Virus record (IMG/VR): IMGVR_UViG_3300036770_001413
Span: 43,546-107,545 of that record
Length of the DNA stretch: 64,000 bases
Source: a virus
Reading direction: 5' to 3' (one strand)
A program made the translations under genes and the position numbers. Below the pieces are notes generated by a model. The model was not told the origin of the DNA and made no database searches. It worked only from the letters and a program-made list of their open reading frames with translations. How positions within the stretch are numbered: the first letter of the stretch is position 1; each line of letters begins with the position of its first letter. Shown in pieces: positions 1 through 64,000 of this stretch.

Positions 1-176
1 GACCTAACTTCTCTGGCTAGCATATCTATCTTGGCCCTATTGTTTTTCATTGCCGTTACGGATAAGAAGTTTCCTTCATCATCGCCAATCCATCTGCCAT
101 CAGGCATCTCCCAAACATAGATTCCAAGGGTAGTTTCCTCTGGAGACATAGTGGCATTTGTTCTTTTTAGGTCCAT
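1..176 (-). CDS. hypothetical protein, 5' part only (runs off the window)
   Basis: ATG at 176 (MDLKRTNATMSPEETTLGIYVWEMPDGRWIGDDEGNFL...), open to window edge; TGG-TAAAAT -10-like element just upstream. Confidence 0.6.
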   Translation of the reverse strand, partial: MDLKRTNATMSPEETTLGIYVWEMPDGRWIGDDEGNFLSVTAMKNNRAKIDMLAREVR

Positions 177-239
177 AGATGTTTATTTTACCACCTTTGT
201 GGGCTTAAGTCCAGCTTTTTGTCAGGCAATATGACAAAA

Positions 240-2111
240 TTATACGTTTTGGATTACGATCCAGTCATTATTATATGATTCAACGCCATCTTCTGTCATG
301 GTTGTTGTCGAAGAATCTGTAATTGAGGAACTTTGTTTACGTCTATATAGGTCATAATTGGCTGCCGCCTGTGTAGAATTAAATGCAGTCTCATATAGGG
401 CTATATATTGATATAGGGCTGAGACTGATCCATATACAGAATAATTAAATCTAATATCATTTGATACCGCCGACCCAAATACTATGAGGACGTGGTGTAA
501 TTGTCCTGCCCTAAATATATTTGAGACATTTGTCTGTGAGGTTTTATTTACCCCATTTACATATATTGCTGAGATATTGGTTTTTGATACCGCCCCCGAA
601 TTGTGCCAAGATATATTTGAAGCGGCATAGCCATTTGTGGCAGTTGTAGAAATTAGCCCACTATCAGTTAAAGTGGCGGGGGTGTAGAAAAATTCTAAAG
701 TCTGAACTCCCTTTGTCGTAGTAATTTCAAATCCAGAATCAACTACTGTCCTTAATCCATTTCTACTATTTCTTGAAAGGATATCATATGGGAGTTTGCC
801 CAAAGTAATTCTATAATCCGATATTCCAGCATCTTCTTCAAGTGTTGTCATATAGCTATTTCCATTATAGGCATATCTGGTTTGATTATTATAGAAAAGC
901 ATATCTAGGTTAAACAGCCTAGGAATATATCTTGTTGTATCTGTAGAGGTAAATATAATTCTCAAATATATTGTTCCTGCCGACGAAAAACTATTTAATG
1001 TATATCCTGGTATCTGTTGTCCATTAATACAATTGTTATAGGTTACTCCATCTATGCTTGCCTGAACAGTAATTCCATTGTCGCCATGCCACTCAATTTT
1101 AGACGAATCAAATGTGGCGGAAGAAGGGATAGAAATAAAATCATTTATAGTAACAGTACTAGATGCTGCAGAATCCGTTTGAGTAATTTCAAGACAATCT
1201 AAAGTAAGGTTATGTGTCAAGCCAGTTGTAACTAATTCGTCCCATCCTTTGCTATAAGGATATTGGAATTTATATAATGAGGACATTTCATCATCATACA
1301 TTTCAAACAATTCTCCATTTGCTGGATCTACTATTTGAATAGCTGGCAAAGGTTGTCCTTGTGCAAAATGATATGCAATTTGATTTTGAGATAAGCCGTA
1401 TCTATATATAGCTACGCTATTTATTAAAAATACATTTGAGCTGTCAGGAGTAGGCCCAGTAATTAGATTTAAATTAGTATTTGTAAACTCAAAATTATTT
1501 AAGCTTTTTGTAGCTGCCAATTGTCCATCTATATAAATTGATGCAGAGTTAACTGAATAAACGGAGGCTACATGAAAGGATTTATTTGTAGAGGGCAATG
1601 TATATTCTACAGAATCTGTATCTAGTTTAAATACTATATTTCCTTTTTGATAAAATACTCCTACGTCTTCCGCCGAATCTCCTACTAAAGGAATTTCATC
1701 AGTTGAAGAAATTTGAGGGTGGAACCAGAACTCTATTGTAAAATCATTATCCGATGATGACGCTGTTCCAAATTGGCTAGTTGTTGCAGTAGCAGTATAG
1801 TCATTGTTAATATTATATATAATTGAGTTGGTATTTGTTATATTGGTTGCTCTACTGTTTCCCGCCACAAGTGGTATTAAATCTGGGGCGGGATCTCCAA
1901 TATAATTCCCATCATTTTCACATCCTGAATGATCATAAGCAACATCTCCATATATATTTGCATATGAAGATATGTTATCTAATACATCTTGGTATGTTGC
2001 AAATTGTGCCAAAAAAGCAGTAAAGTTATCTACTAGATCGACTGTTGTTAGATCGTCTAATGGATAATATGCTATAGGATAATCATATAGCACTGCTGCT
2101 TTATATGACAT
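240..2111 (-). CDS. minor tail/baseplate protein with LamG/concanavalin-A-like domain
   Basis: 623 aa; PIAYYPLDD start, FTIEFWF, HVASVY..IYIDGQL and VAIYRYGLS LamG-like motifs; lies at the end of the tail locus. Confidence 0.65.
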   Translation of the reverse strand: MSYKAAVLYDYPIAYYPLDDLTTVDLVDNFTAFLAQFATYQDVLDNISSYANIYGDVAYDHSGCENDGNYIGDPAPDLIPLVAGNSRATNITNTNSIIYNINNDYTATATTSQFGTASSSDNDFTIEFWFHPQISSTDEIPLVGDSAEDVGVFYQKGNIVFKLDTDSVEYTLPSTNKSFHVASVYSVNSASIYIDGQLAATKSLNNFEFTNTNLNLITGPTPDSSNVFLINSVAIYRYGLSQNQIAYHFAQGQPLPAIQIVDPANGELFEMYDDEMSSLYKFQYPYSKGWDELVTTGLTHNLTLDCLEITQTDSAASSTVTINDFISIPSSATFDSSKIEWHGDNGITVQASIDGVTYNNCINGQQIPGYTLNSFSSAGTIYLRIIFTSTDTTRYIPRLFNLDMLFYNNQTRYAYNGNSYMTTLEEDAGISDYRITLGKLPYDILSRNSRNGLRTVVDSGFEITTTKGVQTLEFFYTPATLTDSGLISTTATNGYAASNISWHNSGAVSKTNISAIYVNGVNKTSQTNVSNIFRAGQLHHVLIVFGSAVSNDIRFNYSVYGSVSALYQYIALYETAFNSTQAAANYDLYRRKQSSSITDSSTTTMTEDGVESYNNDWIVIQNV

Positions 2112-2311
2112 TAATTTATTGCTGTTATTTGAGCTTGTTTCTCAGCAATTTGATCCTCTAAATCAGAAAGCTTTGCTGCATCTGGTGATGTTTTTGCATT
2201 TTCTGCAATTACTTCAACCTCAAGAGCATACATCTGATATTCAAGATTACGTTTTGCTGCAATCTTAATCTGAGCCTTTTCATCATCTGTAAGTTGTGTA
2301 TATGTTGCCAT
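2111..2311 (-). CDS. small coiled-coil protein (tail-associated)
   Basis: 66 aa ORF with GGAGG RBS, overlapping the next gene. Confidence 0.55.
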   Translation of the reverse strand: MATYTQLTDDEKAQIKIAAKRNLEYQMYALEVEVIAENAKTSPDAAKLSDLEDQIAEKQAQITAIN

Positions 2312-2319
2312 TATTCCTC

Positions 2320-2526
2320 CTATATATTATTTAGCCTATCAACTTCTTGTTGTAAGGCATTTTTTTGAGATATCAAATCAGAGATTTGCTGCTCTGTTGA
2401 CATCTTACCATTTGGTATAGGGCCAGTTGAATTATTTTCAGCAAGCCATTCCAATCCTATTTCTATAGCATTTATTTTAGCAGACAATACTTTTATTTTA
2501 TCTATGGTATCCATTAAATCACCCAT
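2320..2526 (-). CDS. small coiled-coil protein (likely start 2514)
   Basis: ORF in tail operon, heptad-like. Confidence 0.5.
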   Translation of the reverse strand: MGDLMDTIDKIKVLSAKINAIEIGLEWLAENNSTGPIPNGKMSTEQQISDLISQKNALQQEVDRLNNI

Positions 2527-4046
2527 GTTAATGTTCCGCTACTTCCAGCGCTATTTGATGCAGTTACATTATATTGTGCCCACGAACCATACGAATCAGA
2601 ATCCCATCCTTGCTGGGGAATATTTAAAGTTGTGGATAAGCTGCTAGAAGAAAGTGTTCCTGAATTTCTAAGAGACCATGGTCCAGTATTAAAGTCTGAT
2701 GAATACACTGTCCAACTATAAGTAATTGGAGTTGTTCCAGAAGACGAAGATGTGAAAGTAGCATTTGTTATATAATTAAAATTATTTCCAGACGAAGGAA
2801 GCTGATACGTTCCTCCACCATTTGTTGGGGTAGATGGCGCTACTGCTGCAGATTGAAAAGTTCCAGATCCACTTGTATATCCTGAATACTTAGTAGTTAA
2901 ACTAACAGAACCTGATTGTGAAGATCCTTGCGAGCCTCCCACATATGCCACCACTTGAAAAGATGTGCTTCCTGAAGTATTTCCTTTTGTATATGTATAA
3001 GAATTAGAAGTTGTAGTAGTAATAAAACTTCCATCTACATAAATATAATATGTAACTGTAGTGTGTGATCCAGATATTGCATTCCAGCTTCCAGTAACAC
3101 GACCATTAAAATTTGCAGATCTTATAAAAACAGTAAAGGAAGTTCCTGCAGTACCGCTTACAACATTTGCAGTTCTAGTACTATCATTTCTATTTGTTAA
3201 AGTTCCAACAGATGAATATCCATCATAAAAAGATATGTTTGTTCCTGCTCCCCAAGATACGTTTGCAGTTGTTTGTCCAGTAACTGTTACGCTAACTGAA
3301 GACGGTGCTCCTGGGGTAATTGTTGAATCAGATACTGACAAACCTGTTACCGTTGGCAATGCAATAAATGAACTGCTATATGCAGAAGCTGAAGATCCTG
3401 TCGATGTATTTGTAGCAGTAACTAGACACCATACAGATGCTCCAACTACAGATGCTGGGATTGTTAGTGATGAGGATGTAGCTCCAGATATTGCTGTTCC
3501 GTTACTTGCGTTATACCATTGATATGAATAAGAGTTTGGATTACCATTCCATGTTCCTGTTGTAACTGTTGCTGTTCCGCCTAAAAATGTGCTACCTCCA
3601 GTAGTTGGCGCTGTAACATTTGTTACAGCAGCACTAGTTACAGTAATTGAATTACTAGATATTACTGGGGTAGATCCTCTATTATTTGTTGCGGTTACTC
3701 TACAAGATATTGCATTTCCAACATCTGCAACAACTGTGCTATATGTAGAACTAGTTGCACCAGATATGTCGCTTGATCCACGTCTCCACTGATAGGAGTA
3801 TGACGCTGGTGAGTATGCTAGATTAGAGTTCCAAGATCCTGTTGTACAAGAAAGAGTATTTCCTTGTGTAGCTGTTCCAGATACTGTTGGTGCCGCCGTA
3901 TTTATTGGATATTCTGGATACCATTGTTTCCATGCAGATCCATTCCACATCCAACCTCTTACTGCATTTTTCCAGGCGGAACCATTGTATAATTTTAATC
4001 CGTTTATATTTTTCCAGTTAGAGCCATCATATAATTTGCTTACCAT
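2514..4046 (-). CDS. tail fibre/adhesin with Ig-like and FN3-like repeats
   Basis: N-terminal LYDGSNWK/LYNGSAWK repeats; two APTVSGT..G.TL.CTTG.W...SYSYQW Ig-like repeats; Ser/Thr rich. Confidence 0.7.
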   Translation of the reverse strand: MVSKLYDGSNWKNINGLKLYNGSAWKNAVRGWMWNGSAWKQWYPEYPINTAAPTVSGTATQGNTLSCTTGSWNSNLAYSPASYSYQWRRGSSDISGATSSTYSTVVADVGNAISCRVTATNNRGSTPVISSNSITVTSAAVTNVTAPTTGGSTFLGGTATVTTGTWNGNPNSYSYQWYNASNGTAISGATSSSLTIPASVVGASVWCLVTATNTSTGSSASAYSSSFIALPTVTGLSVSDSTITPGAPSSVSVTVTGQTTANVSWGAGTNISFYDGYSSVGTLTNRNDSTRTANVVSGTAGTSFTVFIRSANFNGRVTGSWNAISGSHTTVTYYIYVDGSFITTTTSNSYTYTKGNTSGSTSFQVVAYVGGSQGSSQSGSVSLTTKYSGYTSGSGTFQSAAVAPSTPTNGGGTYQLPSSGNNFNYITNATFTSSSSGTTPITYSWTVYSSDFNTGPWSLRNSGTLSSSSLSTTLNIPQQGWDSDSYGSWAQYNVTASNSAGSSGTLTWVI

Positions 4047-4048
4047 GA

Positions 4049-5242
<1,194 letters not shown>

Positions 5243-5250
5243 TTATACCA

Positions 5251-6306
5251 CTAAGACCTTTCGTACCAGCCTTTATCCCATAGGGTTAAAAGGCGGCGGA
5301 AGTAATTATCATACTGTGGAGCAATAGCTTCTAATGAATATTTATTCTTTGCCGTCTCATATATAGTTCTGGGATCTAATTTCTTTACATCCTCTGCCGC
5401 CCTACAAAATTCATCAAGAGTTCTGCATCTATATCCAGTAACTCCATTTATATTTGTTTCTGTAAATGCGCCCCAGTCTGTTGTAATTGTAGGAGTCCCG
5501 CAAAAATGTGCCTCTGGCACAATGTTGCCAAATGGTTCTATGTATATAGTTGGAGCAAATACTGCTATTGCGCCTCCCATTAATTTTGCACGTTCTTCTG
5601 GTCCTACCGCCCCAACAAATTCTCCATATCCATCTTGTGGACCAGCACCTGCAAGAATTAGGCGCTTACCTAAAGCTTGGCAAACCTCTTGTGCGATTCT
5701 ATATCCTTTGCGTTCAATTAGGCGGCCAATGAAAAGATAATAATCTTCCTTTTGTTCTTGAAGTGGGAACATGTGTGGTTCTAAATATCCTGGAATTACA
5801 GCATCAAAGAATTTACCATCGACGGCGGAAGCAAGATTATGCTGTGCATAAATACTATGCATCCAAGCATATGATTCAAATACTCTATACTTAGCAAATG
5901 TTCCTGGATATCCTATTCCAAATTCTACAGACATATGATTTGGGAAATAATCTGCAATTGATTTTTGGGCGTAGCCGCCAATTAAACATATAAAATCTTT
6001 TTGCTGTATTCGCTTTGATAATTCTATAATTACTTTGTTATTATATTTAACCCAATGAGACAGAGATGAATCAAATGATCCAGCTGTATAATGATTACCG
6101 TTTAGACTTTCTAATCTTTCCGTTTCGGAAATACATGGAATATGTTCATCAACGGGGGCGGAATTAAATTCGCCAGCATATAAAAATACTTCATGTCCCA
6201 TATCTTTCATCATCATGCAGAAACGTCTTACCTTTTCAGTAAATGCACATGATGTAAATTCTAAAGTTGTATTTGTATGAGGTAATGATATTACATGAAA
6301 ACGCAT
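5251..6306 (-). CDS. glycosyltransferase family 4 (GT-B)
   Basis: YYLFIGRLIERKG and EPFGNIVPEAHFCGTPTIT motifs. Confidence 0.88.
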   Translation of the reverse strand: MRFHVISLPHTNTTLEFTSCAFTEKVRRFCMMMKDMGHEVFLYAGEFNSAPVDEHIPCISETERLESLNGNHYTAGSFDSSLSHWVKYNNKVIIELSKRIQQKDFICLIGGYAQKSIADYFPNHMSVEFGIGYPGTFAKYRVFESYAWMHSIYAQHNLASAVDGKFFDAVIPGYLEPHMFPLQEQKEDYYLFIGRLIERKGYRIAQEVCQALGKRLILAGAGPQDGYGEFVGAVGPEERAKLMGGAIAVFAPTIYIEPFGNIVPEAHFCGTPTITTDWGAFTETNINGVTGYRCRTLDEFCRAAEDVKKLDPRTIYETAKNKYSLEAIAPQYDNYFRRLLTLWDKGWYERS

Positions 6307-6420
6307 GTATTTATTGTAGCAAATTTAACAATTATTGTAAATATATTGTGTTTTTATTTTTGCATCCAGAATAATCAAAGGCGGCCATTTCCAGGTAGAC
6401 CTATAATTTGTATAATCATT

Positions 6421-7263
6421 TTAACCTATGATTTCGTTATAAATTGCTGTAGCCTCTTCTATAACTTCAGCTATTAGCGGATTACTTAAATCGATATCCG
6501 CATTTGAAGTAACATCATTTGGAAGGTTATAAGACATATTGTCTTCATTCATTCTATCAATTACTTCTTGATTTGTAAATTCAGAAGGAAGCACCATTAT
6601 TTTTTTTGCAATTTTATTTATAATTACAAAAGGATCCGATATTAGTGTTGAAAAATCTACCACACATATATTATTTTTATTATCACGAATTAATTTCATC
6701 CACGCTAGATTGTCTGTTGCAACTCTAAAAATAGACTGTGTGTCTGATTGATCTAAATTTGAATACATTATTGTAGACTTGATAGAGTCTACTGGTGTTC
6801 TTACGGGAACAACAACAATATCAAACTTATTTACAGCTTCCGTAATACTTTTTTTATTATGAAAAAAATTGTATCCAGTATACTGATCGCATTCTTTAAA
6901 TACAAATCCTAATAGATATGAAAGGTATACATTTCCTGATCTTGGAAATCCGTCTACAAGAATTGATGTCTTAGATACATCATTAACCTGAGACTCATTT
7001 GCTAAAGAAAGCCATTTTGTTTTTTCTTGTAAAAGTATAAACTCATCTTTTTCTTCATCATAAAAGCTGCCAAATCCAGCAAACATTTTTCTAAATTGAT
7101 TATTATATGATGTTTGTATCCATGTTCCTTCTAAACCAATTGAAGCAATATAGTCTTTGCCAGCCTGCTCTGATTCTATTCCATCAACGATTAGATTACT
7201 ATTATCTACTACGATAACATCAATTACCATATTATTTTCATTTAACCTTGCAAAATGTGCCAT
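6421..7263 (-). CDS. fusion of a tail-fibre-associated MAHFA domain with a sulfotransferase-like P-loop domain
   Basis: MAHFARL..WIQTSYN..FRK.FAG.G..YD...DEFI N-terminus; DGFPRSGNVYL and VPVRTPVDSIKS resemble PAPS-binding motifs. Confidence 0.5.
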   Translation of the reverse strand: MAHFARLNENNMVIDVIVVDNSNLIVDGIESEQAGKDYIASIGLEGTWIQTSYNNQFRKMFAGFGSFYDEEKDEFILLQEKTKWLSLANESQVNDVSKTSILVDGFPRSGNVYLSYLLGFVFKECDQYTGYNFFHNKKSITEAVNKFDIVVVPVRTPVDSIKSTIMYSNLDQSDTQSIFRVATDNLAWMKLIRDNKNNICVVDFSTLISDPFVIINKIAKKIMVLPSEFTNQEVIDRMNEDNMSYNLPNDVTSNADIDLSNPLIAEVIEEATAIYNEIIG

Positions 7264-8657
7264 TATACTACCACCCTTACTACTACGATTCCTGAACCAC
7301 CATTACCAGCATTTCCGCCGCCTCCGCCTCCAGTGTTTGCAGTTCCTGCTGTGCTTGATCCACCTGCGCCACCTCCGCCACCAGTTCTATTATTTCCATA
7401 TGTTGGATTTCCACCACTATATCCTCCGCCGCCTCCTGCATACGCAACATTAGAACCAGTTCTTATGCTATTGTTTGTGCTTAAACCACCATTACCTGGG
7501 CGTCCTCCACCATTTCCATTTCCACCATCACCAGAATTTCCTTGAGTTGCACTTTCTCCTACGCCACCCATTCCTCCTCCGCCTCCGCCTGCGCCTTTCC
7601 AGTTGGCGTAATTAAACTCTTGACCATTGCCACCATTATAACCAGGATTTCCAGTTCCACCAGCAAGTGATCCAGTGTCGTAGTAACTCATTCCTCCGCC
7701 GCCGCCACAGCCACCATTTGCACCAGGAACCCATGTGCTAGTAACTCCAGCATATGTTCCGCCGCCTCCGCCTCCAGGTGCTGTAAGGGTAGAAGGAAAT
7801 GCTATAACAGAATTGCCTCCATTAACTCCTTTTGCGCTGCTAGATTGTCCAAGACCACCAGAACCAACAGTTACTGCATATGAACCTGCTGGAACGCTAA
7901 CGCTTCCAGTTAATAATCCTCCGCCTCCGCCTCCTCCTTGGCCTCCTCCTCCGCCGCCGCCTGCAACTATTAAGTAACTAATTGTTGATGTTGATAAAAC
8001 ATTTAATGTTCCAGAACCAGTAAAAGTATTTACTAAATAATTTGTTCCACCAGATGAATATTGTGTTATTGTTCCACCATTAATTACAATATTGAATGTA
8101 GAACTTGATTGAGCTTCTGTTCCTAATCCAAGGAGTCCGTTAGCATCTTTGCTTACCAGCAAAATATTACCATAATTATTATGCGTAGCACCGCCGATAT
8201 TAACTGAAGTTTTAGGAGAAGTTGTAGTTGCCAAAGATGTGCTAGTGCCATTTCGGAAATATGCAACTGTATCCGTTGATCCAGATGGATTTGTCCATGC
8301 AATAGTTCCGTTTGTTCCACCAGTTAGAGTTAAAGAAACTCCTGTTGGAGCCGACATCATTGTATACGAACCAAGTCTTATATTAATATTTGCTGGGTAA
8401 GTCATCCCTGCTGGAATAACGATTTTTGTAGAATTTGTTGGAACTGATATATATCCTTTGCCACCTCTAATTGTTCCATTAAAAACATAACCACTATCTG
8501 TTCCAAAACCTAATGTAAATGAGGATTGCGAAGTGTCAGTTGTGATTTCATATAGTCCTGCCGCCAAAGGTGTAGATAAGGTATATGTTCCTGCCGCAGT
8601 TGCTGGGAATGTTTGTGAAGCTGCATCTCCAAAAAGAAGCGAGTAATTAATTGGCAT
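7263..8657 (-). CDS. glycine-rich tail fibre/adhesin
   Basis: start better placed at 8657 (MPINYSLLF); YLIVAGGGGGG...GGSGIVVVRV Gly-rich domain. Confidence 0.7.
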   Translation of the reverse strand: MPINYSLLFGDAASQTFPATAAGTYTLSTPLAAGLYEITTDTSQSSFTLGFGTDSGYVFNGTIRGGKGYISVPTNSTKIVIPAGMTYPANINIRLGSYTMMSAPTGVSLTLTGGTNGTIAWTNPSGSTDTVAYFRNGTSTSLATTTSPKTSVNIGGATHNNYGNILLVSKDANGLLGLGTEAQSSSTFNIVINGGTITQYSSGGTNYLVNTFTGSGTLNVLSTSTISYLIVAGGGGGGGQGGGGGGGLLTGSVSVPAGSYAVTVGSGGLGQSSSAKGVNGGNSVIAFPSTLTAPGGGGGGTYAGVTSTWVPGANGGCGGGGGMSYYDTGSLAGGTGNPGYNGGNGQEFNYANWKGAGGGGGGMGGVGESATQGNSGDGGNGNGGGRPGNGGLSTNNSIRTGSNVAYAGGGGGYSGGNPTYGNNRTGGGGGAGGSSTAGTANTGGGGGGNAGNGGSGIVVVRVVV

Positions 8658-9070
8658 TATCCTAATCTCCATCCATATGTAGAACCAGTATAAATTAAAC
8701 TAGTCGCTACACCATTTACGTCTAATATTGCGTCTTGAACGCTACCATTAATTTTACCACTATTTGAGTTAATTGTAATATTATACGTCCCCGCCGTTCC
8801 TGATGCATCAAATACTTGAATTTCATTTCCAACTGAAGGAGATGCTGGAAGAGTAAGAGTTCTAGCAGCAGTAGTATCTACAAAATATCTTGTTCCAGCA
8901 ACTAAAGTAATATTAGAAGATATGGACTCATTTACTACCGCCGCTGGTCCTGTTGGACCAGTTGGTCCTTGTGGCCCTGTTGCGCCAGTTGGTCCAGTTG
9001 GACCTTGTGCGGCGGCTACGCCAACAGACTGCCATGCACTTCCATCCCATACTTTAATTAGTTTAGCCAT
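8657..9070 (-). CDS. tail fibre adaptor with short collagen tract
   Basis: KVWDGSAW N-terminus, GPT repeats, YFVDTT..TLTLPASPSVG...YGW C-terminal domain. Confidence 0.6.
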   Translation of the reverse strand: MAKLIKVWDGSAWQSVGVAAAQGPTGPTGATGPQGPTGPTGPAAVVNESISSNITLVAGTRYFVDTTAARTLTLPASPSVGNEIQVFDASGTAGTYNITINSNSGKINGSVQDAILDVNGVATSLIYTGSTYGWRLG

Positions 9071-9206
9071 TAGTTTCCTCCGCCGTCTTTATTTCATCCC
9101 AAACCGATTTTGGCATTGAGGTAAATTCGTTATTTCCCTTATCGATAATTATATGAGTAGATTTAGTTCCATCTGCATTTTCTACTTCAATTTCTTTAAT
9201 ATTCAT
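9063..9206 (-). CDS. small tail-fibre chaperone-like protein (47 aa, not in ORF track)
   Basis: MNIKEIEVENADGTKSTHIIIDKGNNEFTSMPKSVWDEIKTAEETNG; overlaps both neighbours. Confidence 0.5.
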   Translation of the reverse strand: MNIKEIEVENADGTKSTHIIIDKGNNEFTSMPKSVWDEIKTAEETNG

Positions 9207-10333
9207 ATTACCAACTCCGCTGATAGTCCTAAATAACTTGTGCCGCTATTATAACCCGTTAACCAAGCAGGACGATTTGCTGTTAATCCAGATGCATTTG
9301 CTCTAACGACAACAAATAATTCATTTTTATCACTTAAGGTGAAACTAGACGCTGGGCTATTAGTAGTGTGTAAGTCAGTAATTCTTAGATTAGAAGTATC
9401 TATGCTTGTTGGAGCAACTCGCATAGGTACAGGCAACTGTACAACAAAAGAACCACCAGTTGTACTCTCCATAATACCAGAAGTACAAACTAAACCATAA
9501 TTTGTTCCTGAAACTTGTCTCCAATAATATCTTTGGCAGGCAGCAAGTTCTAGAGCAGGATTTCCTGTTGCGGTAGTAAATGTAGTTGCTGTTGATCCAG
9601 CCTCAAGTTGCCATCCCCAAGTATCAAATGTAAATGTTGCACCTGAACCTGTAGGCATATTTAATCTTATTGCCAAGTTATCGTTGCCGCTTGTTCCTAA
9701 AGTTTTTCCAGATAATGATGGTAGGGTAGCTGTATAAGTATAGCGAGTCCAACTTGTTCCTATAGAAACATTTGTTGCTAAAACAGTTTGTGTATTAGAT
9801 GATGGGCTTCCACCTAGCCCCATATCTTGAATTAAATCTATGAGTTCAACAGTCATACTAGACGATGCTTTTGCCCAAAAACTAAATGTTACTGTTTGCC
9901 CAGCAAAGGTTCTAACACCTTCTATAAATTGTCTTAAAAGGTTATTACCAATACCAGCGGATGGGCCGACGCTTTGTGCATAGCGCAAAAAGAAACGACC
10001 CTCGTATCCAGATACTGGAGCACTGCCAGTTGTAAATGTTTGTTGTGAAATTGTTCTAGTTGCACCTGAACCTTCAACATAACAATTAAATCGATCTGCC
10101 AAATAAACACCTACTGAAGAGGCAGGGCTAAAACTTGTTCCTCGTTGCCAAATATTGAAATCGCCGTTAATAATCTTATTTTTACCAGCAGCCCAATATT
10201 CCGATTCTTTTAAATATGCTGTATGTGGATCTGCGGCGGCAGCATGAGAAGCAATAGAACTAGTTACTTCAGCATCAGTAGCCATATCAGTAGATGCTGT
10301 TAGTATTTTAGCTAGATCTCTAATTCTGCTCAT
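9203..10333 (-). CDS. tail fibre with carbohydrate-binding-like domain
   Basis: GKNKIINGDFNIWQRGT...QLEAGSTAT.F...ELAACQRYY; paralogue of 10534-11589. Confidence 0.7.
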   Translation of the reverse strand: MSRIRDLAKILTASTDMATDAEVTSSIASHAAAADPHTAYLKESEYWAAGKNKIINGDFNIWQRGTSFSPASSVGVYLADRFNCYVEGSGATRTISQQTFTTGSAPVSGYEGRFFLRYAQSVGPSAGIGNNLLRQFIEGVRTFAGQTVTFSFWAKASSSMTVELIDLIQDMGLGGSPSSNTQTVLATNVSIGTSWTRYTYTATLPSLSGKTLGTSGNDNLAIRLNMPTGSGATFTFDTWGWQLEAGSTATTFTTATGNPALELAACQRYYWRQVSGTNYGLVCTSGIMESTTGGSFVVQLPVPMRVAPTSIDTSNLRITDLHTTNSPASSFTLSDKNELFVVVRANASGLTANRPAWLTGYNSGTSYLGLSAELVI

Positions 10334-10372
10334 TGTTCTCCTCCGTCCATTTTATCATATTATAAACTCCTA

Positions 10373-10537
10373 TTAGAGTGTTCCGCCTTCTTCGGCATCT
10401 GGGTTTTCTAGCCAGCGAAGATAGCGTTGATAGTCTGAGTTGGCTGGGTCTAGTGGGATTGACCAAGTTTTATTATCTTCATCTGTGCGAAGAATTACCT
10501 GTGAATTATTTTCATAAGTAATCAATTCATATTTCAT
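10373..10537 (-). CDS. small tail-fibre chaperone-like protein (54 aa, not in ORF track)
   Basis: ...SIPLDPANSDYQRYLRWLE motif, typical of genes following such fibres. Confidence 0.6.
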   Translation of the reverse strand: MKYELITYENNSQVILRTDEDNKTWSIPLDPANSDYQRYLRWLENPDAEEGGTL

Positions 10538-11589
10538 AATTCAGAATTCACCTCAATGTAATTTGTTGTGGCACCTGCACCATATAAACGACTAGCAAAT
10601 CCTGGTGTTGCGCCAGATACATCTAGTCTAACTAACAATGTCTGAGTATCCTGGTCTTGAAATCCTATACCAAGTAAACCTACGCCGTCGTGACCAAATG
10701 TTGTGTATGCCGTTGATGATAAACTAGGTTGCACTCTTTTTTGAACCTTATAAGGAATGACGCCCAAAAATAAAGTGCTGCTATAACAACTTGTGTTGCA
10801 ATATTGATGAGTGGCTAATCCAACATTTCCTATGCGCTCATAATACCTTTGGCAAGCGGCTAACTCCCCTGCGAGTGTGCCAGTTGCTGTTGAAAATGGA
10901 GTGGCGACAGAACCAGCCTCAACTTGAACTCCCCAAATATCTACTATGTGTGCAGCAGAATCTTCTTGTAAAATTGGTTGAATATTTAAATAACTATTAG
11001 ACCCAATAGTTTTTCCACTCATTGAAGGCAATGTTACTGTTTGAGTATATCTAGCCCAAGATGTTGTTATATTAAAAGGGCTTGAATAATTATCTACATT
11101 GGAAGATCCACCTGATCCAAAAATTTGTCCCAGATAAGATCTATTTGATACTGTAGCGTCAGCTTTAGCCCAAAAAGATAGTGTTACTGTTTGTCCCGCC
11201 AAAGTTCTTACATCTTCTATTCTTTGCTGAATTGCATAATAGCTTCCGCTGGCGCTTTGTGTACTTCTTAAAAAATAGGTCCCTTCATATCCAGCAACTG
11301 GTGCGGAACCTGGAGCAAATGCTTCTCTAGATACAATAACGGTCTTATTAGTTGCGCCAATCCATCTATCTGCAGTATATAAACCATTTACAGAATTAAA
11401 AGTTGTTCCACGCTGCCAAATCCCAAAATCTCCGTTGATTATTTTATTTTTGCCCGCCACAAAATAATTACTATATGGGACAAGGGCGGAGGTATCATGA
11501 GTATGAGCCCCTACTCCAACTGGAACCCATGTATCAGTTCCTGCATCATAAACATATGCAGGCTTGCTAGTAGTTCCTACTGTTGGCAT
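10534..11589 (-). CDS. tail fibre with carbohydrate-binding-like domain
   Basis: GKNKIINGDFGIWQRGT...GVQVEAGSVATPF...ELAACQRYY. Confidence 0.7.
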   Translation of the reverse strand: MPTVGTTSKPAYVYDAGTDTWVPVGVGAHTHDTSALVPYSNYFVAGKNKIINGDFGIWQRGTTFNSVNGLYTADRWIGATNKTVIVSREAFAPGSAPVAGYEGTYFLRSTQSASGSYYAIQQRIEDVRTLAGQTVTLSFWAKADATVSNRSYLGQIFGSGGSSNVDNYSSPFNITTSWARYTQTVTLPSMSGKTIGSNSYLNIQPILQEDSAAHIVDIWGVQVEAGSVATPFSTATGTLAGELAACQRYYERIGNVGLATHQYCNTSCYSSTLFLGVIPYKVQKRVQPSLSSTAYTTFGHDGVGLLGIGFQDQDTQTLLVRLDVSGATPGFASRLYGAGATTNYIEVNSEL

Positions 11590-11810
11590 TAGTTACCTCC
11601 TAATAATAATTGAGCTTCTTCTTCTGTAATTCCTAGCTTTTCTAATAGGGCTTGGCGTTTGGCTTGTGCTTCTGCCTTATCAGCCTCTACCTTTTCATTA
11701 TACTCTTTCCAAGACTGAAACTTTTTTAGTTCAGATTCTGTAGCATCACGAACTATGGTTTCGCCAGTGGTAATATTATGTTCAGCAATTTGCATATTAG
11801 TTTTCTCCAT
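11589..11810 (-). CDS. tail-fibre chaperone-like protein
   Basis: ends LLEKLGITEEEAQLL, like 15739-16035, 20991-21227 and 23664-23909. Confidence 0.55.
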   Translation of the reverse strand: MEKTNMQIAEHNITTGETIVRDATESELKKFQSWKEYNEKVEADKAEAQAKRQALLEKLGITEEEAQLLLGGN

Positions 11811-13065
11811 ATATTTCTACTGTAGCAGAAAGATTAGCCCCGCCTTGAAGTTGTAAAATTATTTGAGTTACGGCTGCTAAATCATTTGCAGTAAACCAGC
11901 CAGAAGTCATTTCACCGTGGTTTGCACCTTGCAAATAATATGCTGTCCAGCGACCCATTTTGTATGTTGTTGTATTTTTATAGTCATAAAGATCTATTAC
12001 AAATATAGAGTCTCCGTTGGCACTTCTAAGCGAAGTTCCAGTAAGATTAACAAATGCCTGTCCACCACTCACCTGAAATAGTGTATTGCTAGTTGTTTGA
12101 GCCGAGCCATTAGTCCAAAAAGCTTGTTGCGAATAAAAACTTGCTTGTCCCACATCAAGGTACAGGGCTCCAGCAGTTGATGATGACATTGCTTCTTTTA
12201 CCAAAATTCTAAGATTTTTATACGCTGTACTAATTCCAGTAATTGTGCAAGTAGCATTTCCGCTATGATTTGTAGTACTAAGTAAAGTCCAGCCTTGAGA
12301 GTTAGTTTGCCATGATGGAACTCCGCCAGAAACCGACAAATACTGTCCGCTTGAGCCAATTCCCAGCCTAGCTGGAGTATTTGCAGCAGATGCATAGATA
12401 ATATCACCTGTTGTTGTTGTTAATGTATTAGGAATAAATGCGGCATCTGCAAGAGTTCCATTTGTATCAAGCCAAATTTGTCCATCTGTTGCAGATTCTG
12501 GAGCGGCATCTTGAGTATACCCAGATACATTTACATTAAAGTTTGTTACTGTAACTACTTCTAGAATATCATTTACTGCCGCCGCCTCAACAAGTGTTAC
12601 AGTATTAGAATTTGAAGTTGTATAATCTGTTGTGCGGAGAAGCAAAAGTCCATTTAAATAAACCTGCTCATATCCTTCAATCCATGTATGTGAAGTTGTA
12701 AATACTGTTTGTGCCGCCGTTGCTGTAAATGATTGACGCTTTACAATGTTTGGATCAAAGGCAGTTGCTGCCGAATCTGATTCTACCCAGATCTGTCCAA
12801 CTACTGGACTTGTTGGGGCATCTGCAGAATATGAAGAACCCTTTACATCAAGAGATGTTAGAGTGGTTGGGACATAATTTGTTCCCGCCGATGAAAATAA
12901 AACCTGACCCGCATTTGGCGATTGAGTTGTTCCAGTTCCGCCATATTGGGTCGGAACATTAGTATGAGAATCTAAATTATTATTTGTGGCAAGAATGACG
13001 CCAGAATTGTGGGATAAGCCATTTACAAATAGCTTATTTTTGACCTTAAAGTCTTTATCTGCCAC
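11797..13065 (-). CDS. multi-domain tail fibre/branch protein
   Basis: DKDFKVKN N-terminus, GQIW motifs, QVYLNGLLL..DYT domain, C-terminal ..IYG tip domain. Confidence 0.65.
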   Translation of the reverse strand: MADKDFKVKNKLFVNGLSHNSGVILATNNNLDSHTNVPTQYGGTGTTQSPNAGQVLFSSAGTNYVPTTLTSLDVKGSSYSADAPTSPVVGQIWVESDSAATAFDPNIVKRQSFTATAAQTVFTTSHTWIEGYEQVYLNGLLLLRTTDYTTSNSNTVTLVEAAAVNDILEVVTVTNFNVNVSGYTQDAAPESATDGQIWLDTNGTLADAAFIPNTLTTTTGDIIYASAANTPARLGIGSSGQYLSVSGGVPSWQTNSQGWTLLSTTNHSGNATCTITGISTAYKNLRILVKEAMSSSTAGALYLDVGQASFYSQQAFWTNGSAQTTSNTLFQVSGGQAFVNLTGTSLRSANGDSIFVIDLYDYKNTTTYKMGRWTAYYLQGANHGEMTSGWFTANDLAAVTQIILQLQGGANLSATVEIYGEN

Positions 13066-13128
13066 AGGATCACTCTCCCCTTTGGATTATATATATATTA
13101 TATCAGAATGGCATATTAAAGCCAAAGG

Positions 13129-13875
13129 CTAGTCAATTAAATTTTTACGAATCTCAGAAAGTATGATTTCTGGCATTTTTGCCTTTTTAGACATTAAGTA
13201 TTTTTCTTTTAAAGACTTAAATCTTCCATAGCTAGATGGAGAATTTACCATTTCCCGCCCAATATTAAAAAGAGTATCTGACTGCATATATCTTTTTAAG
13301 ATGACTTTTTTATCAGTTTTAAACTCAATATAAAAAAGTGGATCGTTTTGATTAAAAACCATTTCTTTTGTATCTAAAGGAATATGATAATCAAGATTAA
13401 ATGTTCTATACCAAGAACCTATATCAAATTCTCCACACATTAACAATGCTCCTTTTGCTGGTGAATGCGGAGGAAAGTATGGAGACGTAAATCTTGCAAC
13501 AACTGGCTCATCTGCAAAAAAAGTCCAGCACATATTATATTGGATATTAAAATAATTATTTAAAGAAGATTTACGTGGCGTAAATGACGAAAGCAAGGAT
13601 CCGCCATTTATTTTTTCATTATCTTCAAAGTGTCTATCTATATCAGAAATAATAATTTTATCATCAAATTGCTGTCTCACGACATATATATTTTTAAACA
13701 TATCGCTTACCGCTGGGCATGCAAAAAAATTATTAGAACCATTTTGTAAATTTTTATTTTGTCTATACTCATTTATCAAACTTACTGGCTCTGCATATGC
13801 TAAAGCCCATGATTCTTTATCTGCAACATAGGCTGCTGGAGACCAATAAATTGTTATCTCATCTTTATTTTTCAT
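13129..13875 (-). CDS. hypothetical protein with its own promoter (inserted in the tail locus)
   Basis: 248 aa, lower GC than flanks; FFACPA motif; TAGAAT upstream. Confidence 0.55.
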   Translation of the reverse strand: MKNKDEITIYWSPAAYVADKESWALAYAEPVSLINEYRQNKNLQNGSNNFFACPAVSDMFKNIYVVRQQFDDKIIISDIDRHFEDNEKINGGSLLSSFTPRKSSLNNYFNIQYNMCWTFFADEPVVARFTSPYFPPHSPAKGALLMCGEFDIGSWYRTFNLDYHIPLDTKEMVFNQNDPLFYIEFKTDKKVILKRYMQSDTLFNIGREMVNSPSSYGRFKSLKEKYLMSKKAKMPEIILSEIRKNLID

Positions 13876-13918
13876 ATAAATACATTCTACTATATGAAAA
13901 TATAATTTTCAATAGGTA

Positions 13919-14272
13919 TTAAAACTTTTCTAATTCTTTATTTATTTTTTGCCATGTCCAGTCTTGTGGATTCCATAGACCTACTGGAATCGTTTCCCAT
14001 CCTGGCTCTAAATCATGCGTAATAGTTTCAATTAAATTAGTATTTGGATTTTTTATTTTAAATGTTGATTTTCTATTATTATTCCAAGCTACTGCTGTAG
14101 GTAAAACAGAAACCCCTATGCCTAATTCTTGCATTAATTGATTTCTATTATTTTCTATTTCTTCCGTCCAACCAAATGGAATAAATTCTGCATTTTCTGG
14201 AGCCGTGTCAATCAAATCTTGAGCATCTCCATAAACATTATGAAATACATATATTTTATTTATATCTATCAT
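13919..14272 (-). CDS. hypothetical protein
   Basis: 117 aa ORF overlapping the upstream gene. Confidence 0.5.
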   Translation of the reverse strand: MIDINKIYVFHNVYGDAQDLIDTAPENAEFIPFGWTEEIENNRNQLMQELGIGVSVLPTAVAWNNNRKSTFKIKNPNTNLIETITHDLEPGWETIPVGLWNPQDWTWQKINKELEKF

Positions 14273-15732
14273 GGTAGTGCCAACTTTCTTGCTGTTCCCG
14301 CTCCGCCGCCGCCATCTCTGTCTCCTTGTCCAGGAGCCTTACCACCATTTGCTGTAGGTGTTATTAATGAATTATCATATTTATAAAATATAGTTACAGA
14401 GCCTCCTCCACCAGATCCTCCTGGACACTGCATGTATTGATTATACTGATATCCCATGTTGCTATGCCCGTTAGACTGAATGAGTCCTTGTCCTCTTAAT
14501 TCCCCCAAAACAAATATACAGAGAGAACCTGCTGTTCCATCCCCTGCATCAAATGGGTAACTTCCTTGAGTGCCGCCTTGATTTGATGATCCTGCTGGAT
14601 TTCCTACGCCACCACTTGACCCATATGTATATGAAGTCCCAGCATTTCCTCCTGCCCCACCATTTGCTACTGCATTTCCAGAAGTTCCACTTCCTGAATA
14701 AACCATTATTGAACCTCCGCCTCCTCCGCCAGTAAAAGATGTTCCTGCTGACCCAGACCCACCAATTACTGTAGATCCTGTTGCATCTCCAGCGCAAATA
14801 GCGCACCCTCCGCTTCCTCCGCCAGTACCACCATTTGTTCCAGCAGATCCAGGGATTCCATTTGTTGTTCCAGTTGGTGGGCCAGATCTAGTTACTGTTC
14901 CTCCGCCTGCTCCACCAGAGGCAGGAATTTGTGGATTTGTTACACCAGTAAATGTTCCAGTATGTAATCTTATGTTGCCAGCGGCGGTGGCAGAATGATT
15001 AGCTCCCCTATCTGTCATCAATATTTGTCCATTATTAGTTAAATTACCAGTTACATATATACAAGTAAATAATTTTCTATTTGATGGGATAAATCTTTCT
15101 AAACGATTTATTGTAAGGTCTCCATCAACAACAACTAAAGCAGATCTAGTATCCGCTGTATTGGTAAACCAATCTGAATTTGTAAATGTTGATATAGTTT
15201 GATTTCCTCTTTTTATTACATAGTCATATGATCCAAGAGATACTCCATTTAATGTTAATGTTCCGCCTGCAGTTGGAGTAGATGTAGTTACGCTATTTGC
15301 CAAAGTTGTCATAACAGTGTATAAATCTGTTGCGCTTTGGTTAGATGTAACACTTGAAACAGTTGTAGTTATACTGCTACTTGAAGAACTTGTTTTTTGA
15401 CTAACGCTATTTGTTGCTGTAACTGTAAATGTATATGAAGTGTTGGCAGTTAATCCAGTCACTATAATTGGTTTAGTTTGATCTATAACTGTAGCAGTTA
15501 TACTTCCTGGACTACTGGTAGCAGTAAATGATGTTGCTACTCCGCCAGTAGTTGGTGTATGAGAAAATGTCACATATGCTGTGCAGCCAACATTTGTTAC
15601 AGAGCTAATTACTGGAGCAGTGTCTATGACGCCAGAAACTTTATCTTCTGGTATAGAAACTTTTGCTCCTCTTAAAACTCTAGATGTAGGATTATTTCTA
15701 GCTGATTCTTCGCTGGCATGCTTTATCGACAT
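14269..15732 (-). CDS. FN3 plus glycine-rich tail fibre/adhesin
   Basis: IIVTGLTANTSYTFTVTATN FN3 motif, Gly-rich C-terminal half. Confidence 0.7.
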   Translation of the reverse strand: MSIKHASEESARNNPTSRVLRGAKVSIPEDKVSGVIDTAPVISSVTNVGCTAYVTFSHTPTTGGVATSFTATSSPGSITATVIDQTKPIIVTGLTANTSYTFTVTATNSVSQKTSSSSSSITTTVSSVTSNQSATDLYTVMTTLANSVTTSTPTAGGTLTLNGVSLGSYDYVIKRGNQTISTFTNSDWFTNTADTRSALVVVDGDLTINRLERFIPSNRKLFTCIYVTGNLTNNGQILMTDRGANHSATAAGNIRLHTGTFTGVTNPQIPASGGAGGGTVTRSGPPTGTTNGIPGSAGTNGGTGGGSGGCAICAGDATGSTVIGGSGSAGTSFTGGGGGGSIMVYSGSGTSGNAVANGGAGGNAGTSYTYGSSGGVGNPAGSSNQGGTQGSYPFDAGDGTAGSLCIFVLGELRGQGLIQSNGHSNMGYQYNQYMQCPGGSGGGGSVTIFYKYDNSLITPTANGGKAPGQGDRDGGGGAGTARKLALP

Positions 15733-15738
15733 TTTATT

Positions 15739-16035
15739 TTACTGCTCTAGCAAAAGCAGCTTTACCTCTTCTTCAGTAATTCCTAATTTTTCCATAAGCT
15801 GTGTTCTAGCATTATAATTTATTTTTTGTTTTGGCTCATGATTTTTACCATCTGGAGCATAAAAATTTACCTCTGGGCTGTGTGCAGCTACTGCTGCAAC
15901 TGCCCAAGACTCTGCCTCTTCAAATGAATCAAATGAATCTCCATTTGGATAATGTGGTTGATATTGAAATGGAATATCTTGTCCATCTTCAAATATGCTT
16001 ATTGCAAATGTATCTTGATCTATCTCGTATCTCAT
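15739..16035 (-). CDS. tail-fibre chaperone-like protein
   Basis: QPHYPNGDSF.S.EEAESWA; EKLGITEEEVKLL. Confidence 0.55.
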   Translation of the reverse strand: MRYEIDQDTFAISIFEDGQDIPFQYQPHYPNGDSFDSFEEAESWAVAAVAAHSPEVNFYAPDGKNHEPKQKINYNARTQLMEKLGITEEEVKLLLLEQ

Positions 16036-16044
16036 TTTATCTCC

Positions 16045-17088
16045 TTAAGGTCTACTTGCTGCACTTGAATATGTTCCATATACGCATGCTGACTGTCCGC
16101 TGCCTGCAGGAAAAACTGCAGCCAGTTTTCCTCCTCCAACAGCTATTGATACTCTATCTTGAAAAGCATATCCATACGTGTTGTTTCTTGGAGAAGACTT
16201 TCTTCGCCAAGTTAAAAAATCATTTGTTGTAAATATACCTTGACCATTTCCATTATATACATTAATTACTGTAAATGTAGTTCCGTCTGATGCATATGAT
16301 GCATATGGGGCGCTGAAAAAAACTTCTCCACCTTCGCCACTTAGAGAGTATGGATTGTAATTGTTTCTAAGAACTCTTGTCCATGTATTTCCATCGCTTG
16401 ATTTTAATGCCCATCTATGATTATAATTATAAAATAAATAAAAATCGTTTCCTATTACAAACGGACCCGTCAAATAGAATCCTTTTTTATCTACTCTATC
16501 TATATCAAATAATTCTGGAATATATTTTTTAGCACTCCATGTTGTGCCATTTGTAGATGTTGTAACCCATCCTCCGAGATTTTCTGCTGCCGCCATCCAA
16601 ATAGTTCCATTATAAGCTACTCCAGAATATTGATATGATTCTGGCAGCGTTCCTTCTGTCCAAGTAACTCCACCATTAGAAGAATAAGCAGTATATTGAC
16701 CTCCTATTGCTAAAAATGCTGGTTGTGTTCCACCAAAATATCCATAAAGTCTATAATTATGGCTTCTAGGTAAAGTTCTTAAAGTCCAAGTAATTCCGTC
16801 TGTAGATGTTTGAGCATATCCAGCATCTGAGACAGCGCAGAATGTTCCACCTACTGCATACATTCCAGACCAGTTATAAGATCCAGCCGAAGTCCTTGCT
16901 GTCCATGTTGCACCATCTGTTGATGTTGCGGCAGCTGTTGTTCCAGTAACTAAAGCAGCAAATGTGCTTCCATTATATGCTACTGAATACCAACCTGCAG
17001 CTGAAGGCATTGTGCTTCTGCCATAAAAAGCAGATTGTGATCTTGTCTTAGCACCAACGCCTGGATATAAAAATGGTCTGAATGTCAA
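16045..17088 (-). CDS. BNR/Asp-box beta-propeller receptor-binding protein
   Basis: repeated STDGATW/STDGITW/SSNGGVTW/STNGTTW/SSDGNTW; TTG start at 17088 after AGGAG. Confidence 0.7.
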   Translation of the reverse strand: MTFRPFLYPGVGAKTRSQSAFYGRSTMPSAAGWYSVAYNGSTFAALVTGTTAAATSTDGATWTARTSAGSYNWSGMYAVGGTFCAVSDAGYAQTSTDGITWTLRTLPRSHNYRLYGYFGGTQPAFLAIGGQYTAYSSNGGVTWTEGTLPESYQYSGVAYNGTIWMAAAENLGGWVTTSTNGTTWSAKKYIPELFDIDRVDKKGFYLTGPFVIGNDFYLFYNYNHRWALKSSDGNTWTRVLRNNYNPYSLSGEGGEVFFSAPYASYASDGTTFTVINVYNGNGQGIFTTNDFLTWRRKSSPRNNTYGYAFQDRVSIAVGGGKLAAVFPAGSGQSACVYGTYSSAASRP

Positions 17089-17474
17089 TACACATCTCCT
17101 ACTACTAACCAAGTATCTGTTGCAATTTTAAGACATGTTGCTGCTGAATACCTTCCTCTGAATACAGGGCTTGCAGTATTATTATTATTTGAACCATTAC
17201 AATAAATTGTTGTAGTTCCTGAGTTTGATGCTTGAATAGTTGTTGCACCTGTTCCATATTGAACTACATTTAAAGCAGTTCCTACTGCATATCCAACTGC
17301 TGCATTTGTTGGAATGTAAAATGTATTTGCACTAGAATTATTCATCAAAACAACAGAAGCTGCGTCGCTTGCGACAGGAGTATATGTTGTTCCAGTTTGA
17401 GTATTAATTGTTTGTGTAATTATAGGAGCAGTATAGATTGCTTGATTTTGAGCATTTACGCTATTAATTCCCAT
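17085..17474 (-). CDS. tail fibre adaptor domain protein
   Basis: INTQTGTTYT...IPTNA.V...G...YSAAT..K.ATDTWLVVGD, homologous to the C-terminus of 22861-23505. Confidence 0.6.
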   Translation of the reverse strand: MGINSVNAQNQAIYTAPIITQTINTQTGTTYTPVASDAASVVLMNNSSANTFYIPTNAAVGYAVGTALNVVQYGTGATTIQASNSGTTTIYCNGSNNNNTASPVFRGRYSAATCLKIATDTWLVVGDVY

Positions 17475-17836
17475 TATGCAATCTCGCTTCCGTATAGTGA
17501 AAATGACATTGTTGTTGCGGAGGCATATACTGTAACTATATCCGTCGCACCGAGAGTCAAACCAATTGTCATAATTGTTGAATCATTTGCCGCTACTGTA
17601 GCATCATAAATAATATAATGTCTATTATCTATTGCTGCACCAGCTGGGCGAACAGCAATTCTATATGTTCCTGCAGTTGCTGCTTGATTACATATAACAA
17701 TTGATGAAACAACTGTTTGAGTTGCTGCTGGCACTGTATACAAATTAGTATTTGTTGTAGCAGTTAGCGTTTGTGCACCATTTCCGTAGTTGCCTGCGGC
17801 TCCAGTCATTGCTAATACTTTATATGTTGTTGGCAC
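17474..17836 (-). CDS. small beta-sandwich tail adaptor
   Basis: LYTVPAATQTVVSSIVICN...GSEIA; paralogue of 25129-25431. Confidence 0.6.
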   Translation of the reverse strand: MPTTYKVLAMTGAAGNYGNGAQTLTATTNTNLYTVPAATQTVVSSIVICNQAATAGTYRIAVRPAGAAIDNRHYIIYDATVAANDSTIMTIGLTLGATDIVTVYASATTMSFSLYGSEIA

Positions 17837-17861
17837 TTATTTCCTCCTTATTTTTATTTAA

Positions 17862-18212
17862 TCATGTTCCCATTAACAAGAATGGGTGGAACGATTCACC
17901 AGTAATTGTTACTGATCCGCCTAAAGACACTGAGCTTCCGTTAATTGTAATGCTTGAGTTGGTTAAAGATGAGTTTCCAATATTGCTTAAAGTATTTGAG
18001 GATCCAGAAATTGTTTTATTAGTAAGAGTGTCAGCAGTTGATGCTGAAATCGTAGCATAAGATAATGATGTCCATGCAGTTGAACCAGTACCTATTTTAA
18101 ATTTTCCAGTATCTGTTTCAAATCCGAATTCTCCAGCAGCTAATGTTGGATTAGTTGAAGTCCATTGAGACGCCGTTCCTCGTCGAACTTGTAATTGTGT
18201 GTTAACTGCCAT
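17862..18212 (-). CDS. Mtd-N/hyaluronidase-N-like domain tail protein
   Basis: QLQVRRGTASQWTSTNPTLAAGEFGFETDTGKFKIGTG. Confidence 0.7.
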   Translation of the reverse strand: MAVNTQLQVRRGTASQWTSTNPTLAAGEFGFETDTGKFKIGTGSTAWTSLSYATISASTADTLTNKTISGSSNTLSNIGNSSLTNSSITINGSSVSLGGSVTITGESFHPFLLMGT

Positions 18213-18625
18213 TAGGGTGTTCCTCCATCAAATGTGTATGTAAAGCTTGCTGTATCATAATATCCTCCATCATATGGGGCGACGGAATCATAAGATCCCC
18301 CGTCCAAAACATCCAATGGGGACCCTATAATTGTAACATTAGTTCTATTATTTCCTGAATCGTCACCAATTAAGGCTCCAATTAAATTTAAAGTCTTTCT
18401 AGCTGTTTGGGTAACCCCGCTTTTTGCTAATTCTGAATAATTTGGAATAGCCCAAGATGTATTAGTTCCGTCTGTCTGTAAGAATTTTGATAGATGATCA
18501 GTTTGGGCGGGAAGTAAAGAATTTAAAGTATTAGTAGTAGAAGTTTGTCCTGTTCCGCCCATTGTTACAGGTAGGGGAGATTGAATGTCTATGCCATTTT
18601 TTACTTTAAAGTCTTTATTAGCCAT
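18212..18625 (-). CDS. tail fibre connector
   Basis: NKDFKVKNGI N-terminus; three DGG motifs at the C-terminus. Confidence 0.55.
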   Translation of the reverse strand: MANKDFKVKNGIDIQSPLPVTMGGTGQTSTTNTLNSLLPAQTDHLSKFLQTDGTNTSWAIPNYSELAKSGVTQTARKTLNLIGALIGDDSGNNRTNVTIIGSPLDVLDGGSYDSVAPYDGGYYDTASFTYTFDGGTP

Positions 18626-18650
18626 TATTCTCCTCCTATTCTATTATACC

Positions 18651-19172
18651 TTAAGTATTTTTTATTCCGTAAAGGGTTGCGGTTGAGTATTGGACCCAAT
18701 TTTTAGATTCTTCAATATAAAGTGTTATTGAAGTAATTGCTGATGTATTTGACCATAGCCCAGCAAGTAAAGTAGCATAAATGTTGCCGCTCGCATCATT
18801 TGATTCCTGCACAGCGTCTACGGAATAACTTTTATTATTACTACTTGTATAATTTGGGATGTAAATTTCGGTGCTTGCAAAAGTAGATGCTGTATTATTG
18901 GAGCCATTAGAAGTACCAATGCCTTGAGCAGGTGAACTTTGAGAGCCAGTATTTGCTCCACCGCCTGCACCATATAACTTTCTTACAGTATAATTTGATG
19001 TATTATTATTGAATTTAAGAAAACAGTCAGCGTTTGTTGCAACTCTATCGGTTCTGCTTGATAATTTAATAACCAAATCAGTATAAGTTCCAGGTATGCT
19101 AGTAAATTCTATTGTAGCCGCCCCACCGCTACCAACTGTTACTGTGGCTATTGCCTCATAAGTAGTTGCCAT
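18651..19172 (-). CDS. tail-tip paralogue (LYGIK family)
   Basis: IEFTSIPGTYTDL...IYIPNY...GLWSNTSAITSI...LYGIK. Confidence 0.6.
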   Translation of the reverse strand: MATTYEAIATVTVGSGGAATIEFTSIPGTYTDLVIKLSSRTDRVATNADCFLKFNNNTSNYTVRKLYGAGGGANTGSQSSPAQGIGTSNGSNNTASTFASTEIYIPNYTSSNNKSYSVDAVQESNDASGNIYATLLAGLWSNTSAITSITLYIEESKNWVQYSTATLYGIKNT

Positions 19173-19174
19173 AG

Positions 19175-19666
19175 TTATGCCGCCTTAATTCCGTAAAGAG
19201 TAAAAGTTGTTGTGTTTGTAAAGTTTGATGCGGCATTGTTAGTTAGGGTTACAGAAGTAATAGCAGAAGTAGAATTATTACGCCAAGTTCCGACAAATGC
19301 TCTTACGCGAGCCGAGGCATTATTGCCACGAGCAACCCAAGTTTTGTGAGTAGTTGTATTTGAATAATTAAATATATTAATAATAGTTGTTGTGTTACTT
19401 GTTCCTATTGTGCCTGATATTCCTTCTGATGTACTGCTATCTCTAAAACCTGTAACGCTTGAACCGTTGCCGTCTAATCCTGTATAACTATAATTACCAC
19501 TTGCATCAGAATTAAAGCGTATAATATAACTATTATCCGCATTTCCGTTTGAACCATTTGCAATAATTACAAGGTCAGTGTAAATGCCGCTAATTGATGA
19601 AAATGTAATACTAGAAACGCTACCGCTTGCAGTTGTTGTTGCTATGGGTTCATAAGTAATTGCCAT
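19175..19666 (-). CDS. tail-tip paralogue (LYGIK family)
   Basis: same motif set as its neighbours. Confidence 0.6.
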   Translation of the reverse strand: MAITYEPIATTTASGSVSSITFSSISGIYTDLVIIANGSNGNADNSYIIRFNSDASGNYSYTGLDGNGSSVTGFRDSSTSEGISGTIGTSNTTTIINIFNYSNTTTHKTWVARGNNASARVRAFVGTWRNNSTSAITSVTLTNNAASNFTNTTTFTLYGIKAA

Positions 19667-19669
19667 TGG

Positions 19670-20977
19670 CTATGCCGCCTTTATGCCGTAGAGGGCGAAG
19701 TGTGAGTATTGGGCAAAGTTGCCGCCATCATCAATGCCAATAGAGATAGAAGTAATTGCTGAAGTAGACATCCATAATCCTGATTTGTAATAAATCTGTC
19801 CTGAACCATTAGCGTCAACACCGCCAAGTGAGCGTAAAGTTTTATATTTATTAGTATTGGCGTAATCTAAAATATCAATAACGCCGCCACCAAAAATTCC
19901 GCTTGTAGCATTAGCCGCTGACATTCTGACTATACCGCTTATTTTATTATCTGAAGCACTACCAATAGCAAAAGCGCTAGCACCATCAGTCCTCAAAAGG
20001 TGATTAGAATAATTAGAACCTGAATCAGAATTGAATCTTGCAAAGATTTGCATTTCGCCTTGTGCGACTGTGCCTCTACCAATACAACGGATTTGTAAGT
20101 GACTATAAGTTCCTGGAATAGAACTAAAAGTAATAGTTGAACTACCACCACTACCAACAGTTGTAGTAGCAATGGATTCAAAGGCTCCAGGAGTTGCAGG
20201 AACAACACTATTACTTGCTGCAGAAGCTGCAGAATCTCCATTTGCATTAACTGCTTTTAAATAGAAAGAATATGATTGGTTATTTGTTAAACCAGATATA
20301 GTCAATGGAGAAGATGTCTGAGCTGGGCTAAATGCGCTATATGTGGAATTATCTGTTGAATATTTATAGTTGGTTATTGACGATCCGCCATTAGCCCCCG
20401 CCGTAAAAGTTAATGTTGCAGATTGATCTGCTCCTGTTGCAGTTCCAATTGTCGGAGCCTGTGGAACAGTTGTTGCAGTAACGCCTGCAGAAGCGGCGGA
20501 GGCAGATGATGTTCCATATTTATTTGATGCAGTAGCAGTATATGTATATTCTGTTGCTGACTGTAAACCTGTAATGGTTAAAGGACTTGATGATCCTGTT
20601 GCTGTATATGAACCAGGACTTGATGTTACGGTATAAGAAGAACCTATAACTGAGCCTGGAGTAAATGATACTGAGGCCTGTCCGTTATTATATGCCCGCC
20701 CAGATCCTTGATTTGTTGCTGTTACGCTAGTTACCGTTGATGCTACTGCACCGATTGATTCCCAAGAAGTTCCATTATAAACTTCCATAAAACCAGTTTG
20801 AGTATTTGAATAAACTTGTCCTGTTATTGGTGATGCAGGACGTCCTTCTGTATTTCCATAACTTATATGACCATTTGATGCTGTTGCATGGGAAGAGATG
20901 GCTGCCGCTGTCTCCGTATCCGTCGCCAAAGCGGTGGCGGTGGAGAGAACGTTAGCTACATCTCTTGCCCTTGTCAA
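19670..20977 (-). CDS. tail fibre: two FN3 domains plus LYGIK-family tip domain
   Basis: MTRARDVA N-terminus, two SPLTI.GL FN3 repeats, tip domain. Confidence 0.7.
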   Translation of the reverse strand: MTRARDVANVLSTATALATDTETAAAISSHATASNGHISYGNTEGRPASPITGQVYSNTQTGFMEVYNGTSWESIGAVASTVTSVTATNQGSGRAYNNGQASVSFTPGSVIGSSYTVTSSPGSYTATGSSSPLTITGLQSATEYTYTATASNKYGTSSASAASAGVTATTVPQAPTIGTATGADQSATLTFTAGANGGSSITNYKYSTDNSTYSAFSPAQTSSPLTISGLTNNQSYSFYLKAVNANGDSAASAASNSVVPATPGAFESIATTTVGSGGSSTITFSSIPGTYSHLQIRCIGRGTVAQGEMQIFARFNSDSGSNYSNHLLRTDGASAFAIGSASDNKISGIVRMSAANATSGIFGGGVIDILDYANTNKYKTLRSLGGVDANGSGQIYYKSGLWMSTSAITSISIGIDDGGNFAQYSHFALYGIKAA

Positions 20978-20990
20978 TTTAAATTACTCC

Positions 20991-21227
20991 TTAAATTACC
21001 AGAACAGCAGCTTCTTCTTCTGTCAATGGTTGACCAGAAACAAGTTTAGCTTTTGCTGATTCTTTGAGAGCTGCTTTTGCTTCTTCTGCCGCCACACGAG
21101 CCGCCTCTGCTTCTGCAAATGCTGCTGCATCTGCTTCACGCTGTGCGATTTCCTCGGCGGTCAAAGGAACAATAGTCTGCTCTCCAGTAGAACAATCTAC
21201 TACTACCTTAGTCAGTACTTCAGTCAT
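20991..21227 (-). CDS. tail-fibre chaperone-like protein
   Basis: VDCSTGEQTIVPLTAEEIAQRE...LTEEEAAVL. Confidence 0.55.
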   Translation of the reverse strand: MTEVLTKVVVDCSTGEQTIVPLTAEEIAQREADAAAFAEAEAARVAAEEAKAALKESAKAKLVSGQPLTEEEAAVLVI

Positions 21228-21277
21228 TTTTTGCCTCCTATTTCTCTATTTATTTTACCATTTAATAAATGATAAGT

Positions 21278-21799
21278 CTAGCCTATTCCGTAAAGTGAAA
21301 CAATACTGCCTGAAACCCAGTTAGAGCCAAAGTAAGGTTGTAAATTTATTGAAGTAATTGCTGTCGTATTTGCAAAAATGCCACCGTACACCTGCTGCCT
21401 GTTGTGTTCTGTTGTTGTTGAGTTGCTTAGTAAATGAGATTCAGCACTTATTTGTTTTGTGGAAGAACCAGCATACCTTTGAATGTATATTTGGCTTGTA
21501 CCAAATGCTCCAGTTGTAGCACCTGCGGCACTTGCTCCGTATAGTTGAAAAAAATTATTATTATCTAAGGAACTATTTGCAGTAGCACCATTTCCGTAAA
21601 CGAAGCGACCATAATAAGTATTATTGTCCATATTACTATTAAACCGCAATACTATTGCGTCATCAGTAGCAGTAGCACGGTCACTTCTCAAAAAAGCATA
21701 AATTACTAAATCTTTATATCCTTGAGATATTGAGGAAAAGTTAATTGAAGATTGTGAACTATTTAATGACACGCTTGATATTAGATTATGGGTTGGCAT
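21278..21799 (-). CDS. tail-tip paralogue (LYGI family)
   Basis: INFSSISQGYKDL...AITSINL...SLYGI. Confidence 0.6.
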   Translation of the reverse strand: MPTHNLISSVSLNSSQSSINFSSISQGYKDLVIYAFLRSDRATATDDAIVLRFNSNMDNNTYYGRFVYGNGATANSSLDNNNFFQLYGASAAGATTGAFGTSQIYIQRYAGSSTKQISAESHLLSNSTTTEHNRQQVYGGIFANTTAITSINLQPYFGSNWVSGSIVSLYGIG

Positions 21800-21800
21800 G

Positions 21801-22313
21801 TCAAGCCGCCTTTATTCCATATAAAGAAAAAATAGATCCAACTGAAAAAACTCCTGAAACAGTAAAAACTTGTATAGAACTTATAGCAGACAAACTTCGA
21901 TATTGTCCACAAATTAGCATAGCTTCACGAAATCCATCTATATGTCTTATGTTATGACTGCGTATAAGAACTTGTTTATCGGCATTAGTATTATTTGCTT
22001 TATTTATATCTAAACGTAAAATACTTGCTTGAGACTGTGTTGCACCCATTCCAACAAAATTAGTTACTTGAATAGAAGTAGCATTTGCAGAACGATTTGA
22101 TGTTATATTAGTATAGCCACTTCCATAAGTATAAGAATAATTTGCACCTGTGTCTGAATTAAAACGTAAACGCACATCATCTCCACTAGAACTTCCTGAA
22201 GCTGAAACAGATAAAATAAGGTCAGTATAATCTATAGAAATGTTAGAAAATATAACAGAGTTTGAGGTGGTGTTTAGAGTATTGCTACTAATCAAATCAT
22301 AAGTTTTTGGCAT
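21801..22313 (-). CDS. tail-tip paralogue (LYGIK family)
   Basis: same motif set. Confidence 0.6.
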   Translation of the reverse strand: MPKTYDLISSNTLNTTSNSVIFSNISIDYTDLILSVSASGSSSGDDVRLRFNSDTGANYSYTYGSGYTNITSNRSANATSIQVTNFVGMGATQSQASILRLDINKANNTNADKQVLIRSHNIRHIDGFREAMLICGQYRSLSAISSIQVFTVSGVFSVGSIFSLYGIKAA

Positions 22314-22315
22314 AT

Positions 22316-22864
22316 CTACTCAATTCCATATAAAGCATAAAAAGATTTTGTTCCAAAATTAGCGTTTTGCTGAAATACCGTTATGGAAGTAATTGCTGCA
22401 GTGTTACGCCATAAACCAGAGGCTGAGACCAAAGATCCACCGCCATTTCTATCACAACCACCTATACCTCTTATAGATTTAAAAGTATTTGATGTATAAT
22501 TTAAAATATCAATTATACTTGATGCTACTGTATTGCCAGAATTAAGAAAGGCGCCAGATCCAGTTTCTGCAAAAGTTGTAGAAATAAGAATACTACTCCC
22601 TAACGTGCTACCATTTGCACTAAATTGAGCTCTAGTATAATTACCAGAAGTATCTCCATTAATTCTAATTCCTACTGATCCTTCGTCATTATTGGCATAG
22701 CCAGGAGCTTGCCCAATGCCTCTTATTTGCAAGTGTTTATAAGTTTGAGGAATATCAGAAAATGTAATACTTTGAGATGAACCCGTACCCGAAGCGCTAG
22801 CTATAGAAACAAAAGAACCAGAAATTGAATAACTTGAAGCAATAGTTCCTAATATTGGGGTCAA
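22316..22864 (-). CDS. tail-tip paralogue (LYGI family)
   Basis: ITFSDIPQTYKHLQIRGI...IIDILNY...GLWRNTAAITSI. Confidence 0.6.
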   Translation of the reverse strand: MTPILGTIASSYSISGSFVSIASASGTGSSQSITFSDIPQTYKHLQIRGIGQAPGYANNDEGSVGIRINGDTSGNYTRAQFSANGSTLGSSILISTTFAETGSGAFLNSGNTVASSIIDILNYTSNTFKSIRGIGGCDRNGGGSLVSASGLWRNTAAITSITVFQQNANFGTKSFYALYGIE

Positions 22865-23505
22865 GAAATATCACCAACTACGTACCAAAGGTCTGTTGCT
22901 GCTTTGATTAGCGTAGCTGATGAATATTGGACTCTTAATTTTGGAGCCGCCGCCGTTGCACCTGTACTAGCTACAGTGGTTGTACCAGAGGTTACGGCGT
23001 TAATAGTCACCTGTCCTGCGCCAATTTGAATAATATTAATTTGTGCTCCTACTGGAAATGCTACTGAAGCATTTGTAGGAATTGAATATGTTTGAGCGGA
23101 AGCATTAGATGCTGTTACTAATTTTCCATTATCCGCCAACACAAATGTATATGTAGTTCCAGTTTGTGCATTTAATGTAAGGTTTAATTTAGGATCATTA
23201 ATTTCTGGACTTGTTAATGTCTTATTTGTAAGAGTTTGAGATCCTGTAAGTGTAGCAACTGTGGAATCTACTGATAATGTTACTCCGCCAGAATTTCCGC
23301 CTCCGCTTAAACCTGTGCCCGCTGTAACTCCAGTGATATCCCCATCTGTTACTGTATATCCCAAAGAAGTCCATGCAGTTGATCCATCGCCAACCTTCAT
23401 CTTCTTTGTATCTGTTTCGAATCCTATTTCTCCCGCCGCCAAAACAGTGTTGGCGGAAGTCCAAGAAGACGCTGATCCCCTTTTAACTTGAATTACTGCT
23501 GCCAT
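22861..23505 (-). CDS. Mtd-N-like domain plus adaptor domain tail protein
   Basis: IQVKRGSASSW...LAAGEIGFETDTKKMKVGDG; ends WYVVGDIS. Confidence 0.7.
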   Translation of the reverse strand: MAAVIQVKRGSASSWTSANTVLAAGEIGFETDTKKMKVGDGSTAWTSLGYTVTDGDITGVTAGTGLSGGGNSGGVTLSVDSTVATLTGSQTLTNKTLTSPEINDPKLNLTLNAQTGTTYTFVLADNGKLVTASNASAQTYSIPTNASVAFPVGAQINIIQIGAGQVTINAVTSGTTTVASTGATAAAPKLRVQYSSATLIKAATDLWYVVGDIS

Positions 23506-23654
23506 TATACTGTTCCTCCATCGAATGTTTGTGTTGCTGTTGAATCTATTGTATTATAAACATTGCCTTCTTGCAAAGCGTCTACCAGACCGCCGTCCAA
23601 ATTATCTCCAGCGGCGAAGTCAGAAGAATCCGCTATTGCTCTAGCCTTGCTCAT
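23505..23654 (-). CDS. 49-aa connector peptide (not in ORF track)
   Basis: MSKARAIADSSDFAAGDNLDGGLVDALQEGNVYNNIDSTATQTFDGGTV; GGAGG RBS; stop overlaps next ATG. Confidence 0.6.
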   Translation of the reverse strand: MSKARAIADSSDFAAGDNLDGGLVDALQEGNVYNTIDSTATQTFDGGTV

Positions 23655-23663
23655 AATACCTCC

Positions 23664-23909
23664 TTATAGTCCTAAAGCTTTTAGATCTTCTGCTGTCAAA
23701 CCTAGTGCGGCTAACTTTGCTTCTGCCGCATTTTTTTTAGCCAAAGCATCTGCTTCTTTTTGTAAAATTTCTAATTGAATATCTGCATATTCATTACATG
23801 CCGCCTCATACTCTTCAGAATTTAATTCAAAAACCTCATCTTCAACTCCTTTATAAAGTTTTGGATTTTCTATTTTATAATCATTAATTATTTCTTCTTT
23901 TGTCTTCAT
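23664..23909 (-). CDS. tail-fibre chaperone-like protein
   Basis: AEAKLAALGLTAEDLKALGL C-terminus. Confidence 0.55.
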   Translation of the reverse strand: MKTKEEIINDYKIENPKLYKGVEDEVFELNSEEYEAACNEYADIQLEILQKEADALAKKNAAEAKLAALGLTAEDLKALGL

Positions 23910-23917
23910 GTCATCTC

Positions 23918-25132
23918 CTATAATGCAAATCCATAAATTGTAATATTTCCAGCAATATTTGACGAAGTAGTGTTTGATAGCCTTATTCCATTGTATGAAG
24001 TTCCTACATCATGAATGCCAGCAAACCAACCTTGTCGTCTGCTTGCACCTGCATTTGTTGTATGCTGAGACCAGTAATGTGTGGGAACGGCATTAAATGG
24101 ATTCCATAATACACAGTGAAAGTATCCTCTTTCTCCTCCACTATTTGAATTTCCAATTGTTCCTCTTGCAGCATTTGATGCACCTTCTGGATAATGTGTT
24201 CCAGCATAATCAACTGCAGATTTTGCAAAATTGTAATTTGCAGTATTTGGTGTTCCTGATGCCATTAGTTGAAATGCTAATCCTCCGCCTGAAGATGATC
24301 TTTCGTCTCCTATTAATAAATAGTGGTCATAAGTTTGAGAAAATACACTAGAAATGTCATATGTGGTCACACCACTAAAAGAATAATATCCTATTTTGAC
24401 TAGTCCTCCACTTGAAGGAGTAGTCCAACTTGGAACTCCGCCAGAAATTCCTAATACCTGTCCTGTGCTACCAATTCCAAGTCTAGCTGGAGTATTTGCG
24501 GCGGAGGCATAAATAATATCACCTGTAGTTGTAGTTAAAGATTTTGGAATTGCTGCATTTGCTAAATCATATGCTGATTTAACCGCAGTTGGTGTTGCTG
24601 CTAAAACTGAAGATGTGGTAGATGTTGAATCTGATAATTGAACTGCTCCTGACTGAGAGGTAGAAGCAGATTGAATTCCTATTGTTACTGCTCCGCTTGT
24701 TCCACCGCCTGTTAAAGGAGATGAGGCTGTGACGCTTTCAATATCTCCAGGAAGAGAAACTGATCCCCCTAATGATACTGCATTTCCATTAATAGTAATG
24801 CTTGAATTAGTCAATTGTGCATTACTTACTGTTCCAGTCAAAGATGTTGTAGGAACTGATGCTACGCTAAAATTATTATAGCAATTTACCTGAACAAAGT
24901 CTGAAGCAGACAATGCAGCGAGTCCCGTAATTGATGTTCCATTTGTAGCTGTATAGTCATCTCCACGAACTAGAAGAATACCATTGAGATATACTTGTTC
25001 CTGCCCTGGAGTATATGAAAGAGCTTGTGATGCATTATCATATCCTGAGAGAGATGTCTCTCCGCCTGCCGCCGTCTTTCTCCAGATAAGACTTGTTAGC
25101 ACACCATTAGCTGGTGGATATTGATCTATCAT
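23918..25132 (-). CDS. multi-domain tail fibre
   Basis: QVYLNGILL..DYT domain, GAVQLSDST...AATPTAVKSAYD fibre repeat, tip domain. Confidence 0.7.
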   Translation of the reverse strand: MIDQYPPANGVLTSLIWRKTAAGGETSLSGYDNASQALSYTPGQEQVYLNGILLVRGDDYTATNGTSITGLAALSASDFVQVNCYNNFSVASVPTTSLTGTVSNAQLTNSSITINGNAVSLGGSVSLPGDIESVTASSPLTGGGTSGAVTIGIQSASTSQSGAVQLSDSTSTTSSVLAATPTAVKSAYDLANAAIPKSLTTTTGDIIYASAANTPARLGIGSTGQVLGISGGVPSWTTPSSGGLVKIGYYSFSGVTTYDISSVFSQTYDHYLLIGDERSSSGGGLAFQLMASGTPNTANYNFAKSAVDYAGTHYPEGASNAARGTIGNSNSGGERGYFHCVLWNPFNAVPTHYWSQHTTNAGASRRQGWFAGIHDVGTSYNGIRLSNTTSSNIAGNITIYGFAL

Positions 25133-25431
25133 GAAATCTCAACTCCTGACACATGCAGTTTAACATCTGCGCTTGTTGCAAATCCTGCCACAATGTCCCC
25201 TGTCGGAATTACGGTCTTTGGCTGAATCGTAATAACCGTATTTGCCGAAATTGGGACGGTAGGCAAAATATTTACGCCATCTACTGTCATTGTAACATAT
25301 TGTTGATCTGAAGATGTATTTGAAACTACTATATCTGTTAGTACCGCCGTCGTTGCGGCGGGAACAGTATAAAGAGTAGTAGAAGATGTTGCTGCTGCTC
25401 CTCTATGAAATAATGTAGGTGTAACTGCCAT
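25129..25431 (-). CDS. small beta-sandwich tail adaptor
   Basis: TTLYTVPAATTAVLTDIVVSN...SGVEIS. Confidence 0.6.
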   Translation of the reverse strand: MAVTPTLFHRGAAATSSTTLYTVPAATTAVLTDIVVSNTSSDQQYVTMTVDGVNILPTVPISANTVITIQPKTVIPTGDIVAGFATSADVKLHVSGVEIS

Positions 25432-25842
25432 TTATAATACCCCCATCAAAGCATAAATATCAGCATTATTTGCAGTATCGGTATCTGTAAAAGTAATTGT
25501 TGTAGTGTCTGTTCCAGCATTATCTGCAAATGTAGCACCTACAAAATTAACAATTCCTCGTGGTGTAACGGTTGTTCCATTATTCTTAATTGTCTGATTA
25601 TATAATTTACCCCAGTTGATATTTGTACCATCTGACTGGATTGCATAATTTACTGTTCCGCCATTTTGTACTGGCAATAGGGCATTGATAGCATTAGTTG
25701 CTGATGTCTGTCCTGTTCCGCCAGCAGTTATTGGAAGTACGGCGGTAGAAGATATATTACCACTAGAATCAGTAGTTAATATAGCGGCGGAAGTAATCGG
25801 GATATTTAGTCCAGATTTTACTTTAAAGTTTTTATCTGCCAC
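25432..25842 (-). CDS. tail fibre connector
   Basis: DKNFKVKSGL N-terminus, ends YALMGVL. Confidence 0.55.
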   Translation of the reverse strand: MADKNFKVKSGLNIPITSAAILTTDSSGNISSTAVLPITAGGTGQTSATNAINALLPVQNGGTVNYAIQSDGTNINWGKLYNQTIKNNGTTVTPRGIVNFVGATFADNAGTDTTTITFTDTDTANNADIYALMGVL

Positions 25843-25852
25843 TTACTTCCTC

Positions 25853-28504
25853 CTATAACTTAACTTTGCTGAATTTTACATCTACGTTTGTGCTTGATGC
25901 ATCTGTTACTGTTGCTTGAAGAACTGCATCGGATCCTGATGTTGTAGCAGAAACTACTACCCCTGTCATTGTTCCACCAGTTTCGGTTATAGCAAATTCT
26001 GTCATATCTACAGAACTTCCATCGGTTTGCATTACAACCTTTGAAGTTCTTACCTTTGAACCCTGTTTTAGAGATACCATATATTCAATTGAGGTAAATG
26101 CTGATAGAGCGGTAGTGCTAATTGTAGTTGCAGTATTTGCGGTTAGAGTAGCTGTACCTGTCTCAATTGGAACAACTAGAGCTGCCCATGAAGCATTTGT
26201 ACCATCTGTAGTTAAATAATATCCGTTATTACCAGTTTGTGATGGAAGGGTTATTGGTGCCGCCGCCCATGAAGGAACTCCAGAGGCAAGCGTTAAAATT
26301 TGTCCATCTGTGCCCTTTGCTAATTTAGCAAGAGTGTCTGTAGCAGAAGCATAAAGAATATCTCCTGATGCATATGATGTTTGTCCTGTTCCACCTTTTG
26401 TTGGACCAATCGCTGTAGCGCTCCAAGTTCCTGCTGTGACTGTTCCAACTGTAGTGATGCTATCATCACCAGTATAAGTTCCACCAGCTACCGCTGCAAG
26501 GGTTGAGTTGTATGCCTGTACGTCTGTGCCAATTGCTAGTCCAAGATTTGTTCTTGCTACGCCTGCATCTGTTGCACCAGTTCCACCATTTGCTATTGCA
26601 ATTGTTGTTCCAGTCCATGTGCCAGTTGTAATTGTTCCAAGGGTTGTAATATTTGTGCTTCCACCCCAAGTTGATAAGGCAGTATTTTCAACATTACCTA
26701 ATCCAACTTTAGACTTAGATAGGGATGTAATCCAGGATGGATCAGAATAAGATCCAGTTGTAACTACTCCATTTGTTACAGTATCTGCATTTCCAGTTAA
26801 ATTACCAGTAAATGTTCCTGTAATTGTTTTATTGGTCAGAGTCTGTGCTGTACTCAGGTCAACAGTAACGCCTGTATCAATTGATAATGTTCCTGGTGTA
26901 GCTTCGGTTAAACCATTTCCAGCAATTACAACCTGACCAGCATTAAATTGTGTATATGAAATTGCTGTTGTTCCAATTGTAATTGTGCCAGTTGTGTTTA
27001 CGATATATCCAAAACCAGCATTTGTTGAACCTTGTTGTACAAACGTGAAATCTCCATATGCTACTTCACCTGCTGGCGAGTTATCGGCATCCGTTGCACG
27101 AGTTAAAACCCATGGATTTGAAACATCTCCTGTAGATGTTACTTCGTAAATACCATTTTCTAATCCTGTCGTCTGATTCTTTACGAGTACACGCTCAGAA
27201 GCATTTAGAGTGTGTCCATCTACTACAAGAGCTCCGTTGGCGTTTGCAGTAAGAGTTGCTCCTACTCCACCTGTTCCATTTGCATATGTTGCATCTAGAT
27301 TTGCAGTTGTTGCTGCATGAACGGCAGCATGGAAGTTTAGTCCAGCAGTAGTGTTATCTACATAAGCCTTTGTTGCGGCATCTCCTGAAGCAGTAGGTGT
27401 TCCAAGATTTGTAATTTTGTATGCGCCCATATCAATATTTGCAGTAGGCGTTCCAACTGCGCTTAGGGCAAATTCAGATGGATCTACAGATATTGCTCCA
27501 GTATTGTCGTCATAATCTAGACCGTTTCCAACGGCATTTCCGACAGCATCCTGAGCATTTTCATCTGTATATGTTACTGCACCTGTGAAGCTTAATGAAT
27601 TAGCATTATCATTATATGTGATTGTAATATTTGTATGAGTTCCTGCTGCTATTGCTGCCGCCACAGCATCTTGAGCTCTTTCATCTGTAAAATATTGATT
27701 AGTTCCTTCTTCAATATCTGTTGTGGACAAGGCATTAATTGCGCTTGTAATATCTGAAGTTAAAGCAACTGTTCCAGTTGCATCTGGGAGTGTCAATGTA
27801 CGATCTACAGTAGGATCTGTGACCGTAAGCGTAGTTTCATGATCATTTGCAGTTCCCTCAAAGACAATGCTTGAGTCTGAAAGATATAGTCCAGAAACTA
27901 CTGGAGATGTTAAAGTTTTATTTGTTAAAGTATCTGTTGTTGCACGACCAACTAATGTGTCTGTTGCATCTGGAAGAGTTAATGTGCGATCATCTGTTGG
28001 CTCTCCAACCGTCAATGTGGTCTCATATGAGTCTGCAACTGCACCTTCAAATACGATGCTTGCATCAGACAGAGTTAGACCAGAAACGACGGGGGATGTA
28101 AGAGTCTTATTAGTTAATGTATCAGTAGTATCAGTTCCTACTAGAGTAGTGGTAGCATCTGGGAATGTTACAGTTCTATCGTCTGTTGCATTTGAACTTG
28201 TAAGAGTTACGGTGTATGTATCTGTAAGCTCAATGTCTGTGCCTGGAACAAATAGATTTCCGTCCACAAGTTCTGCTACGGTTACGCTTAAATCTCCAGT
28301 CTCTAAATATCCATTTAAAGTATTATTTAAATCTCCTGGAACTACGTTTGCATATGCAGTAATTGAATTCCATGGAGTGGAACCAGTACCTACTTTAAAT
28401 TTAAGGGTATCTGTTTCAATACCTATTTCTCCCGCCCGCAATGTTGGATTTGATGAAACCCAATTTGCTGCGGTATCCCTACGAAGTTGAATTCTAACTG
28501 CCAT
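25853..28504 (-). CDS. long tail fibre with Mtd-N-like domain
   Basis: [32 protein letters not shown]; [10 protein letters not shown] repeats; DAATKAYVD. Confidence 0.78.
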
Positions 28505-28507
28505 TTG

Positions 28508-28963
28508 CTATGCACTCCCTCCATCTATTATATCATTATTAGGTGCTGATGCATAGGATGTACTTGCGGTTCCGCCGTCCATAGAAACAATATAATTTAA
28601 TTCATCTACATATTGTCCATAGTCTACATGCCTTACTAATCCTTCGCCTGCATAGTGCTGGTGGTCTAACAATTCTTTTGGTCCAGCCACATCATACCAA
28701 ATTGTTCCATTGTAAGCTTTTATTGTTTGTTCATTTGTATCAAAATATACTGAACCTTGCGTTGGGCTATTTGGAGCTGTATCTAGAGATTGAATTGCTG
28801 ATGCTGAAGATGAAGCTCCTGTTCCTACTGCCGTCCAAGTTGTGCCATTATAAAATTTTAAAACATTTGCAGTAGTATTGTAATAAATAGCACCAGTTAC
28901 CCCGCTTGCTGGATCTGAAGCCAGCGAAGGCGGGGCAATCGGTGTTAAATATTTTTTAGCCAC
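28508..28963 (-). CDS. tail fibre connector
   Basis: two G.IY(Y/F).T....K.YNGT.W repeats; ends IIDGGSA. Confidence 0.55.
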   Translation of the reverse strand: MAKKYLTPIAPPSLASDPASGVTGAIYYNTTANVLKFYNGTTWTAVGTGASSSASAIQSLDTAPNSPTQGSVYFDTNEQTIKAYNGTIWYDVAGPKELLDHQHYAGEGLVRHVDYGQYVDELNYIVSMDGGTASTSYASAPNNDIIDGGSA

Positions 28964-28965
28964 TA

Positions 28966-30852
28966 TTAGCCAACCACTACTACCCTGTACTGATTAGATG
29001 TCGGAGCTACAGCAAACTTAATAGTCAAATTATTGCTATCAGTATGTTCTACGTCTGCTTCGACTTGTGCGTATGGGGATGCATTCTCATATACATGAAC
29101 CGACACATCTCTTGTTGCAAGAGCATGAGTTACTGTATAGGAAGTTGCTGATCCGTCACCAACATTGAATGCTAGTTTGCGAGTTCCATATCCATTTGCA
29201 GTATCAAATACTAGGGCTCCACCACTAAATGTGAGTCCTGTACCGTTATTAATACCAAGTCCAGAAGCTGTTACTTCTAGACCATCATTTGTGTTTACCT
29301 TTACTTCTACTGCTCCGCCAGTATTTGTAAGAGAGGCATTTCCTGAGGTAGGAGTTACATCTACGCTAAATGTACTTCCATTTAGGCTTAGTCCATCTCC
29401 TGCTAGGTAAGTACCTGCACCAGAGAACTGAGTAAAACTAATTGGATCTGCACCGATTGTTGCAGGGGATAGAGTTTGTACCCATCCCGTATTTGCGTAG
29501 TTAGTACCAACTGATACAAAGACAAAGTCACCAGACTTAACTTCTGTCGGAGTGTCAAAATCTGTTGCACGAACTGCTGCTCCAGAGGCTTGTACAACAT
29601 AGATACCATTTTGTGACTGTGTTGACTGTCCATTGACAAGAACACGATCACCAGCTACAAGAGTAATACCATCAATTACGTCTCCAGCTTCTAAGTCTGT
29701 TGACAAATCAATATTTGTTGCTACATATACTCTAGCTGCAGCATGAACATGTAGACCTTCAGAAACTGCATCTACGTATGCCTTATTTGCAGCGTCTCCA
29801 CTATTTGTTGGAGCTGCTAGGTTTGTAATCTTTTGACTATTTGCATTAAGGTCTGCAGAAAGAGTTGTTCCTGAACCTAATGTTTTATTTGTTAAAGTTT
29901 GTGTTCCATCATTTGTGGTGACAGTTGAATCAATATCAATTGTAAGAGTTCCAGCACCATCATTATATAATTTATCTAAGCCTGTTCCAGCAACAATTAA
30001 GTTGGCTGTAACATCTTCTATACGATCAACATTTACTGTTACTGCTCCAGATGTTACTGTAAAGTCTGTTGCGTCAAATGATGCGATACCTTTGTTTGAT
30101 GATGTTGCATCCTCGGCAGCTACAGTAATAGTATTTGAAGCATGTGTTACATCTACACCTTCTCCTCCAAGAATTGAAATTCCATGTGAGGATGGAGTAA
30201 GAGCTCCAGAATCTGTAGTTACTGATTTTACAACTGTATCTTCTAGCTCTACAGCACCATCGGTTACGTTAAAATCATCGGCATTGAAAGATGCGATACC
30301 TTTATTTGTGGTGCTAGCATCTTCTCCTGCAACTGTAAGGGTTCCATTGGCATCGTCATATGTTACATCAATGCCCTCGCCCTCTTTTACGAGACCAGTA
30401 ACTGCATCAGCTACGGTGTCATCGATAAATTCTGCTAAATCTGTAACTTGAGATGTAGCAATTTGAATGTCTTGCTCATTTGCTGCGGTTAATCTACCTT
30501 GAGCATCTACTGTAAATGATGCAGTCTTTGCTGCGGTAGTTCCGTAGCTTCCAGCAGTTACTGCTGTGTTATCTAAATCAATTGTTGTATGACCAGTTCC
30601 TGCATCATCATAACTTGCTGTTAATCCAGTTCCGCCAATTACGGAAGAACCGATAACGTCTTGAATTACTTCAGTTGAACCAGAAGCTGGCACCCATGCG
30701 GTTCCATTGTAGAAATACAAAACATTTGCTGTTGTGTCGAAATAAATTTGACCCGCTACTGGACTCGACGGCGCAGAGCTGAGGTTGTGGATTCTGGCAT
30801 TCTGAAGTTCATTCTTGTTCAGATTTATGCCAGTTACGAATAATCTTGCCAT
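28966..30852 (-). CDS. tail fibre (proximal) protein
   Basis: APSSPVAGQIYFD, KGIASF repeats, DAANKAYVD, C-terminal VTHALATRDVSVHVY domain. Confidence 0.7.
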   Translation of the reverse strand: MARLFVTGINLNKNELQNARIHNLSSAPSSPVAGQIYFDTTANVLYFYNGTAWVPASGSTEVIQDVIGSSVIGGTGLTASYDDAGTGHTTIDLDNTAVTAGSYGTTAAKTASFTVDAQGRLTAANEQDIQIATSQVTDLAEFIDDTVADAVTGLVKEGEGIDVTYDDANGTLTVAGEDASTTNKGIASFNADDFNVTDGAVELEDTVVKSVTTDSGALTPSSHGISILGGEGVDVTHASNTITVAAEDATSSNKGIASFDATDFTVTSGAVTVNVDRIEDVTANLIVAGTGLDKLYNDGAGTLTIDIDSTVTTNDGTQTLTNKTLGSGTTLSADLNANSQKITNLAAPTNSGDAANKAYVDAVSEGLHVHAAARVYVATNIDLSTDLEAGDVIDGITLVAGDRVLVNGQSTQSQNGIYVVQASGAAVRATDFDTPTEVKSGDFVFVSVGTNYANTGWVQTLSPATIGADPISFTQFSGAGTYLAGDGLSLNGSTFSVDVTPTSGNASLTNTGGAVEVKVNTNDGLEVTASGLGINNGTGLTFSGGALVFDTANGYGTRKLAFNVGDGSATSYTVTHALATRDVSVHVYENASPYAQVEADVEHTDSNNLTIKFAVAPTSNQYRVVVVG

Positions 30853-30861
30853 TTTTTCTCC

Positions 30862-31317
30862 TTACGACAGGTACGCTGTCCCTGAGAATGGTTGAGCCAT
30901 TGTCAGTGTTATTTGATTGATACTATTATAATCTATTCCTGTTTCCAATATGTCGCCAGCGCTAGTCTTTACCGTTACATTTGGATAAAAGCCTAAATTA
31001 TGATTTATTACAAGTGAATATATACCAGATACTGGGCCTGTTACTTGACCAATTTCCCAAGAGTATGAAAATGCATAATCCGCACCCTCTTGAATAAATT
31101 TAATAACTGCTGCCCCAGACCAAGATCCATCGGTAAGCTTTGGACCATAGAAATCTGTTGTTGCTGTATTATAATAAAAATCTCCAGTCAAACCTAAATT
31201 GTTTGAAGGGACGCCTGAGCCATTTAGGATAGTTCTTCCTCTAGGGCCCTGAGGTCCTGGAGATGCCACTATGACATTATTTCTAGAAGAATTTACCGTA
31301 ATTAGATTTTCGGTCAT
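30862..31317 (-). CDS. tail/baseplate-associated protein
   Basis: short PGPQGPRG, INHNLGFYPNVTV domain. Confidence 0.55.
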   Translation of the reverse strand: MTENLITVNSSRNNVIVASPGPQGPRGRTILNGSGVPSNNLGLTGDFYYNTATTDFYGPKLTDGSWSGAAVIKFIQEGADYAFSYSWEIGQVTGPVSGIYSLVINHNLGFYPNVTVKTSAGDILETGIDYNSINQITLTMAQPFSGTAYLS

Positions 31318-31658
31318 ACGGTCACCGTCCTTTTAAGATTAATATAGCCACCGAGTAATTTAGTTTTAACTAAATTTGAGTCTGTGACAATAAGGTCATA
31401 AATAGATTTTGGATAGAATATTTTCTTAGTTTGAGTTGGAGTCATTCTGACGGTTACTTTTCCTAAAGCCCCGTCAATTGTTATTCCTCCGCTAGGTGAT
31501 GTTAAAGTAAAGGCAAGCTTTTGACCTGTTGCATCCCGAACCTGCATTTTTGCGGTAGCACCAGTAAGATCGATGATTGCATCATCTGGATCTTTATATT
31601 CTACTACGAATGTGAAAGTTGTATCCTGATCCACATCCCAATTTTTTTGTCCTGCCAT
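31314..31658 (-). CDS. baseplate upper (BppU-N-like) fibre-anchoring protein
   Basis: DQDTTFTF..YKD....IDLTGATAKMQVR..YDL pattern. Confidence 0.55.
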   Translation of the reverse strand: MAGQKNWDVDQDTTFTFVVEYKDPDDAIIDLTGATAKMQVRDATGQKLAFTLTSPSGGITIDGALGKVTVRMTPTQTKKIFYPKSIYDLIVTDSNLVKTKLLGGYINLKRTVTV

Positions 31659-31734
31659 TTGCTGAAAATCTCCTAAATAGGAAAACTCCTATGCCCATTT
31701 TAGCACAGGAGTTATCCTAATCTACTTACTTAAA

Positions 31735-31962
31735 TTATACCTTTTTGGTAAATCCAAATGAACTTTCGTTTGGATTCAATGCCTTCAGAATAACTGGAAG
31801 ACATGCTGCAATACCACCCTTAATTAAATCTCCTGGGTCGGTGTTGCCAGTCATATATAGAGCAATGGCGGCACCTAAAAAGTGACGACCATAGCTTGCT
31901 AACGCTGCTAGAATTTTCTCTTGCATTGTTACCTTTCCGTCTTGATTAAGATCTTCTTTCAT
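31735..31962 (-). CDS. holin-like membrane protein
   Basis: two hydrophobic segments; ALASYGRHF...ALNP...FG. Confidence 0.55.
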   Translation of the reverse strand: MKEDLNQDGKVTMQEKILAALASYGRHFLGAAIALYMTGNTDPGDLIKGGIAACLPVILKALNPNESSFGFTKKV

Positions 31963-32031
31963 AAAGACCTCCTGTATCTGGGCACGGTGCCCAGGAATTT
32001 TGGGGGTTAGCCCAATACTAATATTGTAGCA

Positions 32032-33966
32032 CTAAGAGGTAATATCCACAATTTCGCAATTTCCGTCAGAGGTGCATGCGAGTGTTTGTGTGCCACTTGT
32101 TCCATCTTCTGTCTCATAGAAAGATAAGTCTTCCCAACGAATAGACGATGGCATTTTTGCTAAAAGTTCAAGATACTCAGTTTCTGTAACTTGCTGATAT
32201 GGGGCTTGCTTATATGAGTGATCTGAATGCGGTAGGAATGAAATACCAGAAACTTCATCGAAGTGTTTATATACCCATGCTCCAACTTCCATCCATTCAT
32301 CTTCTTTTACTGAAACAGTAATTGATGGTTTATGTTCGCACCATTCACGCTGATATACGAGCCATGTATTTAAATGATCAATAGCTGTAAGGTCATCTCG
32401 TACAATTGCGCCTTCTGGTGCTTTTACTGGAAATGAGAATACATAAGTATCATTAGGTTTCATAAAATCATCTTCCCATGGGATTCCGACTTCTTTTAAG
32501 AATGTTGATAGGGGATCTTTTTTATCTCCCCGCACAGTTCTAACATAATACTGAGAATGCCATGGATGCATGCCTGAAGAAACTCCAGTAAGTTGTGAAA
32601 CAGTTCCAGATGGCTTGACACAAGTGATAGCAGTTGATTCGTTGATTCCAATCTTTGCTGCTTCTTCTTTATTGACATTTCTTGCAAGGTCACGAATCTC
32701 AGACAAGAACTTGCCTAATTCTTCTAGCCCTTCTTTTCCAGACATAAAGCTGTGTCCGAATTGACCAGTGATGGATACTCCAAGCAATCTTTCTTCTTCT
32801 GTGTTGTCTTTCCAAATTTTACGAAGATACTTAAAGTCCGTAAGTGTTGATTGCCAGGTTCCAAGAATCGTAGCTAATCTAACTTTGTTTTCAATATCGG
32901 CTAAAGTATCATCTTCACGAATTACAACTTCGGATAGATTACAGAACTGATAAGGTCTAAGGATAATCTCTGAGCAGGGGTTGGTTCCATAATGAATCTC
33001 TGGATCTCTCCGACCCCATCTTGCTGCCTGTTTCTGAGCTGCAGCAACATTGTATATGCCACGCTCACCTGATTTTGAATCATAAAGATTTTTCCATTCC
33101 GCAATAAACTGTTCCATTTCTGGTTTACGAGAATACGCTACTGAATTATTTGATAATGCACGTTGTGAGTTTTTCTCCCACCAATTACCAGCTTTTGCTG
33201 CCGCCATTTCAATGTCGTTAATGTTTGATAGTGAAATCATTGCAGATCTACGAACTCCACCAACAACTACAACTTCTCCAATCTTGCACATAATATCGTG
33301 TGCCTCTATTGGCTTTAATTGACGGCCTGCTGCTGCTTTAAATTTTGCAATCGTAAAGTCAAAAAGATTGATTAATGGCTGAGGACCTGATGATCGGCCT
33401 CCCATTGTTTTAAGACGTGCTCCTGCTGGTCGCAACTTTGAAACATCGATTGTAGGAATCTGTCCTGCCCACAACATTGCTAGCAGTTCACGATATGATT
33501 TTGCCCATCCATTCTTAGAATCTTCGACAACTATTGTGGTTGTAGACTTTTCAAATGATTCTGGGACGGCAGGAAGTTTATTAACATACTTATATTCAAC
33601 TGAGAAACCAACACCAGTTCCACACATTAATATATACATAGTTTCATCAAATGAACGAGGTGAATCAACTGGAACAAATGAGCAGTTATATCCTGCAACA
33701 TGATCTCTGTCAAGAGCAGGTCCTGCAGTCATTACTGCTCTCATTGAAGGCATTACATTTCTATCATATACAAATTCTTTTAATTCATCTACAAGTTTTT
33801 TATTAGGGGTATAGTTAAAGTTATTCTTTAGATATTCCAGCATAAAGTTAAAATAACGATCTACTGTTTCTCCCCATGTCTCTCTTCTGTTTTCATCTGA
33901 TATCCATCTTGCATATCTGGATAATGCAATAAAATTTTCATATGGGTTTTCAATAACTCTTGACAT
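32032..33966 (-). CDS. nrdJ: class II (adenosylcobalamin-dependent) ribonucleotide reductase
   Basis: RRETW.ETVDRY, PSMR, YNCSF, GGVRRSA, TNPCSEI, CNLSEV, TCVKPSGTVSQL, C-terminal ACTSDGNCE. Confidence 0.93.
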   Translation of the reverse strand: MSRVIENPYENFIALSRYARWISDENRRETWGETVDRYFNFMLEYLKNNFNYTPNKKLVDELKEFVYDRNVMPSMRAVMTAGPALDRDHVAGYNCSFVPVDSPRSFDETMYILMCGTGVGFSVEYKYVNKLPAVPESFEKSTTTIVVEDSKNGWAKSYRELLAMLWAGQIPTIDVSKLRPAGARLKTMGGRSSGPQPLINLFDFTIAKFKAAAGRQLKPIEAHDIMCKIGEVVVVGGVRRSAMISLSNINDIEMAAAKAGNWWEKNSQRALSNNSVAYSRKPEMEQFIAEWKNLYDSKSGERGIYNVAAAQKQAARWGRRDPEIHYGTNPCSEIILRPYQFCNLSEVVIREDDTLADIENKVRLATILGTWQSTLTDFKYLRKIWKDNTEEERLLGVSITGQFGHSFMSGKEGLEELGKFLSEIRDLARNVNKEEAAKIGINESTAITCVKPSGTVSQLTGVSSGMHPWHSQYYVRTVRGDKKDPLSTFLKEVGIPWEDDFMKPNDTYVFSFPVKAPEGAIVRDDLTAIDHLNTWLVYQREWCEHKPSITVSVKEDEWMEVGAWVYKHFDEVSGISFLPHSDHSYKQAPYQQVTETEYLELLAKMPSSIRWEDLSFYETEDGTSGTQTLACTSDGNCEIVDITS

Positions 33967-34049
33967 ATAACACCTTTTCTCCGCCCTGCGGTTAATTTAA
34001 AAATTGATAGAGTCTTATTCTAGCAAACTTTATTTATAGAGGGAAGGGG

Positions 34050-35039
34050 TTAAGAGAACTTTTTAAAAATATGATCAAATGCATTATTAGTCAACCGATT
34101 CCAATTATACTCTTCATGAATCTTAGTTGACTGAGCATAGTAATAACCAGCATATGCATTAAAGTTTATAGAAACATCTCTCATAAGTTCAAGTAGATGT
34201 TGATAGTTTGGTAGATAAACTTTTCCTTCATGTGGAAAAGGCCAAGGAGAATCTATTACTTCCGACTTCAAACTTAATGGACCAATATATTTTTTATAAT
34301 GTGCCCATTCGCTAACACAAATTGTTGGCATTCCAGTTGCTAATGCTTGTAATGGAATAAATCCAAATCCTTCTCCATAGCTGGGGTAGACAAGAACATC
34401 GTGATCATGATACAATTGAATTAATTCTTCTGTTGTCATATCTTTATCTACTATATATATATTATTATATAATGCATTAGGTAAACCTAATATATTCTTA
34501 TCTATATAATTATTATATATTCTAGTAGTATTATGTTTATAAGCTTTAATTGTTAATGAGTAATTATTATTATTACCATAAAGATTAACGAAAGCATCTA
34601 CTACCATTTGTCCAGCTTTACGTGGAGCAGGTTCGCCAACATGTAAAAACTTTATAACGCCATCATCACGACGGCGGCGGGGGAACCAAGAAGATTCAAT
34701 CCCATGTGGATAAACACGAACATCTTTGTATCCATTGTCTTCAAAAACATTGGCACACCAATCAGATGTTGTCCAAATTTCATCAACAAGACTTAGTGTT
34801 TTACGCCATGTTTCTGGTATCACAGTTGATTCCCATGGAGTATAACTAATCTGATATTGATTTCGATGAAGTTTAAAGTAGTTTGGCTGAGAAAAATTTA
34901 ATTGAACGGGCGCTTTTGAATATTGAAAATTAACTTGATGACCCAGATCTTTTAATGAATTAATTATTTTTAAGCCTGCATGACCGTATCCATTATTAGT
35001 TTTCATGTTTACTGTCGGTGTTGAGAATGAAATATCCAT
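34050..35039 (-). CDS. glycosyltransferase family 4
   Basis: FLHVGEPAPRK, YPSYGEGFGFIPLQALATGMPTI. Confidence 0.85.
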   Translation of the reverse strand: MDISFSTPTVNMKTNNGYGHAGLKIINSLKDLGHQVNFQYSKAPVQLNFSQPNYFKLHRNQYQISYTPWESTVIPETWRKTLSLVDEIWTTSDWCANVFEDNGYKDVRVYPHGIESSWFPRRRRDDGVIKFLHVGEPAPRKAGQMVVDAFVNLYGNNNNYSLTIKAYKHNTTRIYNNYIDKNILGLPNALYNNIYIVDKDMTTEELIQLYHDHDVLVYPSYGEGFGFIPLQALATGMPTICVSEWAHYKKYIGPLSLKSEVIDSPWPFPHEGKVYLPNYQHLLELMRDVSINFNAYAGYYYAQSTKIHEEYNWNRLTNNAFDHIFKKFS

Positions 35040-35122
35040 ATAATTTTCTGGTCAACTAGCTTGACACGATTTGCCAAACAATGCTACTATTATAGTTCGT
35101 TATCTCTAAAGGAGGAATACCA

Positions 35123-35710
35123 ATGGAGAATATAAAAGAAAAGCTGAGCGATGTTGCTCATAGCTGGTCCGTTATAGGAATGATAACATTGTTTCTATTC
35201 GGAGTCCAGCCTGAAACAATGACGCCAGCACAAGCTTTATCTTCTGAAGTGCAAGTACAGCATTTAACTGTTACGCCTAAAGAAGAAAAGCTACAAGCAA
35301 AACAACTGAAGAAAGAAACGCTGGAAAAATTCAGCAACACTGTGTACAAACCTTCAGATATGCTTACAGACAAAGAGTTGCTGCAACTTCTCAAGTCTAT
35401 AGGATTTGAAGGACAAGCCCTTAAAATGGCTTGGGGTATTGCCAAAGCGGAGTCCAATGGACGCCCTATGGCTTACAACGGAAACAGGAATACTGGAGAC
35501 AGTTCCTACGGAATTTTTCAGATCAATATGCTAGGTAACCTTGGTGATGATCGCAAAGAGAAATTCGACCTGAGATCAAACGTATTATTGTTCGATCCAG
35601 TAATTAACGCAGAGATAACGTATTATATGACTAGAGGCGGAGTAGATTGGTCATCCTGGCCAAATTCTATTAGTAAAGCTAAGAAGTTGATAAATCAATT
35701 TCCAAAGTAG
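35123..35710 (+). CDS. lysozyme-like/SLT lytic transglycosylase with N-terminal hydrophobic segment
   Basis: AWGIAKAESNG...SYGIFQINM...LFDPVINA...WSSW. Confidence 0.8.
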   Translation: MENIKEKLSDVAHSWSVIGMITLFLFGVQPETMTPAQALSSEVQVQHLTVTPKEEKLQAKQLKKETLEKFSNTVYKPSDMLTDKELLQLLKSIGFEGQALKMAWGIAKAESNGRPMAYNGNRNTGDSSYGIFQINMLGNLGDDRKEKFDLRSNVLLFDPVINAEITYYMTRGGVDWSSWPNSISKAKKLINQFPK

Positions 35711-35722
35711 TTAGGAGATAAA

Positions 35723-35929
35723 TTGAGGATACAGATTGTGTCCAAATATTTAACCCTTGCAGAAGAGGGCCTTGTTGCAAAAATGGATTGTCCATTATGC
35801 CAAGGCCTTCTAATGCCTAATCAAGATAATAATGATAAAATTTACCTATACTGCCTTTCTTGTGAATACAGGAATGAAATAGGATTGGATCAATATGACA
35901 GAATGGAAAAAGCCATCTCAGGAAAGTGA
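35723..35929 (+). CDS. zinc-ribbon protein
   Basis: CPLC...CLSC. Confidence 0.55.
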   Translation: MRIQIVSKYLTLAEEGLVAKMDCPLCQGLLMPNQDNNDKIYLYCLSCEYRNEIGLDQYDRMEKAISGK

Positions 35930-35995
35930 GAGCGGCGAGATAGAAGAAATAGACAATATGGGTCGAGAGAAATTTTGGGAAGATATAGGTAGGCC

Positions 35996-36202
35996 ATGAG
36001 CGAAGAAGAAACAAAACAAGACTTATCCGAAAATTTGGATATGGTCAACTATATTATGCTTCATAGAATATATGACGTCATGACTATTATTGCCAGTAAA
36101 TTAGTAGGGGCGGAAGAAGTAGATAAGATGATTAAATATCATAATGAGGGATATTTATTAGGCCCCGCCCCATCTTATACCCCACAAGAAGAAAATGAAT
36201 AA
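35996..36202 (+). CDS. hypothetical protein
   Basis: 68 aa ORF in operon. Confidence 0.5.
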   Translation: MSEEETKQDLSENLDMVNYIMLHRIYDVMTIIASKLVGAEEVDKMIKYHNEGYLLGPAPSYTPQEENE

Positions 36203-36473
36203 ATTATATATCGATCAAATTACTCGGTATATGAATAATGCTAAATTAAAATATCAAAATTATTATGATGACACGGCTATGGCAACTGGAGCCCTGGAGT
36301 GGATTACAGCATACCTGGAAAAATTGCTAGGAAATTGCCAGAACGTCTCAGAGGGCAAATGTGATACTTGGTGGCGGCATGAAGATTGCAATTCTCTAAT
36401 GGCCATTCTAGCCGATTTAACAGGGGATGAGAAATATACAATAAAACCCATGAAAGCTAATTCCTGGGATTAA
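36195..36473 (+). CDS. hypothetical protein
   Basis: 92 aa ORF overlapping the previous gene. Confidence 0.5.
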   Translation: MNKLYIDQITRYMNNAKLKYQNYYDDTAMATGALEWITAYLEKLLGNCQNVSEGKCDTWWRHEDCNSLMAILADLTGDEKYTIKPMKANSWD

Positions 36474-36516
36474 AAAGTAGTTGACTTAAAAAATATAATA
36501 TGTGACAATTAGATCT

Positions 36517-36610
36517 GTATGGGTCGTAGCATCCCACATGTTCCCCATACTTACGCTTCGGCGTAGCAAAGCCCAATTGGATCCGCCTCCGATTGGGTTT
36601 TGTCCTTTAT
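36517..36610 (+). ncRNA. candidate small RNA with three stems
   Basis: TTGACT-N17-GACAAT promoter (36481-36509); stems GTATGGG/CCCATAC, TACGC-TTCG-GCGTA and CAAAGCCCAATTGG/CCGATTGGGTTTTG. Confidence 0.5.
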
Positions 36611-36694
36611 ATAGTGCATTGCGTCGAAATTGCAAAAAATTGAAAGTGCGGCGGAAGAAGAGAACCATTACCCATTTAACGGTATAATATCTAT

Positions 36695-36979
36695 ATGATC
36701 AGAACTAAAAATCTTTCATTAGACAATACTGCCAAAGAATTAACATTTTCTGATGAAGTAGATTCTCATTACAGCATAATAATAACTAATACCAGTTCGA
36801 ACAAACATGCTCTGGTAGGAGATATCAATGTGTCTACGACACACTATGGTCTCCGAGTTGAGCATGATGGTCCACCAGTAATACTGGAGAATATGTCTTT
36901 TAAAGATAGACTATATGGAATATCTGAAGATCCTAATACGGCAACTAGTGTTGCTATTATGGTTATAGAGAGGAATTAG
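36695..36979 (+). CDS. hypothetical protein (leaderless)
   Basis: TATAAT 6 nt before ATG. Confidence 0.5.
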   Translation: MIRTKNLSLDNTAKELTFSDEVDSHYSIIITNTSSNKHALVGDINVSTTHYGLRVEHDGPPVILENMSFKDRLYGISEDPNTATSVAIMVIERN

Positions 36980-37006
36980 TTTTTTTAATTCCCGCCCCAA
37001 AATATG

Positions 37007-37079
37007 CTGGATCACTAGGATTCGAACCTAGGACCTAGAAGTTAACAGCTTCCCGCTCTGCCTGCTGAGCTATGATCCA
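37007..37079 (-). tRNA. tRNA-Asn (GTT)
   Basis: acceptor TGGATCA/TGATCCA plus discriminator G, D arm TAGCTCAGCAGGCAGAGC, anticodon arm GGAAG-CTGTTAA-CTTCT, T loop GGTTCGAATCC; CCA not fully encoded. Confidence 0.92.
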
Positions 37080-37092
37080 ATATTACAGTCGA

Positions 37093-37374
37093 CTAAGATA
37101 TTTTCTTCTGTTTTCTAAAATGTGTTCTCTCTCTATGACAATTTGAGCAAACTATTTCGCATTTAGCTATTTCTTCATCTATCTTTTTTCTGCTGAGAGT
37201 TGGAACTAATTCCATTACGTTCTTATGCTTCCGCCCCCGAACATGATCAAAATCCATAACGTAGTATGGATAATAAGATCCACAATCGGAACAGGGAGAA
37301 GATTCCTTTAGGTTTCGCAGATACTTATAAAGTTCCGCTTTCCTTTTAGCAATTGAAACCTTCTCGGATTTCAT
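37093..37374 (-). CDS. HNH-like endonuclease
   Basis: CSDCG...MDFDHV...EIAKCEIVCSNCHRERT. Confidence 0.75.
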   Translation of the reverse strand: MKSEKVSIAKRKAELYKYLRNLKESSPCSDCGSYYPYYVMDFDHVRGRKHKNVMELVPTLSRKKIDEEIAKCEIVCSNCHRERTHFRKQKKIS

Positions 37375-37396
37375 ATGCCATTATTCTATCATGTGT

Positions 37397-37412
37397 TGTT
37401 TCACATGAAACA
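37397..37412. promoter_or_regulatory. parS-like palindrome 1
   Basis: TGTTTCACATGAAACA, one mismatch to the consensus TGTTTCACGTGAAACA. Confidence 0.6.
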
Positions 37413-37420
37413 TCAGTTGA

Positions 37421-37597
37421 CTATTTTTTTACTCCATTATAAATAGGAACTGAGTCCATTAATCTGACCTTGCGGGTTGTGACATATCCGCCTTTATCGT
37501 CTAATTGCATTCTGGCGGATTCTTCATTTTCCGCCAAAATTTGAACGATCATTTCGACCTTATAGCTAAAGCAAACTGTATCTTCAATTTTATCCAT
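37421..37597 (-). CDS. hypothetical protein (58 aa, not in ORF track)
   Basis: MDKIEDTVCFSYKVEMIVQILAENEESARMQLD...; TATACT upstream. Confidence 0.5.
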   Translation of the reverse strand: MDKIEDTVCFSYKVEMIVQILAENEESARMQLDDKGGYVTTRKVRLMDSVPIYNGVKK

Positions 37598-37730
37598 AAG
37601 GTTAAGTATAGCATTTATTATTCTAGTTGACTATAAATTAGGATTTCTAAAATGTTAATATATTTTTAATTTGTATGATGCAGGGTATTTAGATGTCCGA
37701 TTTGTCCAAATAGAGCGACCATATGTGATA

Positions 37731-37746
37731 TGTTTCACATGAAACT
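37731..37746. promoter_or_regulatory. parS-like palindrome 2 (overlaps a CRP-like site)
   Basis: TGTTTCACATGAAACT. Confidence 0.55.
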
Positions 37747-37854
37747 TGTGTGATTCACATCACCAATGTCCGATTTGCTCACATTTGTCTGGTTGAATAT
37801 GTCAGTGGGGGGGTGTAGTATTTAATTATTAGATAAACGAAAGGAGTCAATAAA

Positions 37855-38046
37855 ATGACTACACTAAAATATGAATATACTGTAAAGAATTTTACCTGTG
37901 ATGAGTGTGGAGAATTCTCCGATGAATTATCCAATATCACTACTGATATATCAGATACCACTATTACCGCCCTATGCTGTGATACTGAGTATTGGGTCTA
38001 TGACCTAAATCAGCTAGGTTATCAGGTTGAGGAGGTTATCCGCTAA
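37855..38046 (+). CDS. small acidic Cys-containing early protein
   Basis: CDECG...LCC; AACGAAAGGAG RBS. Confidence 0.65.
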   Translation: MTTLKYEYTVKNFTCDECGEFSDELSNITTDISDTTITALCCDTEYWVYDLNQLGYQVEEVIR

Positions 38047-38156
38047 TGATAGACTCACTAACTAGAATTGACTGTAATGAGTGTAATGGTCAGGGTCTTA
38101 TATTCTGGGGCAATGACTCAGACTACGATGTTGAACCTTGCGAGTGTGTGGCGTAA
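38046..38156 (+). CDS. 36-aa Zn-finger-like peptide (not in ORF track)
   Basis: MIDSLTRIDCNECNGQGLIFWGNDSDYDVEPCECVA; GAGGAGG RBS; paralogue of 39511-39672. Confidence 0.65.
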   Translation: MIDSLTRIDCNECNGQGLIFWGNDSDYDVEPCECVA

Positions 38157-38233
38157 ATCACACCAGACACGCCCTAGATAGGCTTGAAAATGTCAGACCT
38201 ATCTGATAGCCTTACGGCATAACAATTAAATAA

Positions 38234-38289
38234 GAGAGTATGAGCCTAGCAAATAAACCGAAAGGGTGAGCCTAGCAAATAAGACTCTC
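38234..38289 (+). repeat. 16-bp direct repeat inside an inverted repeat in a 5' leader
   Basis: GAGAGT..TGAGCCTAGCAAATAA-ACCGAAAGGG-TGAGCCTAGCAAATAA..ACTCTC. Confidence 0.7.
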
Positions 38290-38311
38290 ACTAACGAAAG
38301 GAAATAAATAA

Positions 38312-38476
38312 ATGAAAATCACTTACTCAATATGGCAGGGTAGCCTAATCAAGGGCTCACGATTCACCGCCTCAAATATGAAAGAAATCGCTAAGGTTAT
38401 AGATGACCTAAACTCAACAGGTGCTAAACCTAAGTTTGAGTATTTCATCTCTCAAGTAGAACAGGATAACAAGTAA
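38312..38476 (+). CDS. hypothetical early protein (54 aa)
   Basis: AACGAAAGGAA RBS; MKITYSIWQGSLIKG... Confidence 0.65.
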   Translation: MKITYSIWQGSLIKGSRFTASNMKEIAKVIDDLNSTGAKPKFEYFISQVEQDNK

Positions 38477-38655
38477 TGACTTACGCTATGACTTGGGAGC
38501 GAGATTATCGCTCCTACAAATACGAAACTATTCAAGATAATTATCTTGATGATGACTTAGATGATGAACCGACAGACTTTACCGAAGTTGCCTTATCAGA
38601 GATTTCTCTTGATGAATTAGACGATGACGAATTAACAGAATTGGGTTTAATATAA
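38476..38655 (+). CDS. highly acidic 59-aa protein
   Basis: 20 D/E versus 3 K/R; TAATG coupling. Confidence 0.6.
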   Translation: MTYAMTWERDYRSYKYETIQDNYLDDDLDDEPTDFTEVALSEISLDELDDDELTELGLI

Positions 38656-38802
38656 ATGGATACATATAACAGAATACTAAAGGCTCAACAGGAGCGTAGA
38701 GAATTACAGGCTCTAAAGGATAAGCAAGTAGTAGAGGCTATGTTTGCTAATCATATGCGCCCTCTAAATAATAAGCACTTACTAAAGGAAATAGAGAGAT
38801 GA
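38656..38802 (+). CDS. hypothetical protein (48 aa)
   Basis: directly follows the previous stop; MDTYNRILKAQQERRE... Confidence 0.5.
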   Translation: MDTYNRILKAQQERRELQALKDKQVVEAMFANHMRPLNNKHLLKEIER

Positions 38803-38882
38803 TAAATCTTATTCATACCGCCGCCCTATTATCTTTGTGTATAGGGCTAGGCTGGGCGTTTGTGATGTTTATCACACGCTAA
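38799..38882 (+). CDS. 27-aa single-TM peptide
   Basis: MINLIHTAALLSLCIGLGWAFVMFITR; ATGA overlap. Confidence 0.4.
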   Translation: MINLIHTAALLSLCIGLGWAFVMFITR

Positions 38883-39106
38883 ATCGGCGTGTCAGCTTGA
38901 CAAGATCGGCGGGCCCCCGCACAGTTGTGCGGGCGATTTATCCCTTATGAGCATTATGTCCGATTCCCCGAAATCCTGCGACACGCCGAGAATTTTGTGA
39001 ATTTTCTCACACGACTGAGCGTCTCATATTTTGGAATTACTCGCTAGTAAGTAGAGAAATGTCGGTGGGCTTTGGTAAAATATCAGCATAAAGAAAGGAA
39101 AACTAA

Positions 39107-39319
39107 ATGAAAACTTATTCAATAGTAGATTTGCTAGTTGACCAATACTACGCCCCTACTTCTCTCCGCCGTAGATTTAATGGTGGAATTATCAATTACG
39201 CAGAAAAGCGTGAAAATGTTTATTTATCCGAAGGCTACGAGGCTTTCGCTATTCGCTACCGCCCAACAGGGTCAATTCAAGACCAATGGGCAACAGTAGC
39301 CGTAAAAGTCGCCGACTAA
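39107..39319 (+). CDS. hypothetical early protein
   Basis: own promoter (39060) and GAAAGGAA RBS. Confidence 0.65.
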   Translation: MKTYSIVDLLVDQYYAPTSLRRRFNGGIINYAEKRENVYLSEGYEAFAIRYRPTGSIQDQWATVAVKVAD

Positions 39320-39372
39320 ATGTCGGTGGCTTCCACTATAATCAGATTTATCAAAACGAAAGGAAAACTAAA

Positions 39373-39510
39373 ATGGATCTAAAAGAATTTAGAGATTTTA
39401 TTATTGCCCAGCGCTTGGCAGAAAATAAAGAAAAGCGCAACGCTAATCTCACCGCAATTTTGTCGGTGGCTAATGCTACAATTACCGAAACAACAGGAAA
39501 GGAAAACTAA
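39373..39510 (+). CDS. hypothetical early protein (start moved to 39373)
   Basis: RBS at 39355; MDLKEFRDFIIAQRL. Confidence 0.6.
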   Translation: MDLKEFRDFIIAQRLAENKEKRNANLTAILSVANATITETTGKEN

Positions 39511-39672
39511 ATGAGTAAAATGAAACGACTACTAGAGGAAATTTCTAATTGCGATACTTGCTTTGGAAATGGCTATCTATACTACGGAGATGAGGAAACT
39601 TTTGATGTTGAGCCTTGTCTATGTAATCCAGAAAGTCTTGAACACCAACTATTCGGAAAAGAGGCTGACTAA
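39511..39672 (+). CDS. 53-aa Zn-finger-like peptide (not in ORF track)
   Basis: CDTCFGNG...FDVEPCLC; promoter 39461 and GAAAGGAA RBS. Confidence 0.65.
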   Translation: MSKMKRLLEEISNCDTCFGNGYLYYGDEETFDVEPCLCNPESLEHQLFGKEAD

Positions 39673-39872
39673 TGTATAAACTATTTACTTACTATGACGG
39701 AAAATTAGAATTCACCGCTAATTTCTCAGACGCTCTTGAAGCGTTTGAGGCTTTCGCAAGATGTAAAGATGTAGGTTTTGCTATTGAAAACGCAACTTAT
39801 AATCTAGAAATGCCAACAGGCAAAATGTATACAAAAAACTTTGACAGAATAGGTTTGGTATCTCACCGATGA
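39672..39872 (+). CDS. hypothetical early protein
   Basis: translationally coupled ORF. Confidence 0.55.
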   Translation: MYKLFTYYDGKLEFTANFSDALEAFEAFARCKDVGFAIENATYNLEMPTGKMYTKNFDRIGLVSHR

Positions 39873-40060
39873 TGACTAGAAAAGACTATGTCGCTACCGC
39901 AGAAATTCTAAACTATGTTAGCGATAAAACCCACCCCGCTATTTTTTCTAAAATGGTAAATGATTTCGCAGAAATGTTTGCGAAAGATAATCCTAAATTT
40001 GATGTAAAAAGATTTCACGAAGCGAGCAATTATCGTGTTCCAAAATTTACAGCGAATTAA
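39869..40060 (+). CDS. conserved-looking small phage protein (MTRKDY...DNP.FD..RF type)
   Basis: motif pattern recalled from phage small proteins; not searched. Confidence 0.55.
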   Translation: MMTRKDYVATAEILNYVSDKTHPAIFSKMVNDFAEMFAKDNPKFDVKRFHEASNYRVPKFTAN

Positions 40061-40160
40061 AAAAGTTTTGGATTTGCGCCGTAGTAATGCGGCGCAACCA
40101 ATGCGAAATAAAAAAATTTATTCACGAAAGCGAAAGCATAAAAATAAATTTGACAATTAG
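40035..40160 (+). CDS. 41-aa basic peptide with ArfA-like Y.RK.KHK tail (not in ORF track)
   Basis: MFQNLQRIKKVLDLRRSNAAQPMRNKKIYSRKRKHKNKFDN (GTG start). Confidence 0.5.
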   Translation: MFQNLQRIKKVLDLRRSNAAQPMRNKKIYSRKRKHKNKFDN

Positions 40161-40277
40161 TTGAAATGGCCCGCAAATATGTGTGGGGGCCTGATGTGAT
40201 TTACGACACACACGGCGTGTCCCCGAAATTTTGTCAGTGTAATCTGTTATACTAGCGGCATAACGAAAGGAAAACTA

Positions 40278-40424
40278 ATGATAAAAGTTGCTTGTTTATA
40301 TTATGAGATTTGTGGCACTGCTACCTATTTTGTTGATGAGGCGGAATATGAGGTCTATGGCGATGATTGGGCATGCGCCGAATGCTTAGATACTGTTGCC
40401 GAATTCGCTGTCGGTATGTGGTGA
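40278..40424 (+). CDS. 48-aa acidic Cys-rich peptide
   Basis: promoter 40232, RBS 40262; C..Y..C...WACAEC. Confidence 0.6.
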   Translation: MIKVACLYYEICGTATYFVDEAEYEVYGDDWACAECLDTVAEFAVGMW

Positions 40425-40437
40425 TAGAATGTCCACT

Positions 40438-41157
40438 ATGAAATTGAAACGCTCTAACGATAGGAAGGTTGCTAATGCCGTATCAAAAAATGGAAAGACC
40501 CCAACAATTGCCAACACTTTTGGATTGCCTGCTGGAAAAGATTACTCCTGCCCTGGTGCCACTAGTATTTGTGAAAGTGTTTGCTATGCAGGAAAACTTG
40601 AAAAAGTCTATAAGGGAGTAAAGGCTGTGCTCCTACACAATTGGGAGCTCCTACGCAATGCAGATGAGCCTACTATGGTTGACTTAATTGAGGATATGAT
40701 TGCAGACTTTAGAAAAGATTGCGATAAGCGCAATGCAGAAAAGTTATTCCGTATTCACTGGGACGGCGATTTCTTTAGCGATACCTATGCACGGGCGTGG
40801 CAATATGTAATTACGCAAAATGCCGATATTCAATTTTGGGTTTATACTCGTGTAAAGTCTGCAGCCCTTATTCTTAAAGATATTTCTAATCTATCACTTT
40901 ACTATTCTACCGATGATGAGAATAAAGAAATTGGGCACGAATTAAAGCGTGAGAATGGTATTCGATTGGCTTATCTCGGAAAGACTTTTGCAGTCACCGA
41001 AAATGTAATGAAAGAGTTAACTGGTAAGCCTGGTGCTAAATGCCCTGAAAATGCTAAGAAAATTCCACTTATCTCTACTAATGGTTCCGCCTGCGTATCG
41101 TGTGGTCTGTGTGTTTATGGTAAAGCAGACATAAGATTTTCTGCGAGTAAAAAATGA
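40438..41157 (+). CDS. Gp88-like (radical-SAM-like Fe-S) phage protein
   Basis: SCPGATSICESVCYAG, FRIHWDGDFF, FWVYTR, C-terminal CP...CVSCGLC; leaderless start 7 nt after TAGAAT. Confidence 0.7.
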   Translation: MKLKRSNDRKVANAVSKNGKTPTIANTFGLPAGKDYSCPGATSICESVCYAGKLEKVYKGVKAVLLHNWELLRNADEPTMVDLIEDMIADFRKDCDKRNAEKLFRIHWDGDFFSDTYARAWQYVITQNADIQFWVYTRVKSAALILKDISNLSLYYSTDDENKEIGHELKRENGIRLAYLGKTFAVTENVMKELTGKPGAKCPENAKKIPLISTNGSACVSCGLCVYGKADIRFSASKK

Positions 41158-41453
41158 TGAATGCGCCATATGCAATACACGAATTGCAGCAATTAATTTG
41201 GGAGGATTCTATGGACCACTTGGCCGAATGCACGTGTAGTCTCTGTATAACACTGGATGTAATTAATGAATATGTCGGGGGCCCCGCTTGATCCCCCGCC
41301 CGCAAATGTGTGGGGGCCCAAGCATAGTTACGAGTCAAGTTAAAAACGCCCTGGATTTTGTGATTTTTATCACAAAAAATAATTAGACCTAATCTGATAA
41401 ATGTCGGTGGACTACGCTATAATTGCGACTTAACCAAACGAAAGGAAATACAA

Positions 41454-41714
41454 ATGGAAACTGCAATTGATACAACTAATTGGGTTAAATACCCTTTTAC
41501 TGTTGATGGAATTGACTTTGTGTCTTTAATAGACCCTAAAGGAAGTTTTTACCCACAACTAGAGGCTATGCCTACTCAACTGCTTAATGCTCTTAATGAG
41601 AGCGCAATTAGAGAGTTTATTGGCTCACCCGCCAATTTTTCTTTAGATGAATTACAAGGGGAATTAGATGAAATTAACCTTGGCTATTCGCAGGCTCTAA
41701 TTACCTTAGCCTAA
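41454..41714 (+). CDS. hypothetical acidic early protein
   Basis: promoter 41402, RBS 41437. Confidence 0.65.
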   Translation: METAIDTTNWVKYPFTVDGIDFVSLIDPKGSFYPQLEAMPTQLLNALNESAIREFIGSPANFSLDELQGELDEINLGYSQALITLA

Positions 41715-41769
41715 AAATGTCGGTGGGTAGGTGTATAATCTACCCACTAACAACAACGAAAGGAAACAA

Positions 41770-42042
41770 ATGTTATCAACCGCAACTGCCTTAATTAAGG
41801 CAACCGAGGAAGCAATTTTTGATGAGGAGTGTATGTCTTTTGCTCAACAATTCTGCCACCATAAAGATGAATTAACCCCTGAATACTTTGCTAAGTCTAT
41901 TTATCTTTATTCAACTATGATAGCAAGTCTAGCAATAGATAAGGCTATGAAAGTTTTATTAACTCAGGAGCAAGTAGAGGAATTATGCTCTGCTATTGCT
42001 GAATTAGAACAAATGGAAAATGAGGTGCTAAATGGGAAGTAA
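41770..42042 (+). CDS. hypothetical early protein (start moved to 41770)
   Basis: promoter 41718, RBS 41755. Confidence 0.65.
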   Translation: MLSTATALIKATEEAIFDEECMSFAQQFCHHKDELTPEYFAKSIYLYSTMIASLAIDKAMKVLLTQEQVEELCSAIAELEQMENEVLNGK

Positions 42043-42298
42043 TTTTGCTCATGACTTAGCTGATTATGACTTAGGATTAGACTTATCTACCGCTATCAAG
42101 ATACACCTAACTTCTAATCACTACCCGCCAATTCCCGTTGAAATGGTAGAGCCGTGTATAGATGCTATTGACGCATACCATAATGGCGATACGGATCAAG
42201 AAATACAAATGCCAAAAGACATAACCTATAAAGGCAGAAATACCGCCCCCGCTTGGGCTATCATAGAGCAACACCACCTAGAGGCTTGGTGCGAATAA
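42032..42298 (+). CDS. hypothetical protein
   Basis: HL.SNHYPP.P...CIDAI...HHL..W motif. Confidence 0.6.
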   Translation: MGSNFAHDLADYDLGLDLSTAIKIHLTSNHYPPIPVEMVEPCIDAIDAYHNGDTDQEIQMPKDITYKGRNTAPAWAIIEQHHLEAWCE

Positions 42299-42350
42299 AT
42301 GTCGGTGGGCTATGATAGGATAGCCTTCCAAACTAACGAAAGGAAAACAA

Positions 42351-42506
42351 ATGGGAACAACCCTAGAAATCGGACAGACCTTCACGACAGAAAAATCTGG
42401 CGTAGTAGGAACAATTAAAGCAGTAGATAACCACCCTTCAGGCGTGGCTCGTATTCTGCTTGATGTAAATGGCAAAGAACGCTGGACTAGCGTATCTGCT
42501 AAGTAA
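42351..42506 (+). CDS. 51-aa small beta protein (not in ORF track)
   Basis: promoter 42300, RBS 42335; MGTTLEIGQTFTTEKSGVVGTIKAV...RWTSV. Confidence 0.65.
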   Translation: MGTTLEIGQTFTTEKSGVVGTIKAVDNHPSGVARILLDVNGKERWTSVSAK

Positions 42507-42578
42507 TCAAATGGCAGGGCTCACAATGTCGGTGGGCTCTGCTACAATTCTCGCTCAACAACTAACGAAAGGAAAATA

Positions 42579-43001
42579 ATGGCTAGAAACGGAAAATCTA
42601 TTCAAGTCAAGATTGCTACAACTAAAGTAATCAAGGCACTTGAAACTAAATTGGCAGACCTGAAAAAAACTCAGGCTACCCAAAAAACCAATGAGGAGAA
42701 ATACTCAAAGGCGCAAGAGAAATGGGCTAAGGAAGTTGCTAAACTTGCTCTCGCTCAAATCGCAAAGGCAGAAAACCTACGAGCAAATGTTCGCTACAAT
42801 GGCGAAATAAATGTAGATTTTGATTTACCTAAAGGCTCTATTGAATTACCAAAAGAACCTGAAAAGGATTTTGAAACCTATAACGATTGGCAGTATCGGG
42901 AAATGTTTGAGGAGATAGAGAACGCTATCCGTATTCTCAAGATGACCGATGAGGAAGTAGTAAATACTTCTACCTATAACGCTATCGCTCGTTATCTCTA
43001 A
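42579..43001 (+). CDS. hypothetical early protein
   Basis: promoter 42527, RBS 42564; followed by hairpin GGGGGCTAGA/TCTAGCCCCC. Confidence 0.65.
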   Translation: MARNGKSIQVKIATTKVIKALETKLADLKKTQATQKTNEEKYSKAQEKWAKEVAKLALAQIAKAENLRANVRYNGEINVDFDLPKGSIELPKEPEKDFETYNDWQYREMFEEIENAIRILKMTDEEVVNTSTYNAIARYL

Positions 43002-43070
43002 TAGTATGGGGGCTAGACAAAATCTAGCCCCCTATGCTAAAATACTTATCCCTACTAACAAAGGAAAGAA

Positions 43071-43280
43071 ATGCTAGATGTAGAAATCTACGAAATGGAT
43101 TATTCAGTATCCCCTGGCGGTGTGAATTGCTGGGAAATGACTATTGGTAATAAATGCTATTCAGACTTCAAAACTGCTGGACAGGCTTTAGACCACTTGC
43201 TAATTATGTATCCTGACTCAGGATTTAATTTAAGTGTTGTATCACTTGCTAATTATTTCAAGGAGGATACTTATGTATAA
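43071..43280 (+). CDS. hypothetical protein
   Basis: AAAGGA RBS; sigmaA-like TAGACA-N17-TAAAAT promoter. Confidence 0.55.
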   Translation: MLDVEIYEMDYSVSPGGVNCWEMTIGNKCYSDFKTAGQALDHLLIMYPDSGFNLSVVSLANYFKEDTYV

Positions 43281-43530
43281 TCGCTATCGTGTAGAAATAT
43301 ATGACGAAAACAAATTAAATGATTTAACTCTATACTTTTCTGACGGAGTAAATAGAGAACACTTATCGGAATTAGTTTTTGCTAATATCCGCAGATTTCA
43401 AGGCAAGGTTAAAGCCTATGTCTTTGATAAGAAAAAGAAAGAAAAAGTTCTTGCTATCTTTTATCCAGAAGAAATAGTTAAGAAATATAATAACAATAGA
43501 CTAACTAAAGAAGAAATTGGTTTAGTTTAA
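43273..43530 (+). CDS. hypothetical protein (likely start MYNRYRV)
   Basis: AGGAGG RBS inside the previous gene. Confidence 0.5.
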   Translation: MYNRYRVEIYDENKLNDLTLYFSDGVNREHLSELVFANIRRFQGKVKAYVFDKKKKEKVLAIFYPEEIVKKYNNNRLTKEEIGLV

Positions 43531-43535
43531 AAGCT

Positions 43536-43590
43536 TGGGGCGGGTTTGTGTCGTGTAATCATCTAGATCCCCGCCCCATTTCCTTTTTTT
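43536..43590 (+). terminator. intrinsic terminator
   Basis: TGGGGCGGG...CCCGCCCCA followed by a T tract. Confidence 0.6.
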
Positions 43591-43609
43591 GGCCCGCATA
43601 TGTGAGGGG

Positions 43610-43639
43610 TTTTCCACAGGTTTAAGAGAGTTATCCACA
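43610..43639 (+). promoter_or_regulatory. pair of DnaA-box-like 9-mers
   Basis: TTTTCCACA (43610) and TTATCCACA (43631), 21 bp apart. Confidence 0.45.
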
Positions 43640-43749
43640 ATCCCCGAAATTTGTGAGATTGATCACAGATCAAAGATTCCCCTATCTTGTCAAATGTCAG
43701 ACCCACAGTGTATAATAACTAATTCAACTAACTATGAAAGGAAAAAACT

Positions 43750-44757
43750 ATGGCTCATAACCTAGAAACAAATGGCAATGAAGTTGCCTTTGCCCTACGT
43801 GGCACACCTGCTTGGCATAATCTTGCCAATCGCATTTTCTTACAAGATGAAAATGTATCAACTCAAATGATGTTAGATGAGGCTAAACTTTCCAATTGGA
43901 ACGTCCGCCTTTCTCCTGTCGTTGAGCATATCCCTGCTGATTGGAATGATAATTCTAATTCTCAATATGTGATTCGCACGAATCCATTTAATCAAGAAAC
44001 CGATGTTCTCTCTGTTGTCGGTTCTCGCTATCAAGTTGTCCAGAATGAAGATTTATTTGCTTTCGCAGATAATATCCTAGACGGCGATTCTCGTTGCCAA
44101 TGGGAATCTGGCGGTTCAATCAAGAATGGTAAAGTAGTCTTTGGCTCTCTTACTGTTCCACGTGAAATGGTGTTAGACCCACAAGGCGCTAATGATAAGA
44201 CAAAGTTATATCTAATTGTCTTTACATCTCACGATGGCTCTGTTGCTGTTCAGGCAGCGATTACACCTGTTCGTGTTGTATGCCAAAATACTTTGAATCT
44301 TGCTATGCGTAATGCTAAGCAATCATTCAAGATTCGTCATACTCAATCTGCTGACGGCAAGATAGCAATTGCTCGTGAAACTCTTGGTCTTACTCTTGGA
44401 TACTTTGATGAGTTTGAGAAAGAAGTTCAATCTCTATTCGCTTCCGAGATTAACGATAAGCAATTCTATGACATCGTTAAGGCTATTTATCCAAAGCCTG
44501 CCGATGACGCTTCTAAAATTGCTATCACAAAGTGGGATAACAAGATGATAACTCTTGCTGACCTTTACTTTAATTCGCCTACTAATGCGAATATCAAAGG
44601 CACAAAGTGGGGTGCTTTCAATGCGCTAACTGAGCGCCTTGATTATTTCCGCCCTACTCGTGGAAAGTCAGATTCAAAGTGGATTTCCGCTTCAGGGTTT
44701 GACCCAATTATTACCGCCGAGAAGAATAAAATTCTTCAGATTGTAAAATCGGCGTAA
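43750..44757 (+). CDS. DUF932 (TIGR03299-type phage/plasmid) protein
   Basis: MAHNLE...TPAWH.L; V.SRYQVVQNE..F.FAD; SHDGS...TPVRVVCQNTL; GTKWGAFNALTE..D. Confidence 0.82.
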   Translation: MAHNLETNGNEVAFALRGTPAWHNLANRIFLQDENVSTQMMLDEAKLSNWNVRLSPVVEHIPADWNDNSNSQYVIRTNPFNQETDVLSVVGSRYQVVQNEDLFAFADNILDGDSRCQWESGGSIKNGKVVFGSLTVPREMVLDPQGANDKTKLYLIVFTSHDGSVAVQAAITPVRVVCQNTLNLAMRNAKQSFKIRHTQSADGKIAIARETLGLTLGYFDEFEKEVQSLFASEINDKQFYDIVKAIYPKPADDASKIAITKWDNKMITLADLYFNSPTNANIKGTKWGAFNALTERLDYFRPTRGKSDSKWISASGFDPIITAEKNKILQIVKSA

Positions 44758-44925
44758 TCTATAAGGGCCCCGCAAGGGGCCCTGCAATTCCCCCAGGATC
44801 TTGCAGCTAATCGCCCGCAAGCCTGAAATCCAAAAAAGATTGTTACGACAAGGGGACGGAACCCCTGGATTTTGTCAGTCGGGTCCGCTATAATACTCCC
44901 CATGACAACAAACGAAAGGAATACA

Positions 44926-45381
44926 ATGGAACACGTATCAATAGATGCATATAACCCACATGCGTTTATTACTCTCCGTAAAATTAATCCAGAGAGCAAT
45001 GACAGTATGTTTATTATGCACAAAGCAACTGAACTCGAGGAAACTCTAGATAGAATTAAGAATCTAGAAAAACTAGTCGAGATTACTCAGAACCAGATTG
45101 GCCAAGTTCTTGGCAATATGACTGCAGATGGCTGGTATAGTTCGAGCACAGATAAATCAGAGGTATTGTCAGACCTATGTGATATCTTTGACCATGAACC
45201 AAAACAAGAAATCAGAATCACAGGAACTATGACATTCGAACTACGCTACGATTGTCCACTTGACGAAGTCGAAGATTTTGACGCTCGTTATTTTGCACAG
45301 GACAACTTGTCTGTTGACTCATATAACGGCAATGTTATTGTCGAATCATTCGATATCGAAGATGCGGATGTGGATTGGTAA
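44926..45381 (+). CDS. acidic hypothetical protein (start moved to 44926)
   Basis: promoter 44873, RBS 44911. Confidence 0.6.
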   Translation: MEHVSIDAYNPHAFITLRKINPESNDSMFIMHKATELEETLDRIKNLEKLVEITQNQIGQVLGNMTADGWYSSSTDKSEVLSDLCDIFDHEPKQEIRITGTMTFELRYDCPLDEVEDFDARYFAQDNLSVDSYNGNVIVESFDIEDADVDW

Positions 45382-45590
45382 TGTATTATCAATTACAAGC
45401 ACCTGATAGGCTATCTCTTGAGATGGCCTATTGGGAAGCACAAATTGCTGGATTAGACCCAACTTGGATTGGCGGTAATGTCATGGACATTGGCACAGGA
45501 CAAATTGAAAAGGTTTCAGCCTTGATTTCTAAGCATAACTTAGATATACTAGTTGAAACAGATTATCAGCCAACAGGTTACAGGAGGTAG
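45375..45590 (+). CDS. hypothetical protein
   Basis: coupled ORF. Confidence 0.5.
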   Translation: MVMYYQLQAPDRLSLEMAYWEAQIAGLDPTWIGGNVMDIGTGQIEKVSALISKHNLDILVETDYQPTGYRR

Positions 45591-45591
45591 C

Positions 45592-45750
45592 ATGGACTAC
45601 AAAGAAGGCTTTCAAGATGGCGTTCAATTTACTCGTGAGGTAGTTATCGCCAATATTCGTAAATGGGCGGAATCCCATGACGAAGGACATGTATTAGATT
45701 GGGTAGCAGATAGAATAGAATTTGGGACATTAGATAATGACCTCGGATGA
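45592..45750 (+). CDS. hypothetical protein (likely start MDYKEGF)
   Basis: AGGAGG RBS. Confidence 0.5.
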   Translation: MDYKEGFQDGVQFTREVVIANIRKWAESHDEGHVLDWVADRIEFGTLDNDLG

Positions 45751-45952
45751 TATAACTAAACCAATCTATTGTGACCGTTGCCCTACCTCCCGTGCTGCTT
45801 ATTTAGTTAAAATACTAAATGGGGAATTAGCTTTTTGTAACCACCATTACAGAAGGCACAAAGAGGCCCTTGACAAGATGGCCTATGAAATTATAGAATT
45901 AAACCGTAAAGAAAAAACACCTCAACTAGAAAAGGAAGAAATAAATGGGTAA
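45737..45952 (+). CDS. small Zn-binding protein (CDRC...FCNHH)
   Basis: motif. Confidence 0.55.
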   Translation: MTSDDITKPIYCDRCPTSRAAYLVKILNGELAFCNHHYRRHKEALDKMAYEIIELNRKEKTPQLEKEEING

Positions 45953-46352
45953 TAGAGCGAACTTCGTATTCGTAGACGGAGCAGGCGATTCAATCGTGCT
46001 GTATGGGCACTGGGCTGGACATCAAATGCTAGGCAAACTAGCGGACGCTGTCATTGCCGCCAGGCCTCGATGGAACGATGAATCATATGCAACACGTATC
46101 GCAATCAGTCAACTAATTGGAGACCAATGGAACATGGAAACTGGATGGGGTCTGCAGATTAATTCAATTAGCGATAATGAGCATAAGATTGCCGTCATCA
46201 ATTGGAAAGAGCGGACGTTCAGTCTTCACGCAGAGGACGACCATCGCAACTTAGACAACAAGGTTCTAGGAATGAAGAACGAGGCTATATTCACTATGGA
46301 CCTCGAAGCATTCTGTGAGAAATACGCATTGGATGGATTGTTAGCCGTTTAA
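45945..46352 (+). CDS. hypothetical protein of the MG.RA...Y.HW.G phage type
   Basis: MGNRANF...VLYGHWAG. Confidence 0.6.
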   Translation: MGNRANFVFVDGAGDSIVLYGHWAGHQMLGKLADAVIAARPRWNDESYATRIAISQLIGDQWNMETGWGLQINSISDNEHKIAVINWKERTFSLHAEDDHRNLDNKVLGMKNEAIFTMDLEAFCEKYALDGLLAV

Positions 46353-46370
46353 ATATGGTATAATAATTAT

Positions 46371-46505
46371 CCATGGCAAGGTGCCGCTATTAGCGATATC
46401 CGCAAGTGGCTAAGTAATGCAGCTTTTACTTAATTCCTTTCGTTGCAGCTAGCAGCCTTGTTTGTTTATTGATCTAGATCCCCCAGAAATGGGGGATTTA
46501 TTTTT
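46371..46505 (+). ncRNA. candidate anti-RBS small RNA
   Basis: TGG-TATAAT at 46356-46364; closing stem GGCAAGG/CCTTGTT; hairpins CGCTA-T-TAGCG and TAAGTAA/TTACTTA; ATTCCTTTCGTTG at 46433-46445; terminator GATCCCCCA-GAAA-TGGGGGATT plus T-rich tail. Confidence 0.6.
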
Positions 46506-46636
46506 GCCCGCAGAACCTGAGAGTAAAATTAGCTCTTTACGTAATCTAATGTATTTTTCCCAGAATTGGGGTATATTGCCAAATGTCAGTGGGGTAATAT
46601 ATAATTGGACCATTCAACCAACGAAAGGAATATACT

Positions 46637-47404
46637 ATGCCTAACTGGGTATATAATGGTCTTACAATTGAAGGCAATCCTGAATTAGTAAATGACCTTG
46701 TAAAACAACTTAATAAGCCATTTGTCATGTTACATGATAATTGGAATCCTACATCTGGAAAAATGGAAGTAGTTCAAACTACATATCCTAATCCTATATT
46801 TGCATTCTATAATATCTATAATCATAGACAAGCAGGTATATCTGATAAGGACTATCTTGCACAACCGCCACGAGATATGCCCATTGAAGAACAAATGCTA
46901 TTTCAGACAAATGATTGGTATTCATTTAATGTTCGTGAATGGGGCACAAAGTGGGATGTTGCTGTATCTGAAAATAAAGAATATGCAGATACATATATAG
47001 AGGGTCCTACTGAGAATGGAGAGAATCTAGTAGTTTATTATAATTTTAATACTGCATGGTCTCCGCCTATGCCTGCCATTTCTAAACTATCTGCACAATA
47101 TCCTAGTTTATTGTTTACTATGTCCTATGAGGAAGAAACAGGTTGGGGTGGGGAATGCGAGTTCCTCCGTGGAGAAATGATTTCTGAATCTGATTATAGT
47201 AATAAATGCCGTGATTGTGAATCAGAAAATACATTAGATTATTGTGAGAATGATTGTGGCGAGATATGTTCATCTTGTAATTGGATGGGTGAGGCTGATT
47301 TAGAGGCGGTAGCAGAATGTCAGACCCATAAGATATACTTGGATTCCGAGCATGTCCCTGATTATAGAAAGGAAGCACTAGAAAATGCAACACGGAGCAT
47401 TTGA
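46637..47404 (+). CDS. DUF1281/YubB ferredoxin-like protein with C-terminal Cys cluster
   Basis: MPNWVYNGLTIEG, WYSFNVREWGTKWDV, FNTAWSPP, YEEETG. Confidence 0.78.
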   Translation: MPNWVYNGLTIEGNPELVNDLVKQLNKPFVMLHDNWNPTSGKMEVVQTTYPNPIFAFYNIYNHRQAGISDKDYLAQPPRDMPIEEQMLFQTNDWYSFNVREWGTKWDVAVSENKEYADTYIEGPTENGENLVVYYNFNTAWSPPMPAISKLSAQYPSLLFTMSYEEETGWGGECEFLRGEMISESDYSNKCRDCESENTLDYCENDCGEICSSCNWMGEADLEAVAECQTHKIYLDSEHVPDYRKEALENATRSI

Positions 47405-47612
47405 TGATGTCGATTTAATGGTAAAAGACGCAATATTCTCAGATATTGCTGACCAATTACTAGAAGACTGGATTAATAACTTATTAGATGAGGGTCAATA
47501 TTTTGCAGATTTGCAAGTTGCCTCTATGTCTGGTGACCCATTTTTACAGGATAAATTTAATAAGTTCTATAATTTAACTCCTGAACACAATGATTACTTT
47601 GAGGTGGAATAA
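47385..47612 (+). CDS. acidic hypothetical protein
   Basis: GAAAGGA RBS. Confidence 0.5.
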   Translation: MQHGAFDDVDLMVKDAIFSDIADQLLEDWINNLLDEGQYFADLQVASMSGDPFLQDKFNKFYNLTPEHNDYFEVE

Positions 47613-47830
47613 TGGAATCTGAATATATTAATAGGAAGACACAGTTAACTACTTATCTTCAATTACATATAATGTCTTTGAATGAGGACTTAGTTCAGAT
47701 ATCTAAGCATATGGATTCCTTGGACCCCGCCTCAAAAGATTATGCTGAATTAGATATTGAGCATACCTATACAAGCGGCCAAGTTTCTGCTACAATGCAC
47801 ATCCTTGAATATGTAGAGGAGATAATGTGA
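47612..47830 (+). CDS. hypothetical protein
   Basis: TAATG coupling. Confidence 0.55.
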   Translation: MESEYINRKTQLTTYLQLHIMSLNEDLVQISKHMDSLDPASKDYAELDIEHTYTSGQVSATMHILEYVEEIM

Positions 47831-48099
47831 ACACATTAGAACTGGAACCACACCTGCAGAAGCAGGTTGACGCTGGGTCCTCTGGGACTGATATCTTGCA
47901 CGGGCATTTAAAGGTGCTCATGTTGGACGCAGAGCGTGAATTGGAGGAAGCACAACGCATAGAGGATGAAACAGAAGAAGCAATGGATTCCATGGAGCGG
48001 AAGTATTGGGAAGGCCAATTAGACGCTCTTACATATGTCTACCAAATGACATATGCATTAGCATTTGCAATCGATGAAAGGACAAAGAAGAATGGATAG
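47827..48099 (+). CDS. hypothetical protein
   Basis: DSMERKYWEGQLDAL helical motif. Confidence 0.55.
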   Translation: MNTLELEPHLQKQVDAGSSGTDILHGHLKVLMLDAERELEEAQRIEDETEEAMDSMERKYWEGQLDALTYVYQMTYALAFAIDERTKKNG

Positions 48100-48496
48100 A
48101 GTTCATATAGAATCATTAGATGTGCTCAAAGCAAAAGAGCAATTAGATCTACAGGAGGCAACACGTAGAGATGATGTTTATAATCAACTAAATGAGATTA
48201 TAGATAAATTAGAGAAGATTCCTGTCTTCCCGTCATTAATGTGGGTATGGTCCTTTGACGTTATCAGAGAGATATTTGAGAACTATCAGATGAAGGACCT
48301 TGCTGTAAATGATTATGTTGATGAGGCTGTGCCTGAAGGCATAACATTAAAACAAATCTTTGATAAGTTCTGGGATGATGTAGACGGGTTCGGTCTTAGC
48401 ATGGATTCGGGCGGGGACATCATAGAAGAGACAATCAGAGATTGGATGAGAGATAACAATTTCCTAGTATCCCTGGAGGAGGAGTCAGATGAATAA
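48092..48496 (+). CDS. acidic hypothetical protein (likely start MDRVHIE)
   Basis: GAAAGGA upstream. Confidence 0.5.
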   Translation: MDRVHIESLDVLKAKEQLDLQEATRRDDVYNQLNEIIDKLEKIPVFPSLMWVWSFDVIREIFENYQMKDLAVNDYVDEAVPEGITLKQIFDKFWDDVDGFGLSMDSGGDIIEETIRDWMRDNNFLVSLEEESDE

Positions 48497-48740
48497 ATAT
48501 AAAGTATTTGGAGATAAGGTAGTTGACTACTATATTAATGTAGAAGCAACTTCTGCGGAGGAGGCATGGGACATTGCCTCCAATGCAGCAACGACTGATT
48601 GGATCCAAATGGAAACAGATAACACCATTCAGGTTCATTTTGTAGATAATGAGCTTGAAGAAGATACATCTAATCTATTAGAAGATGGATATCCGAATAT
48701 AAATAACGATATTATCATATCGGACAAATCGGACATTTAG
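48489..48740 (+). CDS. acidic hypothetical protein
   Basis: VEATSAEEAWDIA motif; GGAGGAG RBS. Confidence 0.55.
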   Translation: MNKYKVFGDKVVDYYINVEATSAEEAWDIASNAATTDWIQMETDNTIQVHFVDNELEEDTSNLLEDGYPNINNDIIISDKSDI

Positions 48741-48843
48741 TACTAAGCTGTGTGCAACGGGCACAAAGCTACGGTTACGGGGTATTTACAAATTCCCTGG
48801 AATCTGATAAAATATAACACTATCATAGAAAGGATAGACAACA

Positions 48844-48990
48844 ATGGCAACAAAGCGTGAATATCTAGTATCAAAGGGAATTACTGTTGGCCGCCGTGGC
48901 CGATTCTCTGCAGCTGCTAAGCAGGCTTTGTCTGAGGCGGAAAAGAATGGAATTAAGTTCACCGCTGAAGTCAAACAAGCAAAGAACTAA
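48844..48990 (+). CDS. Lsr2 DNA-binding-domain-like peptide (48 aa, not in ORF track)
   Basis: MATKREYLVSKGITVGRRGRFSAAAKQALSEAEKNG...; TTTACA-N17-TAAAAT promoter, GAAAGGA RBS, downstream hairpin. Confidence 0.65.
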   Translation: MATKREYLVSKGITVGRRGRFSAAAKQALSEAEKNGIKFTAEVKQAKN

Positions 48991-49064
48991 ATAGATCAGA
49001 TCCAAAGGGGCTGGCGCAAGTCAGCCCCTTATGATATAATCGAGGGTTCAAAGAGAGGCGGAAC

Positions 49065-49373
49065 ATGAGAAGAAGAACCAAAGTAGATAAAGTAATAGAT
49101 AGTTTAGAAGAAATCCTAAACGACCATCATTTTCACCCAGCGTTATTTGCTAATATCATTATCACAAGTTATCCACCATATACCCAAAGTAAATTATTAG
49201 AACTAATTAAGTATATTGAGGAATATCATTACCAAGAACTGGCTCTCGATGAGAAAACAAAAACGGGGGCTTACCGAAATAATAACCCAGTACAAATTAA
49301 ATCAGATAACAGTTGGGTACATGAAGAATTCCATGGACAACCTGCTCGTATCAATACACAAGCAGTAATATAA
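49065..49373 (+). CDS. hypothetical protein
   Basis: TGA-TATAAT upstream, GAGG RBS. Confidence 0.55.
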   Translation: MRRRTKVDKVIDSLEEILNDHHFHPALFANIIITSYPPYTQSKLLELIKYIEEYHYQELALDEKTKTGAYRNNNPVQIKSDNSWVHEEFHGQPARINTQAVI

Positions 49374-50146
49374 ACTAATCTAATATAATACACCTAGGGG
49401 TGAATTGGACATATATGTCCGATTTGCCCCTTTTGTGTTAACTATTAGCGGGCAAAAATTCCCCTTTACGAGAGCATATAAAAAATCCCAGAAAATTTGA
49501 TCATTATCTAAAAGAATATAACAAAATGTTATAATAATATAACTAAATAGATATAATATTGATCAGAATCTGGGTAAATTCTGGAGCATATTTCTGGCTA
49601 AATATAGCCATATTTATGGCTACGAGCCAAAATTCTCCTTTACGAGGCATTGACAAAAATCCTGGAAAATGCTGCATATGGATCCTATTGACATTACGAC
49701 ATGAATATAGTAGTGCTCAATTACACATATATCTATTTAATTATTATACAATAACATTTCGTTATGAATCTATAACCATTTTACTCCACAATGCTCCACA
49801 ATACTCCACTTTAAAGGCCTTAGAAAGGCCATAGAGAGGAGATAAATTGGAGGGGGGTAGGAGAAGATAGGAATCTATCTGATCAAATTTCTACAGGAAT
49901 TGTAGCTACTCTTTATAGATCTTTATAGTATTCCAGATTATATATAGGGTTATAGCTGAGAATGTTATACCCATACCATAGAACCATATCCATACTATTC
50001 TGGCAAAGAGGTCTATTTTGATTCCCCCGCCCCTTTATGCCAGTCACCTATATTTGGATCCATCATATTTGGATTAACTGGTAGTCCAGATGGATATATT
50101 ATATGTATAACTCCTGGTTGACTAAGATCAATTATCCTATCTTCTG

Positions 50147-50536
50147 TCATTTCTTAATTACCCTAAATGCATCCCCTGTCCATGGGTCTACATATTTCCA
50201 AGGCTGGGGGGAATCAGGATCTATCGTTCCTGTCTTCTCCCAATATGGAACTCCATCTTCATCATAATCTTCCCAAGCTTGCCCATCCATAGGCCAATCT
50301 ATTTTATAGAATGTTCCATACTTGCGATACATAGGCCATAGTAGTCTATAAATAGCAGAGTTAATTGTTTGTCTAATTCCTCTATCTATTCCATCTTCAT
50401 CTAGCCATGCCGCTCTCATTACTGCCGAAGATGCTCTTGATCCCGCCCAATTTGCAATCCATCGTAAGGGTGGCCTAGAGTTATGCTCTACAATTGAATC
50501 ATCTAAAAAGTTTCTCATTAGTATCCGCCTCCACAT
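50147..50536 (-). CDS. hypothetical protein (likely start 50518)
   Basis: ORF with GGAGG RBS. Confidence 0.5.
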   Translation of the reverse strand: MWRRILMRNFLDDSIVEHNSRPPLRWIANWAGSRASSAVMRAAWLDEDGIDRGIRQTINSAIYRLLWPMYRKYGTFYKIDWPMDGQAWEDYDEDGVPYWEKTGTIDPDSPQPWKYVDPWTGDAFRVIKK

Positions 50537-50659
50537 TCATTTCTCGTATGATATAACCGATTGGTTATATATTCTGATCTTGTGGGCGCAAATAGCTCTT
50601 TACGACAGGATGCACAAAATCCCTGCCACTCTCGCCCAAAAAAGTCATACCACATAAAT

Positions 50660-50947
50660 CTAGACATTGTTGCCTCGTGCTATCTCTGCTGCATAATGAA
50701 ATGGACAATCACATTGAATTAATACTGGACATTGAGACTCGATATCTCTGGCAATAATTTCTCTCAAGTTGTATTCAAGAGAAAAAGCTTTAGCCTTCCT
50801 TTTGGTTTTATTTACCATTTCACCATTTGGATCATGCACATGGCACCAACCATTACGCCATTCTTCTCCACCTATGGGGCATTCTTTGCCCTTTCTGGTG
50901 ATAGCAGGGCATTTGATGCCCGTTTGAGGCATATACTTATATTTCAT
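50660..50947 (-). CDS. C3H zinc-finger-like protein
   Basis: CPAITRKGKEC...WCHVH. Confidence 0.5.
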   Translation of the reverse strand: MKYKYMPQTGIKCPAITRKGKECPIGGEEWRNGWCHVHDPNGEMVNKTKRKAKAFSLEYNLREIIARDIESQCPVLIQCDCPFHYAAEIARGNNV

Positions 50948-51035
50948 ATCCGCCTTCTATCTCTCGCCGCACTTTTGCGTTTCACTTTTGGTCACAATGA
51001 GTATTATATAATATATATAGAAGATTAGTCAATAG

Positions 51036-51236
51036 CTAGATTGACCACCAGCCCCTTATAGTTCCGCCGTCTACAGGGCATATATAGGCCTTTGGAGCCT
51101 CTGATTTATAGTATTCTACAAATAACTTGTGTTGCTTTTCATGATCAGGCTCATGAGTATCTGAGCCACAATATGGGCATATCTTGGAATAAACATACTC
51201 ATAAACATGCTTGCACTGCACGAACAGCCGCCTCAA
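51036..51236 (-). CDS. small Cys/His protein
   Basis: CKH...CPYCG..TH. Confidence 0.45.
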   Translation of the reverse strand: MRRLFVQCKHVYEYVYSKICPYCGSDTHEPDHEKQHKLFVEYYKSEAPKAYICPVDGGTIRGWWSI

Positions 51237-51376
51237 TCTGCATGTAAAAATCCTAACTCTTCTAATTCATCGATAGACGTATCGATAGTTCTTGTGCACT
51301 CTTTCGTGCAATCTCCACACTCTTTACACATAATAAGTTCCCCGCCAAGTCCTATTGGGGACTAGCGGGGAATTCT

Positions 51377-51586
51377 CTATACCTTCTTTGGCCTCGTCTT
51401 TTTTGGAGCAATTGTAGTTTCTCTACGAATACCATGACGATTACGATCTATTTTAATAGGTCTCTTCTCTTGTATTCCAGATTTAAATTTGCCCTGACTT
51501 GGTTTCTTTCGCCCAACTTCTGCAGCAGTGACTGCTCCTGATGGCTGGTCCGTTGGAGGACTATCCATTCCCGTTCCATTATTCAT
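51377..51586 (-). CDS. small basic protein
   Basis: 69 aa, Lys/Arg rich. Confidence 0.45.
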   Translation of the reverse strand: MNNGTGMDSPPTDQPSGAVTAAEVGRKKPSQGKFKSGIQEKRPIKIDRNRHGIRRETTIAPKKTRPKKV

Positions 51587-52309
51587 TAATGAATCGCAAT
51601 CTCTCCTGTTGACTTGCTGTCATATTAAGCGTAAGCCCTGACTCGCCATCTCTTGAAACATTAAGCACTCCTCCTGGAATGCTTACTTCGCCAGTTTGGC
51701 TGCCAAAAGTATCGGCAGTAGGCTTCTTTTCCATCTTACTTGCCTCCGTTGCCTAGACCTGCGCCATCTTGTGATGACACGTCTTTTGCAGGGAATGCTG
51801 GTTTTGGCTCTTGGCCAGTTGGATTTAAGTCAAGGTTGTTTGTTGCTCCAGCCTTGGTATCGTTAAATCCTGTTAAGTTTAATCCGTCTGACATTTTATT
51901 CTCCTATAGGTTTGTATTTAAGCGGTTCTAGAAAGCCGCTCATTCCTCTATTATAGCATTTTCGTCATCTTCTATGTCAAAGATGTCGTCTGGGAGGGCA
52001 GCGATTTTCTCTACCGCCCTCCAGATGATATTAGCTATTTTTTCGATCATATTTTATACTTTTCGTGCCAACAATCATCGCAAATGAAAATAAATTTGCT
52101 TTCTGTGCTGGTGAATCTGGTTGAATCGTTCTCGCAACCCTTCATTTCGCACCTTTCTTTATATTCCATTTTTATGATTTTCTAGCCTTCACACGGTTAT
52201 ATCCAGTTTTCTTCTTATTCATAGATCCTGGGACCTTACCGCCTGGACCCTTATGGTTTCTCCTTCGGATTTCCAGGGATGCAGCTATTTTTTCGTGGTG
52301 TTTTCCCAT

Positions 52310-52537
52310 TTACTTCTTCTTTGGGGTTGATTTCTTTACGGTCTTCTTAGCTGGAGACTTCTTTGCAGGAGCCTTCTTTTTTGCTGGAGACTTCTTTGCT
52401 GCTTTCTTCACAACAGTCACCTTTCTTTCAAAAGGGGTTCCCTCTTGAACTAGTCCATCGTTATCACGATCAACGGCATCGAATTTAAAGCCTTCCACCT
52501 CAGTAGGGAAAAGCCATAGCTTTAATTTTTTCCACAT
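52310..52537 (-). CDS. small protein with histone-like (PAKK)n tail
   Basis: DRDNDGLVQEGTPFER followed by KKAAKKSPAKKKAPAKK. Confidence 0.55.
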   Translation of the reverse strand: MWKKLKLWLFPTEVEGFKFDAVDRDNDGLVQEGTPFERKVTVVKKAAKKSPAKKKAPAKKSPAKKTVKKSTPKKK

Positions 52538-52755
52538 TATATTTTTTTACCTTTATCTTCTATTTTTCTAATAACAAAACCTAGAACATCTCTTGGACTC
52601 CACTCTGGAGGCAGTTCTAAATCTCTCAATTCATTCGTCAGGTCATGAATAAATTGCTTTTTGATACTTGCAAAATTATCCCATTCCATAGTTATATTCT
52701 ATCATTTATAAAATAAAGGGGCAAGACACTTGGCCCTGCCCCCTATTTCATTAGA

Positions 52756-53916
52756 TTACTTGATTAAAGCAACCTTTGCGGAAGGGTTTTTCTTATTCCA
52801 CTTCTTTGCTAATTTGTTAAACGCCTTCTTTAGATCTGCAATTGCAGAATCATTATCAGCCTTAACTTTAGCCAATTCTGCAGCGTGTGCAGCAGTAGCA
52901 TCTGCTAGAGCCTTATCTGCAGCAGCCTTTGCAGTTACTGCTTCAGCCTTTAGTTTTGCAACTTCAGCATTTGCAGTTACAAGTTCTGCAGCAGCCTTAA
53001 TCGCAGCAGTGTCAGCCTCAGCCTTTGCATCTGCTAGAGCCTTGTCAGCAGCAGCCTTATCGGCAGCACGTGCAGTCTTCTCTGCAGCAAGATCTGCTTC
53101 TTTAGCGGCTAGTTCTGCAGCAAGATCACGGACTCCAATTTCTGCATATGGAGCGAGTGTGCGAGCAGTTAGCCCTGCCACGTCAGCAGACTCTCCATCG
53201 CTAGCAGTTGTCAACGAGAACTCTACGAGAGAGCGTGTTGAAGTTGTTGGAAGTGTTAGCTTAAATTCTGCCACTCCAAAGGTTGCAAGGGTTGCACCAG
53301 TTGTAGCGGTTGTTGTTTCAAGCGTTCCACCTGATCCGAATACACGGCCAGTAATTGACTTTCCAGAAACTTTGTTTCCGAATACGTCGGTTGCCGATAT
53401 AGTGATGGTCTGCTTTGTTCCAGCAGCACCATTTGCAGGAGCTGATACAGCAAGAGTATTAATCTTGCCAGCAGTTCCTTGTACATAATATGTTAGGGTT
53501 GTTCCCTGATTTGTTACAACAACAGTACCAATAGCTGTCGTTTTAGTATATACGTAAAACGTTGCAGTTGTTCCTGTACCAGTTGCAATTGTAAGGCTTG
53601 ATGAGCCTGAGCTTGCAGTTACTGGTGCAGCAGAAGTATGCAATGCTGATACGATAGTTGCATTTGTAGCAGTTACAGTAACGGCTGTTCCTGTATCTAC
53701 AGTTGCAACAAACTTCAAAGCATCTGCAGCATCTACTGTGTTATCAGAAGGTACTGGTAATTGTGCTGGCGTAGCGAGAGCGGAAGCAGTTGTATTTGCA
53801 GTTCCGTTAACATCTAGCGCAACAGTCATTACAGCAGCACTTGCAGGTGTTGCAATAAGAGTACCCATAGTCATGGCTGCAACCACGGCTAGAGCGATTT
53901 TCTTGAATGACTTCAT
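52756..53916 (-). CDS. secreted Ala/Thr-rich surface (S-layer-like) protein
   Basis: start 53916 after AAAGGAGA; signal peptide MKSFKKIALAVVAAM...PASA; beta-rich body, Ala-rich coiled coil, basic C-terminus. Confidence 0.7.
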   Translation of the reverse strand: MKSFKKIALAVVAAMTMGTLIATPASAAVMTVALDVNGTANTTASALATPAQLPVPSDNTVDAADALKFVATVDTGTAVTVTATNATIVSALHTSAAPVTASSGSSSLTIATGTGTTATFYVYTKTTAIGTVVVTNQGTTLTYYVQGTAGKINTLAVSAPANGAAGTKQTITISATDVFGNKVSGKSITGRVFGSGGTLETTTATTGATLATFGVAEFKLTLPTTSTRSLVEFSLTTASDGESADVAGLTARTLAPYAEIGVRDLAAELAAKEADLAAEKTARAADKAAADKALADAKAEADTAAIKAAAELVTANAEVAKLKAEAVTAKAAADKALADATAAHAAELAKVKADNDSAIADLKKAFNKLAKKWNKKNPSAKVALIK

Positions 53917-53963
53917 TCTTTTTGTTTCTCCTTTATTATTCTGTCTCTTTCTGAGGCAGAAAC

Positions 53964-54197
53964 TTAGTTTGTGTACGAATTCCGCCAAATTGATGGGGAA
54001 TGATTATCTTCTATTCTTTTTTTCATTTCAATATCCTCGTACATACGAACAATATGCATACATGGATCTTGCCCTTCAGCAAATTCCGCATCTTCTTCGT
54101 TGGACATTGGTAGTCCGTCATGGGTGTAACATACTGGAGCTCCGCACCAACCTTTTGCTACTCCGTAAGACATCCATTCATCATATGTTAAATCCAT
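53964..54197 (-). CDS. hypothetical protein
   Basis: GWCGAPVCYTHDGLP...DPCMHIVR. Confidence 0.55.
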   Translation of the reverse strand: MDLTYDEWMSYGVAKGWCGAPVCYTHDGLPMSNEEDAEFAEGQDPCMHIVRMYEDIEMKKRIEDNHSPSIWRNSYTN

Positions 54198-54493
54198 CCT
54201 TCAAGCTCCTTTACGAGCTTGTGCTTCGGGTATGCTCCAACAAGTTTCTTTACTGGTATTCCTTTTTCAAATACTAGCAAGGTGGGAATACTTGTTATCT
54301 CATACTTTTGTGCCAACTCTGTTTGTTCATCTACATGAACTTTATAAACTTGTACTTTGTACTCGTCTTCTAACTCTTCTAATATTGGAGCAACCTTTAA
54401 ACAAGGTCCACACCAGTCCGCCCAGAAGTCTACTATAATTATATCATTTTCATCTAAAGACTTGCTGAAAGTTTCTTTTGTTAAATTAATCAT
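54188..54493 (-). CDS. trxA: thioredoxin
   Basis: VDFWADWCGPC...SIPTL; start 54493 after GGAGG. Confidence 0.9.
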   Translation of the reverse strand: MINLTKETFSKSLDENDIIIVDFWADWCGPCLKVAPILEELEDEYKVQVYKVHVDEQTELAQKYEITSIPTLLVFEKGIPVKKLVGAYPKHKLVKELEGWI

Positions 54494-54959
54494 TATCCTC
54501 CACATGAGTAGGCCAGTAGTAACTGCAAGATTCACAGCAAGTATATCCTAGTCGCCTATAGTCCGCAAATTCATGATAGAAATAATACTTGTCTGGGTCC
54601 TTCTCGTAGAGCCTGCCCTTATGAGAGTAATGCAAAGGCTCTTCTCCTAACCACCAAGGCTCCTGAGACTCGAGAAACATGAAGTTCTCTTGATATATCT
54701 CATCAAACTTCTTTCTTGTGCTATTTTTATAGCCACGCATGATGATCTCTTTGACTATGGCCTCATTGTATAAGAAGAGCCAGTCTTCATGACCCTCCCA
54801 CATTTTGACTGCTGGGTGATTCTTCCAAGCACCTGAACTGTAAAGTCCAGCTAAAGACTTTAATACTTGCAGATTTTCTACACTCTGCTTGATAAGTCTT
54901 TTGCGATCTAAATGCTTTGCAGTATTTGCAAAGTCCGCCTCTGGTAAAAATGTTTGCAT
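54486..54959 (-). CDS. pyrimidine-dimer DNA glycosylase/endonuclease V-like (MSMEG_6728 family)
   Basis: MQTFLP.ADF...A..LD.KRL.KQ.VE..Q...HPAVKMW.G...PWWLG...H.SH...L..KDP..Y. Confidence 0.8.
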   Translation of the reverse strand: MQTFLPEADFANTAKHLDRKRLIKQSVENLQVLKSLAGLYSSGAWKNHPAVKMWEGHEDWLFLYNEAIVKEIIMRGYKNSTRKKFDEIYQENFMFLESQEPWWLGEEPLHYSHKGRLYEKDPDKYYFYHEFADYRRLGYTCCESCSYYWPTHVEDND

Positions 54960-54996
54960 GTGCCTATCCTACTAAATAATGAAAGACTAGTCAATA

Positions 54997-55215
54997 CTAG
55001 TCCTCGTTTTTTAATCTTTCCGCCTCTTCGTTAAATTTATCCATAAACATTTGTATTACAAATAATGTAATTTCTTGTGCATTTTTCTTTAATACTAATG
55101 CTTCTTCTGAATCTTCTTTTACTCTTCCTGAAGGTATTGCGTTATACCATTTCTGATATAACGCAACAGCAACATCTTCAATAATGCCCTCAAGAACGGT
55201 GACATTATTAGCCAT
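54997..55215 (-). CDS. hypothetical protein
   Basis: 72 aa ORF overlapping the upstream gene. Confidence 0.5.
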   Translation of the reverse strand: MANNVTVLEGIIEDVAVALYQKWYNAIPSGRVKEDSEEALVLKKNAQEITLFVIQMFMDKFNEEAERLKNED

Positions 55216-56122
55216 TTAGCATATCCTTACCTACAACTGATGCAGATATGGTTTTGCTTCTTAGCCTTTTGCCTTTTGACTTCATCAAATCAATGATTTG
55301 TCCACTTGTGTAAGTAGGATTTATCTGTTTTAAGCCATAATATACGGCTGCTGCAACTTGAACGGATATAGAAGTTCCATCTTCATTAAACAGCATTCCA
55401 TTAGCATCAGATACTCTTAGCCGTCCTAGGGCAAACATATCTGTAATATTCTTATCATAGTTTGTATATACTGCAGGACCGCCTGTTACAGAACTTGCGC
55501 TAACTGTTACTGCATCTGTAAAGCATGATGGCCAAAATACTCTAGTTAAATCTCTTGCATTACCTGCTGGTAGAAATACTGGGACGCCTACCTGATTTAA
55601 TGATGAGATCAATCCTCTTGTTTGAGGTGTGTCTGGACAATAATCTGCTACACGTAAATAATTTCCATGTCCTTGCGACATTGCTACGGCAGTGATGTTG
55701 TATTTATCTTTGTTATTTAATACCCATGTTAGAGCATTAACAAATGTTGACTCATTGGTAGTTTGCCTATCGCCATTTACCGTTGCTCCGACAATTCTAA
55801 CAAATACAATCTTTACATTTGGATTTGTTAAGATGGATGCATGTGCCATTTTAGTTCCGTGATTGAAGCCATTTCTAAGCATCTGTGAAATAGGCATAGA
55901 GGCCGCTCCTGGGCCCTCCATAAAGTTTTTACCATTTGCACAAGAAGACCAGTCTAGTATACATACTTCATGAACTACTTTGTCTTTAAAAACTGGCAAA
56001 CTAGAATTTAAGGCTGTATCTAAAATTGCCACTGTTGCGGGTTGTGTGTTTGCTACAACCGTATGTGTTGTTGTGATGGTGAGTACTGCTGCCAATACGG
56101 CAGTTATTAGTTTTTTATTCAT
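55208..56122 (-). CDS. secreted subtilisin-like (S8) serine protease
   Basis: signal peptide; VAILDT, HGTKMA, AGN, GTS catalytic motifs; leaderless start 56122. Confidence 0.8.
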   Translation of the reverse strand: MNKKLITAVLAAVLTITTTHTVVANTQPATVAILDTALNSSLPVFKDKVVHEVCILDWSSCANGKNFMEGPGAASMPISQMLRNGFNHGTKMAHASILTNPNVKIVFVRIVGATVNGDRQTTNESTFVNALTWVLNNKDKYNITAVAMSQGHGNYLRVADYCPDTPQTRGLISSLNQVGVPVFLPAGNARDLTRVFWPSCFTDAVTVSASSVTGGPAVYTNYDKNITDMFALGRLRVSDANGMLFNEDGTSISVQVAAAVYYGLKQINPTYTSGQIIDLMKSKGKRLRSKTISASVVGKDMLNG

Positions 56123-56161
56123 AGGGTCTATTCTACTAAATTCTAGCCAGTAGGTCAATAC

Positions 56162-56344
56162 CTAGTTATTTGGAATATCTGGCCTATTTTGTTTCTTTGA
56201 ATACCATTTTCCAGCGTCTAGATCTGGTGTTTTGCCTCCGCCCATCTCTATAATTACAGAGAGCATGGCTTTTACGTATTCTAATTCATAATTAAGTCTA
56301 ACTATTTCCATCTCAGCCAGCCTTAATCTTTCAGATTTTCTCAA
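56162..56344 (-). CDS. hypothetical protein
   Basis: 60 aa, coupled. Confidence 0.45.
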   Translation of the reverse strand: MRKSERLRLAEMEIVRLNYELEYVKAMLSVIIEMGGGKTPDLDAGKWYSKKQNRPDIPNN

Positions 56345-56688
56345 TTATCTAATCCTTCTCTATCCATAGGAGTCGGCGCAGTTGCCAAACTTCCACAATT
56401 TGCACATTCCATATCCAAAAAGTATGTACCAATTTCATAATCATCAAAAATAACTTTAACATTAAATATATTGCAGCCACAAGCGCATACATGCGTAGGG
56501 GTGCCACGGAGATCCATGGAATTATCATAATTATCTGGTCTAAGATTTGTTATATCTTCCATATCATCTTCCTCTTCTTCAAATTCTTTATCCAGTACGA
56601 TTACTGTATGCTTATCAAAGAAGTCTCTAATTAAACCTACTGATATAAGTCCGAACAGTAGGGCGGCTAATCTATTCAGCCACTTCAT
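56341..56688 (-). CDS. membrane-anchored Zn-ribbon protein
   Basis: N-terminal TM; DLRGTPTHVCACG...MECANCGSLATAPTP. Confidence 0.6.
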   Translation of the reverse strand: MKWLNRLAALLFGLISVGLIRDFFDKHTVIVLDKEFEEEEDDMEDITNLRPDNYDNSMDLRGTPTHVCACGCNIFNVKVIFDDYEIGTYFLDMECANCGSLATAPTPMDREGLDN

Positions 56689-56702
56689 ATCTTCATTATA
56701 CT

Positions 56703-57269
56703 CTAGACTTCAATTATTGTAAAGGGGCCTCTTACGGTCATTATGAACTTAGAAGCCGCCTCTAAGGCTGTTCTTACACGCTTGCGGGGGGTTTTTACGG
56801 CGGCTGTAGAGAACAATGATCCTAATGCCACCTGTTGACCGCTTCCCTCTGCTAAATATTCTACATCCACTTCAGATATATGAAAGTCTACGTCCATAAT
56901 AAAAATTCTACCTGTGTTTTGTACTGCAATAATTATAATTCCACCTTCGTCACCATCTTCTGTGTTTGATCCAAACTTTCCATATCCATGTTCCTGATAG
57001 GCTTCTTTTACGGATTGAACAAATTTTGTTCTCATAAACTTATCTAAGTTTTTAAATCCTGTAGTTGGCTTATAGATAGGCGGTGTCCAGTTGTATTGTA
57101 AGATTTGGCCCATTCTAAAACTATCAACAAAGCCTATGCCGTATTGTCCTATTTTAAAAACCTTAGAGTCTGTTACTTGTAGAATTAGTCCAGACTTTTC
57201 ATCAGATGCGGCGGAGTCTCCTCCAAGATAGACTTTATTTCCAACTGCGAGGGCTACTATACAGGTCAT
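56703..57269 (-). CDS. Ntn-hydrolase, HslV/proteasome-beta-like peptidase
   Basis: N-terminal MTCIV, GGDSA, KVFK, GSG..ALGSL. Confidence 0.75.
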   Translation of the reverse strand: MTCIVALAVGNKVYLGGDSAASDEKSGLILQVTDSKVFKIGQYGIGFVDSFRMGQILQYNWTPPIYKPTTGFKNLDKFMRTKFVQSVKEAYQEHGYGKFGSNTEDGDEGGIIIIAVQNTGRIFIMDVDFHISEVDVEYLAEGSGQQVALGSLFSTAAVKTPRKRVRTALEAASKFIMTVRGPFTIIEV

Positions 57270-57288
57270 ATACCCTATTGTACTATTT

Positions 57289-57597
57289 TTAAATTTCGGA
57301 GTCCAGCTCGTTTAATTCAATTAAATTTAATTGCGTCAAGGCATTTTCAAGCTCTGCCTTTACTACAATTAGGTCCTGAATAGCATTATAATATTTGTCT
57401 TTCCACTCTGTCAGGTCCCTCTCAAGCTTATATAAAGATATTTTAAGATCTTTTATTTCTAATTTAAGGAGGTCTTGAGCTCTCTCCTGCTGGCGTATTT
57501 TTTCTTTTTTAGCATCCTTTACGCCAGCGATAATTGCTGTTCCCATCCCAGAAAGTATAGCGGCAGAAATAGCCAAAACGATTGAGGTATAATCCAT
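57289..57597 (-). CDS. membrane-anchored coiled-coil protein
   Basis: N-terminal TM followed by heptads. Confidence 0.55.
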   Translation of the reverse strand: MDYTSIVLAISAAILSGMGTAIIAGVKDAKKEKIRQQERAQDLLKLEIKDLKISLYKLERDLTEWKDKYYNAIQDLIVVKAELENALTQLNLIELNELDSEI

Positions 57598-57626
57598 AAT
57601 AGATTAATTATACCTTTATTTAGACC

Positions 57627-57863
57627 CTAAACTAATAATTCTGAGGCAGATATTTCATTGCCTAAATAGCGTTTCTTAAGGACAAAGTCTCTTACATGAT
57701 CTGCACCACTTGATCTGCCCGCCAAAATTATAACCCACCTTGGCTCCAATTTTGCATTTATGCAAGTCTCACACATTAGCAAATTAATCGGCAGCAAAGA
57801 GGATTTCTTTGCATTTAATTTATGCTTGTTTTTATTACAACTATAGCATAATATTTTATTCAT
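57627..57863 (-). CDS. small Zn-binding protein
   Basis: CYSC...CETC...EPRW. Confidence 0.55.
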   Translation of the reverse strand: MNKILCYSCNKNKHKLNAKKSSLLPINLLMCETCINAKLEPRWVIILAGRSSGADHVRDFVLKKRYLGNEISASELLV

Positions 57864-58056
57864 TATTTTCCTCTACATGATGAAATACGATTTCGTCAAC
57901 TATTGCGAATTCGTCATTTTCTAAAAGAACTTCGTGATCAGTCCCATCTTTTTGATACTTTACCATCGAAGCAAATGCTCCAAGTTGTTCAACTGTTCCA
58001 TATACTTTTTCTGGGTATACATATACGATATTGATAATCTCATAATACTCTTCCAC
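57856..58056 (-). CDS. hypothetical protein
   Basis: overlapping operon ORF. Confidence 0.5.
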   Translation of the reverse strand: MEEYYEIINIVYVYPEKVYGTVEQLGAFASMVKYQKDGTDHEVLLENDEFAIVDEIVFHHVEENNE

Positions 58057-58369
58057 TAGGTATACCCTCCAGCTCGCATCTTACTCCATAGGATTCTATG
58101 AGTTTTTTAACTTTTGAAACATAATCTATTACTTCTTCTTTTTTAGATCCGTCAAATTGTAAAAAATTGTCTTCATATAATCTTAATGCTAGAAAGTCTG
58201 GATACATTGCTACATCCATCAAAAGAAGCATTGGCTTTTTAATTTCTCTTACCCGCTTCTTCATTTCTTCTGTGTAAAATACTGGCTTATTGGGTTCGCC
58301 CGTCCATTGATTAATTCCATACTTAAAATGATTATTGTCGTAAAAATGCTTACTATCGTTAAGCGACAC
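58040..58369 (-). CDS. hypothetical protein
   Basis: overlapping operon ORF. Confidence 0.55.
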   Translation of the reverse strand: MSLNDSKHFYDNNHFKYGINQWTGEPNKPVFYTEEMKKRVREIKKPMLLLMDVAMYPDFLALRLYEDNFLQFDGSKKEEVIDYVSKVKKLIESYGVRCELEGIPSGRVL

Positions 58370-58670
58370 CTTTACTCCTTAGCTTCTTCCAGGCTTCTGG
58401 GGTCTTATGTAAATTTTTTGACTTGTCTATTTCTCCAGATGACAAATAAACTCCTCCCCATACTCCGTATTCTGAATTTTTAACTCCAGAATCAAAACAC
58501 ATTTTCATAACTGGACAAGACATGCATGCCTCGTCTATGTTATTGGCAACGTTAACATCAGATTCGTACTTATCATAGAATAGATTTGTTTCCATTCCTC
58601 GACATACTGCTAGATGCCACCAAGAGAAGTCTTCTGGATCTACCCCTAAATTATCTAAAATATTTGACAT
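58359..58670 (-). CDS. whiB: WhiB family Fe-S transcriptional regulator
   Basis: W..LAVCRG...LFY...ACMSCPVMKMC...EYGVWGG; probable start 58670. Confidence 0.85.
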   Translation of the reverse strand: MSNILDNLGVDPEDFSWWHLAVCRGMETNLFYDKYESDVNVANNIDEACMSCPVMKMCFDSGVKNSEYGVWGGVYLSSGEIDKSKNLHKTPEAWKKLRSKGVA

Positions 58671-58878
58671 ATTTTTTAGGGAGCTCCCAGACTCCAATAT
58701 TATTTACTTTTATTCTCTTAGATATTCCCCAAGAGTTTTTTCTAAACATCCCGTTTTTATCAGTAAATCCAGAAGAATCCTTTTTCCATATAATTAAATC
58801 ATAATTATCCCAAAATGGGGATATGTCTTTTGCCCTTTTGATAAAGAGTTCTACACCTAATTCATTAAGATTTAACAT
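58651..58878 (-). CDS. hypothetical protein, first gene of the whiB operon
   Basis: AAAGGA RBS; TTGACA-N17-TATAAT promoter at 58949-58920. Confidence 0.55.
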   Translation of the reverse strand: MLNLNELGVELFIKRAKDISPFWDNYDLIIWKKDSSGFTDKNGMFRKNSWGISKRIKVNNIGVWELPKKYVKYFR

Positions 58879-58952
58879 GCTGTCCTTTATGACTAAACCG
58901 CAGCATCCCACTGATATATATTATACAGGAATTGCTGCGGCTATGTCAATGA

Positions 58953-60059
58953 CTATTTAATAAAAGTTCCGTTCCAAACGGACTTTTTAACTGTATATTT
59001 GCCGCCACGGCGCTTATACTCTTGGACAACCCATCCATTTGCATATGCTGATGGATAGACATCAAATTTTCTTTTAGCTTCAGCAACAATTCTGGCATAG
59101 AGCTGTTTGTCTGCTGGCTCGCCTTTGCGATCAGAGATTACCTCTTTAAATTTATCTTTTGCTTTATCTAAATCTTCATCTTTTTCATCATATGATTTAT
59201 TTACTGGTACGCAATTTGGGACCATTCTGCCATTCTTTTCTTTCATTCCCTCTTGTTTGTAGCCAGACCAGCATGCCTTTTCCATATTGTCCCATTTATC
59301 TTCTTCCTCATTATCTGATTCATAAGACTTGCTCATTTCTTCTGAGCATACTGGGCACTTGTCGCAAGAAACATTCATTGCCTTACATGTTTCGCATCCA
59401 CAATTTTCATATGCTTTTGCAATTGGCCAGTTTATTTCATTCTTCATTGGATCTCCAATTGGGGCAGGATTAGAGCTATTGGCGTCTTCTACTTCCATAT
59501 TTGGAGCATCTTCTTCGCCTTCCTCTTCCTCTGGGGCTTCGATCATTCCCTCAATTACTTCCATCAAATGCTCAATTACCATTCCGAGCTGTTCTTTTGT
59601 GATTTCTGGACGTAGGGCTTTTTTAATTTCTTCATCATCATCAATTTCAACTACAGTATCAAATGGCTCTACTACATCTGTTAACATATCTTTAATTTCT
59701 TCAAGTAAGTCCTCTTGTACATAAGACTTCTTCATATTCTTTTCTCTCTCTGCAATTTTGCGAGACCAAGAGAATCCAGCATCGCCGCCCCATGCGTCCC
59801 ACATAATTCGACCATTTGAAGGATTAGAAGTATTGTAAAAGTCTTTACCCTTCTTGTCTACCTCATGCCTAGAAAAGAAAGAGTACATTCTTTTAACTGT
59901 TGATAAGCTAAGGGTCTCGCCACGAGCAAGCTGACCTGCACGAGTCCATCCTACTGCTGTTCCAGCTCCCTTTGCTTTTCCTTGTTCTTTCCAACGAATA
60001 GCTCTCTTAGCTGCCGCTTTCATTCCAGCGGTGGGCTTGTATCCTTCTTTAGCCATCAC
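58953..60059 (-). CDS. multi-domain head-associated protein
   Basis: PTAGM..AAKRA...TVKRMYSFFSRH...AWGGDAG..W domain; CWSGYKQ.GMK.KNG.MVPNCVP; C-terminal PSAYANGWVVQEYKRRGG. Confidence 0.5.
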   Translation of the reverse strand: MMAKEGYKPTAGMKAAAKRAIRWKEQGKAKGAGTAVGWTRAGQLARGETLSLSTVKRMYSFFSRHEVDKKGKDFYNTSNPSNGRIMWDAWGGDAGFSWSRKIAEREKNMKKSYVQEDLLEEIKDMLTDVVEPFDTVVEIDDDEEIKKALRPEITKEQLGMVIEHLMEVIEGMIEAPEEEEGEEDAPNMEVEDANSSNPAPIGDPMKNEINWPIAKAYENCGCETCKAMNVSCDKCPVCSEEMSKSYESDNEEEDKWDNMEKACWSGYKQEGMKEKNGRMVPNCVPVNKSYDEKDEDLDKAKDKFKEVISDRKGEPADKQLYARIVAEAKRKFDVYPSAYANGWVVQEYKRRGGKYTVKKSVWNGTFIK

Positions 60060-60201
60060 TTCTCCTTTACGCTAACGACCTTGATAGACTTTACTTCGTC
60101 ATCAACACCGAATATATCATTCACATAATCAACAGCATCATCTTCATTAAATGCTTGAACTTCTGCATTTACCTCAATTTTGACGCTGTAAGTATTCATT
60201 T

Positions 60202-60786
60202 TTACTTTACTATTTTATACCCGTTTGCCTTCAAAAGGTCAATTGCTGCTTGAATTTCTGGGGCTACTGGGGCTTCGGCTTTCCCGCCCTTAAATTTAGG
60301 ACGTCCAAAGCCTACGATTGATACCATTACGCCTTTTTTATTCTTTTTATATGCACGAAGTTGGCGACAAACCTCTCCACCATTTCTTTGGCTTCCAGCT
60401 TTTTTGCTAGTGGTATTGCCCTCAATGCACCATACTGTTCCGTCTTCATTATCCTTAACGACAATTCCAACGTGACTAATTCTATCTACACCATCTCCAG
60501 GAAAATCAAAATAAGCAATATCCCCTGGCTCTGGATCTGCAATCTGTGGGTCGTGCCAGCGACCAGCTTTTTTAAATGCTGCTGCTCCTGAAGGCGTATA
60601 AACTGTATTTGGAACTTTTACTCCAGCTTGATCTGCACACCACATTACGAAAGACCCACACCATGGCTGGAAATTAGCTTTAGTAAATTTACCATACTTG
60701 GTCTCGTTATCACGAGGACCTTCTACAGTGCCAATCTCACCTTTAGCAACTTCAATTAATTTTTCTACTGTTCCCAATTCTGCCAT
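60202..60786 (-). CDS. endolysin, CHAP/NlpC-type peptidase
   Basis: QPWCGSFVMW, PGDIAYF, HVGIV, IEGNT. Confidence 0.85.
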   Translation of the reverse strand: MAELGTVEKLIEVAKGEIGTVEGPRDNETKYGKFTKANFQPWCGSFVMWCADQAGVKVPNTVYTPSGAAAFKKAGRWHDPQIADPEPGDIAYFDFPGDGVDRISHVGIVVKDNEDGTVWCIEGNTTSKKAGSQRNGGEVCRQLRAYKKNKKGVMVSIVGFGRPKFKGGKAEAPVAPEIQAAIDLLKANGYKIVK

Positions 60787-60788
60787 GG

Positions 60789-61175
60789 TTAATCTTTATC
60801 CCAGTCTTCGTCTACTTCTGTCTCGTCTGGCATTTGATCATTCGGCTTACCCTCTGGCTCAGTTGGGTTTGGACTAACTGGCGCTGGAGATTCTGGTGCT
60901 TCTGGCTCATCAAATGTAATTTGATTATCGCTTGATCCGCTCTTACCGATCAATAATCCTGCAAGAGTTCCTGTAATAAATGTTGCTACTGAGCCTAAGA
61001 CATTGAAAAACATCTTGTCGTTTTCAGACTGTTCTCCAATTGGCTGCGTAACAAAAATAAGAGCATACAATATGCCCATAGTTGTAAATAATAAAATAGT
61101 TCCAAGGATAAGACCAAGAGTAAATTTTAATCTTGCGTCTAAGTCCGATGGAGTTAATCTTGGTCTTTTAGCCAT
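60789..61175 (-). CDS. two-TM holin-like protein
   Basis: two hydrophobic segments, adjacent to the endolysin. Confidence 0.6.
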   Translation of the reverse strand: MAKRPRLTPSDLDARLKFTLGLILGTILLFTTMGILYALIFVTQPIGEQSENDKMFFNVLGSVATFITGTLAGLLIGKSGSSDNQITFDEPEAPESPAPVSPNPTEPEGKPNDQMPDETEVDEDWDKD

Positions 61176-61396
61176 TACTCATTACCGTTCTGTTGTATAG
61201 TTGGTGCCTCCCCAGTTTTGGGGTCGAATCCTAGTATATCTATTGTACACTGTCCCTCAACCTTGCACAAGGGGGGATTGCACTCTGGATTATCAAAATT
61301 GGCAGGGTCTTGACATGGATATCTGAAAACTCCATCATATCCACATCCTGACAGCATAAATAGCCCTGCAAGGGCAAGTCCAATTAATCTTACCAT
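61175..61396 (-). CDS. small Cys-rich lipoprotein
   Basis: lipobox LSGC; RYPCQDPAN...ECNPPLC...C. Confidence 0.7.
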   Translation of the reverse strand: MVRLIGLALAGLFMLSGCGYDGVFRYPCQDPANFDNPECNPPLCKVEGQCTIDILGFDPKTGEAPTIQQNGNE

Positions 61397-61412
61397 AGAT
61401 TAATTATATCAT

Positions 61413-61606
61413 TTAGTCTTCTTTGCGAAGAGGGATAGTTGCAAGCCAAATAACGGTAGCGGCTACCGTAGCCACTCCTACTACCTGCTGAGCTGTCCCT
61501 GTAAGGGTTAACCAAGCAATAAAAAAGCCTAGTAGGGTCCAAACCTGGGCAATGCTTTCTTTAACTGCCTCCCAGAAATAGCTTAGGATAGCCTTAATTA
61601 TTTTCA

Positions 61607-61607
<1 letters not shown>
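61413..61607 (-). CDS. small two-TM protein
   Basis: hydrophobic 64 aa. Confidence 0.6.
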
Positions 61608-63649
<2,042 letters not shown>

Positions 63650-63698
63650 CTATAACTCCTTGTTATAAATCTTATAACAAGTTAATTATAACATTGAA

Positions 63699-63881
63699 CT
63701 ACTTAGCGTTATCTGTTTTGTAAAAGCCAGAACCTTTAAACTGAATACCAAATGTGCCAAACTGCTTGATCATTGCAGAACCACAATTGGAGCAAAGCTC
63801 AACAACTGATGCGTCATTGATTGACTTGGTAACTTCCTTAACATGTTCACATAGAACACATTTATATTCGTAAACTGGCAC
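63699..63881 (-). CDS. FmdB-family zinc-ribbon protein
   Basis: MPVYEYKCVLC...CSNCG..M.K......FKGSGFYKTD. Confidence 0.85.
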   Translation of the reverse strand: MPVYEYKCVLCEHVKEVTKSINDASVVELCSNCGSAMIKQFGTFGIQFKGSGFYKTDNAK

Positions 63882-63900
63882 TGTCTCTCCTAAATTTTAA

Positions 63901-63972
63901 TGAGCAGTTTATACACATGCTCAGGTGTATCCTAAGGCGTAACTATTCGGCCCGTGTCCATCTACATGGACA
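63901..63972 (-). promoter_or_regulatory. structured 5' leader: hairpin plus H-type pseudoknot
   Basis: TGTCCAT-GTAG-ATGGACA; ATACAC-C-TGAGCA-T-GTGTAT-AAAC-TGCTCA. Confidence 0.55.
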
Positions 63973-64000
63973 GAACCATTATACCTTATTTGACCTTGAT

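Follow-up and report, generated by a model that had tools for sequence, protein, structure and literature searches.

A block of about 35 small genes on the + strand of an uncultured freshwater phage (37800..49400 in the ORF map) is predicted to be driven by about 15 promoters of one class, all in the same orientation. Their -26 element corresponds to that of PafBC, an activator of Actinobacteria, in its sequence, its register and the variation that it tolerates. Host PafBC offers the best explanation of how this box would be read (we put the probability at roughly 0.6), and the pattern suggests that the phage may use the host's single-stranded DNA (ssDNA) alarm to switch on its own genes. No earlier description of a PafBC promoter element in a phage genome was found in the literature searched.

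An array of co-oriented motifs in a presumptive early block

The window, a 64,000-nt stretch of DNA, is part of a 107,545-bp (~107 kb) genome from an uncultured freshwater phage family with low-GC actinobacteria as presumed hosts. A WhiB-like gene, a homologue of L5 gp88 and a portal resembling those of Streptomyces phages (57-59% identity to the Stanwilliamsviridae portal) identify the phage, on sequence grounds, as an actinophage. The block, which presumably holds early or host-takeover genes, has - strand genes on both sides, divergent on the left and convergent on the right. The only recognised families among its products are gp88 (PF17338), DUF932, DUF1281_C and DUF7455. The gp88 homologue (40438..41157, + strand), which has a leaderless start, is 53-56% identical to proteins of cluster A mycobacteriophages. 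Metatranscriptome RNA contigs overlap parts of the block; such contigs cannot reveal transcription starts.

The motif TGTCRG-N10-TAnnnT has 16 exact matches in the window, against 0.90 +/- 0.95 expected from 100 shuffles (largest shuffle count, 5). All copies lie on the + strand between 37800 and 47339, within 9.5 kb. A scan of the complete genome, which the original prediction had proposed against a shuffled background, returned the same 16 only and none in reverse orientation, with a single match to the reversed-pattern control; all PafBC-type promoters of the genome are confined to the block. The original prediction had listed 14 copies, all on the + strand. The strand and all 14 coordinates were correct, and the count was short by two (45167 and 47318). 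On recounting, 10 rather than nine of the 14 continue with TG, and four of the 16 copies, not two, lie within coding sequence, in the 3' ends of preceding ORFs (39461, 40409, 45167 and 47318).

The first promoter of the block, TGTCAGTGG...TAGTAT (37800..37821; this and all sites below are on the + strand), lies 33 nt before ATG 37855 (63 aa). An TGTCAGACC variant (38191..38212) follows, with a 99-nt leader and then ATG 38312; the leader contains a 23-nt repeat in two copies, 26 nt apart. TGTCGGTGG promoters are found at 39060..39081 (TGG-TAAAAT, 25 nt before ATG 39107), at 39321..39342 (TATAAT, 30 nt before ATG 39373) and at 39461..39482 (TGC-TACAAT), the last within the 3' end of ORF 39373-39510 and 28 nt before ATG 39511. 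The TGTCAGTG...TGT-TATACT promoter (40232..40253) stands 24 nt before ATG 40278. TGTCGGTA...TGA-TAGAAT (40409..40430) falls within the 3' end of ORF 40278-40424, and the leaderless gp88 homologue starts 7 nt further on (ATG 40438). TGTCGGTGG recurs at 41402..41423 and 41718..41739 (both with TATAAT and 30 nt before an ATG, at 41454 and 41770, respectively) and at 42300..42321 (TGA-TAGGAT, 29 nt before ATG 42351). The next promoter, TGTCGGTGGGCTCTGCTACAAT (42527..42548, 30 nt before ATG 42579), has nearly the form of the Nanopelagicales recA promoter. Further downstream, another TGTCAGACC variant (43695..43716) lies 33 nt before ATG 43750 of a 335-aa DUF932 protein, TGTCAGTCG...TATAAT (44873..44894) precedes ATG 44926 by 31 nt, and TGTCAGTGG...TATAAT (46584..46605) is found 31 nt before ATG 46637, the start of a protein with an Api92-like DUF1281_C domain. 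The copies absent from the original list are TGTCAGACC...TATCTT (45167..45188), within ORF 44926-45381, whose function is doubtful because only a 12-codon leaderless ORF lies downstream, and an TGTCAGACC variant (47318..47339) in the 3' end of ORF 46637-47404, 45 nt before a Shine-Dalgarno (SD) sequence and ATG 47385.

Altogether, 14 of the 16 sites are placed 22-45 nt ahead of an SD sequence with ATG, or 7 nt ahead of a leaderless ATG. At 12 sites the ATG is preceded by the SD cassette ACGAAAGGAAA and lies 24-33 nt downstream, counted from the end of the -10. The other two sites are 38191, with its long leader, and 45167, which has no convincing gene.

The array is shared by relatives. Eighty related IMG/VR loci contain 1081 forward and 5 reverse motif matches, and five near-complete relatives each carry 11-20 co-oriented matches within a single block of 10-12 kb, with 0-3 outside it. 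No array was found in the 11 cultured actinophages scanned; the Streptomyces relatives lack it despite their 57-59% portal identity and the same WhiB-like gene, eight further cultured actinophages that were scanned had none, and L5 and Bxb1 contain no match to TGTCRG-N10-TAnnnT. The array is present in freshwater low-GC contigs whose portal is no more than 52% identical, and also in freshwater low-GC contigs that have just 1-5 early genes in common and differ in SD cassettes and flanks. On this distribution the array is judged to track habitat or host, not phage ancestry.

Promoter architecture and the PafBC element

The class has the consensus (A)AA-TGTCRG-T-G/C-G/C ... T-G-n-TAtAAT and comprises a -26 element and an extended, near-consensus -10, without a -35. 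The register between box and -10 is exactly 16 nt (box start to TA) in 492 of the 493 boxes near an extended -10. Outside the selecting pattern, position +6 is T in 73% and position +7 is G in 56%. The extended -10 has G at -14 in 80% and T at -15 in 62%, with TAtAAT as the -10 consensus; within the window, TG occupies the TGn register at 9 of the 16 sites. In a test for a -35 element, information content was at most 0.24 bit at all positions from -30 to -3, and no consistent TTGACA-like hexamer was found in any promoter class, a weak one being present at a few operon-head sites. Upstream of the phage boxes A is favoured at -1 to -3, partly because TAA stop codons occupy those positions. In contexts anchored on the SD cassette alone, the exact box was present in 378 of 501; single mismatches affected the outer T (6) and the last G (6), and the GTC once.

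Promoter, leader and SD recur together as a cassette of up to 63 nt. This could be taken to mean that the motif has no function and is a by-product of repeated duplication of a cassette of promoter and ribosome binding site (RBS) within the block. Such an origin is hardly credible, since the copies agree in the box, the TG and the -10 alone and vary in spacer and leader, and the box persists with other leaders, SD cassettes and flanks. The promoter of the gp88 homologue is kept in relatives although flanks, leader and upstream gene differ; there it occurs either in leaderless form (TATAAT-N7-ATG) or with a leader and SD, the box being retained in both forms at one gene. In leaderless forms the ATG lies exactly 7 nt past the -10, which is the actinobacterial leaderless layout. 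Judged by this pattern of conservation, the sites are real, conserved promoters.

PafBC is a WYL-domain heterodimer that is activated by ssDNA and inserts between sigma-A region 4 and the DNA. Promoters dependent on PafBC (RecA-NDp promoters) occur in Actinobacteria and are read by "sigma adaptation" (Muller et al. 2018, 2019, 2021; PMC8635444, PMC6789036). Their published consensus, tGTCgg(N10)tA(N3)T, has its 5' part at -28 to -23 and is not associated with a -35, and its GTC triplet is strictly conserved (PMC8635444). As the original prediction had proposed, the motif is of the PafBC type, the phage sites being identical to this consensus at the same positions. Consistent with the published strictness of the GTC, single box mismatches are almost confined to the outer T and the last G.

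The - strand of the phage has about 20 promoters of the TGnTAnAAT extended -10 type, which lack the box. The earlier description of the other promoters in the window as TTGAC-type or extended -10 is right as to the latter; TTGACA-N16-18-TATAAT-like sites in 34500-51000 are not enriched (67 vs 58 +/- 7). Since the phage's other promoters make do with TGn and TATAAT, the box is likelier a conditional boost than an absolute requirement. Probably, it is a regulatory add-on, and the block promoters may carry PafBC-independent basal activity. One could go further and propose that initiation depends on the extended -10 (TGnTAtAAT) and host sigma-A only, the box being either the operator of a phage-made factor that shuts the block off at a later stage or a decoy that captures host PafBC and yields no activation. 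The - strand promoters do make an extended -10 appear sufficient in the host, and the block needs something that sets its timing apart from that of the other genes; a decoy would also fit the 11-20 good sites per phage genome, compared with about 4 sites of the commonest form (TGTCRGTG) per host genome. We nevertheless consider this proposal rather unlikely. Neither an operator nor a decoy needs an invariant register, such as the 16-nt distance described above; the box is the activator element of host promoters that have no -35, often lack TGn and are leaderless; and no DNA-binding protein that would act on an operator was found among the phage proteins scanned (see below).

Candidate host and reader of the box

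We infer that Nanopelagicales is the most plausible candidate host order because of its GC content, the freshwater, riverine and aquatic sources, a common recA-type promoter form and co-occurrence in one metagenome. The phage has 38% GC, compared with about 43-46% in the Nanopelagicales loci examined, and metagenome 3300044715 contains a related phage contig together with a Nanopelagicales MAG. Comparisons of tRNA-Asn and DnaE were uninformative on the host. In a Ca. Nanopelagicus genome pafB and pafC are adjacent, the best PDB matches of their products are the M. smegmatis chains of 7p5x (E 1.5e-31 and 1.6e-23), and the two DNA-reading arginines are retained in the protein (RMFER). Full-length PafB is encoded in 61 of 61 genomes of Nanopelagicales, the candidate host order. 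The same 61 genomes contain 245 matches to TGTCRGTG-N8-TAnnnT, against 45 for the reversed control. Of 50 flanked host sites, more than half are followed by a leaderless ATG, 6-9 nt past the -10; unlike the phage sites, the host sites examined show no A preference at -1 to -3. The recA promoter of two Nanopelagicales genomes reads TGTCAGTG[C/G]C..CCTGCTACCTT and is followed by an SOS box; its extended -10, CTGCTA, is common to the phage consensus. The motif is also found at recA of a freshwater Microbacteriaceae genome. Thus pafB/pafC and the recA motif, which the original prediction had named as a check on the predicted host, are both present in the candidate order. In some genomes of the candidate host, the promoter class would also serve what looks like a defence-type island.

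The original prediction had also pointed to a WYL or MotA-like activator encoded elsewhere in the phage. No WYL domain, PafB homologue or sigma factor (sigma-70 region 2) was detected in the phage, and no recognised DNA-binding family was detected among the 31 proteins scanned (30 from the block and one just upstream). An activator made by the phage or delivered with the virion might still read the box, much as MotA/AsiA acts in T4, its likeness to the PafBC element being convergence or mimicry. Most block proteins are without a recognisable family and several are kept across relatives (e.g., ORF 39869-40060, in 80 of 80 related loci); HTH_11 gives a weak match at G000:C1:5500-5565 (15.6 bits, under the cut-off); and the phage encodes a WhiB-like protein, a type of protein that binds sigma-A region 4. 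We regard such a reader as quite improbable, since it is very unlikely that chance would reproduce the host motif in its sequence, its register and the variation that it tolerates. Moreover, the box is present in every promoter of the class, even the first one of the block, so that the reader must pre-exist when transcription starts. The same WhiB-like gene is found in the Streptomyces relatives that lack the array, and divergent freshwater lineages sharing only 1-5 early genes retain it.

We therefore favour host PafBC as the candidate reader. It would dock on the box and stabilise host sigma-A RNA polymerase on the block promoters. Any ssDNA in the cell, be it from injection, nuclease attack on phage DNA, phage replication or UV damage, would then raise expression of the block, and the box would serve both to boost the block strongly under these conditions and to set it apart. 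More speculatively, the array could also draw PafBC off host promoters. Activation of PafBC is described as requiring ssDNA (PMC11804915), and because of this requirement a strictly immediate-early role is not self-evident. The wider proposal, that in a widespread group of lytic freshwater actinophages PafBC would be the master switch of early or host-takeover genes, with a host unable to shut the block off and its PafBC possibly drained, has in our estimate an even chance of being correct. The original attribution to PafBC stands as regards the identity of the motif, the actinophage nature of the genome, the failure to detect a phage reader and the presence of PafBC and its motif in the candidate host order.

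Implications and comparison with known systems

PafBC and "sigma adaptation" are known solely as a host DNA-repair circuit, and the literature that links PafBC or WYL regulators to phages casts them as defence regulators. If our reading is correct, exploitation of "sigma adaptation" by a phage would here be seen for the first time in nature, with transcription taken over without a phage-encoded factor, by copying the promoter grammar of the host's ssDNA alarm. The host could shut the phage block off only by giving up its own alarm, and a link would arise between UV or DNA damage in the host and infection by phages that abound in freshwater. The candidate hosts, acI/Nanopelagicales, rank among the most abundant freshwater bacteria, and the box and the reading residues of PafB are conserved across Actinobacteria. 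The phage sites would also offer a collection of strong, compact promoters expected to respond to PafBC.

PafBC promoters share with the phage sites the 22-nt architecture (tGTCgg at -28 to -23, N10, TAnnnT, no -35, invariant GTC) and the common occurrence of leaderless genes downstream. The phage sites differ in belonging to a lytic-type phage, in forming an array of 11-20 sites and in preceding small uncharacterised genes, not DNA-repair genes; they add TGn, a near-consensus TATAAT and the upstream A preference, and their PafBC dependence is predicted.

T4 middle promoters combine a MotA box at -30 with a sigma-70 -10 and are used through "sigma appropriation", in which MotA and AsiA, both phage-encoded, remodel sigma. 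As in the phage class, a box at a set distance from a normal -10 stands in for the -35 and is read via sigma region 4 (the comparison draws partly on PMC8635444). In contrast to T4, no phage factor was detected here, and the box matches the site of a host activator. Phages wired to the SOS response (lambdoid prophages, or phages with LexA-controlled genes) resemble our proposal in that expression is tied to a host DNA-damage signal. In those temperate phages, cleavage of CI or LexA relieves repression at one or a few operators, whereas here we propose direct activation of many promoters by a LexA-independent activator, in a phage in which no tyrosine integrase was found. The "stoperators" of cluster A mycobacteriophages and the start-associated sequences of cluster K are, like the array, numerous short asymmetric motifs oriented with transcription; they are repressor-binding or translation-associated and are not locked to a -10. 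Finally, compared with extended -10 (TGn) promoters, the phage array adds an invariant -26 box, which is missing from the phage's other promoters.

The promoter array and its conservation

The window holds 16 copies of TGTCRG-N10-TAnnnT, all on the + strand (37800-47339); 0.9 are expected, and dinucleotide-preserving shuffles of the same DNA reach 5 at most. These 16 are the only matches in the whole genome, a 107,545-bp IMG/VR record of 38% GC whose ends overlap by 127 bp and whose positions 43546-107545 make up the window; its other strand has none. The 14 coordinates of the original prediction were all correct, but the list lacked the sites at 45167 and 47318. The further statement that each site lies just upstream of a ribosome binding site or a leaderless ATG held for most of the array. 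At 12 sites, 24-33 nt separate the end of the -10 element from an ATG preceded by the Shine-Dalgarno (SD) cassette ACGAAAGGAAA. Site 40409 is separated by 7 nt from the ATG at 40438, where the similarity to mycobacteriophage L5 gp88 starts; this arrangement is leaderless. At 38191, the leader is 99 nt long. Site 47318 is followed by an SD sequence and ATG 45 nt downstream, and 45167 precedes no convincing gene (both +). Within the 38191 leader, a 23-nt repeat occurs twice, 26 nt apart (38234-38282, +), the copies sharing GAGCCTAGCAAATAA; similar "gagcctagcaaataa" leaders are found behind sites of three distant relatives (loci L353, L383 and L401). A search of known RNA families for the repeated cassette of promoter, leader and SD sequence found the tRNA alone.

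Megablast of the small-gene block that carries the array against 50,697 phage records gave no match. With the gp88 homologue as query, 172 related contigs were obtained from IMG/VR; 80 loci were retained. They contain 1081 forward versus 5 reverse matches to the array motif. In each of five near-complete relatives, a single block of 10-12 kb contains 11-20 matches in one orientation, and 0-3 lie outside it. The logo of 730 distinct sites reads aAA-TGTC[A/G]G-T-[G/C][G/C]-n-n-t-c-T-G-c-TAtAAT; its positions -30 to -3 hold at most 0.24 bit each, indicating that the promoters lack a -35 element. Several preferences fall outside the search pattern: the TGTCRG box is followed by T in 73% of sites and then by G in 56%, and the extended -10 has T at -15 in 62% and G at -14 in 80%. 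The distance from the start of the box to the TA is exactly 16 nt for 492 of 493 boxes near TGnTAnA[A/C]T, and none of 237 TGnTAnA[A/C]T matches on the other strand has a box. Box and -10 are rigidly coupled. A stoperator-like repressor array was rejected in view of this fixed register and of the absence of the motif from L5 and Bxb1. A division into two classes, TGTCAG with and TGTCGG without a -35, was also rejected, the two being indistinguishable across the family.

In addition, sites were anchored on the SD cassette alone and the best upstream TAnnnT was taken. An exact box was present in 378 of 501 distinct contexts; single mismatches changed the first T six times, the last G six times and the GTC once. 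In relatives, the gp88 promoter appears either as a leaderless TATAAT-N7-ATG or with a leader and SD sequence, while the upstream gene and flanks vary around it. Its retention in two forms amid differing surroundings marks the array sites as real promoters under selection. That they should be copies of a duplicated cassette devoid of function is most improbable, for all that an SD cassette recurs among them.

Small parts of the block were also found in six RNA runs. Contigs from four of them are short and of low depth, and some span promoters. RNA-library contigs from three metatranscriptome studies, with runs labelled freshwater, marine and riverine, lie at 40248-40909, 42896-43226 and 44551-44881 (90-100% likeness); they carry no 5' end or strand information and are compatible with expression of the block in nature.

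Gene content and a second promoter class

The portal protein is 57-59% identical to that of Stanwilliamsviridae (Streptomyces phages), and the gp88 homologue is 53-56% identical to proteins of cluster A mycobacteriophages. A WhiB-like protein (58359-58700, -) belongs to a phage/metagenome subfamily with a conserved C-terminal N-x-H-K-T motif; the gene is common to Streptomyces Stanwilliamsviridae at 51-53% identity. DUF932 and Api92-like proteins are present, and no tyrosine integrase was detected in the phage. It encodes its own RecA, DnaE, DnaG, DnaB and class II ribonucleotide reductase; RecA and the DnaE-type Pol III alpha subunit are at 8286-9290 and 9849-13118, respectively, of locus L090 (both -). 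Together with a DenV-like pyrimidine-dimer glycosylase (54486-54959, -), RecA and DnaE form a repair set that fits a sunlit habitat and a DNA-damage-linked life.

Outside the block, the genome has its genes on the - strand. There, about 20 plausible promoters of the TGnTAnAAT extended -10 type, mostly without a -35, serve structural and replication genes (examples at 597, 13888, 18449, 35256, 39283, 56647, 75573 and 77567 of the phage genome, G000:C1, all -). The box occurs in none of them, so the promoters of the phage fall into two classes, with the box as the mark of the small-gene block. The near-consensus extended -10 of the array promoters, and the fact that the other phage promoters need nothing more, suggest a basal activity independent of PafBC, the host WYL-domain DNA-damage activator. 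In our reading, the box provides a conditional boost or serves as a class marker. The same near-consensus -10 would suit an arrangement in which the box is an operator or decoy and the extended -10 alone drives transcription; the fixed 16-nt register recalls a promoter element instead, and we consider this arrangement rather unlikely.

The block contains other repeated elements. Eight CRP/GlxR-like TGTGA-N6-TCACA sites, five exact and three with one mismatch, lie between 37724 and 43667 (+) against 2.3 expected, all of them inside the block. Most are centred about 58-97 nt upstream of predicted starts (promoters 37800, 38191, 39060, 40232, 41402 and 43695); the one at 38861-38876 is about 220 nt upstream of 39060. 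Their position upstream of module-head promoters implies that the heads of gene modules may take a second host input. A GC-rich hairpin, GCCCGCAAATGTGTGGGGG, stands directly upstream of CRP-like sites and module-head promoters at 38915, 40169, 41298 and 43592 (+), so that modules look like a succession of hairpin, CRP-like site and PafBC-type promoter. The sequence ATGTCCGATT(T/C) occurs three times (37693, 37766 and 38956, +), in the regulatory regions before 37800 and 39060.

Candidate readers and hosts

The original prediction had left room for a phage-encoded WYL activator, and a search for one found no WYL domain in the phage. Neither sigma-70 region 2 nor a PafB homologue was found there, and none of 31 block proteins (30 in the small-gene block, one just upstream) matched a DNA-binding family in Pfam or PHROGs. 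In the ESM Atlas, two conserved proteins returned viral hypothetical clusters alone; conserved proteins of the block are encoded at 39869-40060, 42032-42298 and 42579-43001. The phage has no recognisable reader of its own. The sole hint of a PafB-type helix-turn-helix is a weak HTH_11 match (15.6 bits; cut-off 25) in a 51-codon frame at G000:C1:5500-5565 (-; locus L284). A MotA-like activator made by the phage could have gone unrecognised in such family searches; we hold it to be improbable, more so than an operator or decoy.

The distribution of the array bears on the same question. Eleven cultured actinophages (L5, Starbow, Muntaha, TM4, Bxb1, Giles, Bxz1, Omega, phiC31, BFK20 and Rosebush) have 0-1 matches each. 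Scanning IMG/VR for TGTCGGTGG-N7-TAnAAT produced at least 117 new loci, at least 58 of them with three or more co-oriented sites. Among the matches listed, all 58 multi-site loci have 33-44% GC; some share only 1-5 early genes with the phage and have other SD cassettes and flanks, and the portal, where the record includes it, is 52% identical, no closer than in the array-less Streptomyces relatives. Presence in distant low-GC loci and absence from Streptomyces relatives indicate that the trait tracks habitat or host and not the descent of the phages. Persistence of the array amid changing surroundings is the outcome expected of a shared host reader acting in trans.

Low-GC actinobacterial genomes were reached with a codon-biased Wbl DNA pattern; scanning genome contigs with a single WhiB-like protein found nothing. 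A Ca. Nanopelagicus genome carries two adjacent WYL genes (L219:1069-1992 and 1919-2911) beside an FKBP isomerase gene. In the PDB, their products are closest to the PafB and PafC chains of 7p5x, the M. smegmatis RNAP-PafBC complex (E 1.5e-31 and 1.6e-23), and PafB conserves the RMFER segment with R46 and R50. All 61 Nanopelagicales genomes sampled encode full-length PafB. In these, TGTCRGTG-N8-TAnnnT occurs 245 times versus 45 for a reversed-pattern control, about 4 per genome; among 50 sites with flanks, an ATG or GTG follows the -10 by 6-9 nt in more than half. Downstream are genes for, among others, a NapA-like protein and a small Cys-rich protein, and one gene with an SOS box. The recA promoter of two Nanopelagicales genomes reads TGTCAGTG[C/G]C..CCTGCTACCTT, directly followed by an SOS box, and shares the CTGCTA extended -10 with the phage consensus. 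In a freshwater Microbacteriaceae genome, recA carries the motif too, without the CTGCTA form. The candidate host order thus possesses the activator and uses the motif at recA, as anticipated.

Nanopelagicales are a candidate host of the phage. Counted in favour are the shared recA-type promoter form, GC content (38% in the phage versus about 43-46% in those host loci that were inspected), DNA runs with most of the stretch from subsurface, aquatic, riverine and freshwater metagenomes, and the origin of one related contig and one Nanopelagicales MAG in the same metagenome, 3300044715. Phage DnaE gives a flat 37-42% identity across 301 actinobacterial genomes without taxon labels (some are marked unpublished, and no conclusion depends on these), and the tRNA-Asn of the phage reaches no more than 75-77% identity with Nanopelagicales tRNAs; neither comparison points to a host. 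One host site almost identical to 39060 (825225 in the Nanopelagicales chromosome G343:C1) was rejected as phage-derived, the surrounding 20 kb having no homology to the phage; we treat the likeness as convergence on one motif.

Host sites also cluster. There are six in 2.6 kb of this chromosome (G343:C1:822.7-825.3 kb; L272) and nine, eight of TGTCRGTG form, in about 46 kb of another (G310:C1:440-492 kb; L273-L275). The genes behind them encode a Type II C5 DNA methyltransferase, a trypsin-like peptidase, two TPR proteins and a CAAX/Rce1-like protease, as well as a LysM protein with an SOS box. The clusters look like a variable defence-type island under a DNA-damage activator.

Likeness to PafBC promoters

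The best-supported reading, to which we assign a probability of about 0.6, is that the box is read by host PafBC, which boosts sigma-A RNAP transcription from the array promoters. PafBC would bind and activate at the box; single-stranded DNA may be the trigger, and the array may also set the timing of expression and titrate PafBC. In the literature covered on PafBC and phages, the motif is undescribed in a phage genome; a 2025 study on pafBC and mycobacteriophage resistance (cited in PMC12848934) falls outside this coverage.

The motif defined in vivo for PafBC is tGTCgg(N10)tA(N3)T, with the 5' part at -23 to -28 and no -35; its GTC triplet is strictly conserved and is read by R46 and R50 of PafB, and in "sigma adaptation" PafBC is inserted between sigma-A region 4 and the DNA (PMC8635444, PMC6789036). 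The phage box agrees with this motif in sequence, in register and in the positions that vary, which bears out the initial identification of the array with the PafBC promoter element.

Follow-up and report, generated by a model that had tools for sequence, protein, structure and literature searches.

Organization of the locus

The window analysed here is a 64,000-nt stretch (bases 43546–107545) of a 107,545-bp IMG/VR virus record that has direct terminal repeats and a G+C content of 38%. A sequence-only reading of this stretch had drawn attention to the intergenic region 46353–46636, where it placed a candidate small RNA with its own promoter, a multi-stem fold and a terminator, and with an apparently unpaired segment that is the reverse complement of the ribosome-binding site (RBS) of the early genes. 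The features on which that proposal was built (TGGTATAAT at 46356–46364, ATTCCTTTCGTTG at 46433–46445, the fold and the terminator at 46475–46505) are all present, and the region can be described as an extended −10 element, a core that folds, and a terminator formed by a GC hairpin with a T run. Our annotation of the locus and of its predicted targets, in window coordinates, is as follows.

37836–42574, + strand: eight more predicted target leaders, at 37836, 38293, 39355, 40262, 41437, 41755, 42335 and 42564, each 5–8 nt before an ATG
44911–44921, + strand: predicted target, the leader/RBS of the operon whose last elements are the 135-aa gene and the RNA (motif match)
45945–46352, + strand: 135-aa gene directly 5′ of the RNA (synteny)
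46356–46364, + strand: extended −10 TGG-TATAAT (TGGTATAAT) of the candidate small RNA (from sequence; overlaps the end of the upstream gene)
46376–46381, + strand: P1 5′ strand GCAAGG, with its partner at 46456–46461 (compensatory changes in four of six pairs)
46383–46410, + strand: P2 hairpin, GCCGCU (46383–46388) with AGUGGC (46405–46410), tip variable (99.6–100% of cells paired; GC, CG, AU and UA interchange)
46411–46418, + strand: unpaired junction UAAGUAAU, with YUAARUAAnGC as the consensus of the family (hardly any variation in alignments A2 and A4)
46419–46453, + strand: P3 hairpin, GCAGC (46419–46423) with GCU-A-GC (46448–46453), and a 24-nt loop at 46424–46447 (covariation)
46433–46445, + strand: predicted seed AUUCCUUUCGUUG, with the invariant core CUUUCGUU at 46437–46444 (exact reverse complement of the leader motif; mostly unpaired)
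46456–46461, + strand: P1 3′ strand CCUUGU (covariation)
46475–46505, + strand: intrinsic terminator, an 11-bp stem (46475–46500) with a GC-rich core and then a T run (stem prediction and conservation)
46619–46631, + strand: predicted target, the leader/RBS of the DUF1281_C gene, 13/13 complementary (duplex −18.7 kcal/mol)

Transcription of the small RNA would start at about 46371. With a promoter and an intrinsic terminator of its own, the candidate has the sequence features of an independent unit, and the whole unit folds at −44.2 kcal/mol (z = −3.3). The multi-stem character of the fold is borne out, with one correction: the third stem of the single-sequence minimum free energy structure (UGCAGC/GUUGCA) is not the conserved one. 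The covariation-supported P3 instead pairs 46419–46423 with 46448–46453 and thereby puts the seed in the 24-nt hairpin loop. The seed is not buried in a stem; across 33 full-length RNAs its mean unpaired probability is 0.67, compared with 0.40 for the rest of the RNA.

The leader motif AACGAAAGGAA occurs exactly on the + strand at all of the target leaders listed above (at 46620 in the last of them) apart from 37836, where the match is 10 nt, and the 13/13 match between the seed and 46619–46631 is real. There are 14 matches with at most one mismatch, where 1.28 are expected, and none of 100 shuffles reached 14. No copy of the 10-mer falls outside this 9-kb region anywhere in the 107,545-bp genome, and a single exact minus-strand copy exists, at 46434–46444. 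We considered whether this copy marks a minus-strand RBS, which the sequence-only reading had also discounted, or a small ORF, and rejected both: in this orientation the motif runs into TTAAGTAAAAGCTGC, which offers no ATG, GTG or TTG at RBS distance, and there is no promoter upstream.

Conservation and covariation of the RNA

Relatives of the locus were gathered from IMG/VR by way of the two flanking genes, and the RNA unit is present in most of these 106 loci at 80–95% nucleotide identity (blastn, nhmmer). A covariance model (R1) built from 14 members finds exactly one copy per locus in 53 loci and likewise in 99–100 further loci obtained by pattern scan (IMG/VR, at least 120 matches). The family spans at least 120 IMG/VR contigs, and each genome has a single copy. 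The order of elements in the alignments is the −10, P1 (xxxxGG/CCxxxx), P2 (GCnnCU/AGnnGC), YUAARUAAnGC, P3 (GC-AGN/N′CU-A-GC), a linker and the terminator; most members carry an extra 5′ hairpin between the −10 and P1, which this phage lacks. About 40 of 50 relatives keep the −10, a TGnTATAAT of non-PafBC type, in a constant place, and about seven have no recognizable −10. The GC hairpin and T run of the terminator are kept in all aligned relatives although their sequence changes.

Folding of the unit and covariation analysis across relatives, in which the seed should co-vary with the RBS motif, had been suggested as checks. For the helices the outcome is strong. In a first set of 47 distinct sequences, 97.3% of pair cells are standard pairs, compared with 77.1% after shuffling, and 10 of 17 pairs show compensatory changes (155 double-change cells). 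In a second set 96.0% of cells are paired, with 230 double-change cells. Slid controls give 26–50%. All three variable pairs of P3 co-vary (AGC/GCU, AGU/ACU, AGG/CCU, GUC/GAC and others). As judged from these alignments, the core is a three-helix junction with strong covariation. For the seed and the RBS motif, no clear co-variation is seen outside an invariant 8-nt core. In each of the 51 true model matches this core, CUUUCGUU, occupies the loop of P3; the seed is conserved in relatives as well as accessible. An alternative hairpin, UAAGUAAA/UUUACUUA, can be drawn in group A only and was rejected, being broken without compensation in L052/L057 and in L033/L036/L038.

Three further segments, GGUGC, GCAGCC and YUAARUAAnGC, are conserved and are not explained by pairing, and the RNA may therefore do more than the loop suggests, or something else. 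A search for a complement to the junction sequence YUAARUAA in the phage early regions found no site.

Comparison with known RNAs indicates that this is a new family, absent from Rfam 15. The locus falls below the gathering threshold there, and scans of the window and of five relatives return only tRNA. A cmscan of 46300–46560 at E values up to 10 gives only weak rseX, Phe_leader, LLnc147, RAGATH-25 and NsiR1 matches and no C4, and blastn of the locus against 50,697 phage records (cultured relatives) gives no match. ARAGORN predicts no tRNA or tmRNA at the locus; its sole prediction is a minus-strand tRNA-Asn (37006–37079), which borders the early region. We also note that relatives L008, L066, L069, L074 and L030 have a tRNA gene at about 770–1650 (+), some 1.8–2.7 kb upstream of the RNA and on the same strand.

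Leaders and promoters of the early operons

The AACGAAAGGAA motif had been described as the shared RBS of the early genes. This is correct for promoter-proximal early genes, which are the only genes that the motif heads, and not for every early gene: internal operon genes have other Shine–Dalgarno sequences (GAGGAGG, CAGGAGG, or GAAAGGA without the AAC). Nearly all of the motif leaders follow a promoter of the form TGTCRG(TGG)-N-TAnAAT; the sequence-only reading supposed this gene set to be PafBC-driven. The distance from the −10 to the motif is variable, at 8–16 nt, which places the leader element only a few nucleotides from the predicted start of the mRNA. The leader at 38293 is the sole predicted target that has no TGTCRG..TAnAAT promoter, none being found within 90 nt upstream. 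Just upstream of this RBS, at 38242–38282 (+), is a direct repeat with two copies of GAGCCTAGCAAATAA flanking ACCGAAAGGGT, and a similar sequence is found in the relative G006. The target genes code for small proteins without known families.

Predicted seed–leader duplexes in this phage are 11–13 bp long, with energies of −15 to −19 kcal/mol. By sequence and predicted accessibility, then, the RNA has a conserved, accessible seed that is complementary to the translation starts of several mRNAs.

The sequence GCCCGCA recurs about 60–105 nt upstream of TGTCRG-type promoters (40168, 41297, 43591, 44812 and 46505 on the + strand, 38928 on the − strand), and these copies often sit just past a terminator or a stop codon. 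The copy at the RNA locus belongs to a conserved sequence 3′ of the terminator, TTGCCCGCA, found in nearly all relatives, which we considered as a part of the RNA and rejected because GCCCGCA is also seen ahead of other promoter modules. The sequence probably serves such modules as an upstream element, here the next module after the terminator, and is not a part of the RNA.

Seed and leader motif in related genomes

The large relatives G001–G005 each have a cluster of 7–14 AACGAAAG leaders, all on one strand within about 10 kb, and exactly one copy on the opposite strand, which is the loop of the RNA. G004 is 47% complete and is counted apart from the genomes that are at least 90% complete. 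Among the latter, seven (this phage, G001, G002, G003, G005, G006 and G015) each have 7–14 leaders and one loop-presented antisense copy. Six related complete genomes (G009–G014), with at most three copies of the motif each, give no R1 match. Seed and leader motif are jointly present or jointly absent in these 13 complete or nearly complete genomes, a pattern that could reflect a single evolutionary event.

Two of the genomes without the RNA are informative about the leader itself. G009 (L242) and G010 (L243) keep TGTCRGTGG-N-TAnAAT promoters, and their leaders are AAAGAAAGG or ACAGAAAGAAGG, which fit the 16S 3′ tail, have no AACG and are accompanied by no antisense RNA. Copies of CTTTCGTT in these two genomes were set aside as chance matches, because they lie inside ORFs and have no hairpin. 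The suggestion that the AACG bases 5′ of the Shine–Dalgarno sequence are tied to the RNA is supported by this sample, in which the relatives without the RNA are also without the AACGAAAG cluster.

The bases flanking the core were surveyed in 159 loci, with 790 leaders, and their co-variation is weak. A C in the RNA 5′ of the core is accompanied by a leader G in 93% of cases; a U there is accompanied by G (71%) or A (27%), and can pair with either. RNAs of group D have an A at this flank, for which the leader offers no partner, and at the 3′ flank there is a mild trend only. Cognate duplexes score best in group B and marginally so in group C, and not in groups A or D. Because the core 8-mers are invariant on both sides, the core can have no true compensatory change.

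The way in which the seed is presented varies among relatives. In L041 (3404–3492) a 9-bp GC hairpin replaces the junction; its 15-nt loop is UUUCCUUUCGUUCUC and the terminator comes next. G006 has no canonical RNA, and carries ten sense copies and one antisense copy of the motif. The antisense copy forms the loop of a 14-bp GC hairpin in the early region, 3 kb from the homologue of the 135-aa gene, while the junction RNA that adjoins this homologue carries UCCUUUC in the tip loop of P2. The places of these variant presentations also include L244:5250-5382 (−) and L053/L054 around position 5344.

The 135-aa gene next to the RNA

Among the matches listed, 117 of 120 pattern-derived loci have the 135-aa gene directly upstream of the RNA and in the same orientation, whereas the DUF1281_C gene changes position between loci. 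The 135-aa protein is 70–89% identical across relatives, with H22, W23, D77, N78, E79, H80 and K81 invariant, and its AF2 model is confident (pLDDT 85). Pfam assigns it to no family (the only match is a sub-threshold RES, E = 0.029), PHROGs places it in an unnamed family and the Atlas gives only unnamed viral clusters. Foldseek against the PDB finds no fold match at E values up to 0.001, and the best Z score in a wide VIA-align search is 3.7.

There is no terminator between the 135-aa gene and the RNA, so the RNA may have a second source, as the 3′ terminus of operon transcripts from the promoter at 44873. This operon bears the target motif in its own leader (44911). The 135-aa gene may be co-transcribed with the RNA or be its partner.

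Metatranscriptomes and host

Parts of 43000–49000 are represented in twenty metatranscriptome runs, four of which were compared with the locus as assembled contigs of depth 2–10. Among these low-depth contigs, one 151-nt contig of identical sequence (46269–46419) spans the 135-aa gene's stop codon together with the predicted start of the RNA, and the bin 46417–46617 is almost empty. The 151-nt contig fits read-through from the upstream operon or DNA carry-over.

The phages of this family are uncultured and come from freshwater. A pattern scan of GTDB gave just three true matches, all on 3-kb MAG contigs with inconsistent taxonomy. The relatives of the DUF932 gene, the GP88 family and the promoter type together point to an actinobacterial host.

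A model for the RNA, and alternatives

The original observation, an antisense copy of the leader motif within a structured intergenic unit, is confirmed, and the interpretation placed on it is partly supported, the support being comparative. We consider it probable, though well short of certain, that the locus specifies an anti-leader RNA, which acts in trans to block the translation of every early operon. In this model the locus encodes a structured RNA of about 133 nt, with a three-helix junction followed by a terminator, expressed from its own extended −10 and probably supplied as well by the 3′ end of transcripts of the early operon upstream. The P3 loop would expose CUUUCGUU, extended in this phage to AUUCCUUUCGUUG, and this seed would pair in trans with AACGAAAG(GAA), which makes up most of the roughly 20–25-nt leader of every promoter-proximal early gene. 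Because the duplex would cover the Shine–Dalgarno sequence GAAAGGA, the 30S subunit should be excluded, and pairing in the leader may also leave the early mRNA open to degradation. With the build-up of the stable RNA, all genes of the early set would be silenced at the same time. We infer from the sequence comparisons that the RNA is transcribed and pairs in vivo, that the sign of its effect is repression, and that its timing is as just outlined. The model accounts for the fixed AACG bases that lie outside the Shine–Dalgarno sequence in these leaders.

It is also conceivable that the RNA mainly binds or scaffolds a protein, either the 135-aa protein or a host factor, with the CUUUCGUU loop as the protein site and the leader complementarity secondary or guiding. 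The strict synteny with the 135-aa gene (117/120 among the matches listed), the invariant His, Asp, Glu, His and Lys of a protein without a known fold, and the three invariant RNA segments that pairing with phage RNA leaves unexplained would all fit such a role. We nevertheless regard it as unlikely. The junction scaffold is replaced or moved in L041 and G006 with the seed still in a loop, the exact antisense copy in G006 is 3 kb away from the 135-aa homologue, and an invariant 8-mer would be the exact complement of the leader 8-mer by chance only about once in 65,000 per register. A bolder combination of the two ideas, in our estimate an improbable one, would make the RNA the guide subunit of a phage ribonucleoprotein in which the 135-aa protein (invariant His22, Asp77, Glu79, His80 and Lys81) cuts or silences every early mRNA at its AACGAAAG leader. 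If true, the complex would do with an RNA guide what RegB does in T4, and would do so in a phylum that, to our knowledge and given an actinobacterial host, has no Hfq. We likewise give little credence to a cis role, in which the RNA would be a 3′ UTR that stabilizes or terminates the upstream operon, or an anti-RBS element that pairs with the 44911 leader or, after read-through, with the 46619 RBS. The continuous passage from the 135-aa gene into the RNA, the relatives without a −10 and the fact that the best match in this phage is the next downstream RBS (13/13) are what such a role would predict. However, a strong terminator and a separate promoter (46584–46605) stand between the seed and the next gene, and among relatives an upstream leader often gives the best match, while the downstream gene varies by group. 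A purely structural 3′ UTR would also need no invariant loop sequence, and a cis element gives no reason for the leader motif to be maintained on 7–14 separate operons.

Other possibilities accept the pairing or the sequence match and change its consequence. The RNA could protect early mRNA 5′ ends from 5′-end-dependent RNases, as the position of the site within a few nucleotides of the predicted 5′ end might suggest, but the duplex covers the Shine–Dalgarno sequence and protection without a block to translation is unlikely. Alternatively, UCCUUUC could mimic the 16S tail and soak up host Shine–Dalgarno sequences. The actinobacterial 16S 3′ tail, CCUCCUUUCU, includes UCCUUUC as the part that pairs with GAAAGGA, and some members of the family have GGUGCGGCU, which we presume is also found beside the 16S 3′ tail. 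Groups C and D, in contrast, have lost the UCC and kept CUUUCGUU, whose CGUU part fits the phage leader and not Shine–Dalgarno sequences in general. Taken together, protection and mimicry strike us as rather doubtful. Finally, the antisense copy might have no function, as a chance match or as the remnant of an inverted promoter–leader cassette. Recombination could occur between such cassettes, of which the region has many copies, yet the similarity to a cassette stops at 13 nt, there is no minus-strand promoter and the element is conserved with covariation across at least 120 contigs, which makes this explanation hardly credible.

Comparison with known systems

By analogy, the closest known system in mechanism to the proposed anti-leader RNA is c4 of phages P1 and P7. 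The c4 RNA controls a single transcript, icd-ant, and has an immunity function in temperate enterobacterial phages. The candidate described here differs in having 7–14 predicted targets, the leaders of all early operons, in belonging to phages of about 110 kb with actinophage gene relatives, and in showing no match of sequence or structure (no Rfam C4 match at E values up to 10). The c4 RNA is described as a trans-acting structured phage RNA whose loop sequences pair around the RBS and block translation (PMC12197685). The likeness lies in a phage-encoded, structured RNA that presents an anti-RBS sequence in a loop, trans action being a prediction for the candidate. The sar RNA of P22 and the OOP RNA of lambda are likewise small phage RNAs that occlude a translation start, but each is made from the antisense strand of its single target and is fully complementary to it, whereas the candidate is encoded apart from its predicted targets and has just an 8–13-nt seed in common with them.

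Two systems resemble the candidate more in outcome than in mechanism. T4 RegB is an early phage product that inactivates many early mRNAs through a Shine–Dalgarno motif, its own transcript included (PMC3014915). The same would hold for the candidate, for which we propose that many early mRNAs, among them its own operon transcript, are hit through a short motif in the Shine–Dalgarno region; RegB, however, is a protein nuclease that cuts GGAG, whereas the agent here would be an RNA that recognizes its targets by base pairing. Polyomavirus microRNAs turn down the early mRNAs of the virus that encodes them (PMC8055838). They are similar in being viral small RNAs directed against the virus's own early genes, as predicted for the candidate, but they are eukaryotic, RISC-dependent, act on one early transcript and are of unrelated origin.

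Our literature search found no mention of the motif in this context. The RBS-blocking phage small RNAs known to us act on one transcript each, and most of them belong to temperate phages of enterobacteria. In the present case a single conserved RNA appears to be matched to a leader that is common to a whole temporal class of operons. If the anti-leader model is true, this would be an RNA-based switch for early shut-off and a multi-target form of phage antisense control.
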